This document shows, piece by piece, positions 1 to 64,000 of a stretch of 64,000 bases of DNA. The stretch's first letter is position 1; the number at the start of each line of letters is the position of its first letter. The stretch lies in the IMG/VR virus record IMGVR_UViG_3300027896_005002, positions 186,001 through 250,000 of that record; one strand, 5' to 3'. The position numbers and the translations under genes were made by a program. The notes beneath the pieces are model-generated. The model saw only the letters and a list, made by a program, of their open reading frames with translations. It searched no databases and was not told where the DNA came from.

Positions 1-1
1 A

Positions 2-577
2 GAAATGAGGATGAATATCACCAATCCAACTTGCCAAAGTTTTAACATCAAAGGCTAAAACTGGTTCAATTGTTACAAACAATTTGAAGTTCATTGGCAT
101 TCTACTACTAACATGTCTCATAGACAACCATCGAGATTCAGGTATTGGTGCTTCACTAATGCCATCAATAATTCTATTTGTTTCAATCGTTGTGCCCAAA
201 ATACTATTTGGTGGAAATTTATCCAAATAGTTTAAATATCGTGATGGATTTTTTGTCTGAAACACATAAGTGTTTTCAGGCCATACGCAACAATGAGCAA
301 TTATTCTATTTATCCATGCTTCAGATACAGCATTTGCAAATAAATCATTCATATATTCAATGAAAATCGTTTTTGTGTCTTTAAATCCTCCATAACAGAC
401 TTCAAATTCATGCTCAAACAACGACAGAGGTCCACAATATTTTGACGGTCTTCCTGAAACTGGATGATCCACATAACAATACTTACATTTGTGTGGACAT
501 TCGCCGCCTAAATGTTCATGCATATGCGTGACCCAAGGATACATGTTCGAGCCAGTTTTATTTTTCTTTAAAGCCAT
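2..577 (-). CDS. DUF5131 / phage Gp37-Gp68-like radical-SAM-type protein (partial, runs off window; not in ORF track)
   Basis: Manual translation from ATG at 577 (AGGAGG upstream): MALKKNKTGSNMYPW...GECPHKCKYCY (CxxxCxxC)...FQTKNP...GTTIETN...FVTIEP, motifs typical of DUF5131. Confidence 0.7.
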   Translation of the reverse strand, partial: MALKKNKTGSNMYPWVTHMHEHLGGECPHKCKYCYVDHPVSGRPSKYCGPLSLFEHEFEVCYGGFKDTKTIFIEYMNDLFANAVSEAWINRIIAHCCVWPENTYVFQTKNPSRYLNYLDKFPPNSILGTTIETNRIIDGISEAPIPESRWLSMRHVSSRMPMNFKLFVTIEPVLAFDVKTLASWIGDIHPHF

Positions 578-595
578 AATTAACCTCCTAAAATT

Positions 596-694
596 AGAGC
601 TTTTGCAGTAGGCCCTTTTGTTACCGTAAAGTATATGCACTCGTAGTTTACTTGTCTTATAGACATAGATAACGGAACCTACTGCAGAAACTCT
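596..694 (-). ncRNA. Putative structured RNA element upstream of the DUF5131 gene
   Basis: 17-nt imperfect inverted repeat (agagcttttgcagtagg / cctactgcagaaactct) closing ~65 nt with internal hairpins (e.g. tgtct-tat-agaca). Confidence 0.4.
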
Positions 695-859
695 TTATAA
701 CTTTTTTAACGATCTAATTATTCCACAATGACAACTCATATATCTACTCATCGTAAGTATATAAAACCTGTCTATCTCGACATTCATTTTTTTTGATGAC
801 ATTAGCATCAACTTCTGATGTTTGTAGTTTGTTTGATTCTGATGAATTTGAATTCATGT

Positions 860-1543
860 TCAATCCTCTCTAATAAAGACATGTTGTTCGACATATTGTC
901 GATCTTTGGAAAAAATTGGTATATTAAAATCTTTTTCACCATTTATAACACACCAACCGCGTTTTCTATGAACCGGATAGTCATTAAAATTGATACCTTT
1001 TTGAGAAAATAACATTTCCTGAATTTGTTTACAATTCTTTTTGTGAAGTTGCTTATGTGAAAAATTCTCTTGGCCTGCACTTTGTATCGCATTTCGTGTC
1101 GCATCTTGTTGACGCCATAAAAAATAATTGCAAACTTCATCTTGCGGCATTGAAAATGCTCTGCTATCAAAGCATACATTTTCATGACATATTGATGAAA
1201 AAACTACACTTGCTCTTGCTGCAGATATTGAAACAATTTTATTAATTTCGTAACCAAACCATCCTTCTGTTGTAATTTTTCTATAGTCAGTCAATAAAAA
1301 ACTTATTTCATCACTTTGCGAATAAACGAATTCACATCCTTGAATTTCATGATAAAGTGCAATAGCCGTACTTACCATTGTATCAACAAATACTTCTGAC
1401 CATTTTCTTCCAAACATTCTTTGTGTAAATGTATGAAATGCTCGACCGTCGATGCGTATGATTACCGGTATACGTCGAGGCAATACAGCCGAAGACACTG
1501 CTTCATATTTCTTCATGCGACTAGCTATTGCACTATGATCCAT
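860..1543 (-). CDS. thg1: tRNA(His) guanylyltransferase Thg1 / Thg1-like protein
   Basis: RMKKYE, IRIDGRAFHTFT, YSQSDEISF, FDSR, YFLWRQQDATRN motifs. Confidence 0.93.
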   Translation of the reverse strand: MDHSAIASRMKKYEAVSSAVLPRRIPVIIRIDGRAFHTFTQRMFGRKWSEVFVDTMVSTAIALYHEIQGCEFVYSQSDEISFLLTDYRKITTEGWFGYEINKIVSISAARASVVFSSICHENVCFDSRAFSMPQDEVCNYFLWRQQDATRNAIQSAGQENFSHKQLHKKNCKQIQEMLFSQKGINFNDYPVHRKRGWCVINGEKDFNIPIFSKDRQYVEQHVFIRED

Positions 1544-1561
1544 GATTTTTCCCTTTGTTTA

Positions 1562-2119
1562 TTATTTACCAAATACAGCTTCAAGTTTCTTAAACATATC
1601 TTTTTCTTCTGTAGAAATTTTACCAATACCAAGAAGTCCTCCACTAGCACTAGCAATATGATGAGCTCGCTGCATTAATGATGCCTTAAATGCTCTTTTC
1701 TCATCTTTTGATAGTTGTTCGCATAATCCTTTAATATAAGCAGCCCAAGCTTCAAAGAGTTTTTCATCGGGTTTTCGAATTAACCACTGAGCAACTGTTC
1801 CATATTCAGGACTATCTTTTTTAAGAAAATTAAGAATTGCTTTTCGCTCTACTTCATCTACATCACCATCAGCCCATGCTACTTCAATTAACGGAATAAT
1901 TGATAATGAAGAAAGTGTTTCAGGACGAATATCAAGTTGTACAAGCTTTTTGAGAATTTCTTCATTTTTAATGCCTGAAACATTTGCAAGCTCTTCTTGT
2001 GACTTCTTAAGAGCTTGCAAAGTACGAAGATTCTGTATTAATTGTTGATCTTCTCTCAGAAAAAAACTATCAAGAAGATTACGTGATAAATCTGCAAAAT
2101 CAGATGTTTTGTTAATCAT
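1562..2119 (-). CDS. TerB-like (tellurite-resistance fold) protein
   Basis: PLIEVAWADGDVDEVER and IASASGG..GIGKISTEEK pseudo-repeat of TerB-like family. Confidence 0.65.
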   Translation of the reverse strand: MINKTSDFADLSRNLLDSFFLREDQQLIQNLRTLQALKKSQEELANVSGIKNEEILKKLVQLDIRPETLSSLSIIPLIEVAWADGDVDEVERKAILNFLKKDSPEYGTVAQWLIRKPDEKLFEAWAAYIKGLCEQLSKDEKRAFKASLMQRAHHIASASGGLLGIGKISTEEKDMFKKLEAVFGK

Positions 2120-2148
2120 ATTAACTCCTTTTTAACGTTTATTGAATT

Positions 2149-2733
2149 TCATATACGATTAAAAACTGCAAGTTGCACGTTCATTTCTAACCATCGACTT
2201 TCGTTGTAAGGAGAACAATACTTATTCACTGTTTCTTGAATCATAGGATATGTACATTCATTCCCCCAATCATGAACACTTATTACAGAACCTGAAGTCA
2301 ACAAAGGCACAAATGTATTGAACTCACGCGCCTTATTTGCTCCATCACAATACAAATATACAGGACCTACATTTGCCCATTTGATGATTTCTTCTTTTGT
2401 ATTAGAATCAAATTCATCCATCTTCTTATATTGCACTCTAAGTTTATGTAATAAAACTCCATCATTTAAAGTATCATTTAAATCAATTGAATAAATGGGT
2501 ATTTCCATTTTCAATGCCCATAAAGCCAATACTATTGTAATAGCACCATAACCTGTGCCTATTTCGATTATGGCTTTGATTTGTTGGTTATGCATTATCA
2601 CATCATCAATAATGAAATACAACCAATAATTGTGTTGCATCGGTCTACCTAAAAACGTAGTATGCCAAGGAATGGCTCGACCGCTACATTCATTCCAGGG
2701 TATCATTGTAATTGTTTCCTGTGGTTGAATCAA
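2149..2733 (-). CDS. Class I SAM-dependent methyltransferase (CmcI/Methyltransf_24-like); start uncertain
   Basis: IIEIGTGYGA motif I, YSID, LYCDGANK, VHDW. Confidence 0.7.
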   Translation of the reverse strand: MIQPQETITMIPWNECSGRAIPWHTTFLGRPMQHNYWLYFIIDDVIMHNQQIKAIIEIGTGYGAITIVLALWALKMEIPIYSIDLNDTLNDGVLLHKLRVQYKKMDEFDSNTKEEIIKWANVGPVYLYCDGANKAREFNTFVPLLTSGSVISVHDWGNECTYPMIQETVNKYCSPYNESRWLEMNVQLAVFNRI

Positions 2734-2961
2734 TGTAAATGAGTAACAACGACGACGACGACATAACTACAAGGACTTTTATTATCTAAGTTTTTAATAA
2801 AGATGAATAATTTTTATCATAAGACAGTCTTCTATCACATTTCTTTAATTGTAATCATAAAAATAATCATAGAAATTTGGTAAATTAACAATCAACTTAA
2901 TCATATTTTTATCATGACTGTAACATAAACGTAACATATTAAAAATCGAGGCGATGATGAA

Positions 2962-4059
2962 ATGAAAATTAAGACTCCATATTATTTAATAGATGAAAAA
3001 AAATTACTAAAAAACTTGCAAAGAATTAAACTAATTAGAGAAGCATCTACCGCCAAAGTCCTTCTTGCTACAAAATGTTTTTGCTGCCCTTCAGTTTTCA
3101 ATTTAATGAAGCAATATCTTGATGGCACAGTCTCCAGTTCAGTATATGAAACAAAACTAGGTTCTGAAGAATTTGGTAAAGAAACAGTAGCATATTGTGT
3201 CGGCTATTCAAAAGAAGATATTGATGAAATAAAAATGTATGCTGATAAAATAATTTTTAATTCAATATCACAATTAAAAATGTTTGGTGTTTACAGTAAA
3301 GATATGGAATCTGTAGGACTCCGAATAAATCCCAATATAAGTTATTCTCATTTCGATTTAGCCAATCCTTCAAGAAAAAATTCAAGACTTGGTGTTGGTA
3401 ATGTTGATGACATCATTGATGTCTTACATATGTTGGATGGTGTAATGTTTCACTTTAATTGTGAAAATGATGACTTTAATGCATTTTCTGTAATGATAGA
3501 TTATATTAGTACAAATTTTTCAGAAATATTAAAAGATCTAGAATGGGTAAGTCTAGGTGGAGGTATATATTTTAGTAAAGAGAATTATCCTGTTCAGAAA
3601 TTTTGTGAAAAAATAAAATCATTTAGTAAAAGATTTAATGTACAAGTTTATTTAGAACCAGGTGAATCTATAATTGATAGAGCTGGTGAATTAGTCACAA
3701 CAGTCGTTGATATTACTAATAATGACTGTGATCTTGCTATTGTTGATGCATCAATAGAAGCGCATATGTTAGATTTATTGACTTACAGACAATCTGCAAT
3801 ACTTAGTACAAATGGTAAATACAAATATACTGTATGTGGTCGGTCATGTCTTGCTGGTGATATTTTTGGTACGTACAAGTTTAAAGATAAATTGAATATA
3901 GGTGATGAAATTAGATTTGAAAATGCATTAGGATATTCTATAGTAAAGAAAAATTGGTTTAACGGATTACAAATGCCGTCAATAGTCGTAAAAAGATTAG
4001 ATGATTCACTTGAAATTATTAGAACATTTACATATAATGATTTTAGAAATAGTATTTAA
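2962..4059 (+). CDS. nspC: Carboxynorspermidine/carboxyspermidine decarboxylase
   Basis: TPYYLIDE, LATKCF (PLP Lys), GLRINP, SRLG, SLGGG, YLEPGE, SCLAGD, KKNWFNG. Confidence 0.93.
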   Translation: MKIKTPYYLIDEKKLLKNLQRIKLIREASTAKVLLATKCFCCPSVFNLMKQYLDGTVSSSVYETKLGSEEFGKETVAYCVGYSKEDIDEIKMYADKIIFNSISQLKMFGVYSKDMESVGLRINPNISYSHFDLANPSRKNSRLGVGNVDDIIDVLHMLDGVMFHFNCENDDFNAFSVMIDYISTNFSEILKDLEWVSLGGGIYFSKENYPVQKFCEKIKSFSKRFNVQVYLEPGESIIDRAGELVTTVVDITNNDCDLAIVDASIEAHMLDLLTYRQSAILSTNGKYKYTVCGRSCLAGDIFGTYKFKDKLNIGDEIRFENALGYSIVKKNWFNGLQMPSIVVKRLDDSLEIIRTFTYNDFRNSI

Positions 4060-4080
4060 ATAGAAGAAAGAAGGTGTAAT

Positions 4081-5328
4081 ATGAATACTTTAATCATTGG
4101 AGCGGGTGGAGTAGCAAAAATTACAGCACATAAATGTGCTCAAGTCAATGATATCTTAGGTGATATTTGTATTGCATCTAGACACCAAGATAAATGTGAT
4201 GAAATTATAGAAAGTGTTCATCGAAAAAACAATATTAAAAATAGAAAAAAGCGAATATTTTCAAAACAATTGAATGCCTTTAATGTAAGTGATACGATTA
4301 AACTTATTGAAAAAACTGATTCATCTATTGTACTTAATTTAGGCACAGCTTTTTTAAATATGTCAATACTTGAAGCTTGTATTAGAACAGGTGTAAGTTA
4401 TTTAGACACTGCAATCCATGAAGAACCTGATCGTGTAGCAACAATATGCGAGCCGCCTCCTTGGTATGCAAATTATGAATGGAAGAGAAAAGATCGTTGT
4501 GATGCGGCTAAGATTAATGCAATTTTGGGTATTGGTTTTGATCCTGGTGTTGTTAATGCTTATTGTGCATATGCACAAAATAAATTGTTTGATGAGATTG
4601 ATACCATTGATATTTTAGATGTTAATGCTGGAAGTCATGGTCGATATTTTGCTACAAATTTTGATCCTGAGATTAATTTTAGAGAATTTGTTGGTGATGC
4701 TTGGGAATGGGAAAATCGTGTATGGACAAAATATCCAATGCATGCTGTAAAGAAAATATATGATTTTCCTGTAGTAGGTAAGCAAACCATGTATTTGACC
4801 GGTCATGATGAAATCCATTCTTTACATAAAAACATAAAAGCAAACACAATTAGGTTCTGGATGAGTTTTAGTGATCACTATATAAAATGTTTTTCTGTTT
4901 TGAAAAATATTGGATTATTATCTGAAAAATCTGTAAAAACTGCTGAAGGTATTGAAGTCATTCCACTTAAGGTAGTAAAAGCTTGTTTACCTGATCCAAA
5001 ATCATTAGCAAAAGATTATACCGGCAAAACATGCATCGGTTGTTTAATTAATGGTACAAAAAATAATGAAAGAAAAGAATATTTTATATATAATATTTGT
5101 GATCACAAAGAATGTTTTAAAGAAACAGAATCACAAGGGATTAGTTATACCGCAGGTGTTCCTATTACAACTGCAGCTGTATTATTAGCTAAAAAAATCT
5201 GGAATCCAATGAAAATGGTAAATGTTGAGGAATTAGATCCGAATCCATTTATTAAGTTACTTGGAGAAATGGGTCTTGGAACAGAAACAATTGAAATAAC
5301 AAAAAATAATCAAATGTTATGTTTATAA
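4081..5328 (+). CDS. Carboxynorspermidine/carboxyspermidine dehydrogenase (saccharopine dehydrogenase family)
   Basis: IIGAGGVA Rossmann motif, YLDTA, GFDPGV, FATNFDPEINFRE, ISYTAGVP; adjacent to nspC. Confidence 0.92.
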   Translation: MNTLIIGAGGVAKITAHKCAQVNDILGDICIASRHQDKCDEIIESVHRKNNIKNRKKRIFSKQLNAFNVSDTIKLIEKTDSSIVLNLGTAFLNMSILEACIRTGVSYLDTAIHEEPDRVATICEPPPWYANYEWKRKDRCDAAKINAILGIGFDPGVVNAYCAYAQNKLFDEIDTIDILDVNAGSHGRYFATNFDPEINFREFVGDAWEWENRVWTKYPMHAVKKIYDFPVVGKQTMYLTGHDEIHSLHKNIKANTIRFWMSFSDHYIKCFSVLKNIGLLSEKSVKTAEGIEVIPLKVVKACLPDPKSLAKDYTGKTCIGCLINGTKNNERKEYFIYNICDHKECFKETESQGISYTAGVPITTAAVLLAKKIWNPMKMVNVEELDPNPFIKLLGEMGLGTETIEITKNNQMLCL

Positions 5329-5506
5329 AGAAAAATAACAACTTCAATTACAAAAGTAAAAAGTAAAATTAATACTAATAAAACAGAAATTAAAAAACTT
5401 TTAAATGTGTTGATTGTAGCTTTGTGTATGTTTACGTTTCTTTGATAGAAGAAAAGTGTAGATAAAATTGACAGTGATAATAAAATTACCGTAATAGTAA
5501 TTATTT

Positions 5507-5869
5507 TCATGTTGCCTCTTTATATTCAATAAATTTTGGCATATCATCTGGATGTAGCATTAGAGTTAGTCCGCAGTCATGACCACAGAAAAATGAATGT
5601 TTTATACAAGCTAATCCTGGTTGAAGTTGTGCTATTCGATTTTCATGTTGTTGAATCCATGGTGGAGTATGCGGCAATGAAAAAGTTTTTCCATCATTAC
5701 GGACAAATGTAAAATATGTCCGAGAACCACCGTCCCAAAATGATGTGACGTCAAATTGTTTTTCTTCAGTAATTACAAAAAATTTACGACCTTTATAATC
5801 TGAATAAATACTTTTCATTAATTTGACAATATTGGGATATTGTTTTGTTGTAATTTTCATAATAAACAA
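5507..5869 (-). CDS. Hypothetical phage protein
   Basis: 120-aa ORF with SFWDGGSR motif, within a run of short minus-strand ORFs (5310-6060). Confidence 0.55.
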   Translation of the reverse strand: MFIMKITTKQYPNIVKLMKSIYSDYKGRKFFVITEEKQFDVTSFWDGGSRTYFTFVRNDGKTFSLPHTPPWIQQHENRIAQLQPGLACIKHSFFCGHDCGLTLMLHPDDMPKFIEYKEAT

Positions 5870-6163
5870 TTAGGATTTTCAATACATCCTATACATTGAA
5901 TGCCTATATTAGGGCAATTATTTTTACCACAAATTGCAATGTTCACTTTAATAGTTTTTAATTTTCCTTTTTTATTATGAAATGGGCATACAGCCTTATC
6001 ATTTGTCAAAGTAAGATTACATTCTGGACAATGATATTCGATAATATTATTATCATGCATGTTAATTATAATCATCAAAAAAATCGTAGATCACTGTATT
6101 CTACATAATTGATAATTCAATTAATAGAAATTGGTTTAATCAACTTTTTAGAAAGGATTACAT

Positions 6164-7033
6164 ATGACAGATCAAGAACGTATAAGTCTACTTGAACAAA
6201 AAGTAGAAAAAATTGCTGCTGTTTTGGTAAGTCATGGTATTAATGTAAAAGGTATTAATAATGTAGTAGTTAATAAAAAATCAAAGAGAAGTTATGGTTT
6301 TAAGCCTGATTTACCAGACCAACGAGACTTTACTTTTGCTTCGCTCGGAAAAACAGTTACTTTGCCGGCACTTATTGATCTTAGACCACACGATTCTCCA
6401 ATCGAAGATCAAGGTGATTTAGGTAGTTGTACTGCACATGCGCTTGCAGGCGCTCTTCAATTTCTTGAATTAAAAGACAAATTGCCGTTGGTAAATATGA
6501 GTAGGTTGTTTATTTATTATAATGAAAGAGCTCTTGAAGGAACAATTAGATCTGATAGCGGCGCTGCTCTTCGTGATGGAATTAAGACATTGGCAAAACA
6601 AGGTTGTTGTGCTGAAAATGAATGGCCTTATATTATTCCTAGATTTGAGTTAAGACCATCAACAATTTGTTATAAAGATGGTGTAAAACATATTATTCAA
6701 AGTTATTATAGAGTTATTACTTTAAATGATATGAAAACATGTTTAGCTTCTGGTTATCCATTTATTTTTGGTTTTACAGTTTATGAAAGTTTTGAAAGTG
6801 ATCAAGTTGCAGCAACAGGTATTGTTCCTATGCCTGCACCCGGTGAACAAGTATTAGGTGGTCATGCAGTTTTAGCTGTAGGTTATGATGATGCTAATCA
6901 AAGATTCATTGTCAGAAATTCATGGGGTACATCATGGGGTAGTAAAGGATATTTTTACTTGCCTTATGCTTATGTAACAAATCGGAATTTAGCATCTGAT
7001 ATGTGGTATGTTAGTCGCGCAAAAGGTTTATAA
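6164..7033 (+). CDS. Papain-family (C1A, xylellain-like) cysteine protease
   Basis: DQGDLGSCTAHA (Gln/Cys), SRLFIYYNER, GGHAV (His), RNSWG (Asn). Confidence 0.92.
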   Translation: MTDQERISLLEQKVEKIAAVLVSHGINVKGINNVVVNKKSKRSYGFKPDLPDQRDFTFASLGKTVTLPALIDLRPHDSPIEDQGDLGSCTAHALAGALQFLELKDKLPLVNMSRLFIYYNERALEGTIRSDSGAALRDGIKTLAKQGCCAENEWPYIIPRFELRPSTICYKDGVKHIIQSYYRVITLNDMKTCLASGYPFIFGFTVYESFESDQVAATGIVPMPAPGEQVLGGHAVLAVGYDDANQRFIVRNSWGTSWGSKGYFYLPYAYVTNRNLASDMWYVSRAKGL

Positions 7034-7039
7034 AAAAGT

Positions 7040-7067
7040 AAGAGGGGTAACTATTTTTACCCCTCTT
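7040..7067. terminator. Intrinsic terminator between convergent genes
   Basis: 11-bp stem aagaggggtaa/ttacccctctt. Confidence 0.7.
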
Positions 7068-7559
7068 TCTATCTATTATACCAAACGATATGTGTTGCAT
7101 CTTTAGGTATTGTTGCACTTGCAGTAGATGGTTTTATCAATATTGATTCATCAGCCAAATTGTCTTTAACGGGATATCCAAAACCGTCATAATCTATAAA
7201 ACTATCACATTCACAATGTTCCAAAAACTCTTTAACAGTATAAACATCATCTTCATCTTCAGGACCATTACCATACATGTTTGTTTTACTAAACTTTACT
7301 GGTTCATTATACATTTTTTTGAACCTTACAATTTTGTTCCCATGTTAAGACCATGCCTATTAAAATAGCGAATAAGACAAAAGGATGAATCATATAAAGT
7401 ACACAGCAAATACAAATAATAAGTGCTATGGTTATTAAAAACATTGGAATTGTCCGCATATAATGACGCAATTTTCCTCCACACAGTTTGCATGCAAGTC
7501 TGCTATTTGAATGAGGATTTTCGCAAAGAAAACAATTCATAATTTACCGTCCTTTCTAA

Positions 7560-8294
7560 TTATTTTTCCCAACTTTCCCAACTTTGTTGTGCTTTGCCTG
7601 TCAGATTTTTATACAAATTACATTTTCCGCATTTCATAGATTTAATATTTGATACTAATTCTTGATCTGTCGAATCAACATCACCAATTTTATAACAACT
7701 ATTACATTCACCAACAACAATTGAACCATCAATATTAATTGACGGCACACACATTTTTGCCATTTTAAATCGTAAATACATTATCGCAGTTTTAAAATTG
7801 TCAAAATAATGAATAAGCGACCGCAAATTAAAACATAAAGGACTTTGTCTTGTACATAATATATTATTTGTTAATGCACGACCAAATGGTGATACAAGCA
7901 ATAAATTATTGACGTAATTTAAATTTTCATTATTAACAAATTTTATACGTTGAGGATAATATCTAGAATCATTAGTAATTTGAAAAGTAACATTTGATTT
8001 TAGTATTTCATCTGAATAGTCTTCATTATTCAAAAACATTCCATTTGAAGCTACTAACAATGTTATAATTTTTTTACTTTCAATATAAGTTTTAGCAATA
8101 CTAACAAAATCTAAAAATTGTGGATGTTCTGTAGGTTCTCCGCCTGATAAAAAGATCATTGTTGGATCAAATTTCATAACAAATTCTAAACATTTTATAT
8201 ATGTTTGAGCAGACATATGTTTACCATCAGGCGTAGAATTTATCATGCAATGAGAACAATTCATTCTACATGCATTAGTTATTCGTATTAGCAT
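7560..8294 (-). CDS. Radical SAM protein
   Basis: ITNACRMNCSHC (CxxxCxxC), LSGGEPTEHP, SNG, C-terminal Cys cluster (SPASM/twitch-like). Confidence 0.85.
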   Translation of the reverse strand: MLIRITNACRMNCSHCMINSTPDGKHMSAQTYIKCLEFVMKFDPTMIFLSGGEPTEHPQFLDFVSIAKTYIESKKIITLLVASNGMFLNNEDYSDEILKSNVTFQITNDSRYYPQRIKFVNNENLNYVNNLLLVSPFGRALTNNILCTRQSPLCFNLRSLIHYFDNFKTAIMYLRFKMAKMCVPSINIDGSIVVGECNSCYKIGDVDSTDQELVSNIKSMKCGKCNLYKNLTGKAQQSWESWEK

Positions 8295-8351
8295 ATATGT
8301 TTAATCAATTTGTAAAACGTAGAAACTGTGTGGTGATTAGGCGGCAATTAC

Positions 8352-9263
8352 TTAAAGTTCTACTTCCATACCTTCTTTAGCTAATATTATATTTAGATTT
8401 TCATATAGTCTATTATTCCACCAATTTTGAATAGTATCTAAAAAATCATCGGTATGTTTTGGATTATAATGAATACAATATAATTTCTTTACATTTGCTT
8501 GCATAGCGTTGTCTATAGCCATAGCATACGAACTATGACCAAATCCTTGCACAATCATTTTATCACTATTATATTCATCAGCTGTATACTGAGTATCATG
8601 AATCATAACATCACAATTTTTAGCAAAATTGATAACAGCTTTGTCACCACCAATTTTTGATTCATTGTCCCAAATACAAGCAACAGTCTTATCTGTTATT
8701 AAACTTTTTATTTTATAATATAAAGCACCTTGTTGTGGATGAGACGGTGCAAATGCTTGCATCACATCTACAGTAAATAAATTAGTTTGTAAAACTGATT
8801 TTCTAGTATAAGTATCTCCATCATTCATAATCTTACAGAGTCTTTCACTTTTGAGATGTTTGTATTCGATTGGAAATTGAGGTGGTAACATTGTTTTTGA
8901 TAAAATAATTTCTACATTTTCATTAAGAGATTCCATACCTAACATGTCAATTTTTGCTCCATGAAAATGATTAGGAGCAAAAAACGGAAAACCTTGCGTA
9001 TGGTCAGGATGTAAATGTGTAAAGAATATTGGAAAAAATAAAAGTTCTTTCTTTTCAAAAAAATTGGATATAATATCTTGTCCCAATTTTATTATACCTG
9101 TACCGGCATCAACAATAATTCTGTAAATCCTACCATCATATTCTTCTGAAAACGACACGCATGTAGTATTTCCACCATATCGTACAGTGTCGGGTCCTGG
9201 AACTGGATAACTGCCACGAGTACCATAAAATTTAATTTTCATTTTAATTTCCTTTTTTATCAA
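8352..9263 (-). CDS. Metallo-beta-lactamase-fold hydrolase (RNase Z / cyclic-nucleotide phosphodiesterase-like)
   Basis: GTRGSYP, YGGNTTC, DAGTG, THLHPDH, HDTQY, GHS, HYNP. Confidence 0.85.
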   Translation of the reverse strand: MIKKEIKMKIKFYGTRGSYPVPGPDTVRYGGNTTCVSFSEEYDGRIYRIIVDAGTGIIKLGQDIISNFFEKKELLFFPIFFTHLHPDHTQGFPFFAPNHFHGAKIDMLGMESLNENVEIILSKTMLPPQFPIEYKHLKSERLCKIMNDGDTYTRKSVLQTNLFTVDVMQAFAPSHPQQGALYYKIKSLITDKTVACIWDNESKIGGDKAVINFAKNCDVMIHDTQYTADEYNSDKMIVQGFGHSSYAMAIDNAMQANVKKLYCIHYNPKHTDDFLDTIQNWWNNRLYENLNIILAKEGMEVEL

Positions 9264-9467
9264 AGACTTCTACAAATTCATTTTTACAATTTTTTTTAAA
9301 AATATGTCCATTTACTCCTGCATAAATATTATCATTTATAACATTTATACTATACCAATTTCTATGAGCGAATAATAAAGTACCACAATATCGACATTGA
9401 GTAGTAGTACTAACTAATTCAAAAAAATTACATACTGGACACTTAACTCTTTGTTCATTTAACATAT

Positions 9468-10007
9468 TCATTTTTTTTCAATTGATAATTTTATGTCTGA
9501 AAATTCCAAATGCATTGATTGTGCTTTAAATTTTGTTAAAACAGTTCTTGCGGCTCCAATAAAGGCAATTAACAATTCTGGATTATCTTCAACTAATGAG
9601 AATTCTTTGAAACTTGGTAATGTTTCTGATTTGACTTTGTTAGATTTTGGCTGTTTAGACTCTGGACTTTTTGACACACTAGATTTTCTTTTATTATAAG
9701 GATATTTGATAGCATTGCATGTATCACATCGTATTTGTCTACCTTTACGTTCAAATGGATTTTGACAATCTACACAAATTGTTGTTTTTGAAGATTCTTC
9801 ATTTTTAGTCATTGATTCCTCCTTTTGAGAATCTATATTTTCAAGTGGTTGTAATGCAAAAGTACCTATTTTATGTGTGGGCATAATTAAACATGAATTA
9901 CAAGTAGTCTGTGATTCTATTACAGTTGAAAATGGTTGCCTGCATTTATCACAGATTTTTTCTCTTTGTATGTTGAGTTCTACTGGTTTTTTATAACTCC
10001 TCATCAT
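9468..10007 (-). CDS. Hypothetical protein with two CxxC...CxxC Zn-ribbon repeats
   Basis: CDKC..CNSC and CVDC..CDTC. Confidence 0.5.
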   Translation of the reverse strand: MMRSYKKPVELNIQREKICDKCRQPFSTVIESQTTCNSCLIMPTHKIGTFALQPLENIDSQKEESMTKNEESSKTTICVDCQNPFERKGRQIRCDTCNAIKYPYNKRKSSVSKSPESKQPKSNKVKSETLPSFKEFSLVEDNPELLIAFIGAARTVLTKFKAQSMHLEFSDIKLSIEKK

Positions 10008-10936
10008 ATAAATCGTTTACATCCAGTCGTAGGACGAATAAAAGATATTTGACAATTACTTTTGTCTATTATACGTTTATCATAAAATTCACATTTATTA
10101 TTCTGACAAGGCTTAATTTCTTCCAACGATTGTTTAATTTTTTTACATTCAGGATGATGACTTTTTTCACCAATTGCCATATCAGTTAAATACCATTCTC
10201 CATTTGCACCTTTTAAGAAATCTAATGACCAATAACCACTAAATAATTTAGCTACATATGTAGCCATTTTAATAAGTTCATTTTCGTCATCATTAGATAA
10301 TGAAGCCATTTCATCAAATAATTTTTCGTCTATATCATTTTCAAAAGCTTTTCTATCCCAATAATTATGATGACATTCTATCTTACCATTACGTACAAAA
10401 AATCTTCGTTCCTTCGTTATAGGCATTTCACCTATAAAATAATGAAAATATGGTTCAGTTTTAATAAATTCACGAACAGCCCAAAAATCAAAAGGAATTA
10501 CTCTATCAATTGTAGCTATACAACTCATATAAAGTAGATTGTGCACGTGATTTAGTAAAGTATCAGATGTATGACTTAATAAAGTACTTTCATTTTCAAT
10601 AGTTTTTTCATTAATATAACAAGAATTTTTCCAATCATGTTTATTACTTAAATGTCCTGTTCGTAAAAATGCAGGTAATCCAACCTCAATAACTGCATTT
10701 TTTAAATCGGACATAAACTGTCCGAGGCCTTCAGGATTCTTATTGTCAAACAAGTCAATAAGTTGAACATTAGTATGAATGATTATTGTCTTTGGCATAG
10801 GAAAACTTAATCTGTAAAGTCTAGGATACCAAAATGTAATACAATTCATAGCATCGCATGTATCACAAACATCATCATTTACTATCATTTCATTTGAATT
10901 GAATTCATTATTACATCTAATACAACGTTTTTTCAT
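10004..10936 (-). CDS. ATP-grasp-fold protein (phage R2K-like)
   Basis: FLRTG..S.KH.W, VREFI, ERRFFV, WSLDF, WYLTDM. Confidence 0.6.
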   Translation of the reverse strand: MKKRCIRCNNEFNSNEMIVNDDVCDTCDAMNCITFWYPRLYRLSFPMPKTIIIHTNVQLIDLFDNKNPEGLGQFMSDLKNAVIEVGLPAFLRTGHLSNKHDWKNSCYINEKTIENESTLLSHTSDTLLNHVHNLLYMSCIATIDRVIPFDFWAVREFIKTEPYFHYFIGEMPITKERRFFVRNGKIECHHNYWDRKAFENDIDEKLFDEMASLSNDDENELIKMATYVAKLFSGYWSLDFLKGANGEWYLTDMAIGEKSHHPECKKIKQSLEEIKPCQNNKCEFYDKRIIDKSNCQISFIRPTTGCKRFI

Positions 10937-11007
10937 TTTTTTCTTTCAATTTTTTAAACAATTGTTACCCATATAATTAATTATGTTATTTTTTTCTATA
11001 TTTTCAC

Positions 11008-11175
11008 AAAAAATATGTCCGACTCTATATTCGAGCAGTCGGACATATAATTAGAGAAGGTCCTGTTAAGTCGACTTTAACGGTCTATGGCCTTAAATAC
11101 AATCTTATGTTATGTGTCTCAATTACTTGAGGCACAACCCTCTCTTGCCTCGATACCGGCACCGAAATTTGATAA
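11008..11175 (-). ncRNA. Putative ncRNA ending in an intrinsic terminator
   Basis: GC-richer intergenic stretch with stems AGAGAGGG/CCTTCTCT, GTGCCTCAA-GTAA-TTGAGACAC, GTTAA/TTAAC, then 12-bp hairpin atatgtccgact/agtcggacatat followed by a T-run on the minus strand. Confidence 0.45.
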
Positions 11176-11652
11176 CCTATTGCAATTACTACTATTAATA
11201 ATAATAAAGCAATGTAAAAATAATATAATTTGTCAGGAATATCCATTAATTATGCTTCATAAAAAAGATTTCATACATTATTTATACTAACTAAACCAAT
11301 TGCCCTGACTATCCTGCAAAACATGCTTGCCACAACGACGACAATCACCATTTCTTGAACAACCATCAAAACCAATGCCTGTTGGTGCTTTATGCCATCC
11401 AAATGTATTACAAAACCACACATTTTTTGAAAACGTACTTATAATTGCAAGAATGAATAATACTGTAATAAGAAAAAATAAAATAAAACTAAAATAAGTT
11501 GTCATCATCAATTTTAACCCCTGATAATTGTTCAAGCACTTTGAGTCTTTTATTTAAATTTGCAAGCTGTTTTTCTATTAACACAAACTTTGCAGATATA
11601 CAAATAAATAAAATTATAGCAATTCCAATAATAACATACATTGTATAATCCA

Positions 11653-12831
11653 TTAAAACCGTTTTGGATCGTTCTTTTTAACTGAAGTTGAAGTTGAAGT
11701 ATTAAGTAATTTATCAAATTGAATTGAAAGACCAAGTTGTAGCATTGCTCCAAGATAAACTGTTTCTTGAGGTCCTGCTGTTATTTTCGGAAGATCAATG
11801 ATGGATAACATGAATCGAGTGATATTTGATTCAAGTCGTACATAATCTGCCGAAATATCGATGTTTAGCATTTTGAGCATTTGATCACGGTTAACAGCTC
11901 CGAGAGCGGCAGGAAGTGCAGTATTTTCCAAAACTGTTTTAATACTATGTGCTTCATATGCAAGCGCCCTTGCAATAGGAATGCCAAAACCGGCAAAGAT
12001 TTTATTAATTACATTAATAACAGTTTCAGCAGAGTCTCTTACAGCTGAAGCATCGGGTGGTGCCATCATAGGAGCCATTAAATTATTTGGAGAAAGAGCT
12101 GCCATAATTGCGCTGGTTATTGCAGCAGGATTAGACCCACCTTGTATCCATGCTTGTTGCCAAGCTGAAAGTTGTTTGTAAAAATCACTGAGTGTTATCC
12201 AAAGTTTGTCATCCAATTTTGTCAAGAAACTTTTCTTTCGAGTTTGTGTTACAAAAGAACCTTCAATACCTAATACTGATAATACATCAGCATAGTTCCT
12301 TTTGATGACTAAATTACGAAGAGTGAAATATTCTGTGCCACAAGGAATTTCGTTACTTTCAGCAAAATTCTCCATTTTATCTTTGATAACATCAATGATA
12401 TCGAATAAGCCAAGCCTGTTTGCAATTGCCGATCTCATTGCGCAAATTATTTCCATTGGTCCAACTTTTAATTCTCCACCTGTTTTGAGAGCTTTAATAA
12501 AACTCTCATCATCAGGTAATGACGGCAAAACATCCAAAGAAAAAGAAGCTGACGATGTTGGTGCTATCGGTGGAACAGCCTTTGGTCCACGTAGTAAATT
12601 TACATTCTTTTTCAAAACACCACTCGGAATTTTGAGTGCTGCAAGCGCATTTTTAATATCTTCAAATGATGCAGCTTCTTCATCAGCCAATATCATCAAA
12701 GCATCATCACTTGGAGAGCCTACCACTGTTAATAATGCTTCATTAACATCACTTAAATTCTTGTTAACTGCTTTTGCAAAAGCACCAACTTTTGTGTCCC
12801 AACCTTCAGGCACTTTGATTTCTTCACTCAT
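11653..12831 (-). CDS. Hypothetical protein, third gene of vWA / kinase-NadM operon
   Basis: 392-aa helical ORF, ATGA overlap with the upstream kinase gene. Confidence 0.6.
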   Translation of the reverse strand: MSEEIKVPEGWDTKVGAFAKAVNKNLSDVNEALLTVVGSPSDDALMILADEEAASFEDIKNALAALKIPSGVLKKNVNLLRGPKAVPPIAPTSSASFSLDVLPSLPDDESFIKALKTGGELKVGPMEIICAMRSAIANRLGLFDIIDVIKDKMENFAESNEIPCGTEYFTLRNLVIKRNYADVLSVLGIEGSFVTQTRKKSFLTKLDDKLWITLSDFYKQLSAWQQAWIQGGSNPAAITSAIMAALSPNNLMAPMMAPPDASAVRDSAETVINVINKIFAGFGIPIARALAYEAHSIKTVLENTALPAALGAVNRDQMLKMLNIDISADYVRLESNITRFMLSIIDLPKITAGPQETVYLGAMLQLGLSIQFDKLLNTSTSTSVKKNDPKRF

Positions 12832-14513
12832 ACAACCTCCTGTTTAAAGTAAATTATTTCATCATCACCATCAAATTCTGTTTTATTATAGGAAAATTGA
12901 ACTATATTATTATTCCATTGTACAATTGTGTTTTTTGAATAAGGATCTATTATTTTGCAAATATCATCAGTGTCGTTAATTGCCTGAATTAAACTTTCTT
13001 CAGGTGTTGAATATCTTGTTACATGAACTGAATATAATAATGTCTTAAAACATGATGGATCATCATTTAATAAAAGAACTGCTTTTACTATACCTGGAAC
13101 AAATTCAATGTTTGGTTTACCATACATTATTCGTAATTCTGCAAATGACAGAATCTTTTCAACTCCCATAGCAGCATAATCTTGAAAAGTACGATAATCA
13201 TTATTTTTGACAGAATTCCTAATTATTTCTCCCCATGATTTGGGTATACCATCATACTCTGTACAAAATAAATGTTTTTGTTCTATAATGGGCATTTCCA
13301 TATCTGAAAATAATTCATGGACATCAGGATTACTTGATGCTACAGTTATTAATTTTTCTTTTTCGGGCATCATAGCAAAATGCATTCGTAATTCTTTTTC
13401 AGTTTTGTAAAAAGGTGTCAAATAAAATTTAAAATCATCTTTTGAATAACCTAATTCAAGCAAAGATTGAGCGACCATTTTCATCACTAGCCATTTAGGT
13501 ATTGGATCACGATCTGTTATTGTATATGATCGTTGTATTGAAATTATGAGCTTATAGCCCAAATCAAGAATACGCGTCATATATTTAATATGACCACTAT
13601 GAGGAATACCCATCCGTGCAGGGAATAAAACATATTTGTCACTTGAAGATTTTATTCCTCGATGTTTGATATATCGATATGTTTGATTTTCTAAATATGA
13701 ATTAGTAAATACTTCTGTACACGTTTTAAGTGTTGGTCGTTCAACAGGATTTAATTTTAACATTTTTGAAATAATTACAAATTCATCTTTTACATTAGCT
13801 TCTTTCGATAAAGTTGGATAATGTCTATCGGCACATTCGCACAAATCCATAGTTCTAGGTTCAAATGGTGTTGTATCAAATGGATGTATACCTGTAAAAA
13901 GCTCATGTGCAATTATACCAAGTTGGAAGACTATTGATTTTTCACTAACTATATGATTAAATACGGTTTCAGGTGCAGCATATCGAGGATGTGAAATTAT
14001 ACCAATTTGTTCAGTATCATTTGTTTTTAATTGAGTAAGACCCAAATCAATTATATACACATTACTAATAGAAATTAAAACATTTTCAGGCTTTATATCT
14101 AAATATAGTATTTGTTTTTTATGAAGTAATTCTATTTTTAAAATTAATGTACCTAAAATAAAAGATACATCGTTTGGTAACAATAAATTATCAGGTTGAC
14201 AATAGTTTGCCAACGACTGACCATATGTAAAAGAAGTTTTAATAAACTTATTACCGTCAATATCAACAGTACCATAATATTGAGGTAAGAGTGGAACAGG
14301 ATGATTTACTAAATACTCATATAATTCATCTTCATTTAAATAATCTCGAAGATCTTTTTTGTAATTATAAACTTCTTTTAATATTTTGAAAATACCATCT
14401 GTGTCACGTATTAATAAAACAGTCGACCTTTTTTCATGAACACTTTCGAAGCTTTGCTGTAATACAGAAATTAAAGAAATATTGTGAAGTTTACACCATT
14501 GATTATAATTCAT
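12828..14513 (-). CDS. Ser/Thr protein kinase fused to NadM/NMNAT-like (HxGH) nucleotidyltransferase
   Basis: Kinase: YLDIKPEN, IDLG, YAAPE, GIHPF. C-half: FPARMGIPHSGH, RDPIP, SSNPDVHELF, WGEIIRN, paralleling NadM GRFQPFHxGH / NPF / SNNPLV / SGTxIR. Confidence 0.75.
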   Translation of the reverse strand: MNYNQWCKLHNISLISVLQQSFESVHEKRSTVLLIRDTDGIFKILKEVYNYKKDLRDYLNEDELYEYLVNHPVPLLPQYYGTVDIDGNKFIKTSFTYGQSLANYCQPDNLLLPNDVSFILGTLILKIELLHKKQILYLDIKPENVLISISNVYIIDLGLTQLKTNDTEQIGIISHPRYAAPETVFNHIVSEKSIVFQLGIIAHELFTGIHPFDTTPFEPRTMDLCECADRHYPTLSKEANVKDEFVIISKMLKLNPVERPTLKTCTEVFTNSYLENQTYRYIKHRGIKSSSDKYVLFPARMGIPHSGHIKYMTRILDLGYKLIISIQRSYTITDRDPIPKWLVMKMVAQSLLELGYSKDDFKFYLTPFYKTEKELRMHFAMMPEKEKLITVASSNPDVHELFSDMEMPIIEQKHLFCTEYDGIPKSWGEIIRNSVKNNDYRTFQDYAAMGVEKILSFAELRIMYGKPNIEFVPGIVKAVLLLNDDPSCFKTLLYSVHVTRYSTPEESLIQAINDTDDICKIIDPYSKNTIVQWNNNIVQFSYNKTEFDGDDEIIYFKQEVV

Positions 14514-15529
14514 TTTACTAATATTTTTTTCATCAATGCATCAATTTCTTTTTGAGGTCTTTCAATATATTTCCCAAATCGTTGTATCATGTCCTGAGCT
14601 CGTTGATCAGTTTCATTTCCAAAAATCGGTTCTTTCAACCATTTTTCATAAAGAAATGACAGAAATAATTCAACACCTTGCATACCAGTATTTCGAGCGA
14701 TAAGAAAGAGTAAAGCATTACCTGTTATAGCAGCTCTGTGTGCAAATTCTTTGATTGATGAAAGATCAATAAGATCGAATGGTACACGATCATCTTTTAA
14801 AAATTGTGTCTGTAATTTACCATTAGTGGCATCCTCACCACAACCAATGACAGTAAATGTAGTAAAAGTTTTATATACCGCTTCTTTTGATTTTCTCCAA
14901 TCACGTTGATGAGGACATCCGTCATCAGATTCCATGCCCATTCCATGACCAACAACATCTGTTGCCAAATATAAATGTTTTTCTTTTGCATTGCCAAAAT
15001 TTAAACCACAAGCATCCCAAAGAGCACATTCCCATGCTTCGGCTCCGTCATAACCATTTGCAGGTAATACATTTTTGCATGAAGAGTATAATGCTTTATC
15101 TGCTTTTTTTCCGGGCTTGAGATAATCAATCGATTGAATGAATTTATCTTTGTCTCCATGATCACTACAGTACATAAAAGCAATTTGTGAAGAAGCATCT
15201 AATTGTTCAAGAACACTTATCAAGTAACCTGAGCTTTCTCTGAGATGTTGGGCAATTTTTGCATTTGATCCCGAGTTGTCAATTAATACAATATGTAATC
15301 GTTCAACATTTGCATCAGGTTTCGTAATATTTCTTGTAACTAAACTTTCATCATAAAGATCATCAGTTTCTCTTTTCTCTCGAGGTTCTGCTGATTTAAT
15401 ATGAACTTCATCACGAGCAGACTTAACTGACTTGGCTCTTTCTTTATAATAAGTATCACTATCACTACTTAAACTAGATCTACTTCTGCTCAAATACGAG
15501 CTGTAATCTTCATAAGATTTTCCGCTCAT
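14510..15529 (-). CDS. von Willebrand factor A (vWA) domain protein
   Basis: MIDAS-like LIDNSGSN, DH, GYDGAEAWE, LATD; Ser/Tyr-rich N-terminus. Confidence 0.65.
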   Translation of the reverse strand: MSGKSYEDYSSYLSRSRSSLSSDSDTYYKERAKSVKSARDEVHIKSAEPREKRETDDLYDESLVTRNITKPDANVERLHIVLIDNSGSNAKIAQHLRESSGYLISVLEQLDASSQIAFMYCSDHGDKDKFIQSIDYLKPGKKADKALYSSCKNVLPANGYDGAEAWECALWDACGLNFGNAKEKHLYLATDVVGHGMGMESDDGCPHQRDWRKSKEAVYKTFTTFTVIGCGEDATNGKLQTQFLKDDRVPFDLIDLSSIKEFAHRAAITGNALLFLIARNTGMQGVELFLSFLYEKWLKEPIFGNETDQRAQDMIQRFGKYIERPQKEIDALMKKILVK

Positions 15530-15559
15530 AATTTTTCCTTACTATTTAAAGTTGAAAAA

Positions 15560-15699
15560 CTTAGAAGAACTGGACTCTCTCTATGCACCTGGGCTATGTG
15601 TATAGCCATGATTCACTCCATAGATTTCCCAGGTAGAGCCTTCATGCTTTTTGTGCCGATACATGAACACTACATATCGTTGCAATCAGTTCTTCTAAG
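15560..15699 (-). ncRNA. Putative 140-nt structured RNA element upstream of the vWA operon
   Basis: Perfect 13-bp closing inverted repeat cttagaagaactg/cagttcttctaag; internal stems acctggg/cccaggt, ggctat/atagcc, ttcatg/catgaa. Confidence 0.5.
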
Positions 15700-15710
15700 G
15701 TTTGTATCAT

Positions 15711-16826
15711 TTAATCTTCAGCTGCAACTATTTCTGATTTGTCAAAGACTCTGTAACGTAAGGCTATTCCTCTCGCAATGACCAATCTATTCCAGATTTT
15801 TTTCTTTCCAGGAAGAATATAACCACGTTCCCATTTAGCATTTTGTATCCAAGCCGGCATTTTTTCACCGTCATTGCTATTGAGAAAGAATGCATATTCA
15901 GTTGCTCTTGCAGCAAACCGTAATTTTGGAATAATTGAATATGTATATGACCGTGCAGTATCTTCAACAGCTTTTAATAATAATGATTGATCTTTTTCGG
16001 AGAATAATTTTGAAACAACAAATTCGCCTGTTATATCCGGATGATCAACTTCTGCTTCAAAAGCTTTTATTTTAATACTTTCTCCTTTGCCGACAACAGT
16101 CTTTTTTGGCCATTCTTTCTTTTCTGCACCGCCACCGCCGATTTTAACACCACGTTTCCTCATCATTTCTGCAGTGTCTTTGAGAAATTTTGCTTCTTCG
16201 GTTAAACGATCAATTAAAGCTTTTGTGATAAAATAATACTGACCGTAGAGAGACACCCAACGATTTGGGTGAACAAAATTTTTGAAAACAACTGAATTGC
16301 CTGACCAAAGACTATTATTAGTCAAAAAATCATTTTCTTTTGCATTTGGCACAAATTCAACCGCTTTCCAACCATCATACCATTTTCCATCAATATCAAC
16401 CAGCATAAAGTTTCGAAAATCACCTACTGAATCTGTTGTCATGACATTTGCGTCATTAATTCTGATAGAAAATGAAAAGTTTTCTTTGTTTGCAGAAAGA
16501 CCTAAAATCTTTCCATGTCGATTGTCTTTTGAAACAACAGTTTGACCTTCTGCTATTTGCGCCGGCCTTCTGCTTTTGTATTGTGGAATATTAATGACTG
16601 CTCCTCTTTCTGCAAGAGCAAATAAAAAAGCAGCCAAGTCAAGGTCTGTTCCAACAAAAATACCATCATCTGTATAAGCTGCACCTGGTTTACGTGTAAA
16701 TAAATCATAACTCCAATAATCAGTCAATCTTTCAATAACAGGTTTTACTGACTGGCCTTTATCGATAATCAACTGCATCTCGTCAGTATTAAGAACATTG
16801 ACCAACGTTCCGGCAATTTTCTTCAT
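15711..16826 (-). CDS. Hypothetical protein
   Basis: 371-aa ORF with AGGAG RBS; no family recognised. Confidence 0.6.
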   Translation of the reverse strand: MKKIAGTLVNVLNTDEMQLIIDKGQSVKPVIERLTDYWSYDLFTRKPGAAYTDDGIFVGTDLDLAAFLFALAERGAVINIPQYKSRRPAQIAEGQTVVSKDNRHGKILGLSANKENFSFSIRINDANVMTTDSVGDFRNFMLVDIDGKWYDGWKAVEFVPNAKENDFLTNNSLWSGNSVVFKNFVHPNRWVSLYGQYYFITKALIDRLTEEAKFLKDTAEMMRKRGVKIGGGGAEKKEWPKKTVVGKGESIKIKAFEAEVDHPDITGEFVVSKLFSEKDQSLLLKAVEDTARSYTYSIIPKLRFAARATEYAFFLNSNDGEKMPAWIQNAKWERGYILPGKKKIWNRLVIARGIALRYRVFDKSEIVAAED

Positions 16827-17041
16827 ATAAATCTCCTTTTATGAATTTGATTTTTTATAATAAACACTTTGAGATTTTTCAAAAAGTTCAAGCATGAATG
16901 TATCGAGACTCGGAGCATTATCTTCAGTAAATTCATTGTCAACTGCTTCTCGTAAAAGTTTAAAAATACATTCTATATTTTTTTTATGTTCAGAACTCTG
17001 TATCACAGCTTCTTTAAAGATTTTTCTTAATTTTGCAATAT

Positions 17042-17959
17042 TCATATTGATTTAAAATACCATTGTCTACTATATGCTGTGTCAAAATCAGACCATTCAC
17101 TATTTTGTCTTTGTTTTAATTCATCAAATCGTGAACAATAACTATTAATCATGTCACTAAAATGCAAAATTACTGCTTCTTTCATTAAAGGCTCAATTGG
17201 CGCTCCCCATTCTTTTTTACCATGATGTGATAATAATAAATGAACTAATTCTGCAAATTTCTTAGGTGGAACGTTATCAGGTAAAAGTTTTGTGATGATG
17301 ATGATGCCTAGTGTTGTATGGCCTACAAGTTTACCTGGCGTTGAGCGATCAAAAGATTTGTCATAAGTATATTCTTTTATTTTGCCAATATCATGTAATA
17401 AAGCACCAGTAATTAGTAAACTGTAATTTAAATTTTCAGGTGATGAATTATGTATTGATGAACATAATTCAGCTACTTCGATAGAATGTTTAAACAATCC
17501 GCCAATATGTGCTTGATGATTACTTTTAGCTGCAGGTGCTTTTATAAAATCATCAAACACATTATAATTTACACTATCAATAATAGAACTAAAATGTTCA
17601 TCAGTAATAGATTTGCAAAGTTTTGAATATCTAGTTTTCAGATTTTCAAATTCTTCTTTTGTTATTGATGGAAGGTTAATTGACTTTTCTGTTTTAGAAA
17701 TTTTGATAACATCAATTTTGCGATTGTTATTAAATTCACCAACATGGCCTTTTAATAAAACAATATCATTTTGTTGAACTTCATCACCGTCGTCGTATCT
17801 ACAAACTTGAATATCCCAAATAAAGGCACTTATATCATTTTGACCATCATTAATTGTTAATTTAATGAAGTCTTCTAATTTTTTTGTTTTTTGTTTTGCA
17901 ATTGATTTAACGACGACAACAGCGGAAACTGTGTCGCCGACTTGAAACTTATCAATCAT
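17042..17959 (-). CDS. yhaM: YhaM/Cbf1-like OB-fold + HD 3'-5' exoribonuclease
   Basis: N-terminal OB fold; PAAKSNHQAHIGGLFKHS, LLHDIGKIKEY, GH, SHHG..EWGAP, LHFSD. Confidence 0.85.
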   Translation of the reverse strand: MIDKFQVGDTVSAVVVVKSIAKQKTKKLEDFIKLTINDGQNDISAFIWDIQVCRYDDGDEVQQNDIVLLKGHVGEFNNNRKIDVIKISKTEKSINLPSITKEEFENLKTRYSKLCKSITDEHFSSIIDSVNYNVFDDFIKAPAAKSNHQAHIGGLFKHSIEVAELCSSIHNSSPENLNYSLLITGALLHDIGKIKEYTYDKSFDRSTPGKLVGHTTLGIIIITKLLPDNVPPKKFAELVHLLLSHHGKKEWGAPIEPLMKEAVILHFSDMINSYCSRFDELKQRQNSEWSDFDTAYSRQWYFKSI

Positions 17960-17971
17960 TTAAAACCTTTT

Positions 17972-18631
17972 CTATACTTTTTCAAATCCAATGAATCCAT
18001 CTTTTATGAATATTTTGACAGCACCTTTTTTGACTGTTGTACAGGACCGGGGAATACTGATTCGACCGTCTGCATGAACTCTTAATGTTGCAGGAATATT
18101 TTTAATAGCAAATTTCTTATCCGTTACTTTTTGATGAGGTCTCAATCCAATTGCTCTTGCAATTTTTGCAGGAATATAAAACCTATCAGATTTGTCGGCA
18201 CTTACAGCATTAAGTAATACGATCTTTTTTGATGATTTTTTTATTGTAGTCATGGCTTGCGTCGGTTGTGCTACTTTGGTCCCAGTTAAAGGATCAACAC
18301 CATGAAGTCGCTGAAATTCATCCGGTGTCATTGCACTAATATTTGTATCTGTAAATGAATTAACGTTAAATGATACTGGATGATATAAATATGCCCTATC
18401 TTTTCCACCATTAACACTGATCAACGTTGCAGTGTAATTTAATGAAAGACTTGAAACCAAAGAACCCATACTGTTTCTCAGCCAATCCGCAACATCAGTG
18501 TTTCTCATCCATTTCCCATCCATTTTAATAGCATTTGCAAGATGCACTGATGTAAATGCTGTTGACTGCATCAAAAATTCAGTCGCCTTTGCTTTAACAA
18601 TGTCAATCTGGCCCTGCGTTAAGTTGCACAT
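17972..18631 (-). CDS. Hypothetical protein (possible C-terminal swapped-hairpin DNA-binding repeats)
   Basis: DKSDRFYIP and HADGRISIP repeats resemble AbrB-like DxxGRIxIP. Confidence 0.4.
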   Translation of the reverse strand: MCNLTQGQIDIVKAKATEFLMQSTAFTSVHLANAIKMDGKWMRNTDVADWLRNSMGSLVSSLSLNYTATLISVNGGKDRAYLYHPVSFNVNSFTDTNISAMTPDEFQRLHGVDPLTGTKVAQPTQAMTTIKKSSKKIVLLNAVSADKSDRFYIPAKIARAIGLRPHQKVTDKKFAIKNIPATLRVHADGRISIPRSCTTVKKGAVKIFIKDGFIGFEKV

Positions 18632-19244
18632 AGCATCATCCTTTCATTAATGTAAATATAATTATACAAACCATAAAATCAAACATAAAGTATTAAAACC
18701 CAAATAAAAAGAAGCAAGAACTTTTTTCCAGCCTTTGCCCCATATTACTATTGGAATATTAAGAATTGTAATTGCAATAATCAATCCTATTACTACTATC
18801 ATTTTATCACGCATTTGATTTATCTTGTAAATCTCTTTGATTCGCTCTTGCTCTTTTTGCAAGAAGTCTCTCATATTCTATTTTAGCTAATTTTCGCAAA
18901 TAAATTTTTACATATGAACTATTATCATTCCCACTAATAATAAATCTTAATTTATCAATTTTTTCATCATCAATTGGTTTATCCTCCTGCTCTAAATTTT
19001 TAGCAATTTCTTTATATAATGGAAGATTTTTTTCTTTAACAATTTTCTTAAATCTCGAATCAAGTCTTGCCTGTGCAGTGCGACGAGTAAGTACATTTTG
19101 TAAAAGTAAAATACGTTTATGTTGTCTTACATTAATTTTAGCCAACTGAGAGACTTCATTTTTTAGTTTCTTAATTTCAATTTCATAAGTATTTTCAAAT
19201 AATCGTTTTATTGTTTCTGGACATTTTAAATTGAAAAAATTCAT

Positions 19245-20693
19245 TTACTTATCCATTTCAATTAAATAAGTAAGAGTTTGTTGATTTAAATTGGGAACAA
19301 TAAATTCATCATTGTAAAGTGATGATCCACCTTTAGCCCAAATACTATTAAAACCGGATGGAACTCCACTACAAGATGACCGAACTTCATAAAATTTTCC
19401 TAATAAAACATCTGCAATAAATAGAAACACATTGTTACTTCTTGATCTATTTGATGAATTCCAGAAATTTGTAGAATAATTTAATGATTTTGTGCTTGCA
19501 CTTGCAAAGTATATTCCATCGCCAAAAGCTCGTCCACTAAAAGTTGGGCAATTGCATGGAGGAATTATAAGTCCATTTTTCATAATACTAAGAATATTGC
19601 AGTTTTTAGACCCATGAAATAATTCCCTTTTATTGTCGTATTTTGTTTTTGTTGATTCGTATCTTGCTCTTTCATGAGGTATTTTAATTTTAAAGATATT
19701 CTTTATTTTATAGAACCAAACATCAGCTCCTTGATGATTTCGGGCTTTTGACGTTTCAACATATGTTTTTATTCGTTCAAATTCTTTTGTATCTATTAAT
19801 TCTTCAATTTCAACACCTATTGCATTTAATTTTTGTGAAGCATTTTTATTTAATGCAGCACCCATTTGGACAGCAGATTCAAGTTGTTCAAGAAGATCAT
19901 ATTCCTGCATTAATTTATTATCATCCAAAATCCAGTCACTTTCTTGAATTTTGCGACCAAACTGATGAGGAATTAATGAAAAATATAAATTGTTGTTAGT
20001 TCTTACAATTTGTGAATCATTATTTAATTTACTATTTTTCAATTGTGTTTTTAAAGAATCAAGAGCAGTCTGTGCTTTTTTAACTTGATCTTTTGTAATT
20101 GGTCCTAAAGGCGTTTCTAATCCATTTGATGTTAATGTCAATGTAGTTAAAGATGTAATATTGTGAATATTTTCTTCAACAATTTGATCAATGATTCTTA
20201 CAATTTTTTGATTTTTAATAGTTGATGTATCAATTGCTGCTTTTTTTGTTGAAGTAATTTGTACAGATTTGTCTCGAATGTTTGAAGAACCTACTTTAGG
20301 AGAGAATGTTTGCACTTCTTCGTAGTTTTCTCTACGGCTATCGGATAAGCCTCTATCGTCTTTAATACTTTTTCCTCGAAGTTTGCTCTTTATAATTGAA
20401 TCAAATTCATTTTCAACAACTGACATATCTGTGATCGGTCTATTAGTATTTTCATCAATGTCTCTGACACCAAAGACTTCTGATAATCCTAATCGACCAT
20501 AATGAGAGAATAAACGATACCAACCTATTTTTGGATTATGTTGAAGTTCTAAGCAATAGAATTTATTGTTATTGCCCTCAACATTGCCGCAATGTAAGAC
20601 CTTGAATTTTTTAGTTTCTGTAAAACCGCATTTTTGAGGATCATAATCATAACCTCCGGGCTTCACTTTACGTTCTTTGAATTTTGCAGCCAT
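19245..20693 (-). CDS. WGR + helical regulatory + catalytic poly(ADP-ribose) polymerase (PARP)
   Basis: NNNKFY..HYGRLG (WGR); TPLGPIT..YFSLIPH (regulatory domain); FHGS, FGDGIYFA, KSLNY, NDEFIV (H-Y-E triad). Confidence 0.88.
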   Translation of the reverse strand: MAAKFKERKVKPGGYDYDPQKCGFTETKKFKVLHCGNVEGNNNKFYCLELQHNPKIGWYRLFSHYGRLGLSEVFGVRDIDENTNRPITDMSVVENEFDSIIKSKLRGKSIKDDRGLSDSRRENYEEVQTFSPKVGSSNIRDKSVQITSTKKAAIDTSTIKNQKIVRIIDQIVEENIHNITSLTTLTLTSNGLETPLGPITKDQVKKAQTALDSLKTQLKNSKLNNDSQIVRTNNNLYFSLIPHQFGRKIQESDWILDDNKLMQEYDLLEQLESAVQMGAALNKNASQKLNAIGVEIEELIDTKEFERIKTYVETSKARNHQGADVWFYKIKNIFKIKIPHERARYESTKTKYDNKRELFHGSKNCNILSIMKNGLIIPPCNCPTFSGRAFGDGIYFASASTKSLNYSTNFWNSSNRSRSNNVFLFIADVLLGKFYEVRSSCSGVPSGFNSIWAKGGSSLYNDEFIVPNLNQQTLTYLIEMDK

Positions 20694-20720
20694 AACTCAT
20701 CCTTTTAATTTGATTTAATT

Positions 20721-21284
20721 TTATAAATTTTTAAAAGCTCTATCAGATATCATCTGGTATAATTTTTGTATATGAGTAATTATTTGACGAATGATTTTTT
20801 TGATAAGATCATCTAATAATGACCATATAAAAGATATAGGCCAATACATTACCCATAAAGTAACTTTGCCTTTATGTTTACTAATAAGAGGCTTGTCAAT
20901 ATTATTTAATGCAGCTTCTTTGGCCCATTCAGCATCTGCAGTACTATATCGACTTCTATCTTTATCCCAATTAGCTTTAAATATTTCTTTTTCTTTTTTA
21001 TGTTTTTCCGCTATTTTGTAAACATGTAACCACCATTTTATAAATGACCATAAAAATCCAAAAACTAAATATAAAACAAAATAAAACACTTGTTCCCATG
21101 GATGCTGGATCATATACTTTACTATATCTGTCTTTGAAATATATTGAATGAATAGAATATATAAAACAAGACAGAGAATTGGCCAAAAAATATGATCTTT
21201 TTCTAATGCAACAGTTACATAAATTGCAAAAGCAATTGTAACAACCCACCAACCAATACCAAACAAAGCAAAGAAAGCAAGCAT
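20721..21284 (-). CDS. Membrane protein
   Basis: 3-4 hydrophobic segments; WSFIKW and WVMYWPIS motifs. Confidence 0.6.
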   Translation of the reverse strand: MLAFFALFGIGWWVVTIAFAIYVTVALEKDHIFWPILCLVLYILFIQYISKTDIVKYMIQHPWEQVFYFVLYLVFGFLWSFIKWWLHVYKIAEKHKKEKEIFKANWDKDRSRYSTADAEWAKEAALNNIDKPLISKHKGKVTLWVMYWPISFIWSLLDDLIKKIIRQIITHIQKLYQMISDRAFKNL

Positions 21285-21349
21285 TGAATTCTCCTTAATT
21301 TAATTCATTCATCCATCCATATAAATCAACTTATAGATCGAAGAACTTT

Positions 21350-22159
21350 CTATTTTTTATTATTTACCAAAATTGTTAATGGATTTAATGACGGACTGTT
21401 TATAACAGTATTTGATGTATCACAATGATATAATTTGAATTCATTTTTATATTTTTCCCATTGTTTTAAAACATTGGGAACAAAAGTTCTTGTCTCATCC
21501 ATAAGTCTTTGATCTTGTTTTCTTTTATAATATTCAATTTGTCTACCACCATTATGACCGGCTAAAATAAGGTCTAATTGAGGATACGATGAATAAAGTA
21601 AATCAAGGTTTTTTACAGCAATCCTCGAGTTAACATCAATGTCAAATAAGGAACTTGGATAAAATGATAATCCCAGAAAACAGCATATTGATCTCGCTGT
21701 TAAATCCATTACTTGATATAATCCTTTAGCACCCATTTCACTTATTGTATCAATACCAAAATTTGATTCATGTCTTTGAATGGCTAATAAATATAAAGGA
21801 TCTGGAACCCAAGGATATTTTGTAAATTCTCTATGAGTTATATCTGCAATTTTATAGGCTTTTTCATAATTGATAGGAATTCGACGACCTGATGCTTTGA
21901 TTTCTGTCCAACGTTCAATAATTTTATCCCTCATAAACAAGATGTATTTTTGCCGAATCGTTTCTACATTAAATGTAGAATAGAGAAACTGATTGGTCTC
22001 TTGTTGTTTGATGACCTGTTTCTCTTGGTATGTTCTTATGTTATAGACATCATAAAGTATGATGCCAACAGCAATAAGAACAATAATTGTTAAAATCCAA
22101 TTTACGTGCCAATGTTTCATTGGGCCCTCCTTTTGGGAGTTAGTACTTTTTATGGACAT
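21350..22159 (-). CDS. Membrane-anchored lytic transglycosylase (SLT domain)
   Basis: N-terminal TM; HESNF (catalytic Glu), SEMGAKGLYQVM, AGHNGG. Confidence 0.8.
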   Translation of the reverse strand: MSIKSTNSQKEGPMKHWHVNWILTIIVLIAVGIILYDVYNIRTYQEKQVIKQQETNQFLYSTFNVETIRQKYILFMRDKIIERWTEIKASGRRIPINYEKAYKIADITHREFTKYPWVPDPLYLLAIQRHESNFGIDTISEMGAKGLYQVMDLTARSICCFLGLSFYPSSLFDIDVNSRIAVKNLDLLYSSYPQLDLILAGHNGGRQIEYYKRKQDQRLMDETRTFVPNVLKQWEKYKNEFKLYHCDTSNTVINSPSLNPLTILVNNKK

Positions 22160-22200
22160 ATCTCTAATATAAAATTATACTTACCGTAGATTTGGGTGGG

Positions 22201-23517
22201 TTAATTTTCGTCTGCAAAATCAATATCTTCGAAAGGTTGAAGATCTTCAAGTTTCACTGCCCATAAGTCATCGTTGAATTTTTGCTCGCTATCTGTTAAG
22301 GTATTCAAGTCCGACTTCATAGCAAATGAAAAATATTTTGAATTGTTAGCAGTTTTGTTCATACTTGTATCGCCTGCTTTTAGGTTTTTAAACCCGGCTT
22401 TTGCGAAGAACAATTGGAAAATAGCTGGATCAATGTAATGCCTTCTTGCAACTTTCGGTGTATTTCCCAAAAATTCTGAAACAACATTTGAGGCTCTCTT
22501 AACTGAATTTTTTGCATCTTTTTTTGTAAATTTAACAACATTAATATCATCTAAAAATTCTTTGGCAATTTTTGATGCATGATAATGTCTGAAATGATGA
22601 ATTGTTACATTCGATCCAAGATTTTTTCTTAAATATCTATTGACTAATCTTGGGGAAATCCTAAATTGTTTTTCTCCTTTTTTGAAAGTAAATATGGAAT
22701 CTTCTGGTCCTTTACTAGTAATTAATTCCTGTAAATTTCGTTTAACAGGAGCAGATACTTCTATTGTATGTTTTTGAGGTATTTCATCTTTTCCAGTATA
22801 ACTAAATTCTATTTTATTATTGTCTTTAAAAGTCATATGTTTTACTTTTAAATTATGAAGACCTCGAACATCATTCTGTTCACTCTTTTTATTACCTACT
22901 CTCATAGCACATTGATCAACTAAAGCAATTGCAGTAGCATATACTCTCGACCGAACATTAGTACTATTTAAATCTGTATTATATTTTTCTCTTATGCTTG
23001 GTAATAATTGACCAAAACGTTGATTATTTGCAAATTTAATTTTCTTATGCTTTTTAATATAATTTTCTGTATAATAATGCTGCTTTTTGCCAGACTTTGG
23101 ATGACGCTGAATTGCATAATAAACGTCATCAGTTTTACTTTTCCATTTAGGATTAATTTCAACCTTAACACCTGAATAAAATCCATGAGTTGTATTAAGA
23201 CGTTTGCCGTCTTTTGTAAAAAATTCAGGATGAGTCTTAAATGTAATTTTTGCTTTTTCTTTTCTTTTAGATTTAATGTCTTCTTTTTTACCTTTTGTCT
23301 TAGACTTAGGTTCATCAAATTTAATATCACCTCTTTCTATTACATCATCTAACTCATTGTATTTTTTATGCAAAGCATTCAAACGACGTTGTTCTTCAGG
23401 AGGTAATGATTTGAAGACAACCATGTTTCTGGTTTTAGGATTGGGAAACTTTTTTCCCATCCACCATGGTTTAGCTATTTTCAAAAATTCTAGAGAAATT
23501 TGAGCTAAATGCTTCAT
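22201..23517 (-). CDS. DNA topoisomerase IB with N-terminal shared leader
   Basis: Catalytic pentad MRVGN, GKD, HHFRHY, LGNT, RRHYIDP; starts MKHLAQISLEFLKIA. Confidence 0.88.
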   Translation of the reverse strand: MKHLAQISLEFLKIAKPWWMGKKFPNPKTRNMVVFKSLPPEEQRRLNALHKKYNELDDVIERGDIKFDEPKSKTKGKKEDIKSKRKEKAKITFKTHPEFFTKDGKRLNTTHGFYSGVKVEINPKWKSKTDDVYYAIQRHPKSGKKQHYYTENYIKKHKKIKFANNQRFGQLLPSIREKYNTDLNSTNVRSRVYATAIALVDQCAMRVGNKKSEQNDVRGLHNLKVKHMTFKDNNKIEFSYTGKDEIPQKHTIEVSAPVKRNLQELITSKGPEDSIFTFKKGEKQFRISPRLVNRYLRKNLGSNVTIHHFRHYHASKIAKEFLDDINVVKFTKKDAKNSVKRASNVVSEFLGNTPKVARRHYIDPAIFQLFFAKAGFKNLKAGDTSMNKTANNSKYFSFAMKSDLNTLTDSEQKFNDDLWAVKLEDLQPFEDIDFADEN

Positions 23518-24182
23518 ATTTTATCCTTTAAACGTTTTAATTCTTTTCTCTCCCATTCTTTACCTCCTAAAGGTGGATTTTTAGAAGGCCAACCTTTATT
23601 ACCAGCATCTTTGTACCTACCCAAAAATAATCCCATACTTACATAATTATTGCCCTGCATACCTTGCTCAGTATAGTCGAGCGAATTTCGTTTATAACCT
23701 TTTTTTTCCATTATATCTCTAATTGATTTTAGAAATTTTGGATCTGTATATATCAAACCAGTCTTACTCGGACGATAACCGTCAAGATAAACTCTTATAT
23801 GTGCATAATTATCATCATTATCAGGATCACCAAGATCTTCATGAGGTTCAAGCTTAATTTTTGATATTCTATATTCTTGCTTTTCATCAGATCCACCCCA
23901 CATTCCGTGAGATGAACTACCAAAGGCTTCTACCTTTTTGCCTTCCATGTTGTGTACAAACTTATTAAATAACATCTCATTTCTAGTCTTCTTCTCAATT
24001 CTTTTTAGACGATTACTTATTTCTTCGTTGGGTGTATTACCTCTCGAAATTGCACTTGGCGTCAAACGTCTTTTACTTTTTGGATGTCTTTTTAGATAAG
24101 CTCTTTGAAACTCTAGAGGCATATCTTTCCACTTTCGGGCTTCTTTAACAAATTCAGATTGAATGATAGCTAAATGATTCAT
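23514..24182 (-). CDS. Leader-family protein, unknown payload
   Basis: MNHLAIIQSEFVKEARKWKDMPLEFQRAYLKRHPKSKR; payload has GLIYTD..F and YTEQGMQG motifs. Confidence 0.7.
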   Translation of the reverse strand: MNHLAIIQSEFVKEARKWKDMPLEFQRAYLKRHPKSKRRLTPSAISRGNTPNEEISNRLKRIEKKTRNEMLFNKFVHNMEGKKVEAFGSSSHGMWGGSDEKQEYRISKIKLEPHEDLGDPDNDDNYAHIRVYLDGYRPSKTGLIYTDPKFLKSIRDIMEKKGYKRNSLDYTEQGMQGNNYVSMGLFLGRYKDAGNKGWPSKNPPLGGKEWERKELKRLKDKI

Positions 24183-24190
24183 ATCATTCC

Positions 24191-24640
24191 TTACGTTTTA
24201 TTTTTTTTTCTTAAATCTAATTTTACCAAAAAATAATCTTTTTTAAATTTTTCTTTTATTTTCTTTTTCAATTGAGCTTTAATAAAATTTCTAATCTTAT
24301 CTTGTTTTTGCTCAAAATATTCAGCTTCTTCATCGGAAACATCTCCAGCTATTGAATCAAATATTTTTTCTGTATAATGTTCTATACTATCTTTATCTGT
24401 ATAATCATGTCTTATTATATCATCTACTTGATTATCAATTTCATTTACTGCATCTTTGGCAAAATCATAATCTTCAAAGTTTTTCTTTTTGTTTTCGACA
24501 ACAATACGTTTTCCAACATCTATCTGTCTTTTGCTTTTGGGATGTCTTTTTAAATAAGCTTTTTGAAATTCTAAAGACATGTCTTTCCACTTACAAGCTT
24601 CTTTAATAAATTCAGATTGAATGATAGCTAAATGATTCAT
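24191..24640 (-). CDS. Leader-family protein, acidic helical payload
   Basis: MNHLAIIQSEFIKEACKWKDMSLEFQKAYLKRHPKSKR. Confidence 0.7.
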   Translation of the reverse strand: MNHLAIIQSEFIKEACKWKDMSLEFQKAYLKRHPKSKRQIDVGKRIVVENKKKNFEDYDFAKDAVNEIDNQVDDIIRHDYTDKDSIEHYTEKIFDSIAGDVSDEEAEYFEQKQDKIRNFIKAQLKKKIKEKFKKDYFLVKLDLRKKNKT

Positions 24641-24728
24641 TTATCTTTCCTTATAAAATAATTTTATTAAAAATCTACAATATTGTAGTTTTATAAAGTA
24701 ATAATTAAAAAGTTTTAAAATGAGATAT

Positions 24729-24970
24729 TGAAACGAATCAACTTCTTGCTTTAATGAACGACATTTGATTCTTTAACCAAAATTAAAGAATTAGAGATAT
24801 CATTCTCCACAAGCTTAAAATTCCTATTCTCCATAGGTACTTCATTTAATATCTCTATCTTCCACTAACCCACATTCACATTTATAAATTCTATCATTTA
24901 ATGATAATTCACTCATTCTATTGTATACATAACATTGTTTAGTAGATGGATACCATTATCAATTATTTTT
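24729..24970 (-). pseudogene. tnpB: Degenerate 3' fragment of IS200/IS605/IS607-family tnpB with omegaRNA/right-end-like sequence
   Basis: Minus strand reads WYPSTKQC...ELSLNDRIYKCECGLVEDRD, then in a shifted frame VPMENRNFKLVE, then AAGCAAGAAG; broken by stops and frameshifts. Confidence 0.65.
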
Positions 24971-26443
24971 AATTAAATCAATAGCCTCATCTTTTGTCAT
25001 ATCTGGATTTTGCATCAACTGATCTTTCAAATAATTAAGTATTTTACCAACTTCTGGTCCTTGTGGTATATTTAATATTTGCATAACTTCATTACCAGAT
25101 ATTGGCAATTTTATTTGCTCTATAGGTTTTTCTTCCTGTAATTGTTTTATTCTATTTTTCAATTCTATAAATTCATCCATATTAGTATGGTCAGCCACAT
25201 GACTCATTCTGTCAGCTTCAATCAAATTCAACACATGTTCTAATTCAGGTCCCATATCTCTTATAAATCGTCTAACAGAAGCTTTAGACCATGTTTTTGA
25301 ATCCCTTGTTCTCATATGTGATTCAACAACTTTTGAAACTATATTTATCATATCATTCGGATATTTCATTCTTTTCATTACATCTTGAGTAATATTTTTT
25401 GATACATCATCATGAGCGTAAAAATGAGTACCTGATTCAGTAACAGTTCTTGTATCTGCTTTACCAATATCATGAAATACTGCTGACAATCTATCTGTTA
25501 AAGTTGGTTTTGATTGCTTCAATACATCCATTGTATGAGTCCAAGCATCAGCATAGTGAAATTTACCTTGTTCGATACCTTCAAGTTTTAATAATTCTGG
25601 CATGAATTGTTTTAATAATCCAGTATTTTTTAATATTTCAAGACCTCTGCTTGGATTGTTTGTCAATAATATTTTATTAAATTCATCTTGAATTCTTTCA
25701 GCTGAAATAAAATTAAGTTCTTGCGCATTAGTTTTGATTGCAGGTTCAATATCATCGGCAAATTTAAAATTGTATTTAACAGCAAAACGTACAGCTCTCA
25801 TCATGCGAAGCGGGTCGTCATTAAATGTAATGTTGGGATTTAGAGGTGTACGAATTATGCCGTCGTTTAAGTCTTTTAAACCTTTGCCAGTTAAGTCTAA
25901 TGTTTTGTTATTAGTAAGATCATATAGTAGAGAATTTATCGTAAAATCTCGACGTTCTACATCTTCTTGTATTGTACCAAAAGAAGTCTTTGGTTTACGA
26001 CTATGTTTTGCATATTCTTCATTTCTTGTTTGAACAAATTCAACTTCAACACTATTTTTAAGTTGTATTTTGGCAGTACCAAAAGTTGGAAATATAACGG
26101 GTTCTCTAATACCTAGTTTTTTGCTGATATATTCTGCAAGTTTAATTCCACCATTTAAAGCTGTGACAGTAATATCAATGTCTTTAGATTTTTTACCTAA
26201 TAATTCATCGCGAACAAATCCGCCAGCAAGAAATGCATGATTTGCAAATGGAGATTCTTTAATAATTGAACTTAACAATTTTATTGATTGTTGTTCTTTG
26301 GTTTTTGACCGTGGTCTACCTGTAAGTTTTTTCTTTGAAAGAGGATGTTTATTTAAATAATCTTTTTGTTGTCGAAGCGTAAGATCATCCCACGAAAGCG
26401 CAATTTTGATAAATTCACGATTTATTTTTAAAAAGTTAGTCAT
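24959..26443 (-). CDS. cca: CCA tRNA nucleotidyltransferase (class II, HD domain) with N-terminal shared leader
   Basis: GGFVRD, DIDI, RRDFTINSL, DDPLRMMRAVRF, ERIQDE, FHDIGK. Likely start at 26443: MTNFLKINREFIKIALSWDDLTLRQQKDYLNKHPLSK. Confidence 0.9.
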   Translation of the reverse strand: MTNFLKINREFIKIALSWDDLTLRQQKDYLNKHPLSKKKLTGRPRSKTKEQQSIKLLSSIIKESPFANHAFLAGGFVRDELLGKKSKDIDITVTALNGGIKLAEYISKKLGIREPVIFPTFGTAKIQLKNSVEVEFVQTRNEEYAKHSRKPKTSFGTIQEDVERRDFTINSLLYDLTNNKTLDLTGKGLKDLNDGIIRTPLNPNITFNDDPLRMMRAVRFAVKYNFKFADDIEPAIKTNAQELNFISAERIQDEFNKILLTNNPSRGLEILKNTGLLKQFMPELLKLEGIEQGKFHYADAWTHTMDVLKQSKPTLTDRLSAVFHDIGKADTRTVTESGTHFYAHDDVSKNITQDVMKRMKYPNDMINIVSKVVESHMRTRDSKTWSKASVRRFIRDMGPELEHVLNLIEADRMSHVADHTNMDEFIELKNRIKQLQEEKPIEQIKLPISGNEVMQILNIPQGPEVGKILNYLKDQLMQNPDMTKDEAIDLIKNN

Positions 26444-27111
26444 ATAACCTTTAACGTTAAATTGACACAATTATTGCTATAATATAAGAGAATCTATTAA
26501 GTTTTTATTTTATTTTTGTAAATAATCCGTGATCGCTTATGTATTAGAAGGTCGCGAATGTCGAGGAGAGTTGTAAGAATTAATTTTTGATTAGTAATAA
26601 CTGCATCAGTCAAATTCATTCTGAGGACAACGTCTTCAGCACTAACAAATGCTTTTCGTATGTCAGTTCTTCTAGATATCGTCAAAACTTTCTTCTTCAT
26701 CATCATTGCTAGTTAAGTCATCCTCATCCATTATTTGCATCATTTCTGACAAATCTTTATCAAAATCAAGTTCGTCATCAAGTATACTACCATCGTCGTT
26801 CGAAAAATCATCGTCGTTAAATTCTTTCATGTTTTCTACTCATTTTTTAATTCAAAACCATTTTGTCTAACAATTCTGGTTACTATATTACTTGATTCTA
26901 TTGGAAATGAGCCAATTTCACGATCATGTTTAAAATCATCTTCATAATGGTAGAGTGAATTAAATTTTCCTTTTAATTCTCTTGACATTCTGCTAAGAGC
27001 TACGACCAATCTTGAATCAGCTCTACCAACTTTATCCTGAGCTAAAACAATTAAATGCCCAACATTACCAACTTTTTTAATAATCATATATACTCTTTTC
27101 ATTTAAATTTG

Positions 27112-27144
27112 TATAGAAGTGCCAACTTTGTTGGCACTTCTATA
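27112..27144. terminator. 15-bp perfect hairpin downstream of histone-like gene
   Basis: tatagaagtgccaac-ttt-gttggcacttctata. Confidence 0.65.
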
Positions 27145-27150
27145 AGAAAA

Positions 27151-27378
27151 TTATTCAGCCGGTTTTTCTTTCTTTGCAGCTTTACGTGCAGCCTTCTTTG
27201 CTTTCTGGTCAGTTAATACATCTTCGCGAATAGCTTTAATAGCTTTTTTTGCGACAAGTAGTGCTTTGCGAGCTTTTGATCCTGATGCATTGATATTCTC
27301 TGTTTTATATTTGGCATATTCTGTGTTGAATTCAGCAATAGCACTTGTTAATTCTTGAATCTTATTTTCGCAACTCAT
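27151..27378 (-). CDS. Histone H1-like (Hc1-type) basic protein
   Basis: NASGSKARKALL..K..R, Lys/Ala-rich tail. Confidence 0.6.
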   Translation of the reverse strand: MSCENKIQELTSAIAEFNTEYAKYKTENINASGSKARKALLVAKKAIKAIREDVLTDQKAKKAARKAAKKEKPAE

Positions 27379-27391
27379 TTGATCCTCCTAT

Positions 27392-28366
27392 TTAATGTTG
27401 TGAGTCCTGTTTATCTACAATTAATTTCTGTTGTTTCGCTTTGACCTGTCGGTCGAAATCTACATTTATGCCATCTTGTATTCCCTCCGTGGATTTTTTC
27501 AATTCCCTAAAGAATAATGCTTTTTGATCTTTGGTTATTGTCGGAAGCATTAACTTTAATGAATCGTCAATCCTCGCTAATATTTGTTTAATGACAACAT
27601 TAAGATATATTTCTTCAGTATCTTTTGGGCTAACTAATGATTTTTTATCGCCAAATGATCCTGATATTGCTTTACTAGTTATAAATCCAAGTTGTGTTAA
27701 ATATTGTCCTTGTTTACTTTCAAGATCAACTTTTGATAAAGCTTTGAACTTCGATATTGATTGTTTATTTAAAACATTTAAAATTTGAGCTTGTTTTATA
27801 ATTAGCTCATCAATACCAAAAGATTTACCATTATTCTTTTTTTCTTGAATCATTTCTTCCAATTCACCATACTTGGTAATCAATTCTTTTGCTGTAGTAT
27901 CAAACATTTCTAATTCATCGATATATCTTTGTTTGGCAAGCTTAAAAATGTCTTTTTGTATTGTTGATGGTTCTAAATCAATTGCAGCTAATCTTTGTTT
28001 GTTGTATTCAGCAATAGCAGCAGCTCGTACATCAAAATGTGAATTAAAATGTCTATGAAGTAATGATTTATTTAGAGATCTGCCCGTTCTTTCCTCAAAT
28101 TTCGATGAGTATTTTTCAATTATTTTGCTATAGGATTCACCATCGAGGAAAGATTTATTTAGTTTGACTGCCCAGATAGGAGTTGTGCAAAGAATACATC
28201 GAGAGTTGGGTCGTAGATAATTATCAATTATTTCATTATCGGTCTTTTTGACGATTTCTTCTTCAATATTTTCTTCGTTTTGTTCTGACTCTTCATTTTG
28301 TGCAGGTTCAAGTACTTCAGCTTCCTGCAAATCAATACCCATATTAAGGTCGTTATCGTTATCCAT
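27392..28366 (-). CDS. Hypothetical DNA-binding protein (Zn/HTH; terminase-small-subunit-like possible)
   Basis: Acidic N-terminus, CILC...GESYSKI...LHRHFNSH, coiled-coil. Confidence 0.35.
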   Translation of the reverse strand: MDNDNDLNMGIDLQEAEVLEPAQNEESEQNEENIEEEIVKKTDNEIIDNYLRPNSRCILCTTPIWAVKLNKSFLDGESYSKIIEKYSSKFEERTGRSLNKSLLHRHFNSHFDVRAAAIAEYNKQRLAAIDLEPSTIQKDIFKLAKQRYIDELEMFDTTAKELITKYGELEEMIQEKKNNGKSFGIDELIIKQAQILNVLNKQSISKFKALSKVDLESKQGQYLTQLGFITSKAISGSFGDKKSLVSPKDTEEIYLNVVIKQILARIDDSLKLMLPTITKDQKALFFRELKKSTEGIQDGINVDFDRQVKAKQQKLIVDKQDSQH

Positions 28367-29217
28367 TATTTGTTTTAAATGATTTAAATTTATCTGATGT
28401 GTTTGCTACTTTAATAAAATGATCTAATTTGAATTCAAATTCTTTTACAGCATCACCCAAATCTTTTTCTAAAATCATCTCATAATAAAATACAAATCCA
28501 TAATCTTTTCCTTGTAATGGTTTATCAGGATCACCAATGCCTACAGCAGACCCTAATTCATCCTTATAAACCCAGATTTTTTTATTGAGTTTTTTTTCAG
28601 TAATTATTCTGTTGCAAATATCAATAAAAATATTAATTTTTTGCTCAATCAGTACATGATATCTTCGTATATCATTTTGCATCTATTAACTCTTTTACAA
28701 TTGGACTAAAATTTTCTTTTATATAATTACCAACCATTTTTTTGGTTATTTTTTTGTCAATAGCGTCAATCACCATTGCTGAAACAATTTTCTTTACAAT
28801 TTGTTCTTCGTATAATCGTTTTTTAAAAAATTGTTCCTCTGATGACTTTATCGACATATTAGTTTCATCACATCGTCAATTGTTATACATTTATCTAAAT
28901 TTTCTGCTAAATCAATTACATCGTCAACTGAAATAGCTTCACCCATTGTCTTAACATGATTTTCAAACAATTTATAAATATACTTTGCATCTGTTTTATT
29001 TTTTGCAGTCTTTATTCTCTTTACCATTTCTTCATCAATTGGAACAACTTTTCCATTATAAATTGAAATCAATGCTTTGCAAGATATACAATTAATTATC
29101 ATTATATCAGGTGATTTTTTCAAAAATATCTCATATTGCTTATTACATGAAGGACATACAAATGAAAGACACGCAGTTTTTATTTTCATTTTCATTTGCT
29201 CCTCCTTAATAATAATT

Positions 29218-29508
29218 TTATGTTATTATTTTTCTATTTTTTAATGCAAGTTCATATTCTTCAAGAACTTTATCCTCAATGACTTTTCTAAATTCATTAG
29301 ATAATGGATGAGCTATATCCTGAAAACTACCATCTGTATGTTTAGTATTCGGCATTACAACAAAAAAACCTTTTGCACCTTCTATCACTCTCAAATTCTT
29401 AACAATAAAAACATCGTTAAAAATGATATTTGCAAAACATTTAAATTTTATATTTTGCGGATTTTGTTTGCTCGGAAATGCTAATTGGACTTTTGTAATT
29501 TCAAGCAT
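29218..29508 (-). CDS. spoVG: SpoVG family nucleic-acid-binding protein
   Basis: EITKV, FIVKNLRVIEGAKGFFVVMP, FQDIAHPL..EFR. Confidence 0.9.
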   Translation of the reverse strand: MLEITKVQLAFPSKQNPQNIKFKCFANIIFNDVFIVKNLRVIEGAKGFFVVMPNTKHTDGSFQDIAHPLSNEFRKVIEDKVLEEYELALKNRKIIT

Positions 29509-29521
29509 CTTTTACTCACAT

Positions 29522-30043
29522 TCATAATAAATTAACAATTTTATATTCTGTTTTATAAACTGTCTGACCCTTTATTTTTGTAGCTTCAACATCTACAACA
29601 GTCGCTGCAACGAGATTTTGATGTATTTTGTTTGGATGCAAAATTTCATCAATTAATCCTACATGGACCCATCGTCCAAATTCAAATATTAATTGCGAAT
29701 ATTTTACATCTGATGATGCAATTTTATTAAATATATCTTTAAGTTTCCCATTAGCAACAATCAAATCAGCAGCTTCACCATCAGAATGTTGAGACGTAAG
29801 TGATCCATTAACTGCTATATTTAACTGTTTACATCTAAATCCTGATGTAATAACAAAAGGTCCAATTAGATCCCATACAGGATCAAGTACATCAGTTGCT
29901 AATTTAGTTAGATTATCAATAAACATCATTGCATTTTCAACATTTATATCTAACAAATCTCTATGTTCAGTATTTGTTAACATTCCAAAAGTAATATATT
30001 TTGATAACTGATAATTTAAAGGTATTAATGATTCGGTACTCAT
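29522..30043 (-). CDS. Peptidase M15A (endolysin-type)
   Basis: ITSGFRC..LN.AVNG...SQH..GEAAD, QLIFE, WVHV. Confidence 0.85.
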   Translation of the reverse strand: MSTESLIPLNYQLSKYITFGMLTNTEHRDLLDINVENAMMFIDNLTKLATDVLDPVWDLIGPFVITSGFRCKQLNIAVNGSLTSQHSDGEAADLIVANGKLKDIFNKIASSDVKYSQLIFEFGRWVHVGLIDEILHPNKIHQNLVAATVVDVEATKIKGQTVYKTEYKIVNLL

Positions 30044-30467
30044 TTATTTACCTTTCTTAAATCATTCATTGGAAACTCTTTATAACAAATGCTATTAGTA
30101 TCTTTATCTTTATATTGTACTGTGCAACAATTTTTTGCTGTCATTGATACAATTCTACCACAAGATTCTTTACTAATAATTTCTATAATATCATTAATTT
30201 CTAATTTTTCGTCATCATTTATCTTTGATTCATATAAATCAATAGCAATATTTTCATGTTGTTTTGCTATATATTTAACCGTTTCATTCGGTGCAAAAAA
30301 TATTGGATCGCTACAATTATATTTGCTAGCTTCTCTTACGCTATTTTTTTTATATAATGTTCTCTTCAGGAAAAATAGTCCTGAAATAGGAACATTATGA
30401 AAGGTTATTCTTTTAGATGGAATCGCAGTTATCCTGCGCATAATACCTCTGAATTTTTATTTTAATC

Positions 30468-31031
30468 TTAAAATCTATAACCTTTATTAAGCAAATCTTC
30501 AATTTCTTCTTCCTCTTTTGCTCTATCTAAAATTCGTTTTGCACGTTCTGATGTCAACATCCTTTTACTTTTACGATGTTTTTTCAAATATTTCTTTTGC
30601 TCTTTTATAGATAAATCATGTCAACTTCGTGCTTCTTTAATAAATTCACCTTGAATAGTAGCAAAATGTTTTGCAATCTTTTTTACATTTTCTATTGGCA
30701 CATTATCTTTTCCAGAACCATCATCATATTTTATATTCACTGTTTGTCGGTCTAAATTCACAATGTTTCCAGGTTTTCCTTCGTGTTCAACCTTGTCACC
30801 CATCATAGCAATATTGCCGTCATTATATAATAAACGTTTTCTTTGATTTATAAATTCACCGTCAGCTTGTTTTTTTATATCCATTGTTAACTCTATATTT
30901 GGTTTTGACACTTCAGCACTTAGAGATATTTTCTGAACGCCTCCAAGTTGTTGACCGTCAACAAAGACTTTGGTTCTTGCAGTTCTACCATCAGTTTCAA
31001 TTACGAGTTTTTTGTAGTTCATATTAATCAC
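30468..31031 (-). CDS. Protein with internal leader motif interrupted by TGA at the conserved Trp (ORF track stops at 30621)
   Basis: ...KHFATIQGEFIKEARS*HDLSIKEQKKYLKKHRKSKRMLT...GYRF*; frame stays open for 50 codons after the TGA. Confidence 0.6.
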
Positions 31032-31446
31032 TCAAATTTTTTATTTTTTTCATCATATCTGTTTTACTTAATAATCTATTACTTTCTTTACTGTCATCTT
31101 CATTTGAATCTTCATGTGATTTAAAAAACAAATATTTTTCAGTATTAAAAACAAATTCTATAAAATACCATTTTCCTTTTATTTTAAGCCTAACACCATG
31201 ATCACTTGATTTAACATTTGTAATATTTGGAATATTGGATAATTCTGTAGCTATTTTCTCAGCTTTAATTGTATTAGTGACTTTCCTTTTATGATATGCT
31301 TGATTTTCTGTTAAAACTTTACCAGTCAATCGTCTTTTTGACTTTGGATGTTTTTTCAAATATTTTCTTTGTTCATCAAAAGACAAATCATTCCATTTTC
31401 TTGCTTCTTTAATAAATTCAGATTGAATTGCAGCTAAATGTTGCAT
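31024..31446 (-). CDS. Leader-family protein, unknown payload
   Basis: MQHLAAIQSEFIKEARKWNDLSFDEQRKYLKKHPKSKRRLT. Confidence 0.7.
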   Translation of the reverse strand: MQHLAAIQSEFIKEARKWNDLSFDEQRKYLKKHPKSKRRLTGKVLTENQAYHKRKVTNTIKAEKIATELSNIPNITNVKSSDHGVRLKIKGKWYFIEFVFNTEKYLFFKSHEDSNEDDSKESNRLLSKTDMMKKIKNLSD

Positions 31447-31800
31447 TCATTCCTCTATCTGTTCAGGTGTAACTTCCCTTAAACCATCATCACCTTTATC
31501 TCTATATTTCTTATCAACTCTTACCATAATAACACCGTGTTCTTCTTCAACATCAACAATTTTTCCAGCTTCTGCAGGCCATCCTTCTTTTTTATTTGCT
31601 TTGAGACGAACTTTCTGACCCTTTTCAAAATCAGGCATACTTGTACGACCACTACCACCGCCTCGGCCAAAAAAGTTCGTCAATTGTCTCTTACTTTTAG
31701 GATGTCGTCTTAAATAAGCTTTTTGCTGTTTTAAAGACAATTTTTCCCATTTACGAGCTTCTTTAATAAATTCAGATTGAATTTGAGCTATGTGTTTCAT
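31447..31800 (-). CDS. Leader-family protein, SH3/KOW-like payload
   Basis: MKHIAQIQSEFIKEARKWEKLSLKQQKAYLRRHPKSKRQLT, Gly linker, FEKGQKVRL...GKIVDV...VRVD. Confidence 0.7.
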   Translation of the reverse strand: MKHIAQIQSEFIKEARKWEKLSLKQQKAYLRRHPKSKRQLTNFFGRGGGSGRTSMPDFEKGQKVRLKANKKEGWPAEAGKIVDVEEEHGVIMVRVDKKYRDKGDDGLREVTPEQIEE

Positions 31801-33746
31801 ATTGTATTTCCTAACGAAACATCAGAAGGTTGTTCTTCAGGGAAAATATTTGAATTAAATTGATTTGCTTGTGTCAAAAACTGATTTGCATCAGATGCTG
31901 ACCGATCCATAACTTTCTTAAGTTCATCTTTAAATGCTATTTTATTGACAATGTTAGGTTCTAAAGCCTCAACTAATTTATTAACTGATCCCCAAGCAAC
32001 AGTACCTACACGGCGAACAGTGCCAATATCTGTAGCATATTTCAATGCGACATCAGTTATTTGCTTTACTATTCCAGCATTAATACGTTTATGCTCATGA
32101 TTTGAATTAATAAAAGCCTTGATCATTGTTGAATTGCCGTCTTCAGCAACTTTAAGCTCTAATTTATTCAATTCAAACTCATTGGCGATCTTTTTGACTT
32201 TTGCATATTTTACAAATTGCAGAGCTTGTTTTCTGCCATCAAGTGATGCAGATTTTACAATCTTTAGTCCAGTAGTAGGACACAGGCCAGTTGAATTATC
32301 CTCAAGTTTACAAATATTACCTGCTTTAATTTGGAATAATGTATTTACTTTCCTGGATATTGTATCATAAGCTCTCTTTAATTCACTAGTATTAGCATAT
32401 AAACTAGAATCTATATATGTTAATCCTAACAATTGAGCTTCTTTATCAGCAGCTAATTTTTCAATTGCACTTTTTGCTACTTTATCTCCATACATCTTTG
32501 TGACTGATGTTCTAATTTCATCAATCGGTGCATGCCCAGATTTCAAAGAGTATGCTAATTTAATAGCACTTGCGAGTTTAGCTTCTTCAACTGTTACAGC
32601 CATTTCTGCTTTCTTATTCTCAATTTTATTAGAAGTTTCTTTTGAAGCAAGTCGGCTTAAAATAGTTGCATTAGCTTTATTAACAAAATTCAAATATTTT
32701 ACAATATCGGTTTTTGCTTCTTTAAAATAAGCATCAACTCTTTCTTTACCATATCTTTTTGATATTTCAGCTTTTGCCGTTCTAATTGAGCTATTTGTCA
32801 GTAAAAATTGTTTGAAAGCATTTCCAACATCTAAATCAACTTTACCAAGTTTCTGAATTGGTTCTTCAACTTTGCTAACTTTTATGGGTTCATTGTTTTG
32901 TAGTCTTTCATTATGATTAGATGCTGATACTCTATTTTCAATGTTTTCTTTTATCTTACCCATGCAAGCTTCTTTTAGGCTTGTCATACTTGCAGTTCTT
33001 TTATCATTTAAATCTGATAAAAAGCTATTAAGAACAGTTTCAGGATTTTCATTTGCAAGTCTACTATAATATTTTGATAAATCACTTGATTTTACAAGAT
33101 ATGAATTAACATATTTTAATGTAGCAAATTTTTTAATAACAGCAGTTGCTTCTGCAGCAGTTTTGATTTGAGGATTTTCAGTAATACTTAAATTAAGTTT
33201 TAAACAATGTGATTTCTTATTAAAATTGCAATCATCACATTTACTTATTTTTTTAATATATTTAACTGCGATACTTGCTACTTTATTATTTGTTTTTTGA
33301 ATTATAGATAGATCATTACAATTATCTGCTAAGGATGCATCTAAATAGATATAACCTAATTTACCAAATTCTTTTTCCAAAGACGCTGTTTTTTGTTCGA
33401 AGAATGATGAAAGTTCATTTTTACTATATCGTTGTTTAAGAACTGTTGCCATCTTTTCAATACTTAATCCAGACATTAACAGTTTTCTGGCCTGTGTTTC
33501 AATACTATCCGTCGATGCTTTTGGAATAATTTGACTTATTTTTCTGGTAGAATCATCTAACATTATTGGTTGATCTTGAAAATTCTTTTTATTCCAAGTC
33601 GACGACGTTCCTGCATATTTAACAGGCTTGTGTTCGACGACCTGATCATCTTTTAAGTCACCACTATTACTGAACTCATCAGATGCAAGTTTATCCAACC
33701 ATGATGACATTGGTTGGTGCTGGTCGTCAAATACTTGTTTTTTCAT
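31797..33746 (-). CDS. Putative virion/head protein with internal duplication and many [KR]xA motifs
   Basis: LGYIYLDASL vs LGLTYIDSSL, two Cys clusters; KYA, KTAS, KVAS, KTAA, RTAS, KEA, RLAS, KSAS, KIA. Confidence 0.5.
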   Translation of the reverse strand: MKKQVFDDQHQPMSSWLDKLASDEFSNSGDLKDDQVVEHKPVKYAGTSSTWNKKNFQDQPIMLDDSTRKISQIIPKASTDSIETQARKLLMSGLSIEKMATVLKQRYSKNELSSFFEQKTASLEKEFGKLGYIYLDASLADNCNDLSIIQKTNNKVASIAVKYIKKISKCDDCNFNKKSHCLKLNLSITENPQIKTAAEATAVIKKFATLKYVNSYLVKSSDLSKYYSRLANENPETVLNSFLSDLNDKRTASMTSLKEACMGKIKENIENRVSASNHNERLQNNEPIKVSKVEEPIQKLGKVDLDVGNAFKQFLLTNSSIRTAKAEISKRYGKERVDAYFKEAKTDIVKYLNFVNKANATILSRLASKETSNKIENKKAEMAVTVEEAKLASAIKLAYSLKSGHAPIDEIRTSVTKMYGDKVAKSAIEKLAADKEAQLLGLTYIDSSLYANTSELKRAYDTISRKVNTLFQIKAGNICKLEDNSTGLCPTTGLKIVKSASLDGRKQALQFVKYAKVKKIANEFELNKLELKVAEDGNSTMIKAFINSNHEHKRINAGIVKQITDVALKYATDIGTVRRVGTVAWGSVNKLVEALEPNIVNKIAFKDELKKVMDRSASDANQFLTQANQFNSNIFPEEQPSDVSLGNTI

Positions 33747-33797
33747 AATTCTTCCTTTAAATTCTAAAAAATACCTATTGGAAAAAGGAATATCTAT

Positions 33798-34196
33798 TTA
33801 TTTTACTGGCGCTTCATTAAATATTCTTACAACAGATTTTTTATCTTCTGAAATTTTCCAAAAATCTTTTGTTGCTGAATTTTGATAAAGATCAACTTTA
33901 CCAGCAACTTTGACGAAGGAACCAGTACGTCTTGCTTGTCTCATTTCAAACAATGACATTGTTGTCTTTTCAGTACTTGCTGTTTTGACTTCTGGTTTTT
34001 TCTCTTCAACATTGGCTGTCTTAACTTCAGGTTTCTTTTCCTCAACACTTGCAGTTTTCTTAACTTCAGTTTCAGGTTTCTTTTCCTCAACACTTGCCGT
34101 CTTATTCATTCCGGCAGTTTTTTCCGTAGCCTGTTCTTCTTTTTCTACAATTGAATCAAGAAAACTGGAATTACCTTGACGTCTTGACGTAATCAT
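33798..34196 (-). CDS. Putative head/scaffold protein with KTASVEEKKPE repeats
   Basis: Likely start MITSRRQ at 34196 (GGAG RBS); 3-4 tandem KTA[SN]VEEKKPE units; C-terminal QN..TKDFW motif. Confidence 0.55.
   Translation of the reverse strand: MITSRRQGNSSFLDSIVEKEEQATEKTAGMNKTASVEEKKPETEVKKTASVEEKKPEVKTANVEEKKPEVKTASTEKTTMSLFEMRQARRTGSFVKVAGKVDLYQNSATKDFWKISEDKKSVVRIFNEAPVK
33975..34105. repeat. Coding tandem repeat (~36-45 bp units)
   Basis: ggtttcttttcctcaacacttgc-like unit repeated three times. Confidence 0.7.
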
Positions 34197-34206
34197 AATT
34201 AACTCC

Positions 34207-34467
34207 TTATCCTTTAACAATGTTTGAAACAATTCTAACTATTTTTCCTTGTTTAGCTATCCAAAAATCTTTAGTTTCATCATTTTGATGCATTTCTAAA
34301 TCTGCCTGTTGATTTATTCTTCCAGGCACAAATGATGCAATTTTTTCAATATTAGATTCAGGAACATCAATCATTCTAGACAGAAACATTCCTGGCATAT
34401 CTTCAGATATGTTTGCATCCTTTAACAAATATGAATGTTCTTCTGCAATTCTATCTATTATTGACAT
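34207..34467 (-). CDS. Small paralog sharing C-terminal domain with 33798-34196
   Basis: KIASF...DLEMHQNDETKDFW...IVRI vs DLYQNSATKDFW...VVRI. Confidence 0.55.
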   Translation of the reverse strand: MSIIDRIAEEHSYLLKDANISEDMPGMFLSRMIDVPESNIEKIASFVPGRINQQADLEMHQNDETKDFWIAKQGKIVRIVSNIVKG

Positions 34468-34474
34468 GATATCC

Positions 34475-34999
34475 TTACTTTATTTTAATTTTATTTTCAT
34501 CTTCTTCAGGTTTTTTCGGTTCAACCTTTTTAGGTATTTCTTTCTTTTCTTCTTTCTTTGGTTCTTCTTTTGGTGGCTGTTTTACTGGTGGTTTTTGTGG
34601 TTGTTGTTGAACCTGAGGTTGTGGTTTCTTAATATCTGCTTCTTTGTCCCCTTTTTCTTCATCTTCATCATTATAAAATTCTTTAGAAGCATCATTAAAG
34701 CCTTGAACATCCTGCATGACTTGCTGTGCCAAATTCAACGGTCTGTTCTTCAGAATTGTCTTCTTGTCATTAAATTCAAATTGACCTAATGAATTAGACA
34801 CGTTTTGAATTGAATCACTAAATCTGACCGCATAAAGATCCAAAGCATTTTTAGCATTTTCAAATTGATCTTTAGTGATCTTTTCATCTTCAATCGCATT
34901 TGCCAGTTCCTCTAATATAAGATCATCTCGATATCCGGCAACGATTGCTTCGATAATTGCTTCAACCACATTTCCATCTTTTAGGTTTAAAACTGACAT
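34475..34999 (-). CDS. Hypothetical protein with Pro/Lys/Glu-rich tail
   Basis: AGGAGG before MSVLNL; low-complexity C-terminus. Confidence 0.55.
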   Translation of the reverse strand: MSVLNLKDGNVVEAIIEAIVAGYRDDLILEELANAIEDEKITKDQFENAKNALDLYAVRFSDSIQNVSNSLGQFEFNDKKTILKNRPLNLAQQVMQDVQGFNDASKEFYNDEDEEKGDKEADIKKPQPQVQQQPQKPPVKQPPKEEPKKEEKKEIPKKVEPKKPEEDENKIKIK

Positions 35000-35074
35000 A
35001 TTTATCCTCCTATGTAATTTTATCAATGTACTTACTAATACATTGATAGATTAATTAATAAAACAAATATTTAA

Positions 35075-35989
35075 TTATCTCTTGAAAAAATTGCGGAGGG
35101 ACTTAAATTTAGTCCTATTGAACTGAATCTTTTTGTGAGGCTTCTTACCAGTAGATAATCTTTTAATTTTAAGTTTCTTAAGTCGCTTCTTCTTTGGAGT
35201 CTTTAATACAATTACTTGATCTTTATCAAGTTCAACATAATTATCAACTTCATTTACAGCTTTCATCTTTGTTTGCGAACAATATAATGATTTTTGTTTT
35301 GTCAAATTATCAAATATCTTATAATACTCTAAAGCTTTCTCATCATTTTTAGATTTCTTCTTTAATTTCTTTAATCCTTGCTTCAATCTGGCAGAAACAG
35401 CTGATTGCGAAATACCCAATTCTTTTGATACAACTCTTTGATTATGTTTAAAAAAATACAACATCATTGCTTCAAGTTGCCTCTTAGACATATGTCTTAA
35501 AAGACATTCTCTCATATCGTCAACATTAATTTTTCTATTTTGATAAAAGTGAAGTATTCTTCTGATTGCACGCTTTTTATAATAATTAACCATTTCCTGA
35601 GAAAGACCTAATATTACACCAATATCTTCTTGAATCTTACTATGATCAAATATCAATACCATTATATCGCGCTCAAAATCAGGCAACAAATTGTGAATAA
35701 TAAATCTTATCTCAACTAACTTTTCTTCTTCATCATCAGTATAAAAACCTTGGGAACGAGTAGTAGCATTTTCAGACGAAGAAAAAAATGTCGATAATGA
35801 ACTATTATCAACATTAATTTCTTTTTTGAATCCGGCAGATTTAAAAAGTGACTTTACATAATTATTTCGTGTCTTAATAGTATTAACATCAGGTATACAA
35901 TCATTAAAAGCATCAAATATTGCATCTGATGCTGACGTTACATCTTTTAGCAAATCTTGTGGCAGGTCATCAAAGAATTTTTGGTTCAT
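35075..35989 (-). CDS. Sigma-70 region-4-like double-HTH transcription factor
   Basis: QEDIGVILGLSQEMVNYYKKRA and QRVVSKELGISQSAVSARLKQG. Confidence 0.65.
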   Translation of the reverse strand: MNQKFFDDLPQDLLKDVTSASDAIFDAFNDCIPDVNTIKTRNNYVKSLFKSAGFKKEINVDNSSLSTFFSSSENATTRSQGFYTDDEEEKLVEIRFIIHNLLPDFERDIMVLIFDHSKIQEDIGVILGLSQEMVNYYKKRAIRRILHFYQNRKINVDDMRECLLRHMSKRQLEAMMLYFFKHNQRVVSKELGISQSAVSARLKQGLKKLKKKSKNDEKALEYYKIFDNLTKQKSLYCSQTKMKAVNEVDNYVELDKDQVIVLKTPKKKRLKKLKIKRLSTGKKPHKKIQFNRTKFKSLRNFFKR

Positions 35990-36159
35990 GATGTATATTA
36001 CACATTAGTCCCATTCACTTCGTTAACTAAGTCTTGTTCTTTACTGGCACAATCATCACAATACAATTGACCATTTTTCTTGACCTTTGCATCATTACCA
36101 CAAATACAACATTTACTTAATACATTCATTGGCTGTGGTGATCCAACTTTGGTAAACAT

Positions 36160-37077
36160 TTAGTCCTCCCAAACACACGATTCAGGTAACTTATCCGGTC
36201 TCAGATAGTCAAACTGCGGGTTTTTATAACTATTTGTTGTCTTACTATCTGAGCGAAATTGAATAACTTTACCCATATATAAATTCATATTTGACCGAAA
36301 ATCATCTGCCTGTTCTCTAGTAAGTCCACTAACATTTGCCACAGGCACTAACGTTCTTTTCCTATATTGAGCAACTCTAATTGATGACACAAAATCATCA
36401 GGATATTTTTCATCTAACTTAAAACCAACAATTACTGCATCATATGTCTCAAAACTTTTTAATTTTCTCCAAAATTTCGACTTTAAAAACTGATAATCTG
36501 ATTCATCAAATTTAAATAATACACCTTTTTCTTCGCTTCTTGATTCTAAAATCTTTTTCCAAAACAGTCGCTTGTCATTATTATTTATTATAACCTTTAT
36601 CAACTCAATGTTAAAAGTTGACTGAACAATTTTTTCTAACTGCTGTCGTCGATATAACAATGTCTTTTCTACTAATGACTTATTTCCCAAATAGATAATA
36701 TCAAATATAACATATTTCAAAAAACCATACTGTTCTTGTAACCTAACGGCGTCATCAATGTCTGAATTGATTATCTGAAAAGTTTGTGATACAGGTCTTC
36801 CTGGTAAATAAACTTCACCATCGAGTAATGTACCATTTGGCAAACCCATTTTCTTCAAATCATTATATATTTTAAAAAACTTATATTTGAAATCATTAAT
36901 ATTCTCTTTTCCATCCCTTGCATATCGACCGGCAAAAGATACATCATCAACAATCAAACTTTGAATCCTGCGACCATTAATCTTTTGTTCTAATGTCCAA
37001 CTTGAATCATCAAAATACATGTCAGACTTACTTATCTGAATCGTTTTTGGATCCATTAATCGAACAAAATCAATCAT
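36160..37077 (-). CDS. ATP-dependent DNA ligase
   Basis: EQKINGRR (motif I variant), LLDGEV, VIFDII, EKGVLFK, WRKLK, OB domain. Confidence 0.8.
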   Translation of the reverse strand: MIDFVRLMDPKTIQISKSDMYFDDSSWTLEQKINGRRIQSLIVDDVSFAGRYARDGKENINDFKYKFFKIYNDLKKMGLPNGTLLDGEVYLPGRPVSQTFQIINSDIDDAVRLQEQYGFLKYVIFDIIYLGNKSLVEKTLLYRRQQLEKIVQSTFNIELIKVIINNNDKRLFWKKILESRSEEKGVLFKFDESDYQFLKSKFWRKLKSFETYDAVIVGFKLDEKYPDDFVSSIRVAQYRKRTLVPVANVSGLTREQADDFRSNMNLYMGKVIQFRSDSKTTNSYKNPQFDYLRPDKLPESCVWED

Positions 37078-37100
37078 AATTTTCAGAATTGAATTCTAAT

Positions 37101-37802
37101 TTATTTATTGTCTGTTTTAATTTCTATTTGTTTCAAATTCACATCTGACAAATTCTTCTTGAAATCATCTAAAAAAACGGTCATATCTTCAGGTAATGCT
37201 TTTTTCGTAACTGCAGCTTTAGCTTTTCGAACTAACCTATCAGTTCCTGACAATATTTTTTCTAACTCATCAATTTTGTCTTTTGTTTGCTTCATTATTG
37301 CAAGAAGATCTTCATTTACTTTCTTCAATTCTTTTAACTTTTCATCATAATCAGATTCCATATGAAAAGTTATTGAACTGTCAACTGTACTGCGATCAAA
37401 TTCTTTGTTACTAATTACTAATGCAACAATAATTTTATTCTCTTTACTTTGATGTTCTGGATTCATTGATAGCACAACTCTGTGTCGACCTGTTCGAACT
37501 GAAGTAGGTAAATCATTTCCCTCCATGATTTCAAAATCAACTGCCGCATTCAAACCCATATCTTTTAAAGTTTTTGACATTAATGAAATTTTACCGCCAA
37601 ACATAACTTTTACAAATTCCTTTTTGTATTGTTCAATATCATCATCACTCTTTTTTGCTTCTTCTTTTGTCGCTTCCAATTTTGCTTTTAAATTGTTAAC
37701 CTGATCTTCAATGTTTTGTTCTTGTTCTGATACCAAAACATCAATAACATCTCGAGCATCAAACTTTAATTCCAAATCGGGTTTTACCTTCAATTCATTC
37801 AT
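37101..37802 (-). CDS. Coiled-coil hypothetical protein
   Basis: 233 aa with heptad-rich segments. Confidence 0.5.
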   Translation of the reverse strand: MNELKVKPDLELKFDARDVIDVLVSEQEQNIEDQVNNLKAKLEATKEEAKKSDDDIEQYKKEFVKVMFGGKISLMSKTLKDMGLNAAVDFEIMEGNDLPTSVRTGRHRVVLSMNPEHQSKENKIIVALVISNKEFDRSTVDSSITFHMESDYDEKLKELKKVNEDLLAIMKQTKDKIDELEKILSGTDRLVRKAKAAVTKKALPEDMTVFLDDFKKNLSDVNLKQIEIKTDNK

Positions 37803-37816
37803 AAAATACCTCTCAG

Positions 37817-40081
37817 TTAATTGTTTATTGTAACTTTACTTCCATTTGCATCTTTTCTTACTGTCATCACATCTGAAAAAGCTTCTTTCAATTCAGAAAT
37901 ATGTGACACAATAAATATCTTCTTATACTGACTACTAATCAAATTTACTATCTCAATAAATTGATTCACTCCTTCTTGATCTAATGCTGCAACTCGCTCA
38001 TCTATAATTAATGTCTGACTGTTCTTACCAGCTCTTTTTGTCAACAAATATGATAATGACAATAATATTGCAAATACAATCCTAACTGTCTCACCGCCAC
38101 TATACATATTTAACGGTCTTGGTATATTTCCATTTTGATATATTATAATATCAAGACCGCCACGTTTTTTTGCTTTACCAGAACTTGTTATAGGATCTAA
38201 ATCAAATTTAACTAACAAATGATTATTTTTACAAAACATTGCTAACAATTCATTTGTCTTCTCTTCTAATATCGGCACATTATTCACAATAATGTCTTTT
38301 TGGATCCCATTTTTACCAAATGCAACACTTAATTCTGTATACACTCTCATATCATCATCTAACTTACTAATTTCTTCCTGCATTGTTTTGGCATCTTCAG
38401 CAGCTTGCTTTATTAATTCTATTTCACTTTTTAACCGACCACTTTCAGCAATAAATTCATTTTTTTGCTCAATCAGATCTTTTATATCTTGTAAAATAAC
38501 TTCAGATTGTTTCTTCAATTTTTTAATATTTTCAGAATAATTGGTACTTAATTTTGATGATAATTTCTCTTTCTTTTCAACAAACATCTCATATTCTTCT
38601 TTGGACTCACTAATTGTTTTTTCCAAATTTTCTTTTGATTTAGTTAAATTGTCAACAGCAGTTCGATACTTTATTTTCATTTTTGGTAATAACTCTTTTG
38701 CTGTTTCAACTTGCTGTAATTCACTTGTTGTTTTCGCTAATGATGACGCTAATGATGATTCTCTTTCAGTACGTTTACTAATAGCATCAATTTCACCACT
38801 AAATTCAATTATTTTTTCTTTAGCCTCTTCAAGTTCTTTTTGTATTCGACTAATACTAGATTCATTCTTATCGATATCTAAATCTAGATCTTTTATCATT
38901 CTGTCCTTGTTTTCTTTTGTTAATTTATCACATTGTTCTTCTGTAATAGGACAGACAGCACCAGATTTTTTAATTTTTTCTTTTTTTGCATTTAATGTTT
39001 TAAGAATAGTTGAAAATTCTGATTGTTGTTGTAGACACTTTTCTTTAACACCACGATAGGATTCTAATCTTACTTTAATAGAAGGTATTTTATCTTTTTC
39101 AAATTTAATAGTCTTTAGCTTTTTCTCATAATCATCTTTTGATTGTAGTAAATCTTTTTCTTTATCAACCAGATCTTGTAATTTTTCAATTTCATTTATA
39201 CCCTCATCAATCTTTTCATTCATTTCTTCATCAATCTTTTTTAATTCAAGTGTTAGCTTTAATGTCGTACTTTCAATTTTAGACATTTGTGTAGCAATAT
39301 CAGCTAATTTTTCTCTATTAGCTTCATTACTAGCCTGCTCAATTTTTAATTCTTCAATTTTATGATCACAACTTTCAACATCAATTTGTAATTTATTAAT
39401 ATCTTCATTATATTTTTTAATATTTTTCAGGGCAGTTTTATAATCTAGATCAACAATATTATTTCTTTCAATCACTCGTTTTTTGTCAGCCAAAACAATC
39501 TTTCTTGACTGTAATTGACTGTCAATATTTTTGATTCTATTTTTTGCTTCTTCTTCAGCCTGTTCATATATTTGAATATCTAATAGATTACACAATAATT
39601 CTTTTCTATCTGAAGCTTCACCTTCTATAAATGATGATGCTTCTTTTTGGCCAAAAAACACACTATTGCAAAATAGACTGTAATCAAGACCTATAATTGA
39701 TGATAATAATTCATCAGTCTTTCTTTTAGTATCATCAGACAATAATTTCCAATTTGCATCAGAATAGTTACCTTGATTTCTATCTATATACAATTCATTT
39801 ATATTTCCTTTTTGGCCGTACTGTCGTAATTTTCTGTATCTTGCATTCTCAGATATAAAAATAACTTCAATTCGCAATGTGTCGCAATGATCATTAATAT
39901 AGTCTGATAATTTTTTTCCTCTGCCTTCACCCCAAAAGCAGAAAGGTATGGCTTCAAGTAATGCGCTTTTTCCTTCACCGTTTTTACCAGAGAAAAGCAA
40001 AATGTGGTGTGTTGTAAAATCAACAAATTCTTCTTCAATAAAACTTAAATAGCCTTTAAGTCGAAGTGATTCAATTATCAT
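37817..40081 (-). CDS. sbcC: SbcC/Rad50 (gp46-like) ATPase
   Basis: GKNGEGKS, Q-loop FFGQ, hook variant CPIT, YSGGE, LIIDE, IVSH. Confidence 0.9.
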   Translation of the reverse strand: MIIESLRLKGYLSFIEEEFVDFTTHHILLFSGKNGEGKSALLEAIPFCFWGEGRGKKLSDYINDHCDTLRIEVIFISENARYRKLRQYGQKGNINELYIDRNQGNYSDANWKLLSDDTKRKTDELLSSIIGLDYSLFCNSVFFGQKEASSFIEGEASDRKELLCNLLDIQIYEQAEEEAKNRIKNIDSQLQSRKIVLADKKRVIERNNIVDLDYKTALKNIKKYNEDINKLQIDVESCDHKIEELKIEQASNEANREKLADIATQMSKIESTTLKLTLELKKIDEEMNEKIDEGINEIEKLQDLVDKEKDLLQSKDDYEKKLKTIKFEKDKIPSIKVRLESYRGVKEKCLQQQSEFSTILKTLNAKKEKIKKSGAVCPITEEQCDKLTKENKDRMIKDLDLDIDKNESSISRIQKELEEAKEKIIEFSGEIDAISKRTERESSLASSLAKTTSELQQVETAKELLPKMKIKYRTAVDNLTKSKENLEKTISESKEEYEMFVEKKEKLSSKLSTNYSENIKKLKKQSEVILQDIKDLIEQKNEFIAESGRLKSEIELIKQAAEDAKTMQEEISKLDDDMRVYTELSVAFGKNGIQKDIIVNNVPILEEKTNELLAMFCKNNHLLVKFDLDPITSSGKAKKRGGLDIIIYQNGNIPRPLNMYSGGETVRIVFAILLSLSYLLTKRAGKNSQTLIIDERVAALDQEGVNQFIEIVNLISSQYKKIFIVSHISELKEAFSDVMTVRKDANGSKVTINN

Positions 40082-40297
40082 ATTTATTTATCCAATGAAT
40101 TCATAAAATCAGAAATTTCTCTTAATTCCTTTGAATTAAGAACACTTGTAAAACAATCTTTAAATTCACCAGCGTCATGATATGTAAATACAGTAAATCC
40201 ATTTGGTCTGCAAATATATCCTACAACTTTTCCTCGTTTTTCAACAGTATGTGCATAATAAGTGCGTTTATCTTTTTTTACAAATTTTAAAGAACTT

Positions 40298-40828
40298 TTA
40301 TTTTTTGAATTCTTCATAAATCTTACTAATATTAACGGTATTTGTTTTTTGATATTTACCTTTGTACATAATAGATTGATCACCGGATAATGTCATGTAA
40401 ACAATCTGACAAAAATTAACAAATGGATATATCTTTACTGGCATTGTTACTACTATTTCTAAAGTCCAGTAATTTTCAAATCCATTATCTCCCCAGCCAG
40501 CAGTTTTATGAACATCAATACCCAAACGACCTATAGAGCTTCTACCTTGTATCTGAGGAGCAAAACCAACAGTCTTTGTCATTTCCATTGTTCGACCCAA
40601 ATACAAAATATTTGGTCTCAAAATATAACCATCTTCCGGTATCTTTATTGTTGTCGTCATTGTATTTGGCCGTCTCATGTCCAAATACCTACTCTTGTAA
40701 CACACTAATTCATCATGAAGTCTCAAATTATATGAATTAGGATTAACACGACTTTTATCAAAATCGCTTATGAAAATATTTCCAAGCTTGTGCTGCTTGA
40801 TAATTTCAGATCCCGTTAAAACTGACAT
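40298..40828 (-). CDS. dcd: dCTP deaminase
   Basis: VNPNSYNLRL, GRSSIGRLG, TAGWGD.GF, WTLEI, YKGKYQ. Confidence 0.9.
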   Translation of the reverse strand: MSVLTGSEIIKQHKLGNIFISDFDKSRVNPNSYNLRLHDELVCYKSRYLDMRRPNTMTTTIKIPEDGYILRPNILYLGRTMEMTKTVGFAPQIQGRSSIGRLGIDVHKTAGWGDNGFENYWTLEIVVTMPVKIYPFVNFCQIVYMTLSGDQSIMYKGKYQKTNTVNISKIYEEFKK

Positions 40829-40838
40829 TTCTATCTCC

Positions 40839-41549
40839 CTATTTTCGGAATTTTTTTGCTATTTCTGGAATTTTTGTTTTTGGTGATGACGCAAAAATTT
40901 CATCAAGAATTGACTTATCTACTCTAGTCCATGTTTCTGGTATATGAGTTATTTTGTTTTTACTTAATATGAATGTTCCAAATATACTTTTTACTACAAT
41001 AGTTTTTTTTGTAGAAGCATCAATAGATTTTAAAAGTAATTCTTTATGTTGTTCTATTAAATCTAATCCAGGACAACAACCTTTAATACAACACTTAAAT
41101 GCATCATTAGATTTTTTATTGAACCCACGACAGTTAAAACAATCAAATTTTAAATTATTTTTTAAATAATCTCTAAGTTTATTATATTGAATTTTTGGCA
41201 TTGATATACCAACAATTGGCGATGATGTTACTGCTTTTTTAAATTTATTATAATCTTTTTTGTAATCTTTTAAATCTTCATCTCTAAATGTATCTTGCAA
41301 ATTTAAAAATTCTTCATCAAATTTTGTCTCTTGTGGTTTTTGAATTAATTTAGATATTCTTTCAATCTCTCTTTTTATATACCAATTAGCTTTTTCCAAA
41401 TCTTCAACAGCATTTTCACTTTTCAATCCTGCACGCCAAATATATTTAATAGCATTACCAACATTAAAATTAAAATGTTCAACAATGTCAATACATTCTA
41501 CACCTGACGGATGCTCATTATAATGCTTCGGATGATTTACATTATTCAT
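40839..41549 (-). CDS. DUF3310-domain phage protein
   Basis: VNHPKHY..HPSGVECID...GNAIKYIWRAG.K...EDLEKA.WY. Confidence 0.8.
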   Translation of the reverse strand: MNNVNHPKHYNEHPSGVECIDIVEHFNFNVGNAIKYIWRAGLKSENAVEDLEKANWYIKREIERISKLIQKPQETKFDEEFLNLQDTFRDEDLKDYKKDYNKFKKAVTSSPIVGISMPKIQYNKLRDYLKNNLKFDCFNCRGFNKKSNDAFKCCIKGCCPGLDLIEQHKELLLKSIDASTKKTIVVKSIFGTFILSKNKITHIPETWTRVDKSILDEIFASSPKTKIPEIAKKFRK

Positions 41550-42035
41550 ATTTTTCTCCTATAAATTCATGTAAAGATGATACAATATCATTAGCATTTT
41601 TATTTGCAACTAAAAAGAATTTTTGTATTGATTGCGGCAAACATTTAAGTTCTTTAAAAGACAAAACAAGAAATTCCTTAGAATCATCTGTAAAGATAAA
41701 ACATAATTTCATTGGATCATCAATAATTGCAAGTTCACCAAAAGACTTATGATTATTAAATACGTCTATAAGCTTTTCTCTTAAATTTGCTTTTGTATCC
41801 ATATCTACCTCGATTTTGGTTAAAATATCATCTTCTATTTCTTTTCTTACTCGTTTTTCATTTAAATCCATACATATGTAACAAGCGATTAATATACTAA
41901 AAAAGGCAATAAAAAATATTACAATTATTTGTGTAATGGATAATGTCTTTAAAGCCGATCCACAAACGCCAACTGCACTTATAAGTGCAATTATTATTGA
42001 CCATTTGATATTAAACCGATCTAGTCTTACATTCA

Positions 42036-43241
42036 TCATATTGATTTTATCTGTTTTAAAATATCAGTTCCATACTCAATTACTTTATCACTTATATCTT
42101 TAAATTTATCAACATGTTTCTCAACATACTTTTTAAGTGCATCATTCGGCAAATCAACACTAGTTATTTTTTCACCCTCTTCAACTACTTCATCATTCAA
42201 AATATTAATGTCAGTACCACTAAAATATAATGCATTCTTCCTAAGATATGATTCAATTTCATCAAATTTGATAGATGATAACTTTGTTGATGAAATATCA
42301 CTTTTAACTCTTACAATCATTCTACTAACATCAACTGACTGTACTTTGTTAATAAGTGATGTTATACATTCACGACTATCATCATCTTTTGTAATCCTTA
42401 AACTAAATGTCTTAAATATCGTGTCATTCACTTTTATAAATTCATCTTTACCATCTTCAAAAACATAAAAACCTTTTTCTTCATTCTCTTCAGTAAAATC
42501 AATTCTACTTAGTGATCCAACATGTTTGGCAATATCACTCAAATTTTGCTGTTTATGAATGTGACCCAAATAAATTGCTGTCCAATCACCGTCATCAAAA
42601 TCAGACACATTTATTTTATTTTCATATTCATTACTTGACATATCTAAATCAAAACTATTTCCTAATACAGATTTATCTGTCCCAAAATGACCAAAAAATA
42701 ATTTATACTTTGCTTTACTTTTCTTTGTTTGCTCATTAAATTCTTTAATCTTGGTTTTCTGATAATTCAAAAAATCTTCTGCTGTCAATAAATTCTCTCT
42801 ACCTCTATTAACAAATGGCAACATATATAATTCTATATCACCAATTCTCTCAACCTTCGGCCATGAATATACTTCAAGATCTTCAATCAAATCACATAAT
42901 TCTTGTGTCTCAGATAATGCATGAGCACCATCAGACGTTGTCGTCATATCATGATTGCCAGTTAATAATATAACTCTGATTCCATTATTGACTAATTTTC
43001 TGATTCTTCTTGCAAATTGTTGTCTAATCTTTGAATTGGGATGTTTTATACGGTAAATATCACCAACAATAATAAAAACATTTACTTCATGTTGTATACT
43101 ATACTCTATAGAAAAATCAAGATTTCTTAACACATCTAATAATCTAGTGTTAAGTCCAGTTTCTTTATTTATAGAACCGTAAGAATAATCTCCAATGTGT
43201 GGATCAGAAATAATTGCAAATTTCATCTTATTCCTTAACAA
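42036..43241 (-). CDS. sbcD: SbcD/Mre11 (gp47-like) nuclease
   Basis: SDPHIG, VGD, GNHD, FGH, LGHIH, GSL.RIDF.E. Confidence 0.9.
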   Translation of the reverse strand: MLRNKMKFAIISDPHIGDYSYGSINKETGLNTRLLDVLRNLDFSIEYSIQHEVNVFIIVGDIYRIKHPNSKIRQQFARRIRKLVNNGIRVILLTGNHDMTTTSDGAHALSETQELCDLIEDLEVYSWPKVERIGDIELYMLPFVNRGRENLLTAEDFLNYQKTKIKEFNEQTKKSKAKYKLFFGHFGTDKSVLGNSFDLDMSSNEYENKINVSDFDDGDWTAIYLGHIHKQQNLSDIAKHVGSLSRIDFTEENEEKGFYVFEDGKDEFIKVNDTIFKTFSLRITKDDDSRECITSLINKVQSVDVSRMIVRVKSDISSTKLSSIKFDEIESYLRKNALYFSGTDINILNDEVVEEGEKITSVDLPNDALKKYVEKHVDKFKDISDKVIEYGTDILKQIKSI

Positions 43242-43471
43242 CTATCACTGCAGTTTTACAAATAATTTTTTCTACTACAGAGTTTTCTGATGGTACTAAT
43301 ATTAAATTTGAAACTATAACTTCATTAGGATTGTCTTTACTTTGAGCAGCTTCATCATATCGTTCAACATAAAGTCTATTATGGTTTAATAGTAAACTAG
43401 ATAAACCACAAAATGGTCTTTTTTCTTTCATAATAATTTCTATATACATAATTAATGATTTGATTTACTGC

Positions 43472-43507
43472 AAAAAAAAGGTAGTTATCAAAAAATAACT
43501 ACCTTTT
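43472..43507 (-). terminator. Intrinsic terminator
   Basis: aaaaggtagttat/ataactacctttt stem with T-run on minus strand. Confidence 0.7.
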
Positions 43508-43529
43508 CGAAACAAAAATAATTTTCAGG

Positions 43530-44051
43530 CTATTGTCCTGCAATTATTGAAACTCCGAGTAAAAAAAGTATTGTTTTTACAGCTTTTCCATCAACTTGTT
43601 TATACATCCCTGCAATACCCACAGTTGGTGAAAATATAGTAGTACCACCTAATCCACTTACAGAAAGAGCTCCGCCAATTTCAGTTTGATTTTTTGCCTC
43701 AGGCGCATTACGATAAATAAAATCTAAATCGCCTGACCAAAGTGTTTTCGTTTTTCCTTCTTCCTGTGCTTGTTTCAATATACAAACTCCAAGCCCATTT
43801 GCTTGAAATGATGTAGGTGCACCACCATTTACAAGATCATATGCAAGACCACTTATTAAAACATTTGGCTTAAAAGATACAATGGCACCTTTGAAGATTG
43901 AATCAACCTTCGTCGTCAGTTTCAATGTACGTTGTATTGTAGTAGAATCAAGCTTAAATGATGTTGGCTTAAGAAAAAAGTCTAATCCTCTAAATTGTGT
44001 TTCACCGAACAAAAACATAGGCACTAATAAGATAAAAAGACAGCGTTTCAT
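43530..44051 (-). CDS. Secreted beta-rich (outer-membrane-like) protein
   Basis: Sec-type signal MKRCLFILLVPMFLFG; amphipathic beta strands. Confidence 0.45.
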   Translation of the reverse strand: MKRCLFILLVPMFLFGETQFRGLDFFLKPTSFKLDSTTIQRTLKLTTKVDSIFKGAIVSFKPNVLISGLAYDLVNGGAPTSFQANGLGVCILKQAQEEGKTKTLWSGDLDFIYRNAPEAKNQTEIGGALSVSGLGGTTIFSPTVGIAGMYKQVDGKAVKTILFLLGVSIIAGQ

Positions 44052-44199
44052 ATTTCCTCCACTAACATGGTTTCCTCAATTTCTTGAGGTGGTAAACAAT
44101 TATCAGCTTCCCAACACTCGTCTGAGCAGTAATGATCGTCAACGTTTTTTGTCTGGTATACATTACCACATTTTTTACAATTAGGCATATGTAACTCCT

Positions 44200-44706
44200 T
44201 TAAAAGTTTCCTGAACTACCAAATCCTTTATCATTTCTTTCAGTTTCATCTAAATCTGTAACTTCAACAATTTCCGAATAAACTACAGGACATACAACCA
44301 ATTGAGCAATTTTCTCACCAACTTTAATTTGTTGTCTATTATTACTAAGATTAATAATAATAACACCAATAGGCCCTCTATATGATGCATCAATTGTACC
44401 CGGCGTATTTACAATGCTTAATCCTCTATTCAATGCATTACCACTACGAGGACGAACTTGAATTTCAAAACCTTCTTGAACCGTAGCAGATATTCCAGTA
44501 TTAATTAATACTCTATCCATAGAATCTAAAGTGATTGATTCTTCTTCTTGCAAATCATCATTATTTATTGCACCCGGAATTGAAAATAATTTTTCAAATC
44601 TATATACAAAAACATCCGCACCAGATTCAAATTGACCACCTCTAACGGGCAATTTTGCATCTGCAAATAACTTTTTCACTTTCATTGTAGGTAATGTCAG
44701 ATTCAT
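44200..44706 (-). CDS. dut: Trimeric dUTPase
   Basis: SGAD, RPRSG, NTPGTIDASYRG, KIAQ, R..KGFGSSG. Confidence 0.93.
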   Translation of the reverse strand: MNLTLPTMKVKKLFADAKLPVRGGQFESGADVFVYRFEKLFSIPGAINNDDLQEEESITLDSMDRVLINTGISATVQEGFEIQVRPRSGNALNRGLSIVNTPGTIDASYRGPIGVIIINLSNNRQQIKVGEKIAQLVVCPVVYSEIVEVTDLDETERNDKGFGSSGNF

Positions 44707-44748
44707 ATTAATTTCTTTCTATATAAAGTTATTTAATTTCATATTAAT

Positions 44749-47700
44749 TTACCCGCACCGCGAGTCTCCACATTGCAGGCATTTGTAGCATCCGCCTTCC
44801 ATAATAACTGAATTTTCTGCTCCGCAAGCTTCACATTTCATACTAATTACTGTTCCATCTTTTATTGTTAACGATATGAATTTTCTAACAGCCGTCAACA
44901 AACTTGAAATATTGTCACCCTCAATGTTTCGCAATGCAATTAATATATCTTCTCGTTTGATGTTGTGTCTTAAACAAAGTGAAATCATGCGTCCCAATCT
45001 ATTGTAAGAATAATCTACTTTCGCTTTGTCAATACACTGTTGAATTATTGAATTATCAACTCCTTTCTCAATTGCTAATTGTGCTAATTTTCTAGACGCT
45101 TTATTACAAACTTTAACCTGGCCAATTTCTCTGCTATTACTATATATCCACAAACATATTGGATATTTCATGTCAGTATCTTCGGGCAAGAAACTAAAAT
45201 GTATGTAGAATTTTTGACCTTCTCTTTTTATAATTCTTGTTGGTCCATTTAAAAATACTTCTGGAAGTTTAATGTCTCTTTTAATGATTTTTTGTTCTTT
45301 GTTAGCTTCTTCTAAACTGGAGATTACCGATTCCATACAACCGTCTCTATAGGTCGTAAAACCATTTAATCCCCGTTTCCAAGCATCAATATATAATTGT
45401 TTAAAATTTTCAAAAGGAAAGTCATGAGGTACATTACAGGTTTTAGAAACTGACTGATTACAATAATATTGAACAACTTCTTGAATATTGAGATGATCTT
45501 CAGTCTTTAAATCTTTTGTAGTTACTAAATAAGCAGAATGATCTTTATCTGGAAAGTTATCTAATAGCCATTGATAACCATAATCTCTTACAATGTTTAC
45601 TTCACATAATCCTCTATTATGAGGTTCATAATAATATATTTTACCGTTATAAGACCCTCTCCAATATTCAAAATCTTTCTTTTTGTGATATTTCAAAACA
45701 TCTTTTACATTATCATCACTTAAACCTTCAGGCCACAAACCACATATTACAATACGTTCATATTCTAATGAAAAAACTGGTTCAATAGCATTTGACACAT
45801 TATTACAAACTATAGAACTATTTCCTAATGGTGGATTTGTGGTCGTTTTAGCATTTCGTACACCATGCTGAATTATTAATTCTTTTGTTTTATTCCACAA
45901 TCTGTCAGATAAAAAATATTCTGTATTTTGAAATTTTTCAGTATTATATGCTGTAAATGTTCCTTTTTCTTTTGCTAACAATGCCGATGCTTGCCATACA
46001 AGATTTTCCTTCAATTCACATATTTTCTTTGTAAATTTTATAGCCTCTTTTGAATTATATGACATTCCCAACATAAATAATGCCGATCCCAAACCATTAA
46101 TTCCCATACCAAATTGACGAAAATTTCTTACAACATATTCATATGATGGTAATGGCAAATTAGTCAAATCATTAACATTATCTAACATTCTTGCAAAAAT
46201 GCCTATATCATAAGCATACTGATCAATATCAAATTGTGGTTTCCCATCTTTATCAATATAAATATATTGAGTAATATTCAATGATCCAAGTAGGCAGACA
46301 GTTGTAATTGATGATAATCCGCCGATTTCTCCGCAATTTTTAACAAATATGCCACTACTTTGTAAATATCTATCATCATCAAATGATGTAATAACTGCAT
46401 AATTATGATTGTCATCAACTGTAATATTATAAACATCTTCATAACCATAAAACTCAATACTTTTTACTTTATGATTAGCTTCAGCAATTCTTTCAGCTGC
46501 TTTAAACATTTTACTCATTGTAGCATAATTTAAATTTTCAAGTCTATATTTTGAAAATGTTGGTAATTTATTAGTTTTTAATCTTTGTATTATTTCTCGT
46601 TTGCATGGTGATTTTTTATATTTAATTTTAAAATTTTTAATTATTTCTATAATTTTATTGAAATAATCTTCATTAGATATTTTAGCAGCTCTACCATTTT
46701 TTAATCCCGACACAGCTTCACTCATATTTTTATGATATCGTTCGGGATCTTTTATTCTTTTTGGAAAATCATACATTGGATTTTTTTTACCACTAATATC
46801 ATGAACCATATCATGTTCTTCAACCGTCATTTTCTTCAAATTTTCAGGTCGATCATTATAATGATTAAAATCATCATGATGTATTCTATGTAATTTAGAA
46901 TCAATTAAATCATTAGGATAGTAAAATTCATATATTAATCTATATTGTCGTCTGCTTAAACATAATCCTGAAGATTTTTTTAATTTTGATGACTGAGCTA
47001 TTTGTCTATAAGTAGTATGTCCATAACTTATATAAGAATCAAAAGGAACAATACTGTCACCAGGTATTAAATCTTTTAGATTAATCTCAGTACCTTTACT
47101 AGAACATATTTTGTGATCAGGAGTAGCAATAAAATAAGAATTATCATCTAATGTTAATTTCCATACTTCTTTCTTTTCGCCTGTTTTTCGTGGATTTCGA
47201 CCCATTTTAATTTCAACAGCGCCTGTAGAAAAATTTCTTGAATATACAGGAACATCTTTAGCTTCTTCAGCTAATTGTTTAAAAGTCACACCATTTCTTC
47301 CATCAGCGACAGCTGCTATTGATGAACCAATTACACATGGATTTGTTGTGTCGCATTTACCGAGATATGCTAGCGGATTATTTCTGTGCATGTTGTCAAC
47401 AAATAATACTCCAGGTTCTGCTCTATTATATGTTGACTGCATTATCAAGTCATATAGTTCTCTTGCTTTAATTCTTTTGTAAACTTTACCTTTAAAATGA
47501 AGATCATATAAATCATCGGCAACAACTGCTTCCATGAATTTATCATCAATTAAAACTGATAAATTGAATTTTGTTAAAACTCCTGAAGATTGTTTTACAC
47601 GAATAAATTCTTCAATATCAGGATGATGACACGGTAAGACGCCCATCATAGCACCTTTTCGTGTCTGCCTCTTCATTATGTTTTTTAATTCATCAAATTG

Positions 47701-48336
47701 TTGTACAGTTAAATGATTTTTTAATTTGTCAACATACCCATCATCAGTTCCTTTAACCATACATTCTGAAACTGTGTCCCATAATTTTGCATAGGATAAA
47801 ACACCTGGATGTCTAATTCCAGTGCCTTTGATTACTGCATTTCGAGGTCTAATAAAACCTAAATTTATTCCATAACCGCCTTCAGAAGCCAGTGTTTTGG
47901 CTTGTTCCATTATTGTCAAGAAAATATTTGTGAGATCATCTGGATTATCATCTGTTTCAATATCAACATCATAAATTACAGATTTATCTTCAGTTTGTCG
48001 TTTATATTTTATTGATGCACCAGAAACAGGTCCATTAATAAAACAATTCATTAATGTAGCATTTTTATAATCTGTTCCTAAATTGGCAGTTATTCTACCA
48101 CCTAAAGTCACTTTAAGACCCATAGGTTCTTTATTAGGATAACCATTATCATCAACATCGAAATCGCCATCAAATTTTAGTAGAGTTTGTAAAAAGGGCT
48201 TGTACCATTTTTGGGGATCTTTTTCAACAGATGCAAGAGTTTTTGCACATCTTATAAAAGTTTCAAGTTCTGATTCATTTTTATACTGATACTTCTTCTC
48301 CCAATTCTCTTTTGCAAGTGATGTTTTGAAAATCAT
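44749..48336 (-). CDS. nrdJ: Class II (AdoCbl-dependent) ribonucleotide reductase with intein
   Basis: NCF, GGYG, RKGAMM, HPDIEEFI, FNLSV, AEPG, TNPC/CGE, CLLGSLN, QSVSKTCN, C-terminal Zn ribbon; no R2 gene in window. Confidence 0.88.
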   Translation of the reverse strand: MIFKTSLAKENWEKKYQYKNESELETFIRCAKTLASVEKDPQKWYKPFLQTLLKFDGDFDVDDNGYPNKEPMGLKVTLGGRITANLGTDYKNATLMNCFINGPVSGASIKYKRQTEDKSVIYDVDIETDDNPDDLTNIFLTIMEQAKTLASEGGYGINLGFIRPRNAVIKGTGIRHPGVLSYAKLWDTVSECMVKGTDDGYVDKLKNHLTVQQFDELKNIMKRQTRKGAMMGVLPCHHPDIEEFIRVKQSSGVLTKFNLSVLIDDKFMEAVVADDLYDLHFKGKVYKRIKARELYDLIMQSTYNRAEPGVLFVDNMHRNNPLAYLGKCDTTNPCVIGSSIAAVADGRNGVTFKQLAEEAKDVPVYSRNFSTGAVEIKMGRNPRKTGEKKEVWKLTLDDNSYFIATPDHKICSSKGTEINLKDLIPGDSIVPFDSYISYGHTTYRQIAQSSKLKKSSGLCLSRRQYRLIYEFYYPNDLIDSKLHRIHHDDFNHYNDRPENLKKMTVEEHDMVHDISGKKNPMYDFPKRIKDPERYHKNMSEAVSGLKNGRAAKISNEDYFNKIIEIIKNFKIKYKKSPCKREIIQRLKTNKLPTFSKYRLENLNYATMSKMFKAAERIAEANHKVKSIEFYGYEDVYNITVDDNHNYAVITSFDDDRYLQSSGIFVKNCGEIGGLSSITTVCLLGSLNITQYIYIDKDGKPQFDIDQYAYDIGIFARMLDNVNDLTNLPLPSYEYVVRNFRQFGMGINGLGSALFMLGMSYNSKEAIKFTKKICELKENLVWQASALLAKEKGTFTAYNTEKFQNTEYFLSDRLWNKTKELIIQHGVRNAKTTTNPPLGNSSIVCNNVSNAIEPVFSLEYERIVICGLWPEGLSDDNVKDVLKYHKKKDFEYWRGSYNGKIYYYEPHNRGLCEVNIVRDYGYQWLLDNFPDKDHSAYLVTTKDLKTEDHLNIQEVVQYYCNQSVSKTCNVPHDFPFENFKQLYIDAWKRGLNGFTTYRDGCMESVISSLEEANKEQKIIKRDIKLPEVFLNGPTRIIKREGQKFYIHFSFLPEDTDMKYPICLWIYSNSREIGQVKVCNKASRKLAQLAIEKGVDNSIIQQCIDKAKVDYSYNRLGRMISLCLRHNIKREDILIALRNIEGDNISSLLTAVRKFISLTIKDGTVISMKCEACGAENSVIMEGGCYKCLQCGDSRCG
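46336..47337 (-). mobile_element. Intein (334 aa) with HNH-type endonuclease in RNR active site
   Basis: TTNP|CVIGS...ATPDHK...RIHHDDFNHYNDRPENL...DVYNITVDDNHNY...FVKN|CGE. Confidence 0.88.
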
Positions 48337-49075
48337 AGTTACTAATTTATCTCCATTTACAAAGAGGTATTAATTTTTTCCAACCCATAACTATATGAAT
48401 AAATAAATAAAATTTTAATAGTTTGTAAACTAAGTTTTATCATTTTCCTTTAATCTCATTACCAGAAGCATGTCAATTTGTTCTAATATATATCTATATC
48501 TACGCGTTATGTCTTCCCATGACTGTCCTCGTTGTGATGTAGATTGGTCGAATCGTTTTCTGATACGTTCCTTTAACCATAATAATGAGTCAGATCCATC
48601 ATGCATTTGCAATTTGCTCTCATACAAGATTCCCAAAAATTTCAGCACTTCATCCTGTGATATTTTTGTGATTTGCAAATCTTTTGTACCTAAAATTTTG
48701 TTAAGTAACCAATTAGTATTAATTTCACTTGAGGCATATCTTGCTTTTATACCACTTGTAAATAAAGGAATGGGAGCTTCAGGATTAAAAATTTCTTTCA
48801 TGATAAATTTATTGGCAAAATTTATCAATTGAATTACGTTTAAAACTTGAGGCAAATTTTGGCAGTCACTTTTTCAAATAACTTATCAATTTCTGTAGCA
48901 TTCTTTTTTGGCGGCTCATAACAACTATCATTTAAAGCTTTAACACAAATATCGGCAATTTTTTTTGAAAAACACATACCAACAAATTTGGTACATCGTC
49001 GACGTTTACTATCAAAATATTCAAAAGCTATTGGATATTCTTTTTCTTTTGATTCAAAAGTCTTATAAGACATAA

Positions 49076-49336
49076 TTATATTCTTTCTACAACACAAACC
49101 TTGCGAAAAATACCTTTATAATCAAGACGAGTACGTATTGGCTGTTGCATTGCTCTTGCAAGTTTCATTCGACCTGCTGATGTTTTTAAAAGATCACCAA
49201 TTATTTTTTCTTTTTCAGCAGCTGTTAATATTTTTGATTTTGTTGGTTTAAAAAGTGATGGAGCGACTGCAACTGCTACCGTACCATAAATAGCAAATCT
49301 TAAAAAACTTCGACGACTAATCTTCTTATCATTCAT
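49076..49336 (-). CDS. Small Tat-signal protein with capsid-N-terminus-like segment
   Basis: ISRRSFLR + hydrophobic stretch, then KEKIIGDLLKTSAGRMKLARAMQQPIRTRLDYKGIFRK. Confidence 0.55.
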   Translation of the reverse strand: MNDKKISRRSFLRFAIYGTVAVAVAPSLFKPTKSKILTAAEKEKIIGDLLKTSAGRMKLARAMQQPIRTRLDYKGIFRKVCVVERI

Positions 49337-49346
49337 AAACAATCCT

Positions 49347-50051
49347 TTAAAAATCTGTTTTTACTGGAGCAATTATCTCTTCATGTGGATCATATTGATC
49401 GGGAACTTGCTTCGTATACCTTTGACTCCAACCTTGACTAATACACCATTCAACTGCTTCTTCTAAAGAAATTACATTTGGTTTATTTCCGTCAATTATC
49501 CAATTTTTCGGTAATGAAAAACTATTAGTTTGACTTTGTAACCAAATATGAAAAGCAATTCCATATTGAATACAAACTTCTTTATTACTATTAATTTTCC
49601 CAATACCAAGATCAGCTAACAAATTCTCAATACCATAATCCAAACCTTTACGGTGTTGACTTCGCATCCACATCTTAGCTTTAAACTGTAATTCTTCATC
49701 ATCATCTAAAGCAGGACATCGAAAAACACCAACAATATGATTACCAAGATTATCTAATCCATATTCTTCTGTCAAAATAAAATTATTGTTTCCACGATTA
49801 GACGTTCCAACTGCATAAGGCCATGTCATTTCTGAACAAACAATATTACCAGACGATGTTGTCTCTTGAACTAAAATTGTATGAGATGGTATTTTAGGAT
49901 TTGCCACAGCTTCTAAACCAGCAATAAGATTCTTTTTGCGTTCAGCTTCTTCAGCACCACGAATGATTGCTGAAATAAGACTGAAAGTTTCTGTACCAAA
50001 CATCCATGTTCCTGATATTGTCAAATTAGTAAAATCAAATACTGTTTTCAT
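49347..50051 (-). CDS. Permuted papain-like NlpC/P60 (YiiX/YaeF-like) protein
   Basis: His before Cys: IPSHT...GLDYG...KEVC; likely start MKTVFDF at 50051. Confidence 0.5.
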   Translation of the reverse strand: MKTVFDFTNLTISGTWMFGTETFSLISAIIRGAEEAERKKNLIAGLEAVANPKIPSHTILVQETTSSGNIVCSEMTWPYAVGTSNRGNNNFILTEEYGLDNLGNHIVGVFRCPALDDDEELQFKAKMWMRSQHRKGLDYGIENLLADLGIGKINSNKEVCIQYGIAFHIWLQSQTNSFSLPKNWIIDGNKPNVISLEEAVEWCISQGWSQRYTKQVPDQYDPHEEIIAPVKTDF

Positions 50052-50052
50052 A

Positions 50053-50631
50053 TTACATCCTTTTGTCACAAAAAGATTTATTTGATTCAGTACATTCTTG
50101 ACATTTTGCAGGTTCTGCTTCACAAACATTTAATTCAATATCATTTGTAAATGGAATTAGCCAATTTTTACCTTTAAACCAACTCATTAGTTGAGTCGGC
50201 GTAATTGCCCAATCTTTTGTACGTATATTCCATTCTTGAGGAATTTCAAATAATTTCGTTTCATCAGATAACCATTGTAAGTATAAAGATACAAATCGTG
50301 AACAGCAAAATTCTGAAAAATCTGATATAGCATTATAAAATTTGTACATTTCTAAAACATTAAATGGTATACTCAAAATAAAAGCCTGCTGAAGATATTG
50401 CATTATTTTATCTTGTATATCTTCAATAAATGGAGGTTTTGCTACAAATACAAAATCATTTGATGCAATTTTACTAATATCCAATTTGTTCATCTTTTGT
50501 GTCAATTCGATTCCCAATAATCCTGATTTATCTTTAATTGTTATAAAACAATGAGTCGGCACTTTAGTTATTGAATTTGTTACCCCAACAATTATACCTA
50601 CTTTTGAAAATATATCATAATCGATTATCAT
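50053..50631 (-). CDS. Permuted papain-like NlpC/P60 protein (tandem paralog)
   Basis: VPTHCF...IPFN...EFCCSRFV...ITPTQL. Confidence 0.5.
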   Translation of the reverse strand: MIIDYDIFSKVGIIVGVTNSITKVPTHCFITIKDKSGLLGIELTQKMNKLDISKIASNDFVFVAKPPFIEDIQDKIMQYLQQAFILSIPFNVLEMYKFYNAISDFSEFCCSRFVSLYLQWLSDETKLFEIPQEWNIRTKDWAITPTQLMSWFKGKNWLIPFTNDIELNVCEAEPAKCQECTESNKSFCDKRM

Positions 50632-51365
50632 TTTTTCTCCAATTGTTTTTGATGTGCAATTGCGACACCTATCGAATCTGCTATGTCGTCATTAATTCCA
50701 GTTTCGGTATAAATATCAATGCTAATTTTATCAAAAGCATCTGATATGCCTTTTTTATCATTTTTTTTATTTGCTATTAATTTCTCCTGTAATGATTTTA
50801 TTTTCTGTTCTATAATGAAAATTTCATTATTAGGTAATTTATTTTTGTTAGCTTTTTTCAACTGTTTTTTTGAATCTTTTATTTCATGTTTAATACTATC
50901 TCCTGAATTTTGTATCATTTCTTTTGCTTCATCAATTCTCTTTTTATAAATAGAAAATTTTTCAAATGATAATTTATTATATTTTTTACAAATTGAATTT
51001 TGAACCTCAGCTTTCTTCGAACTACCGGTACAACCATCAATTGCAGATTTCCAACGAGATGGTTCATAAAGTTCAGGTTCTTTTTGCATACATCTATATG
51101 CCTCTATTATTGCTATCCCATTAAATCTTGCAAGCAATTTTAAAACACTTACACTTCGAACCTGGACAACATCCTCAATAGCTATTTCATCTGGTTGTTT
51201 GTCATCAATAATTTTTCTGAGTTCACCTTGAAACAAATACATTTTTTGTGCATTTGTCATAGTCTTACCAGATGGCATAATTTTTCCATACACAAGCAAT
51301 TTATTATCTTCAATTATGCTCCACCCTGTGCTACGCGACGAGATGTCTACACCCATTATTTTCAT
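50628..51365 (-). CDS. ruvC: RuvC Holliday junction resolvase with coiled-coil insertion
   Basis: MGVDISSRSTGW, IAIED, P..WK...G...K, DDIADSIGVA. Confidence 0.82.
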   Translation of the reverse strand: MKIMGVDISSRSTGWSIIEDNKLLVYGKIMPSGKTMTNAQKMYLFQGELRKIIDDKQPDEIAIEDVVQVRSVSVLKLLARFNGIAIIEAYRCMQKEPELYEPSRWKSAIDGCTGSSKKAEVQNSICKKYNKLSFEKFSIYKKRIDEAKEMIQNSGDSIKHEIKDSKKQLKKANKNKLPNNEIFIIEQKIKSLQEKLIANKKNDKKGISDAFDKISIDIYTETGINDDIADSIGVAIAHQKQLEKK

Positions 51366-52251
51366 TTAATAAACCCTTTCTTATTGCCCAAGCTCTTTTT
51401 AATGAAGCACTTCTTTTTTCAAGTGATTCTTTTGAAAATATTTGTAATCTTCTTTTTTCTTTTATTTTTGCTCTTACTTCTTCTGATAAATGTTTACCTT
51501 TATTAAATCTAGCATGATTTTTACTTATTTTAGCTTTTGCTTCATTTGTATGATGTCTACCTTTATTAGCTAAACTTATTGCATTTTTTGTTTCCTCAGA
51601 ACATTGTATACCTTTATTCCATGGTTGACCACCATTTTTCAACCATTCATTTCTTGCGTGCCTTAAACTCTCTATATGCTGTTCATTTAAAGGTTTACCA
51701 AGTTTTGAAACGCTCATTTTGTGTTTAAGTTCTTCAGATAATGGCTTTCCTTTATGAACTTCACTTAACAATGCTTTAGTTTCCATTGTCACAGGATTAT
51801 TTTTATAATATTCTTTTAAAGTATTTCTTATTCGTTCTTTTGTTTCATCTGAAAGTATTGCACCTTCACCACCATCTTTTATATTAGTTAATGGTCCATC
51901 ATTTGCTTTTCGACCAATTTTACTTATAATCAACTGTTCCAAATCAAAAGCTTCTTTTTCATTCAAATTCTCTTTTACTTTGATTATAATTGGATTTTTA
52001 TGTGATTCATCTTGTATTTTCAGAATTTTGTTAAGCACAAATGAATTTCTTATTCTTCTTCTTATTTTATTTAACTTATATTTTTTTGCAAGTTTTAAAT
52101 GAGAAAATAGTCGTTGTTTCTTTCCTTTACCAATATAAAATGGTTCAAAATCAAATTGATATTCATTATACGTGAATTTACCGGGTTTTCTAGGATCTAA
52201 ATAAGCATACACATAAAATCTTTTATCTTCAAGAAGTAATAAGTTACTCAT
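51331..52251 (-). mobile_element. Free-standing GIY-YIG homing endonuclease with NUMOD3 repeats
   Basis: FYVYAYLDPR...PFYIGKG..R..H, LTN..DGGEG, repeated GK.LSEE.K.K.S. Confidence 0.82.
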
Positions 52252-52290
52252 TTTTATCCTTTGGTAAGTTACTCATTTTTATCCTTTGGT
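52241..52290. repeat. Exact 25-bp tandem duplication covering RBS and start of the endonuclease gene
   Basis: aagttactcatttttatcctttggt x2. Confidence 0.9.
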
Positions 52291-52418
52291 TTAATTTTTC
52301 TTTCTTTGTTCCAATAAGGACTATGACAGTCTGCACATACTGTAGGTTCTTTTTTTGAAAACCATTGATAAGTACATCTTTTGCATGTATATAAAGTTCG
52401 AATCTTCTTTGTATCCAT
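52269..52418 (-). CDS. Small Zn-ribbon protein (49 aa, not in ORF track)
   Basis: MDTKKIRTLYTCKRCTYQWFSKKEPTVCADCHSPYWNKERK... Confidence 0.6.
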   Translation of the reverse strand: MDTKKIRTLYTCKRCTYQWFSKKEPTVCADCHSPYWNKERKIKPKDKNE

Positions 52419-52429
52419 ATTTATACTGT

Positions 52430-52458
52430 ATTATAAAAATTGTATTACAAAATGTAAA
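52430..52458 (-). promoter_or_regulatory. Sigma-70-like promoter
   Basis: TTTACA-N17-TATAAT on minus strand, just upstream of the Zn-ribbon ORF. Confidence 0.6.
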
Positions 52459-52533
52459 ATTAATGAAGATTTCAGTAAATAATTAACCAGTTAGTCTTTC
52501 ACATCTCTATAATTTTTTTAAAAAGGATTTTTT

Positions 52534-53031
52534 ATGACAATAGTTAATGTTATCAATTTTATTGAAGATGATTATCCTAAAGCAGATAACCATTTTCCAA
52601 AAGAAATGCCACAAATTTTAAAACAAAAAATTAACACGTTCAAATTAATTAAAGATGTTAACAAAAAACTATTAGATTACCTTAAAATATACTTTCAAAA
52701 AGAAGGATTTGAAGGATTTAACATTGCAGAAATAGATAGCAGTATTACAATAGATTTTTGTAAAAATATTTTTGAACTCAAAATCGAACCTTATTCTATT
52801 AAAAATAGTATAAGACAACAACAAAATGATAATATTTTTGCTAAAATTAATGTAACTAATCAGAAACAACAGTTAGCAACTTTTATTCTTGATTATCGAC
52901 CAATAAAGGCTGAAGATCATAATGTGCTAGTAATGTTTTATAATGATATTAATTTGGAACAAAATTCACCACAGTCTACATTTTTTGCCACTGAGCTTAT
53001 CAATATTTTCATAAAATATTACAATAAATAA
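52534..53031 (+). CDS. Hypothetical protein
   Basis: AAGGA RBS; followed by hairpin taatgaga/tctcatta and T-run at 53039-53068. Confidence 0.55.
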   Translation: MTIVNVINFIEDDYPKADNHFPKEMPQILKQKINTFKLIKDVNKKLLDYLKIYFQKEGFEGFNIAEIDSSITIDFCKNIFELKIEPYSIKNSIRQQQNDNIFAKINVTNQKQQLATFILDYRPIKAEDHNVLVMFYNDINLEQNSPQSTFFATELINIFIKYYNK

Positions 53032-53066
53032 AGCATTGTAATGAGAATACTCTCATTATTCTTTTT

Positions 53067-53489
53067 TTATTTCCATTTAGGTGATTTGTGATACATTGTC
53101 TCATAGTCATGAACTAAGAAATCTACAATTTTATTAGCTTCATCATTTGTGATATCTTTTATGTGCTGAGATTCTTCTTGCAATCGTTTTACTTCATCTT
53201 TAACAATCTTTATAGCATCTTGTTTGTTTTTAGATAGATAAATAGATGTAGGAATATGTTCATAATCAGGAGCATTTGTAAAAGTATCAATTATTTCATG
53301 AATATCTTTCGACAAACCTTTATTACTTTCAGGATGTAGTTGTTTTTCTGTACCAATTATATGTTCCCAATATCTAATAGCACCTTGATCTCTTCTTTTA
53401 CGTGCTTGTTGTAGCATTTCTTCTGCATGACCTTTTTGTCGTTTAGCATTTTTTATAAATTCACACTGAATTTGTACAATATGTTTCAT
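53067..53489 (-). CDS. Leader-family protein (module A only)
   Basis: MKHIVQIQCEFIKNA. Confidence 0.65.
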   Translation of the reverse strand: MKHIVQIQCEFIKNAKRQKGHAEEMLQQARKRRDQGAIRYWEHIIGTEKQLHPESNKGLSKDIHEIIDTFTNAPDYEHIPTSIYLSKNKQDAIKIVKDEVKRLQEESQHIKDITNDEANKIVDFLVHDYETMYHKSPKWK

Positions 53490-53603
53490 ATTCTCTCCTT
53501 TTGTATGTATAAAATTATAAAATTAAAAGAATATTGAAATAATCAAGTATGATTGATCGTTTAGATGAAACAGATGGTCAAAAAGTGGCAGTTATATTAC
53601 TTC

Positions 53604-53637
53604 AAAAAAATGAGACCATTTTCAGTCTCATTTTTTT
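53604..53637. terminator. Bidirectional intrinsic terminator
   Basis: A7-tgagac...gtctca-T7. Confidence 0.7.
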
Positions 53638-53659
53638 ACTTTTAGTAAGAAGTTTACTT

Positions 53660-55261
53660 TTAGTAAGTTTTGCCATTTGGATATAAATTGTGGTAGTCAT
53701 TTTTGATGAATTGTTTGACAAAGTCTCGTATTAAATCACCTCTATTATAACCAAGTTCTGAAAAAAGTTTGTCGTCAGTCCAACATTTATTGGGATCCAT
53801 ATATGGAATTAAAGCTGTATCGTGAGTATCTATATGACCATTTACTTTTAATAAATATAGACAAAATCTTACAAAATCAGTTTGAAAATATGTAATGTAG
53901 TTATCTCGCATTTGTTGAGTGATAAATTGTAGAATTGTTTTGCCACCAGTTTTTTTTCTTATTCCTTTTGATACGTTTACATTTTTTGGTAGTAAAGCTT
54001 TATGATAACAATGAACAATTTTTGCAAATTGAATATGATATTGTTTGGGATCAGCTTCAGAATAACTTATAAGATTATCGTCAATACTACCATGTTCTGA
54101 GCAGTAATTTTTAATATTTTCAAAGAAATGTTTAACAAATGATGTCCAATTTATTCCAAATATAGTAACATCATCAAGAGAAGACACCTCCCACATTTTG
54201 TCTGCTTCAAATACTTTAATTTTTGAATATTGAGAATTCATATTAATAGTTGTAATTATTGCCGGAATGCCGAATAGATCAATATCGAAAATTTCATTTG
54301 CATTAGGTAGTAATATTAAATCTGAAATATGTTTTTCAAATATGTTACGAAAAATTTTATATGTAGGATCAATTCTTTTTCGATCTATTGCCCAAGTTGA
54401 AGGATGAACGCAAATTATTTTTTTGATGAGAGAATATTTGTGAAGGGTTAAAATAATTTTTAAATCTTTGCCACGAGTATAAGGTGGATTTGTGAGGATA
54501 AGATCTGGTGCAGTTTTTATTTTCATTTTAATATCTTCTATAATTTTTTCTACGTTATTTTTCCAATTTTCTTTACTATAAAACCAAGATATTGTATTTG
54601 GAAAATAAGCTCGAGCAATTAATAATTTTTTTGGACTATCTGTTATAAAATATTTAGTATTACGATTTAGAAATTCAATATTAAATAAAACTAAAATATT
54701 TTTGGTATTTTTTGGTATTTTTATTTTATTACTTATTTCATTTGGTGTAAACTGTTCTTGTAAACCGTCTTTTATTATATAATTTATATAATATTCAATT
54801 TCTTCGTGCATATTTACATGTTTATTGTTATTTGTAAAATTTGGAATATTAGAGTGATTGTTTAGTTGAATGGGTTTAAATAGAGATTTTATTTGTGTAA
54901 GAGTATAACCTCGAAATTTTAAAACATCAAATAATTCTGATTTTAGTTTAGACCATTCATAATTTGAAAATCTTCTTGCTCTTGCTTTTTGTTGTTTAGT
55001 ACTTTTTCCTTTTAATTTAATCATTTTTTGTGCTTTTTTGTACTTGATTTTTTTTATTTCTGATTCTTCATCATTTATTATTTCATCAGTATAGATTGGA
55101 TCATTGATTTGAGATGGAATTGTCATTTGTTCATGTACAGGAGGATAATGTAATGCAGTTTGTAGTTGATCAATTTCTTCGTTTTTATTTTGAATTATTT
55201 TGCTTTGATGTCGTATTATTTTCCTAAGCGCACTTAAAGTTATAGACATTGTTTCTCCCAC
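53660..55261 (-). CDS. N6-adenine DNA methyltransferase-like protein (NPPY + TRD-like region, Eco57I-like)
   Basis: ILTNPPY, VHPSTW; no clear motif I. Confidence 0.65.
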   Translation of the reverse strand: MGETMSITLSALRKIIRHQSKIIQNKNEEIDQLQTALHYPPVHEQMTIPSQINDPIYTDEIINDEESEIKKIKYKKAQKMIKLKGKSTKQQKARARRFSNYEWSKLKSELFDVLKFRGYTLTQIKSLFKPIQLNNHSNIPNFTNNNKHVNMHEEIEYYINYIIKDGLQEQFTPNEISNKIKIPKNTKNILVLFNIEFLNRNTKYFITDSPKKLLIARAYFPNTISWFYSKENWKNNVEKIIEDIKMKIKTAPDLILTNPPYTRGKDLKIILTLHKYSLIKKIICVHPSTWAIDRKRIDPTYKIFRNIFEKHISDLILLPNANEIFDIDLFGIPAIITTINMNSQYSKIKVFEADKMWEVSSLDDVTIFGINWTSFVKHFFENIKNYCSEHGSIDDNLISYSEADPKQYHIQFAKIVHCYHKALLPKNVNVSKGIRKKTGGKTILQFITQQMRDNYITYFQTDFVRFCLYLLKVNGHIDTHDTALIPYMDPNKCWTDDKLFSELGYNRGDLIRDFVKQFIKNDYHNLYPNGKTY

Positions 55262-55313
55262 CGTTAAGTTTTTTATTTATTTGTGAAGTCAAATCCCTAT
55301 GCTCCTATTATTG

Positions 55314-56174
55314 TTATATTAATCTTTCAATTGTACGTTGTCCGCGACATTCACATGAATACATTTTATGACAAATAGTTCCATCTCGTGAGACTGTTAA
55401 TGTTCTAAATCCAATAGCATAATTAGCTTCATTTTTTTCATTATTACCTGTTAATCTTGTTAAATCACCACAGGGCAAACAAAGACAAGGACATTTTATA
55501 AAATCAAATACACTATTCATATATTGCTTTTGATATGTTTCACCTTTATGCCAATGTCCACTAAAAATAATATTTGGTGCAATTTCTCTATTTGTTGCCT
55601 GTTTGATTAAATTACCTTCAATATTTTTTTCGGCTGAACCAGTAATTTTATGCCACGCACGGATAACATGATTGAAAATTGCAAAATCTACTGGTTTTTG
55701 ACAAAAGTTTAGATTTACTTTGAATCCTTCTCGTTCTAGAGCAGCATAACATTCACGTTCTACATCAATTACATCGGCCATAGTAACATGAAATCTACTA
55801 CCCAAACAACCATAAAAAGTAGCCCCTTTTTTTATTGGAAGAAATTTTATTACATTAATAAATAATTTTACAAGTTCCATATTTTGAGCATTTGGATGAA
55901 CAGTATTTTGTGCATTTCTTTTATGTGGAAGATCAATTAATTCTCCTAATAAAATTACTGCATCAAATTCCATATTACATTTACCAATTTGTTCCATAAA
56001 TTTGTCCCATAATTTACGGCGTATTGGATATGTTTGTTTTGAAAAATCATTGACACAACTTCCAGGATTTGGTATAATATCATCTTGCGGTGTCAACAAT
56101 CCACCAATATGATTAGAATGTGAATCAGACAAAATAAGAACGTTTGCTTGATTTTGTACACTTTTCTGTTTCAT
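55314..56174 (-). CDS. Calcineurin-like metallophosphoesterase
   Basis: LSDSH, LGELID, GSRFH, AWH, SGHWH. Confidence 0.72.
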   Translation of the reverse strand: MKQKSVQNQANVLILSDSHSNHIGGLLTPQDDIIPNPGSCVNDFSKQTYPIRRKLWDKFMEQIGKCNMEFDAVILLGELIDLPHKRNAQNTVHPNAQNMELVKLFINVIKFLPIKKGATFYGCLGSRFHVTMADVIDVERECYAALEREGFKVNLNFCQKPVDFAIFNHVIRAWHKITGSAEKNIEGNLIKQATNREIAPNIIFSGHWHKGETYQKQYMNSVFDFIKCPCLCLPCGDLTRLTGNNEKNEANYAIGFRTLTVSRDGTICHKMYSCECRGQRTIERLI

Positions 56175-56238
56175 TTATTCCTCCTAAAGTTTAATTTATG
56201 ATTCCTATTAGAATTATCATGTAAAACAGCATAGCTGG

Positions 56239-56312
56239 CCACATTAAAACGACAATACGACAAAACGAAATTTTTCGTTTTGTCGTATTGTATTATGTTC
56301 GTCTAAATGTGG
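56239..56312. repeat. Long palindrome (19-bp perfect arms, 2-nt centre, extended outer stem)
   Basis: acaatacgacaaaacgaaa-tt-tttcgttttgtcgtattgt at 56252-56291; ccacatt/aatgtgg outside. Confidence 0.85.
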
Positions 56313-56352
56313 TAGTGAAAAATGATGATGGGAGTTATAAAAATATCATAGA

Positions 56353-57147
56353 TTAGAATACTTCGTTCAACTTACGAAGTAAATCTTTTTCAAACATGTT
56401 AGCATTAGCAGTGATAGATGATTTTTTTTTATTATATTCAGAGAAAAATACGTAGACAAGTTTAGTAATGTTGTTCCATATCTTATTATTTTCATTCCAA
56501 TACCATATACCTCGTTCTGCATCATCTGAAAGTTTTCCAATTTCACAAATATCACCAATTAGTAATCGTATGTTAGTACCAAAAATGTATAAAAGCTTAA
56601 AACAAGAGCTTAATTGTATTTCTGAAAATAAATGATAATTTGATAATACTTTTAAAATATCTAAATCTTCACCTAGATAATGATATCGTCTACGGAGCAT
56701 CCTTACTGTAAATTGTCCATAACCTGCACATAAATCATGAGTTGTTAATTCAGGTTTTTTCCATTCATCTTCAGATATTTGATCAAGCATTTCGTCAACA
56801 AGCCATAAAGGTGTAAAAACTTCACCATGTTTATCAGATTTTTCTTTATTTGTAATAACTTGTAAATGATGTTCTTTAGAAATAGGAATTAGAGAAAGAT
56901 CACCCTTAAGATTGGCAACTTCTAAAAATCTAGATTCCATCTGACACAATAACTGTTCTTGAATCTTATTCTTACAAACACCATCACCATCAATTTTATC
57001 ATCATCTACTACTTCTTCAGTATTTTCTATTATATTATAATGATGTTTCTTAATAAAATCTTCTGTTGCTTTTCTAGAACAAATAATTTCTTTCTCACTT
57101 ACTTTATCAAACCCATTAAAAGAAAAAACTTTAGTCATACTTAACAT
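56353..57147 (-). CDS. DNA methyltransferase SAM-binding half (motifs X and I)
   Basis: HGEVFTPLWLVDEML, DLCAGYGQF, FSEI; no NPPY/DPPY. Confidence 0.65.
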   Translation of the reverse strand: MLSMTKVFSFNGFDKVSEKEIICSRKATEDFIKKHHYNIIENTEEVVDDDKIDGDGVCKNKIQEQLLCQMESRFLEVANLKGDLSLIPISKEHHLQVITNKEKSDKHGEVFTPLWLVDEMLDQISEDEWKKPELTTHDLCAGYGQFTVRMLRRRYHYLGEDLDILKVLSNYHLFSEIQLSSCFKLLYIFGTNIRLLIGDICEIGKLSDDAERGIWYWNENNKIWNNITKLVYVFFSEYNKKKSSITANANMFEKDLLRKLNEVF

Positions 57148-58691
57148 CTTTCATCTATATGAACATTTATACTTCCTTCATGTTTCATTTTTGAATTTTT
57201 AACATCTTTAAAATGTTCAGAAAGTTGATAATGAATATCATCAATATCTTTTGCCCAAATTGTTAAATCCGCTGAAAAATTATATTTAACATTTCTTTCA
57301 ATTGGATCTTTTGATGCTTCATTTAACATGTTGTTTTCTCCAAAATTTTTAATGCAATAAGTTCTTCATATGATATAAATTTCTCATGTAAACAATCATT
57401 TTTTATCAAACCAATTAACCCAAATGCCGGGAGATACTGAAGGTATATATTGATGATATTTAACTACAGTAACTTTGACACCAATATAATCAATAACTAT
57501 ACCGAGTTCAATTTCTGATGTAATTTTTTTACATCTGTATAGTAATTGTTCTTGTATAAGTTCTGTTATAGGTTGTCGTTTTGGTTGTATTTTAAAGAAT
57601 TTCATAATTTACTTCCGCAAATAGGACAATTATAGTCTACTGTTAGCCTTGATAAACGTAATAAATCCATCATTTTTTAGCAGACTCGCAACACGTTTTA
57701 GTTGCAGCGTCAGGATGTCCAGTAATATAAGTCCGAACTTCTGCAATTGCTTCATGATATGATATACCAACATGATCATCTACTAAACTTTGTAAAGTTG
57801 CCAAAGCTATGTATCATATATACCTTTTTTATAAACAGATTAAATATGCAGATTATTCAGCAACGATCCCTTTACCTCACAATCAATATCTTCATATAAC
57901 TCAATTAATGACAAATAAGTTTTTGGCACATCTTTTAAGTCTTCATCATCATCGTCACTATCATCATCTTCAAATTCATCTTCGTCTTTTTCATTACTTA
58001 ACAATTGTGACTCATTACAATTTGGACATGAAAGTTCTGAATTTACTTCACCAGACATATTTACTATAGAATATCCATGACCAGGTACTTTAATAATAAT
58101 TGCTGTATAGCCTTCACCATTACCTTTTGGTTGAACAGCAATAACAGTGCCTGATCCGAAATTTTCTTCCAATTCAACTTCAATATCATTCACTCTTGAC
58201 TCTAAATCTTTCAATTCTGAAAGTAATTCTTTTAATTCACTCATGTTGTTTTGCCTTCTTTCATATATATGTGAGGTTCAATACGTAAAGGTCCCATTTC
58301 CAATGCAGCATGAAATTCAAGTTGTTTACCATCTTTTAAATCAATGACTATTGAATCTATTTCATTAAAACTTTTATTATGAAAAGTGTAAGTCACTGAA
58401 ATAATATCGTTTTTATTTATACATCTACCAACTTTAGTCGATATTAATTTTAATGGATTCTTTTGTGTCATATTCAATCTTCCATTACTTTAAAATGTTT
58501 ATCAAATAATATTTTTCCTAAAGCAGTACCTTTTTCTGTACGAAAAATATCACCATTCTTCAAATTTTTACGATCATAATTTTTGATTTCATTTACAATA
58601 AGTATTACATTACTATCAAAAGAAGCAGTCTCAAATTCAACAAATGAGCCAATCTGATATTCATCTATAGATTCAATACATGTTGCAAGTT

Positions 58692-59393
58692 TCATACATC
58701 GTCCGGTCTTACTCTTAGAGGTGTCACTAAATCGTATTTCATTTTTTCATTTAATTTCATTTTTATTATTTCACAATTTTTTGGCGTCTTATATTTGTCA
58801 AAATCCTCAGCATGCCAGTGAAACCAACGCATTAAAAATGCTTTAATTGTTAATCCATGACTTACAATTACAGTATAAGGTGGATAATCTTCTTTTTCAA
58901 AATCTCTATGTAAAGTGTCAATAAAAGTTGTTATTCTGTCGTAAACATCAGCACCGGATTCACCATTTGGCATTCTGTAATAAAAAGATCCAAATCTTTT
59001 TCGTTCTTTTTCAATTTTTAAAACTAAATGATCTTCAGCATAATTGCCCCATTCTTGTTCTCTTAATCTGGGATCCTCATAAATTGTTCCACCTAATATA
59101 TTTAAAAATTGAGCAGTTTGTCTAGTTCTATACCAAGGTGAGATATAAAACATTGGTTTTACAGATTGTATTTGAAATCCAGGATATCCAGAATATCCAA
59201 CCATTCTAGTAGCACCAGGATCTATATCTTTTGCAATATCATTACATAATTCTTTGGCAGCACAAATTGCTTGACTTTTTCCATTTTCCGTAAGATTTAC
59301 TTTCCAATCAGGCATAATTTTATATAATGATTCATCAACATTGCCTTCAGATTCACCATGACGAATTAAATAAATAGCTTTTGGTTTTGACAT
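58692..59393 (-). CDS. Histidine phosphatase (phosphoglycerate mutase superfamily)
   Basis: LIRHGESEGN, SPWYRTRQT, LREQEWG, GESGADV, VSHG. Confidence 0.9.
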   Translation of the reverse strand: MSKPKAIYLIRHGESEGNVDESLYKIMPDWKVNLTENGKSQAICAAKELCNDIAKDIDPGATRMVGYSGYPGFQIQSVKPMFYISPWYRTRQTAQFLNILGGTIYEDPRLREQEWGNYAEDHLVLKIEKERKRFGSFYYRMPNGESGADVYDRITTFIDTLHRDFEKEDYPPYTVIVSHGLTIKAFLMRWFHWHAEDFDKYKTPKNCEIIKMKLNEKMKYDLVTPLRVRPDDV

Positions 59394-60235
59394 TAATACT
59401 CATTTCTTTTCCATTTTTAATAAATCAAAAACATCTGCTCCACAGCCTATACATTTATTATCTTGTGCCATTGCAGATGCACCATCACGACAAATACAAG
59501 GTGTCATTTCAGATTTTGCTCTCGGACATTCTGCTTCTTTTCCTGTTCTTTTTTCAATCAATGTTCTTAAAATATTTGCAGGATTTTTATTATAATCATT
59601 ATCTAAAACTTCATCCCAACATTCCATACAATCATCATGAGTAACATCAAATTTACGATTTTCACACCATTAGGTCCTCGACAATTATGTTCTGAACCTG
59701 GAGCAACTGACATTTCCCAAGTCGGCAAACATGTTGTTGGTTTATAAAGTTTTTGACCAATGTTTATAATTCTATCACCTTCCCAAGTTCCTTGTCCACA
59801 TCTTGCAAAGAATAAAGAAAGTGTCATGGACATATGACCCTCAAGGTACTTACATCCATGACATGTATATCCTTTTGCAATTTCTTTTGGACGTTCTTGT
59901 TTAATAGACTCTGATCCAAAAACCTTTTGCAAAAAATTAAGCATATTAGTTTTCTTTCAGTTTGACGACATCAATAAGAAACTTTTTATACAATCTATCA
60001 AAATGCTTATCATTAGTAAAAGGACTTGCTCTACCAGATGACAACTTATGAAATAATTGCGTCACGAAAGTGAAACAAAAACTATCATCACCAACACTTA
60101 TATCACAATGAATATTGTTTTCATCTACAAAATCAAACAAAGCAATAATTCCTGTTCCACTACTACTATGCAGAGTAAAACCTCGTGTCATCATCAAACT
60201 TTTCATATTACTAACTATTGTATCAAATTCATCCA

Positions 60236-62644
60236 TTACATCCTCAAACTTTTCTTTTTCTTATCTTTTTTATCATCCGCTTCTTTTTTTTCTTCTATTT
60301 CTTCACCAACTTCATTTGGATCTGCAACTGCTGAATCTGGAACTTCTTCCTCTATAGTTTCTTTCTTTGTATAGAATTTTCCATCTTTGATCAAACATTC
60401 AACCGTTTCCTTAAGTTTTGGCTTTTCTTCTAGAATAGTGTAAAATTTCTTTTTACCAAAATCTTTAATATCATCATACATCTTTTCACCAGCAGTATTA
60501 ACAAAATTATACCTTGTTATTGTCTTTCCATCTTTTTCTACATCAAACTCTTTTATAATACCGTTCATCAGAGCAACACTGAACATTTCCTGTTCATTGT
60601 TAACACCGGATCCATCATGTCTCAAAGTAAAGACAATTGCATCTTCAGGCATTGAACCTGCTTTATTTTTATCAAAAGTGACTTTAACATCATGTGAAAG
60701 TACATTGCCAACTTCATCTCTTACTTCAGACTTCCAGACTTTAGCAACTTTTAGAGCAATTGTATTATAGAATGGTAATGCATTTCCACCAGTACGATAT
60801 TCCGGCGAGTTGTGAACAACAACTCCCGAAAAATCACTACTGGAACCAACCATATAAGTATTTACTGGTGTTTGAATGTCGTACTTAGTTAAACATTTTG
60901 CTTCTTTATCAGATATTTCACAAATCTTCAATACTTTAGTATAAATTTTATCTCTTTTAACTCTTTCGATATGTTTTAATTCTTGATAATTATTAATATG
61001 TTCATCTAATAATTTGTATTGCATTTCAGGAATAACAAATTGACAAATTAGTTTACTAAAATAATCAATATTAATAATTTTAAGTTTAAAATGGCCTTCA
61101 GTATCTAATTCAACATCAACATCAAATTGTTTAAATTTTTTAATTAATGACTCAAACAATTTAATTTGTACATTAGTATCAAGATAATCGAATCTTCTCA
61201 TTGAAATACTAGCTTTTTGACGTTCTTTCCAAATAGATCCATCATCTAAATAAAATATAGCTAAGCCTAATAAATCAACTTTGTCAATAATCTCAGAAGT
61301 AAAAGACCTATAATGTTTGCCTGAATTTTTAAATAATTTTTCACTATAATCATTTTCATAAAAATGTTTGTAATACTTCAAAAGAAACATTTCTGATTCT
61401 GTTCTAAAAGAATTTTTTCCTATTGAATAAAATTTTAATGATTTTAATTGTTTAATTTTCCACATTAAATATTCAGGTTGTTCAGAATTAGCAAATGAAA
61501 TTGAAGCAGATAAACATCCTCTAGTTTGCATAAATCCGTCAGCTAACATTGATCCTATTAAAATTTGTTCTTCTTCATTTGACAATGGATTATTACAATA
61601 ACTTAATAATTCATCACCAATTGCTAAATTTTGAGCTTCTACCCAACCATTTTTTGTAAAAATTTTATGATTTCTAGTACAAATTAATTTTTGATACATT
61701 CTATGAGTTGGTACTTCAAAACATACTTTTATAAACTCTGACCTATCTGCCATTCCATTATTGTAATATTCTAATGGTTCGAATTCGTCAAATGTATCTG
61801 TCTTTTCATTATAAGAAACCATAGTTTCTTTTATTTTATGTTTTACAAAACTACTAGATGAATAAATATCATTAGTAGTATGAATTTTTGTACTTGCATG
61901 CATACAACCAAACATTTGATTAGGATTTTTTCGAAGTTGGTTGATGAAGAATAGAATTGTTTTTGAATCAACATCAAATCGAGCCATAGCGGATGACACT
62001 TTCTTCAAGCCCAATCCAATTGCAGTAGCTTGTGTCCCGCGTTGCCTTGTTTCATTCATTCCTTTAGTGGCATCAACTTGAGAGACCATTTGTGTTACAC
62101 TATCAAAACCGATGATAGCATAATTTCCAGGTGCTGTTACTTTTACAACATTGCCTGTTTTTGCATCAACTTCATGTTCTCCTAAAATTAAACTGTGAGC
62201 AATATCAAAACCTTCTTCAGCAGTCGATATTGGTATCACAATCAATTTCGATATATCAACTCCCACTGATGCTGCCCATCTTGCCTGAAATTGAAACTGA
62301 CGTTCAGCATCAATCAATACACATGGTCTATTAGGCCATCTTTTTTGAGCTTCTGCAAAAGCTAAATAAAGAAGTAATGTTTTACCAGCACCCTCCCAGC
62401 CAAAAACTTCAATAACAGCTCCGACAGGATAACCACCATAAGGACCAATGGCACTATTAAGTAAAATTGAACCTGTTGATATTCCTTCAGGTAAACTTTT
62501 ATATTTCTCACCAGCTGGTTCAATACTTCGGCCAAATTTTTTCCTAATAAGTGATGCTGCATTTACAGTAATTGTCTTTTTCTTTTTAGTACCAATTTCA
62601 TCGTCATCTTCTTCATTTTCAATTGTGGTATCTTCTTCAGCCAT
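60236..62644 (-). CDS. recA: RecA recombinase with intein
   Basis: STGS..L..A.G..GG.P, GWEGAGKT, IDAE, DSV, FINQLR, MFG|SPE..TGGNAL.FY, KNK. Confidence 0.92.
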   Translation of the reverse strand: MAEEDTTIENEEDDDEIGTKKKKTITVNAASLIRKKFGRSIEPAGEKYKSLPEGISTGSILLNSAIGPYGGYPVGAVIEVFGWEGAGKTLLLYLAFAEAQKRWPNRPCVLIDAERQFQFQARWAASVGVDISKLIVIPISTAEEGFDIAHSLILGEHEVDAKTGNVVKVTAPGNYAIIGFDSVTQMVSQVDATKGMNETRQRGTQATAIGLGLKKVSSAMARFDVDSKTILFFINQLRKNPNQMFGCMHASTKIHTTNDIYSSSSFVKHKIKETMVSYNEKTDTFDEFEPLEYYNNGMADRSEFIKVCFEVPTHRMYQKLICTRNHKIFTKNGWVEAQNLAIGDELLSYCNNPLSNEEEQILIGSMLADGFMQTRGCLSASISFANSEQPEYLMWKIKQLKSLKFYSIGKNSFRTESEMFLLKYYKHFYENDYSEKLFKNSGKHYRSFTSEIIDKVDLLGLAIFYLDDGSIWKERQKASISMRRFDYLDTNVQIKLFESLIKKFKQFDVDVELDTEGHFKLKIINIDYFSKLICQFVIPEMQYKLLDEHINNYQELKHIERVKRDKIYTKVLKICEISDKEAKCLTKYDIQTPVNTYMVGSSSDFSGVVVHNSPEYRTGGNALPFYNTIALKVAKVWKSEVRDEVGNVLSHDVKVTFDKNKAGSMPEDAIVFTLRHDGSGVNNEQEMFSVALMNGIIKEFDVEKDGKTITRYNFVNTAGEKMYDDIKDFGKKKFYTILEEKPKLKETVECLIKDGKFYTKKETIEEEVPDSAVADPNEVGEEIEEKKEADDKKDKKKKSLRM
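60809..61906 (-). mobile_element. Intein (366 aa) with LAGLIDADG endonuclease
   Basis: QMFG|CMHAS...CTRNHK...LIGSMLADG...LAIFYLDDG...KYDI...VVHN|SPE. Confidence 0.9.
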
Positions 62645-62673
62645 AATAAAATCTCCTTTTTAGGTTCAGATAT

Positions 62674-62705
62674 GAAAAAGGATACATTTTCATGTACCCT
62701 TTTTC
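62674..62705. terminator. Hairpin/terminator upstream of recA
   Basis: gaaaaaggatacat/atgtaccctttttc imperfect stem. Confidence 0.5.
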
Positions 62706-62730
62706 TATTTTAATTTATATGCATTTAAAT

Positions 62731-63549
62731 TTATTTAATTACAATACCGTTTGGGTTTCCTTCAATAATTGTAAATGAACCAATTTTATCCTTAATCTTT
62801 TCATATGTATCATACTTCTTAAACAATGCATATTCAGGATTTGCTCTCAAAGCAGATCCAATTTTAGTTATAGCTTCAACTTGAGCAAGTGCAGCAGCTT
62901 TCTGATTTTCAGCTTCCCAAACTGTTTTATCAACCTTTACATTTGATAATGTAACATTTTGAACTAATAAAGGAACGCCACTGCGCTTAAACATGCTAAT
63001 TGCCATAGCACCTAATTGGTCATTAAGTTCTTTAAAATGACCATACATATAATTTACATCTGTCTGTTGTTGTATGATACTTCTTATACCTGACCGAACA
63101 TCCATTTGAGCCATTCTGCCATAAATATCATTAACTGTAATTTGACTAACTCTATTACTAGCATCACCAAGTTTTACGGGTGTTATTTGAGCAAAAATTG
63201 CATTTCGTTGATCAGCTTCTTTTGGCACCATCATACGTACATAAACATCAACAGTAACTGGTGTACGACCGACAATAATTCGATGATCTTCACCTTCTTT
63301 TTCTGTTGATTGTCCAAAAGATTCTTTTGTAGAAACTGATGTTGCTTCAAGAAGTACTAATGTAGTATAAGTACCGTCACTGGCCTGTTGACCAATATCA
63401 ATTTGACCTGCTTCAAGAATTCCTTTATCCCAACCTGAAGGTGTTAATTTTTTACCTACAAAACCTGCAGGAATTTCTCGAACTATATTTGTACAACCAA
63501 TTGCAAAAAACATGCTTGCAATAACTATTAATTTGAATAGCATTTTCAT
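62731..63549 (-). CDS. SPFH/band-7 domain lipoprotein
   Basis: Lipobox FAIGC, IPAGFVG, VTLSNV, AEN..A..Q coiled segment. Confidence 0.7.
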   Translation of the reverse strand: MKMLFKLIVIASMFFAIGCTNIVREIPAGFVGKKLTPSGWDKGILEAGQIDIGQQASDGTYTTLVLLEATSVSTKESFGQSTEKEGEDHRIIVGRTPVTVDVYVRMMVPKEADQRNAIFAQITPVKLGDASNRVSQITVNDIYGRMAQMDVRSGIRSIIQQQTDVNYMYGHFKELNDQLGAMAISMFKRSGVPLLVQNVTLSNVKVDKTVWEAENQKAAALAQVEAITKIGSALRANPEYALFKKYDTYEKIKDKIGSFTIIEGNPNGIVIK

Positions 63550-63845
63550 TTTACATCCTTTTTTGAATTTTCAAGAACTTTATTTTCATAATCATTTTGT
63601 GACTGTTTTGTGAAACTACGATCAATTTCGCTTTTAGGCAAATTATTTACGGAAGCTTGTGATGTCAAAGTAAATATTACCACAAATACAAATATGCCTA
63701 AAATTCCAAAAAGACTGTAATTCACATATTTTCTATATTGCTTTTCAACATTCTTTTTAGTAATAGCATAAATAATGAATATTACTATTAAGAATGCTAT
63801 TGACCATATAGTAGCATTTAAATTTAGTCTGATAAAATCTTCCAT
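63546..63845 (-). CDS. Two-TM membrane protein coupled to the SPFH gene
   Basis: Two hydrophobic helices; 4-nt overlap. Confidence 0.55.
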   Translation of the reverse strand: MEDFIRLNLNATIWSIAFLIVIFIIYAITKKNVEKQYRKYVNYSLFGILGIFVFVVIFTLTSQASVNNLPKSEIDRSFTKQSQNDYENKVLENSKKDVK

Positions 63846-63858
63846 TGATTAACCTTTC

Positions 63859-63999
63859 TTAAAAAGGAACTTTTCTTTTTGCACCACTATTATCTGTACC
63901 GGCTTTTCCCATTTTACCTGATTTGTTTTTTGCAGCAATAGCAATAGCTTTTTCTTTTTCTTTAATTGCTGCTTCAATTTCCGCACCGGTAGTTAAACC
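63859..63999 (-). CDS. C-terminal end of a gene starting outside the window
   Basis: ...AEIEAAIKEKEKAIAIAAKNKSGK...KRKVPF*. Confidence 0.45.
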   Translation of the reverse strand, partial: GLTTGAEIEAAIKEKEKAIAIAAKNKSGKMGKAGTDNSGAKRKVPF

Positions 64000-64000
64000 A

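What the first reader, a model, noticed from the sequence alone, without database searches (positions are those of the whole stretch)
11653..15529. vWA / kinase-NadM fusion / unknown protein: translationally coupled three-gene module
The three genes are joined by ATGA overlaps. The middle gene fuses a Hanks-type kinase (DIKPEN, DLG, APE) to a NadM-like HxGH nucleotidyltransferase, an architecture I do not recognise. vWA+kinase operons are known in Ter/TerY stress systems, and phage NMN adenylyltransferases rebuild NAD+ depleted by Thoeris/SIR2-type defences. Inference: a phosphorylation-controlled NAD+ (or other nucleotide-transfer) counter-defence or signalling system.
Basis: partly seen in the sequence, partly recalled or inferred. 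Interest (0 to 1): 0.75.

Follow-up and report, generated by a model that had tools for sequence, protein, structure and literature searches.

The report
vWA, kinase-NMNAT-like fusion, helical partner operon
A huge phage carries a tightly coupled three-gene operon, shared only with a few Patescibacteria, whose central protein fuses an active-looking protein kinase to an NAD-synthesis-type adenylyltransferase domain; this combination is not described in the literature I could search, and it sits among NAD/ADP-ribose genes.

Summary
Three minus-strand genes (15529-14510, 14513-12828, 12831-11653) are joined by two ATGA overlaps. Gene 1 is a divergent vWA protein with an intact MIDAS-like site and a disordered Ser/Tyr/Arg-rich N-terminal tail. 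Gene 2 is a Hanks-type kinase with all catalytic residues, fused to a HIGH-superfamily nucleotidyltransferase whose only detectable relatives are archaeal NMNAT and NadM, followed by a small beta domain. Gene 3 is a confidently modelled all-alpha protein with no structural relative.

The module recurs. In 20 of 22 representative genome loci, mostly labelled Patescibacteria, the vWA gene lies just upstream of the fusion, and 15 also carry the third gene. At least four other large phage-like contigs keep the window's gene order. The fusion is rare: 136 hits among 1.84 billion protein representatives, and none in 50,697 GenBank phages.

Context points to NAD/ADP-ribose. A PARP gene lies 4.7 kb upstream here and 2.8 kb away in a related contig that also has NADAR. 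Some bacterial loci carry NrtR and NadE-NadD.

The simple "NAD+ rebuilding counter-defence" reading is weak. The phage has its own pncB, nadD and nadE, the module is native to cellular genomes, and two NMNAT-conserved residues are lost. My best guess is a kinase coupled to adenylyl transfer or nucleotide sensing, with vWA as dock or substrate. Function remains inferred.

The parts
14510..15529 (-). Gene 1 (P0001, 339 aa): divergent vWA protein. Residues 1-73 (15311-15529) form a disordered Ser/Arg/Glu/Lys-rich tail with conserved S2, S5, Y9, Y59 and T69. Residues 74-324 (14558-15310) form the vWA fold.
15266..15280 (-). MIDAS-like D84-N-S86-G-S88 loop of the vWA protein. It is invariant in 72 homologues, together with D161 (GGD in place of GGT) and D191 (TDV in place of TDG).
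   Evidence: invariant columns; the motif equivalence rests on my knowledge of vWA MIDAS sites
15536..15540 (-). AAGGA ribosome-binding site 7 nt upstream of the gene 1 ATG. It is preceded by a roughly 180-nt intergenic gap (15530-15710).
14510..14513 (-). ATGA overlap between the gene 1 stop and the gene 2 start.
12828..14513 (-). Gene 2 (P0002, 561 aa): Hanks-type kinase fused to an NMNAT/NadM-like nucleotidyltransferase and a C-terminal beta domain.
13674..14513 (-). Kinase domain, residues 1-280. K43/K46, E61, D139, N144, D156 and P181-E182 are conserved in 90-100% of 95 homologues. There is no canonical Gly-rich loop.
   Evidence: Z 22.8 to PknB and 23 to PDK1 and PIM1
13104..13646 (-). 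HIGH-superfamily nucleotidyltransferase domain, residues 290-470. The family motif is FPARMGIPHxGH (R300, H305, H308 invariant), with DRDPIPKW, SSNP and S426-W-G428...R432.
12831..13103 (-). C-terminal beta-rich domain, residues 471-561, of unknown fold family. It occupies the position that the Nudix domain holds in NadM.
   Evidence: secondary structure, pLDDT above 90; only weak MutS_I hits
12828..12831 (-). ATGA overlap between the gene 2 stop and the gene 3 start.
11653..12831 (-). Gene 3 (P0003, 392 aa): soluble all-alpha protein. The AF2 model has pLDDT 87, and no structural relative is found outside its own family.
11489..11653 (-). Tentative fourth ORF (54 aa, one hydrophobic N-terminal helix). 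Its ATG overlaps the gene 3 stop (TAATG). It was not seen to be conserved in relatives.
   Evidence: it is absent at this position in the contig
19245..20693 (-). Context gene: PARP-like enzyme (WGR, PARP regulatory and PARP catalytic domains), on the same strand 4.7 kb upstream. A 49%-identical copy lies 2.8 kb from the module in the related contig L031.

Best explanation
This is a translationally coupled operon for a cytoplasmic signalling and nucleotidyl-transfer module. A clade of huge phages acquired it from Patescibacteria.

The core enzyme is a catalytically competent Hanks-type Ser/Thr kinase. It is permanently fused to an NMNAT/NadM-derived HIGH nucleotidyltransferase domain that keeps its ATP-handling residues.

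The vWA protein is encoded immediately upstream. It has an intact MIDAS site and a conserved hydroxyl-rich disordered tail, and it is the obligate partner. It is most likely the docking subunit, the phospho-acceptor, or both. The all-alpha third protein is a frequent accessory subunit.

I think the module most likely couples protein phosphorylation to synthesis or sensing of an adenine dinucleotide, NAD+ or a close analogue. In the phage it would then tune NAD+ supply or ADP-ribosylation (the neighbouring PARP) during infection, rather than simply refilling NAD+.

Shown: gene structure, folds, conserved catalytic residues, obligate fusion, co-occurrence and context.

Inferred: physical association, the substrate of either domain, and the link to PARP and NAD+.

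The confidence given (0.4) is for the functional reading. The structural description alone I would put at about 0.9.
For: Fusion and folds.

Residue conservation: kinase residues are conserved in 90-100% of 95 sequences. R300, H305, H308, D336, K340, Q412, S426, G428 and R432 are invariant.

Obligate fusion: 136 profile hits at E <= 0.001 among 1.84 billion representatives, 99 of them at E <= 1e-30. Nearly all of these strong hits sit at the C-terminus of kinase-length proteins (500-790 aa) or are fragments. All ten weaker, outgroup-like hits that I scanned are NMNAT or NadM.

Partnership: vWA lies directly upstream of the fusion in 20 of 22 genome loci, and the third gene is present in 15 of 22. 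The order vWA, fusion, third gene is kept in the window, in the contig, and in L030, L031 and L032.

NAD/ADP-ribose context: PARP in the window and in L031, and NADAR in L031. NrtR and a NadE-NadD fusion sit in Falkowbacteria-type and related loci. The phage genome also has pncB, nadD, nadE, NADAR and PP2C.

Origin: the short phage-type forms (24 of 27) form one well-supported clade nested among the long Patescibacteria forms.

Precedent, from my own knowledge: eukaryotic NMNAT1 binds PARP1 and is regulated by phosphorylation.
Against: No biochemical data exist for any member.

The Asp after strand 4 (P-D) is present in 13 of 14 NMNAT/NadM outgroups but is Phe or Tyr in this family, and the Trp about 7 residues later is not kept. 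In E. coli NadD a highly conserved active-site Asp, D109, is needed for activity (PMC1249556). If the two positions are equivalent, which is my inference, canonical NMNAT chemistry may be impaired.

Scores lie far below the NMNAT family cut-offs: 25.5 bits against 127.

PARP was absent from the four bacterial genomes and the one IMG/VR viral contig carrying the module that I searched; the search tool's own controls also found no PARP, so it warns that this does not show absence. The PARP link is therefore phage-specific at best. NAD genes flank the module in only about 5 of 22 loci, and those come from two lineages.

The complex prediction for kinase fusion plus vWA gave no verdict.
Confidence: 0.4

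Rival explanations
1. The fusion is a consecutive-step small-molecule enzyme, following the logic of NadR, RibF and HldE. The kinase domain phosphorylates a hydroxyl of a nucleoside-like metabolite such as nicotinamide riboside. The fused HIGH domain then adenylylates that phosphate to give NAD+ or an analogue. The vWA and helical proteins are accessory. This is the closest version of the first reader's NAD+-making idea.
For: Kinase plus HIGH-adenylyltransferase fusions that catalyse successive steps are a recurrent theme: NadR RNK-NMNAT and NARP3 (PMC13464706), and FAD synthetase (PMC3509593). The two domains here are essentially never separated. The full-length model is compact, with pTM 0.92. 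A uridine-kinase-like gene, a PurA-like gene and NAD genes flank some bacterial copies.
Against: The kinase is a full protein-kinase fold with a conserved APE motif and C-lobe. It matches Pkinase at E 7e-24 and gives Z 23 against protein kinases. To my knowledge, small-molecule kinases of this superfamily usually lack these features. The NMN-pocket Asp and Trp are not conserved. The phage already has a full Preiss-Handler set. No NR transporter lies nearby.
Confidence: 0.15
2. The NMNAT-like domain is a non-catalytic sensor. It binds NAD+, NMN or ATP and allosterically gates the kinase, which phosphorylates the vWA protein or other targets. The module would then report NAD+ status.
For: The Asp and Trp conserved in true NMNATs are lost. 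The domain scores far below the NMNAT cut-offs. It is rigidly packed against the kinase in the model. Sensor domains derived from enzymes are common in signalling proteins (my own knowledge).
Against: Both His residues of HxGH, the upstream Arg and the S...R motif are invariant across about 95 sequences at 33-74% identity. Such residues usually decay in non-catalytic paralogues of HIGH enzymes (my own knowledge).
Confidence: 0.2
3. The module is a mobile conflict system, either defence or superinfection exclusion. The vWA protein senses an invader peptide, the kinase relays the signal, and the nucleotidyltransferase and/or the helical protein acts as effector. In this reading it is unrelated to NAD+ supply.
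For: The distribution is very patchy: 1 of 401 sampled genomes of the phylum and 7 of 127 in one family. The module is present on phages. vWA plus kinase pairs occur in known conflict systems, and the best PADLOC kinase hits are the Mad6 and PD-T4-6 kinases. The third protein's top, weak fold hits are ClyA-type pore formers.
Against: The PADLOC hits cover only the generic kinase domain, and the vWA protein, the third protein and the NT domain have none. The third protein has no hydrophobic segment, and Z 6 is within noise for helical proteins. There is no nuclease, protease, TIR or SIR2 effector. In bacteria the neighbours are metabolic genes, not defence islands.
Confidence: 0.15
4. The two domains make a new protein modification. 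The kinase phosphorylates a Ser, Thr or Tyr, for example in the vWA tail. The HIGH domain, whose chemistry is always attack by a phosphate-type oxygen on an NTP alpha-phosphate, then adenylylates that phosphate to give a protein-O-ADP adduct.
For: This is chemical logic from HIGH-enzyme mechanisms combined with the obligate fusion to a protein-type kinase. The NMN pocket is altered. The adjacent vWA protein has a conserved hydroxyl-rich disordered tail.
Against: I know of no precedent for protein substrates in this superfamily. There is no direct evidence, and the complex prediction gave no verdict.
Confidence: 0.07

Closest known systems
NadM / archaeal NMN adenylyltransferase (e.g. PDB 1ej2, 1hyb; NCBIfam NF002243, TIGR01527)
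   Same: Same HIGH Rossmann-like fold. The GRxxPxHxGH-type motif, DP, SxN(P) and S...R motifs align. These are the only families detected by HMM, by profile against the PDB, by exhaustive profile search and by structure.
   Different: Scores are far below the family cut-offs. The post-strand-4 Asp and the following Trp are replaced. The domain is fused to a protein kinase at its N-terminus, and a beta domain takes the place of the NadM Nudix domain. Hexamer formation and activity are untested.
NadR / phage NARP3 Bas30_86 (RNK-NMNAT bifunctional enzyme; PMC13464706) and other kinase-adenylyltransferase fusions (RibF, HldE)
   Same: A kinase activity and a HIGH adenylyltransferase sit in one polypeptide. 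There is phage carriage and a link to NAD+.
   Different: In those enzymes the kinase is a P-loop or other small-molecule kinase, whereas here it is a eukaryote-like protein kinase fold. The domain order is reversed. There is no PnuC transporter. There are obligate vWA and helical partners.
vWA plus Hanks-kinase signalling pairs: the TerY-P triad (vWA, PP2C, STK), T6SS PpkA (kinase with a vWA domain), Sulfolobus ArnB (vWA) with the ArnC/ArnD kinases
   Same: A MIDAS-bearing vWA protein is genetically tied to a Hanks-type kinase, so phospho-regulated protein docking is plausible.
   Different: There is no PP2C or FHA partner in the operon, no Ter genes, the kinase carries a nucleotidyltransferase, and the third protein is unrelated. 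These comparisons rest on my knowledge of those systems, plus the negative searches.
NAD-jumbo phages (PMC11662467) and viral NAD+/ADP-ribose systems (PMC9503650)
   Same: This phage also encodes pncB, nadD and nadE, plus PARP and NADAR, as described for jumbo phages.
   Different: Term searches of these two surveys found no kinase-NMNAT fusion and no vWA partner of one. No GenBank phage has a homologue.

Membership tests
Hanks-type (eukaryote-like) Ser/Thr protein kinase | Pfam Pkinase match above the gathering score | tested here: met
   PF00069 E 7.2e-24, 85 bits against 31.7, residues 43-266; VIA Z 22.8-23.2 to PknB, PDK1 and PAK4
Hanks-type (eukaryote-like) Ser/Thr protein kinase | Catalytic residues: beta3 Lys, alphaC Glu, catalytic-loop Asp and Asn, DFG Asp, APE | tested here: met
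   K43/K46 97-99%, E61 100%, D139 100%, N144 95%, D156 100%, P181-E182 99% of 95 sequences
Hanks-type (eukaryote-like) Ser/Thr protein kinase | Canonical GxGxxG glycine-rich loop | tested here: not met
   The region reads S-x-V-Y-L-x-x-D-x-D-G, with conserved D37, D39 and G40 instead
NMN adenylyltransferase (NadM / archaeal type) | (T/H)xGH ATP motif and upstream Arg | tested here: met
   R300, H305 and H308 invariant, G307 at least 90%; aligned to GRMQPFHRGH of 1ej2
NMN adenylyltransferase (NadM / archaeal type) | C-terminal SxxxxR-type motif | tested here: met
   S426, G428 and R432 are invariant and align with ISGTxxR of the outgroups, with a one-residue spacing difference
NMN adenylyltransferase (NadM / archaeal type) | Score above the curated family cut-off | tested here: not met
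   NF002243 25.5 bits against 127; TIGR01527 16.7 against 181; no Pfam CTP_transf_like hit for this protein, and only 15 of 94 members give weak hits
NMN adenylyltransferase (NadM / archaeal type) | Asp after strand 4 (P-D) and the downstream Trp that are conserved in the family | tested here: not met
   D is present in 13 of 14 outgroups and is F or Y in all 8 family members aligned; the Trp is replaced by variable residues
NMN adenylyltransferase (NadM / archaeal type) | NMN + ATP -> NAD+ activity | not testable with these tools
   Needs an enzyme assay
von Willebrand factor A (vWA) domain | MIDAS residues: DxSxS, a Thr/Asp after GG, and an Asp in the TDG-like strand | tested here: met
   D84, S86, S88, D161 and D191 are invariant in 72 sequences
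von Willebrand factor A (vWA) domain | vWA fold | tested here: met
   ESM-Atlas structure TM 0.59 by query and 0.76 by hit over residues 74-324; feature score 0.95 with 185 shared features; all ten best named hits are vWA. The model was the Atlas's own (pLDDT 0.60), not one I made.
von Willebrand factor A (vWA) domain | Pfam vWA-clan match above the gathering score | tested here: not met
   No vWA hit for P0001. About 22 weak vWA-clan hits among 72 relatives, best E 2.5e-4.
TerY-P triad / Ter stress system | PP2C phosphatase gene adjacent to the vWA and kinase genes | tested here: not met
   No PP2C among the flanking genes scanned. The only PP2C_2 hit in the genome is at C1:294149-294718, about 94 kb away.
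TerY-P triad / Ter stress system | TerD-family genes in the genome | tested here: not met
   No PF02342 match in the 416-kb record, which is 77% complete
Phage NAD+ reconstitution pathways (NARP2: NAMPT + NMNAT; NARP3: PnuC + NadR) | An adjacent NAMPT or PnuC gene, and a canonical NMNAT | tested here: not met
   The neighbours carry no NAPRTase or PnuC domain. The genome's NAPRTase gene is pncB-like and about 100 kb away, near nadE.
ClyA-family alpha pore-forming toxins (considered for gene 3) | Significant fold match and a hydrophobic membrane-insertion segment | tested here: not met
   Best Z 6.0, within the noise range the tool states for helical proteins; Foldseek E at least 0.5; maximum 19-residue hydropathy 1.34

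The most novel reading that the evidence does not exclude
The obligate fusion of a protein-type kinase to a phosphate-adenylylating HIGH domain makes a two-step protein modification. A Ser, Thr or Tyr is first phosphorylated, plausibly on the vWA partner's conserved tail. The phosphate is then adenylylated to give a protein-O-ADP adduct. This would be a previously unknown post-translational mark, used by Patescibacteria and borrowed by their huge phages.
Probability: 0.07. Interest if true: 0.9.

Novelty: new variant of a known kind. Interest (0 to 1): 0.66.

Why it matters
This would be the first link between eukaryote-like protein phosphorylation and an NAD-synthesis-type adenylyltransferase within one bacterial or phage polypeptide.

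It defines three protein families with no Pfam model (the NT variant, the vWA variant and the helical protein). They form a conserved module in the poorly understood Patescibacteria and in huge phages that also carry PARP, NADAR and a full NAD+ pathway.

Working out its chemistry could reveal one of three things: how these phages control NAD+/ADP-ribose signalling, a new NAD+-sensing kinase, or a new nucleotide-linked modification. It also gives a gene-sharing clue that a clade of 0.3-0.6 Mb phages may infect Patescibacteria.

Tried and rejected
- Complex prediction of the kinase fusion with the vWA protein gave no verdict (median score 0.00, one of three runs at 0.64). It is not evidence either way.
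- Fold searches with the full-length fusion model returned only kinases: Foldseek PDB, VIA wide and atlas. The NT domain therefore had to be judged from profiles and from the Atlas part-search.
- phmmer of the C-terminal half alone against the PDB found nothing. Only the family profile reached the NMNAT structures.
- Gene 3 had no informative match by PDB profile search, Foldseek PDB, AFDB clusters (its own family only), VIA wide (Z at most 6) or the ESM Atlas.
- blastn and tblastn against 50,697 GenBank phages gave no match.
- The promoter and terminator scan was not above the shuffled expectation.
- Terminase_6N and Terminase_6C gave no match, and the tail-sheath hit was weak and sub-threshold. 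The viral nature therefore rests on the IMG/VR and CheckV labels and on phage-like replication genes.
- A PARP search in four bacterial genomes and one viral contig carrying the module found none, but the tool's controls were also silent.
- A Macro domain was not found in the genome.
- I considered and dropped a membrane-pore role for gene 3 because it has no hydrophobic segment.
- I considered and dropped a degenerate-Nudix reading of the last domain. On inspection of the family consensus I see no Nudix-box motif, and Pfam gives only weak MutS_I hits there.

Full report
**Where the window lies.** The window is bases 186001-250000 of a 416-kb IMG/VR virus record, which CheckV rates 77% complete. 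It has about 30% GC, and almost all genes are on the minus strand. The window carries phage-type replication and nucleotide genes: ribonucleotide reductase, SbcCD-like nuclease, UvsX-like recombinase, a CCA-adding enzyme and an SLT lysozyme. The standard code (table 11) gives intact frames, so no other code is needed.

**Observation.** Three minus-strand ORFs of 339, 561 and 392 aa occupy 15529-14510, 14513-12828 and 12831-11653.
- Both junctions are ATGA overlaps.
- An AAGGA site precedes the first gene after a roughly 180-nt gap.
- The closest relative, on a 302-kb contig, has genes of 339, 561 and 397 aa with the same overlaps.

**Gene 2, kinase half.**
- Pfam Pkinase matches at E 7e-24.
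- The AlphaFold2 model built with 95 homologues has mean pLDDT 93 and pTM 0.92.
- It superposes on PknB, PDK1 and PIM1 at Z about 23.
- In the family alignment the beta3 Lys, alphaC Glu (E61), catalytic Asp (D139), N144, DFG Asp (D156) and APE (P181-E182) are 95-100% conserved. The Gly-rich loop is atypical.

This is an active-looking protein-type kinase.

**Gene 2, C-terminal half.** The protein alone gives only weak hits: NCBIfam NMNAT NF002243 at E 8e-6, far below the cut-off, and no Pfam hit. Stronger evidence comes from the family as a whole.
- A profile of 94 family members hits eight PDB sequences, all of them archaeal NMNAT (best E 0.003). FPARMGIPHxGH, RDP and SSNP align with GRMQPFHRGH, RDP and SGNP.
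- The ESM-Atlas structure search on residues 288-561 gives TM 0.78 to an archaeal NMNAT cluster, followed by NadM-type and NadR-type clusters.
- An exhaustive profile search of 1.84 billion representatives returns only 136 proteins at E <= 0.001, of which 99 are at E <= 1e-30. Nearly all of those strong hits are at the C-terminus of 500-790-aa kinase-length proteins, or are fragments. All ten weaker, outgroup-like hits that I scanned are NMNAT or NadM.

The domain is therefore NMNAT/NadM-derived and is essentially never found without the kinase.

**What is kept and what is lost in that domain.** R300, H305, H308, D336, K340, Q412, S426, G428 and R432 are invariant. An alignment with 14 outgroups shows two losses. 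The Asp after strand 4 is present in 13 of 14 outgroups but is Phe or Tyr here. The Trp a few residues later is not kept. E. coli NadD has a highly conserved active-site Asp, D109, that is needed for activity (PMC1249556). If the lost Asp corresponds to it, which is my inference, the chemistry or the acceptor substrate may differ from NMN. The last 90 residues form a confident beta-rich domain of unknown type.

**Gene 1.** There is no Pfam hit for this protein, but several lines agree on vWA.
- All ten best named ESM-Atlas feature hits are vWA (score 0.95). The structure search gives TM 0.59-0.76 over residues 74-324.
- Weak Pfam hits in relatives are all from the vWA clan.
- D84-x-S86-x-S88, D161 and D191 are invariant, which amounts to a complete MIDAS-like site. 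Extra invariant residues include S122-D-H124-x-D126, H195, D202 and C205.
- Residues 1-73 are Ser/Arg/Glu/Lys-rich, with conserved S2, S5, Y9, Y59 and T69. That these are phospho-acceptors is inference only.

**Gene 3.** There are 86 homologue clusters, none with a Pfam match and any source name only 'hypothetical protein'. The AlphaFold2 model is all-alpha with pLDDT 87. Foldseek PDB, AFDB clusters and VIA wide give nothing beyond the protein's own family. The best Z is 6.0, to ClyA-type proteins, within the noise range the tool states. There is no hydrophobic segment. Its role is unknown.

**Co-occurrence.** A scan of GTDB species representatives found 22 loci, mostly labelled Falkowbacteria, Uhrbacteria, Shapirobacteria, Minisyncoccota or Patescibacteria group. 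The four whose genomes I queried are 1.2-1.4 Mb.
- tblastn finds the vWA gene directly upstream of the fusion in 20 of the 22. The two exceptions are a 2.5-kb contig end and a fragmented copy.
- The third gene is found in 15, usually in the order third gene, vWA, fusion.
- In phage-like contigs the order is vWA, fusion, third gene: in the window, the 302-kb contig, L030, L031 and L032. L003, on a 589-kb contig, has vWA and the fusion only.
- The bacterial fusions carry an extra helical N-terminal extension of about 200 aa that the phage forms lack.
- A FastTree phylogeny places 24 of 27 short forms in one well-supported clade, nested among the long forms under midpoint rooting. This fits transfer from Patescibacteria to phage. 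The direction is inferred, not proven.

**Rarity.** The domain is found in only 1 of 401 evenly sampled genomes of the phylum, and that one is the query genome. It is found in 7 of 127 genomes of one family. There is no homologue in 50,697 GenBank phage records. Term searches of two surveys of phage NAD+ systems found no kinase-NMNAT fusion and no vWA partner of one.

**Context.**
- In the window, a PARP-like gene (WGR, regulatory and catalytic domains) lies 4.7 kb upstream on the same strand. A YhaM-like HD/OB nuclease and a conserved 371-aa protein lie between it and the module.
- L031 has a 49%-identical PARP 2.8 kb downstream of the module and a NADAR gene 2 kb upstream. L030 shares the 371-aa, HD and SLT neighbours and has a short WGR protein 8 kb away.
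- The phage genome also encodes pncB, nadE and nadD, which together form a complete Preiss-Handler route, plus NADAR and a PP2C. All are far from the module.
- In some bacterial loci the module is flanked by NrtR, a NadE-NadD fusion, a uridine-kinase-like gene, a second kinase-like gene and a PurA-like gene. This holds for only about 5-9 of the 22 loci, from a few lineages.
- PARP was not found in the four bacterial genomes or the IMG/VR viral contig tested, but the search controls were silent.

**Interpretation.** What the module is can be stated with high confidence. What it does is inferred. The obligate fusion, the retained catalytic residues in both halves and the invariable vWA partner argue for a single machine that joins protein phosphorylation to an adenine-nucleotide reaction or sensing step. 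The NAD/ADP-ribose neighbourhood in phages, and the NAD genes beside some bacterial copies, make NAD+ or a close analogue the most likely ligand.

Three points weaken it: the module's cellular origin, the phage's separate NAD+ pathway, and the altered NMN pocket. The Ter/TerY analogy fails its defining features.

The rivals are an NadR-like two-step small-molecule enzyme, an NAD+-sensing kinase, a mobile conflict system, and, most novel, a phosphorylate-then-adenylylate protein modification. The complex prediction gave no verdict.

**Verdict.** This is a real, conserved and rare module with a domain architecture I could not find described. It is a new variant built from known parts. Interest is moderately high because it is directly testable and sits at the junction of phage NAD+ biology and Patescibacteria physiology.

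Noticed in passing
window 19245-20693 (-): A PARP-like gene with WGR, PARP regulatory and PARP catalytic domains (PF00644 E 2.7e-30). A 49%-identical copy lies next to the module in the related contig L031.
   Followed up: partly
G000:C1:301495-302667 (pncB-like NAPRTase), 304295-305899 (Gln-dependent NadE), 173491-174417 (NadD); loci L028 and L027: The phage encodes a complete Preiss-Handler NAD+ route, scattered in the genome, as reported for 'NAD-jumbo phages' (PMC11662467). A GIY-YIG homing endonuclease and a radical-SAM-like gene lie between pncB and nadE.
   Followed up: partly
G000:C1:154804-155139 (within an 828-aa ORF); also L003:13201-13686: A major-vault-protein-like gene (MVP_shoulder E 8e-23) is in this phage and in the 589-kb relative. 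None of the 14 control genomes has one. Together with PARP and a vWA protein this recalls the parts list of eukaryotic vaults, but the genes are about 45 kb apart.
   Followed up: no
window 44749-48336 (-) and 60236-62644 (-): The ribonucleotide reductase large subunit (1195 aa) and the UvsX-like recombinase (802 aa) are oversized. They carry internal HNH and LAGLIDADG endonuclease matches, which suggests inteins.
   Followed up: no
window 17042-17959 (-): A YhaM-like 3'-5' exoribonuclease (OB plus HD; NF010007 E 6e-39). A similar gene lies close to the module in L003 and L030.
   Followed up: partly
window 15711-16826 (-): A 371-aa protein with no family match lies immediately upstream of the operon. 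It is 62% identical to the gene in the same position in L030.
   Followed up: partly
window 7560-10936 (-): A run of enzymes lies downstream of the module: a radical SAM protein, a metallo-beta-lactamase-fold protein, a zinc-ribbon protein and an ATP-grasp protein of the R2K clade. This may be a small-molecule or peptide-modification cluster.
   Followed up: no
window 11489-11653 (-) and 11287-11535 (-): Two small ORFs with one hydrophobic helix each follow gene 3. The first starts within the gene 3 stop codon (TAATG).
   Followed up: partly
G000:C1:294149-294718 and C1:103598-103984: A PP2C-type phosphatase (E 2.6e-11) and a NADAR domain protein (E 1e-23) are encoded elsewhere in the phage. 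The PP2C could reverse the kinase's marks.
   Followed up: no
L026 (IMGVR_UViG_3300033066_001528, 124 kb): This 'viral' contig has the bacterial gene order (third gene, vWA, fusion), followed by the same kinase-like, unknown and PurA-like genes as the Patescibacteria loci. It may be a cellular fragment filed as viral, or a phage that captured a larger block.
   Followed up: no
L007, L011, L014, L017-L019, L022 (record titles): Several MAGs titled 'uncultured Gammaproteobacteria' carry this module, which is otherwise seen in Patescibacteria. The one whose genome I sized is 1.4 Mb (L017). The titles look like placeholder taxonomy.
   Followed up: no
L005:12456-18115 and equivalents in L006, L009, L016, L017, L023, L026: A second conserved block often lies beside the bacterial module: a weak Pkinase-like 386-aa protein, an unannotated 494-aa protein, a pyruvate-kinase-barrel-like 313-aa protein and a PurA-like adenylosuccinate synthase.
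   Followed up: partly

Follow-up and report, generated by a model that had tools for sequence, protein, structure and literature searches.

A complete PARP-type ADP-ribosyltransferase with the module layout of human PARP2/3 in a huge freshwater phage

A tailed freshwater phage with a 416-kb record encodes a complete PARP-type ADP-ribosyltransferase whose modules are those of human PARP2 and PARP3. The gene lies within a 64,000-nucleotide stretch of DNA, hereafter the window, which spans positions 186,001 to 250,000 of IMG/VR record IMGVR_UViG_3300027896_005002. Judged from its sequence, the enzyme is apparently active, and NAD+ is its predicted substrate by family membership. The explanation favoured here, which is considered rather probable, is a catalytically competent PARP of prokaryote/phage lineage that is activated by DNA breaks, probably forms oligo- or poly(ADP-ribose), and works within the replication, recombination and repair programme of the phage. 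The gene and its parts are as follows.

19245..20693, minus strand: PARP gene P0001, 482 aa plus stop codon (ORF list and translation, Pfam, PHROG 23333, PDB phmmer)
20696..20704, minus strand: Shine-Dalgarno-like AAGGATGAG, a few nt 5' of the PARP ATG (read from the sequence)
20619..20693, minus strand: basic N-terminal segment, residues 1-25, K9 invariant (alignments; modelled with pLDDT 80-89)
20319..20618, minus strand: WGR domain, residues ~26-125 (Pfam at 21.7 bits, family profile, model, column counts)
20214..20318, minus strand: linker, residues ~126-160 (alignment invariants, model pLDDT)
19806..20213, minus strand: helical (PARP regulatory, autoinhibitory-type) domain, residues ~161-296 (Pfam, model, alignment with the PARP1 HD)
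19248..19805, minus strand: ADP-ribosyltransferase (ART) catalytic domain, residues ~297-482 (Pfam, PARP1 alignment, column counts)

The ORF is uninterrupted between these exact bounds under translation table 11, and no alternative genetic code is needed to read it. Its product matched PHROG 23333 at 2.8e-47, and its top phmmer match in the PDB was PARP1 (9e-25); NCBIfam and padloc scans of the protein returned zero matches. The catalytic domain was recognised by Pfam (PF00644, residues 302-439, 2.7e-30, 105.8 bits against a cut-off of 26.7), as was the helical domain directly N-terminal to it (PARP_reg, PF02877, residues 164-286, 3.4e-12, 47.1 bits against 26.8), which could be aligned with the PARP1 HD. 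The AlphaFold model (pLDDT 82.6, pTM 0.78) places the helices of this domain at residues 162-182, 201-217, 228-240, 258-282 and 285-292. In a Foldseek search the full-length model superposed over ~500 columns on the WGR-HD-CAT portion of PARP1 and on PARP2, both bound to DNA breaks (E 2e-26), and the catalytic domains of PARP1, PARP2 and PARP4 were matched at E ~1e-20.

The WGR domain scored 21.7 bits in the single sequence, marginally below the 22-bit Pfam cut-off. The assignment nevertheless stands, because many relatives of the phage PARP exceed the Pfam threshold, because a profile of the N-terminal region built from 22 sequences matched the whole domain of the PARP3 WGR structure at 5.8e-07 and the PARP2 WGR at 5e-05, and because the fold matches PARP1 and PARP2. 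The modelled domain consists of a beta-sheet and one helix. Its name-giving motif reads Y65-G66-R67, with Tyr replacing Trp, and it also contains an NNNKFY motif in which N41, N43 and K44 are invariant. In the linker that follows, P132, G135, S136 and N138 (motif PxVGSxNIR) are invariant, while residues 145-158 are modelled with pLDDT below 50. Pfam, the family profile and the fold match thus bear out the initial annotation, which described a PARP composed of a WGR, an autoinhibitory helical domain and an H-Y-E catalytic domain. It also called the protein eukaryote-like, which is overstated, since the protein belongs to a prokaryote/phage PARP lineage.

The H-Y-E triad corresponds to H360, Y395 and E463, aligned with the PARP1 motifs LWHGS, GIYFA and YNEYIV, and is invariant in all 32 relatives used for column counts (45-74% identity) as well as in distant homologs. 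Residues of the nicotinamide site are G361, S403 and Y406, and among the equivalents of the acceptor site H320 corresponds to PARP1 H826, A389 to M890 and K402 to K903. G361, Y406, H320 and K402 show the same invariance, among the 32 relatives as well as in more distant PARPs from phages and bacteria. The M890-equivalent position is less constant (Met in 26/32 relatives, Ala in this protein), and the L985/Y986 region of PARP1 appears as Y-N after a much shorter loop. Invariance of the catalytic, nicotinamide-site and acceptor residues across a clade so diverged (41-76% identity) argues for purifying selection on an active enzyme. A decaying or inactive relic of horizontal acquisition is therefore scarcely credible: in one relative (L020/L033) separate ORFs encode the WGR and the HD-CAT parts of the PARP, as decay might leave it, but the ORF studied here is intact and preceded by a ribosome-binding site, and every catalytic residue is kept throughout the clade.

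The catalytic Glu had been associated at first with polymer synthesis. E463 is indeed present, but the H-Y-E triad alone does not guarantee PARylation and the Glu does not predict it, because PARP3 and PARP4 carry the triad and yet only mono-ADP-ribosylate (PMC10711553). The acceptor site for polymer is formed by the equivalents of H826, K903 and M890 together with the backbone of L985/Y986, and both H826 and K903 are required for PARylation by PARP1 (PMC10711553). The H826 equivalent is missing in the mono-ADP-ribosylating PARP3 and PARP4 and that of K903 in PARP4 only; loss or mutation of these residues results in mono-ADP-ribosylation, in PARP3/4 and in mutants of PARP1/2 (PMC10711553). Conservation of the H826 and K903 equivalents is thus a better argument than the Glu. 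The acceptor-site residues resemble those of PARP1/2 and make the sequence compatible with PAR synthesis, which is not in itself proof.

A modest chance is left to the opposite reading, in which the enzyme is a mono-ADP-ribosyltransferase like PARP3 or PARP4, modifying DNA ends or a single protein target without forming polymer. Besides the insufficiency of the triad (PMC10711553), this reading can draw on A389 in place of the acceptor-site Met, on a WGR domain closest to that of PARP3, and on the loop before E463, which is ~28 residues shorter than that of PARP1 (PARP2/3 likewise have extra residues there) and aligns unbroken only with PARP4, the protein with the best catalytic TM-score (0.76). 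The short loop is, however, common to every phage and bacterial PARP aligned, and bacterial PARPs of WGR-reg-cat architecture make PAR (PMC5966428), although the two enzymes concerned, HaPARP and CdPARP, were outside the alignment. The invariance of the H826 and K903 equivalents in the phage PARP family also speaks against it (PMC10711553).

The source record is a 416,029-bp IMG/VR virus, ~77% complete, that encodes 28 tRNAs, a tail sheath (4e-26), a tape-measure protein and other tail proteins; it is a contractile-tailed huge phage, and the initial placement of the PARP in a phage is confirmed. Terminase_6N was looked for in the record and not found, so it is the tail genes that identify the record as a phage. 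The contig ends of the record lie within a repeat. The PARP gene belongs to a co-directional replication and repair block that comprises topoisomerase IB, an ATP-dependent ligase, SbcC/SbcD, a UvsX-like recombinase, RNR and a YhaM-like nuclease; a role for the PARP drawn from this context is guilt by association. Promoter-like sites were no commoner than in shuffled sequence and terminators were absent, so no transcription unit can be defined. A search for sequencing runs yielded a single DNA run, probably the one from which the record derives, and no RNA run. The neighbouring features on the downstream side are the following.

18807..19244, minus strand: 145-aa ORF, its ATG directly abutting the PARP stop
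17972..18631, minus strand: candidate partner gene, 219 aa, downstream of PARP on the same strand
17042..17959, minus strand: YhaM-like OB-fold and HD phosphohydrolase, putative 3'-5' exonuclease (Pfam HD at 5e-13, plus OB fold)

The 145-aa ORF has no family match and is not conserved in relatives. YhaM (NCBIfam) aligns with the full length of the third product at 134 bits, below the cut-off, and a YhaM-like gene occurs near PARP in 4/11 loci, a loose association. Homologs of the 219-aa gene were found 0-6 kb downstream of PARP in all ten related huge-phage loci, and also in PARP loci L032 and L033. This synteny of PARP with a winged-helix/AbrB-like gene (10/10 huge-phage loci) was not reported in the literature surveyed. 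An obligate pairing is ruled out, since loci L031 and L034 carry the partner with no PARP within about 7 kb.

In the 219-aa protein a variable linker joins a winged-helix-like domain at the N-terminus to a SpoVT/AbrB (MazE-like) domain at the C-terminus, and MazE_antitoxin exceeded its cut-off in two of the homologs. The protein was modelled with pLDDT 84 and an H-H-H-beta-beta topology. Foldseek retrieved nothing for this model from the PDB at E <= 0.001; the matches were to PadR/MarR/TFE winged-helix proteins (probability 0.8-0.94, E ~0.1) and, as they are only weak, the winged-helix call is tentative. Padloc and NCBIfam scans gave zero matches, and two runs of complex prediction with PARP scored 0.00, a result that speaks neither for nor against binding.

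Genes for a Ser/Thr kinase and for a sigma factor also lie near PARP and suggest host manipulation, which brings in a further reading: a host-takeover or counter-defence effector that ADP-ribosylates host proteins (RNA polymerase, nucleases, defence proteins) in the manner of T4 Alt/ModA/ModB, with DNA binding serving for localisation only. Such a role was proposed for jumbo-phage PARPs by Iyer et al. 2021 (PMC7824862). It appears unlikely for this protein, which has retained and conserved a WGR and an autoinhibitory HD that a constitutive effector would not need, and for which no match to padloc or anti-defence families was found; such a role and the preferred explanation of a break-activated PARP are not mutually exclusive.

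A NadM-like fusion had been placed ~5 kb from PARP. That gene is a tRNA CCA-adding enzyme, the only nucleotidyltransferase at this distance:

24959-26470: tRNA CCA-adding enzyme with HD domain

None of the window ORFs has an HxGH/Nudix signature, and the candidates for a NadM-like fusion were rejected, as they have neither these motifs nor a supporting Pfam or PHROG match. The sole CTP_transf_like gene of the genome is ~31 kb from PARP and outside the window, as are PncB, the NadD-type adenylyltransferase fusion and NadE, and an NAD-dependent LigA is encoded elsewhere in the phage genome. NAD genes adjoin PARP in relatives, and the broader NAD+ theme of the genome is real. In eukaryotes, hyperactivation of PARP depletes NAD+. 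A phage enzyme predicted to consume NAD+ might likewise act as a sink, its damage-triggered hyperactivation killing or arresting the cell and so excluding superinfecting phages or shutting off the host. Deliberate depletion is, however, very improbable, because the phage itself invests in NAD+ synthesis (PncB, NadD-type, NadE) and its own LigA needs NAD+.

A search of the genome for PARG or macrodomain partners had also been suggested. Searches of the whole 416-kb record for Macro, PARG (eukaryotic and bacterial types), ARH and Nudix gave no match, although the one with the eukaryotic PARG model is uninformative, as this model found nothing in any control genome either. A NADAR-domain gene is present ~100 kb from PARP. 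With no eraser found, a reversible PAR signal is unsupported, although the record, only ~77% complete, does not prove that the phage lacks erasers, and those of the host could act. The lack of an eraser in the record is a point for mono-ADP-ribosylation, and it would also fit irreversible modification of host targets.

According to the favoured explanation, the WGR domain (Y65-G66-R67, NNNKFY) and the basic N-terminal segment would bind a DNA strand break, and binding would distort the helical domain and thereby unblock the NAD+ site, so that the ART domain (H360/Y395/E463) could move ADP-ribose from NAD+ to itself and to nearby DNA-bound proteins, freeing nicotinamide. The product would probably be oligo- or poly(ADP-ribose) instead of a single unit, because the acceptor-site residues that chain elongation requires are conserved. 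Within the replication, recombination and repair programme the enzyme would mark breaks in the DNA of phage or host, and the Preiss-Handler genes of the phage (PncB, NadD-type, NadE) may refill the NAD+ used. The analysis establishes the identity and fold of the domains, the conservation of catalytic and acceptor residues, the genomic setting and the spread of the family among huge phages; that the protein is catalytic, depends on DNA and forms polymer is inferred, as are its targets and its role in the cell. Against the explanation weigh A389 at the acceptor Met, the short loop, PARP4 as top TM-score, the change from Trp to Tyr in the WGR motif, and the failure to find an eraser.

A bolder proposal, to which only a slim chance is given, is that huge phages run their own eraser-less poly(ADP-ribose) signalling triggered by DNA breaks and fuelled by the Preiss-Handler genes, in which PARP and the winged-helix/AbrB protein act as a module of two genes, marking or protecting the ends of phage DNA or organising repair factors. 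If true, viruses would have a counterpart of the PARP-based DNA-damage response of eukaryotes, evolved or retained outside eukaryotes. A phage PARP that is break-activated and polymer-forming would reveal PAR signalling during phage infection of bacteria, with consequences for the debate over where eukaryotic PARPs came from.

Outside its own clade, the nearest relatives of the protein are other phage and megaplasmid PARPs (26-30% identity). The family is conserved on contigs of huge phages, 260-543 kb in length, with 699 hits in a word search and 8 loci in IMG/VR, and the basic segment of residues 1-25 is particular to this clade; the Klebsiella, XacN1 and megaplasmid PARPs lack it. A practical point for annotators is that near relatives carrying the names of archaeal MAGs probably come from phage contigs that were mis-binned. 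Phage PARPs have been known since 2014, and those of the same architecture were already annotated and discussed (Perina 2014; Iyer 2021, PMC7824862); the present gene adds another to a functionally unstudied group, as the literature searched held no biochemical or functional study of any phage PARP. As the clade it represents is large and well conserved (hundreds of metagenomic homologs, phages of 260-543 kb), the gene is well suited to a first biochemical study of a phage PARP. Testable hypotheses follow from the conserved, putatively DNA-binding neighbour, from the failure to find a PARG and from the NAD+ synthesis genes that occur in the genome with PARP.

T4 Alt, ModA and ModB belong to another ART clade, possess neither WGR nor helical domain and only mono-ADP-ribosylate. 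None of the three was matched in any search made with the phage PARP. They are phage-encoded NAD+-dependent ADP-ribosyltransferases that act in infection (PMC7824862). Closer counterparts are the PARPs of cultured phages, namely Klebsiella vB_KpM_FBKp34 gp111, Xanthomonas XacN1 ORF414 (BBA65562.1), Stenotrophomonas CM1/RAS14 and Cellulophaga phi4:1/phi17:2, together with PHROG 23333. These proteins are 27-30% identical to the present one and share its three-domain architecture (HD and CAT only in the Cellulophaga phages), its short loop before the Glu, the H-Y-E triad and the H826 and K903 equivalents. In contrast to the huge-phage clade, they have no basic N-terminal segment, WGR insertion or PxVGSxNIR linker, and no downstream wHTH/AbrB gene.

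Among human enzymes, PARP2 and PARP3 have the same minimal WGR-HD-ART build with a short basic N-terminus, the best WGR-profile match and a common NNNK[FY]Y motif, and PARP2 on DNA breaks is matched over the full-length fold. Identity is nevertheless only about 20%, the phage protein has Tyr for the WGR Trp and a shorter stretch from the last aligned block to the catalytic Glu, an HPF1 system is not expected in bacteria, and H320 is kept where PARP3 has lost the H826 equivalent (PMC10711553). PARP1 is the best sequence match for the HD and catalytic domain (9e-25), and its H826, K903, G863, S904 and Y907 are all conserved; its zinc fingers and BRCT are absent from the phage PARP, the loop before the Glu is ~28 residues shorter, and M890 is replaced by Ala. 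PARP4, the vault PARP, gave the best TM-score in the catalytic region (0.76) and is the only human PARP that aligns unbroken through the short C-terminal loop, but it has no K903 or H826 equivalent and only mono-ADP-ribosylates (PMC10711553), whereas the phage PARP has both residues.

The best functional model, likened here by description, is provided by HaPARP of Herpetosiphon aurantiacus (Haur_4763) and CdPARP of Clostridioides difficile CD160, since no other prokaryotic enzymes of this type have been shown to depend on DNA and to form PAR (PMC5966428). Both are cellular and each is accompanied by a bacterial-type PARG (DUF2263), unlike the phage PARP, for which no PARG was found; as in the phage enzyme, their domains are WGR, PARP_reg and PARP_cat, with the H-Y-E triad.

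The 482-aa product of the gene below is almost certainly a PARP, as an initial annotation had proposed from its WGR, helical and H-Y-E catalytic modules, and the assignment is borne out by Pfam, a family profile, a fold match and alignment of the triad to PARP1.

19245..20693, minus strand: PARP gene, 482 aa, uninterrupted (ORF list, standard bacterial code)

A Shine-Dalgarno sequence, AAGGATGAG, can be read a few nucleotides 5' of the ATG. Pfam recognizes the PARP catalytic domain (residues 302-439, 2.7e-30) and the PARP regulatory helical domain (residues 164-286, 3.4e-12), and the single-sequence WGR match lies slightly below the cut-off (21.7 versus 22 bits). PHROG 23333, labelled only 'polymerase', matches the protein end to end (2.8e-47), and the best solved-structure sequence matches are human PARP1 WGR-HD-CAT constructs (9e-25), followed by PARP2, PARP3 and PARP4. 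A precomputed WGR match occurs in most of the best 120 of 699 homologs found by a word-based search, and an N-terminal profile (~130 residues, 22 relatives) matched the PARP3 WGR structure over the whole domain (5.8e-07) and the PARP2 WGR (5e-05); an NNNK[FY]Y motif is common to the phage profile and both structures, and the W-G-R motif reads Y-G-R. An AlphaFold2 model built from the family alignment (pLDDT 82.6, pTM 0.78) aligns over ~500 columns to PARP1 WGR-HD-CAT and to PARP2 on DNA breaks (E 2e-26 to 1e-24). The WGR in relatives, the family profile and the fold match thus indicate that all three modules are real.

The placing of this PARP in a phage was likewise upheld, since the 416,029-bp IMG/VR virus record, of which the window covers bases 186001-250000 (CheckV completeness estimate for the record 77%, GC 31%, 28 tRNAs, from a freshwater metagenome), encodes a tail sheath (4e-26), a tape-measure and tail proteins, indicating a contractile-tailed phage. 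Bases 1-200 and 415830-416029 carry the same short-period repeat of CCTGAATAACC-like units, a probable sign that the assembly stopped within a repetitive gene; the ends may be joinable. PARP lies within a long minus-strand gene array, a replication, recombination and repair neighbourhood that also encodes a YhaM-like HD+OB nuclease, an SLT transglycosylase, a sigma factor, an ATP-dependent DNA ligase, SbcC, SbcD and the following.

12828-14513, minus strand: eukaryote-type Ser/Thr kinase, 561 aa (kinase domain 7e-24)
22201-23517, minus strand: eukaryote-type topoisomerase IB, 438 aa (Pfam Topoisom_I 1.2e-40), two genes upstream of PARP
24959-26470, minus strand: tRNA CCA-adding enzyme, 503 aa (PolyA_pol head, RNA-binding and HD; PolyA_pol 6.5e-26, PHROG 2244 1.4e-64)
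44749-48336, minus strand: ribonucleotide reductase large subunit with intein (Intein_splicing 4e-11)
60236-62644, minus strand: UvsX-like recombinase, intein-bearing, with LAGLIDADG homing-endonuclease insert

Topoisomerase IB is uncommon in phages. The kinase protein also matches the defence-library kinase models mad6 and PD-T4-6, and its C-terminal ~290 aa have no domain assignment.

HMMER alignment to PARP1 places the triad at H360 (LWHGS), Y395 (GIYFA) and E463 (YNEYIV). Across 32 aligned relatives (45-74% identical), H360, G361, Y395, K402, N405, Y406 and E463 are invariant, as are the WGR residues N41, N43, K44, Y65, G66 and R67, as expected of an enzyme maintained by purifying selection, and judged from these residues the protein is very probably catalytically active. 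The catalytic Glu from which polymer synthesis had been argued is present; as an argument it is insufficient, because PARP3 and PARP4 possess H-Y-E and yet carry out only mono-ADP-ribosylation (PMC10711553). Mutation of K903 turns PARP1/2 into mono-ADP-ribosylating enzymes, PARP4 has Thr there, the shortened PARP3/4 loops lack H826, and M890 and the L985/Y986 backbone also matter at the acceptor site (PMC10711553). Mapped through the HMMER alignment to PARP1, K402 (K903) and H320 (H826) are invariant in 32/32 relatives, and the Klebsiella, XacN1, Pseudomonas megaplasmid and Lyngbya homologs keep both; at the M890 position, 26 of the 32 have Met, four Leu and two Ala, the protein studied here being one of the Ala cases. 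Mono-ADP-ribosylation would fit the stretch that joins the last beta-strand to the catalytic Glu, which is ~28 residues shorter than in PARP1 (PARP2/3 too have additional residues at this point) and, among the human PARPs compared, aligns unbroken only with PARP4, which also gives the best catalytic-domain TM-score. This short loop, however, is common to every prokaryotic or phage PARP aligned, and the bacterial WGR-reg-cat enzymes HaPARP and CdPARP are experimentally DNA-dependent PAR-formers (PMC5966428). Synthesis of polymers or oligomers is thus slightly favoured.

A NadM-like fusion had been placed ~5 kb from PARP; none occurs in the window, where no ORF carries an HxGH or Nudix signature. 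The gene ~4.3 kb off is, by its PolyA_pol and PHROG 2244 matches, a tRNA nucleotidyltransferase with HD domain (the CCA-adding enzyme), and it is almost certainly what had been read as the NadM-like fusion. NAD-related genes do occur outside the window.

~31 kb from PARP: NadD-type adenylyltransferase, extended N-terminally by ~100 aa
~96 kb from PARP: PncB (408 bits versus a 379-bit cut-off)
outside the window: glutamine-dependent NadE (634 bits)
outside the window: NAD-dependent LigA
outside the window: PncA-like ORF, weak match

Their sites in the record are ~173.5 kb (L002 1387-2316), ~301.5 kb (L003 1489-2664), ~304 kb (L025 1411-3018), ~311.5 kb (L026 427-2397) and ~291.5 kb (L027 1348-2304). 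PncB, the NadD-type enzyme and NadE constitute a Preiss-Handler NAD+ route. NadE and LigA adjoin PARP in one relative (L004), and NMNAT-like and isochorismatase-like genes do so in another (L005), and with NAD+ synthesis genes both elsewhere in the genome and beside relatives' PARP, the NAD+ theme of the initial annotation is reasonable. A search for PARG or macrodomain partners had also been suggested; scanning the entire, ~77% complete record for macrodomain, PARG (eukaryotic and bacterial), ARH and Nudix proteins yielded none. NADAR proteins are ADP-ribose-linked hydrolases, and the sole such candidate found in the record lies ~100 kb from PARP.

G000 (entire record) ~103.5 kb (L024 1438-1899), plus strand: NADAR-domain protein, 153 aa (Pfam 82.6 bits)

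It may serve in counter-defence or as an eraser, and nothing ties it to PARP.

One neighbour accompanies PARP in 10/10 relatives (all-against-all comparison, 11 loci), the remaining neighbours having turned over.

17972..18631, minus strand: candidate partner gene, ~200-aa class, downstream of PARP on the same strand

Its conserved N-terminal domain has a predicted H-H-H-beta-beta topology (pLDDT 84) with weak matches to winged-helix regulator folds, and a C-terminal SpoVT/AbrB domain exceeds the Pfam threshold in two homologs. A search from the partner side gave 23 homologs, many on contigs matching PARP-bearing contigs in length; PARP adjoins the homolog in L032 and L033 and is not adjacent in L031 and L034, so the link is strong and not obligate. 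At the distant PARP loci of phages and bacteria the partner is absent. In L032 a Nuc_deoxyri_tr2 (nucleoside deoxyribosyltransferase-like) gene, another nucleotide-processing neighbour, separates PARP from partner (4554-5048); in L034, a locus with no PARP in reach, such a gene (2767-3294) precedes the partner by a few kb on its upstream side.

The best 120 of the 699 homologs show 44-76% identity at a length of ~470 aa, many on 260-470 kb contigs, and IMG/VR relatives occur on contigs of up to 543 kb. Counted one per species, the family is rare in cellular genomes, where it occurs on a 971-kb Pseudomonas megaplasmid, in a few cyanobacteria and, at 48% identity, on an 'Altiarchaeales' MAG contig (L008). 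Relatives filed as Nitrosarchaeum, Nanoarchaeia (P0006, P0043) and Altiarchaeales (L008) are 48-69% identical to huge-phage genes, which suggests that they are probably mis-binned phage contigs and not archaeal PARPs. On a 259,732-bp phage contig (L020 7968-9335, equivalent to L033 3380-4744), PARP is split in two, with 55 nt between a 150-aa WGR ORF and a 285-aa HD+catalytic ORF, an arrangement that may reflect either a natural two-chain PARP or a frameshift; the adjoining partner gene (P0137) occurs on 11 contigs, a count of the partner and not of the split PARP. Another PARP (L021 7911-9473, 543,035-bp phage contig) has a ~26-residue insertion directly before the catalytic His motif.

In the proposed mechanism, a DNA break would activate the ADP-ribosyltransferase, which would consume NAD+ and transfer ADP-ribose, probably extending the chain beyond one unit, and would operate inside phage DNA metabolism. 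Activation by breaks is fairly likely; a physiological role within phage DNA metabolism is proposed tentatively. No functional study of any phage PARP was found in the literature searched, and the gene offers a way into an enzyme class of huge phages that is still unstudied. Phage PARPs of such architecture are already annotated and discussed: they were listed by Perina et al. 2014 (PMC4245714), XacN1 BBA65562.1 is the example in Iyer et al. 2021 (PMC7824862), and the PARPs of cultured phages, already annotated as such, are 27-30% identical to the protein described here.
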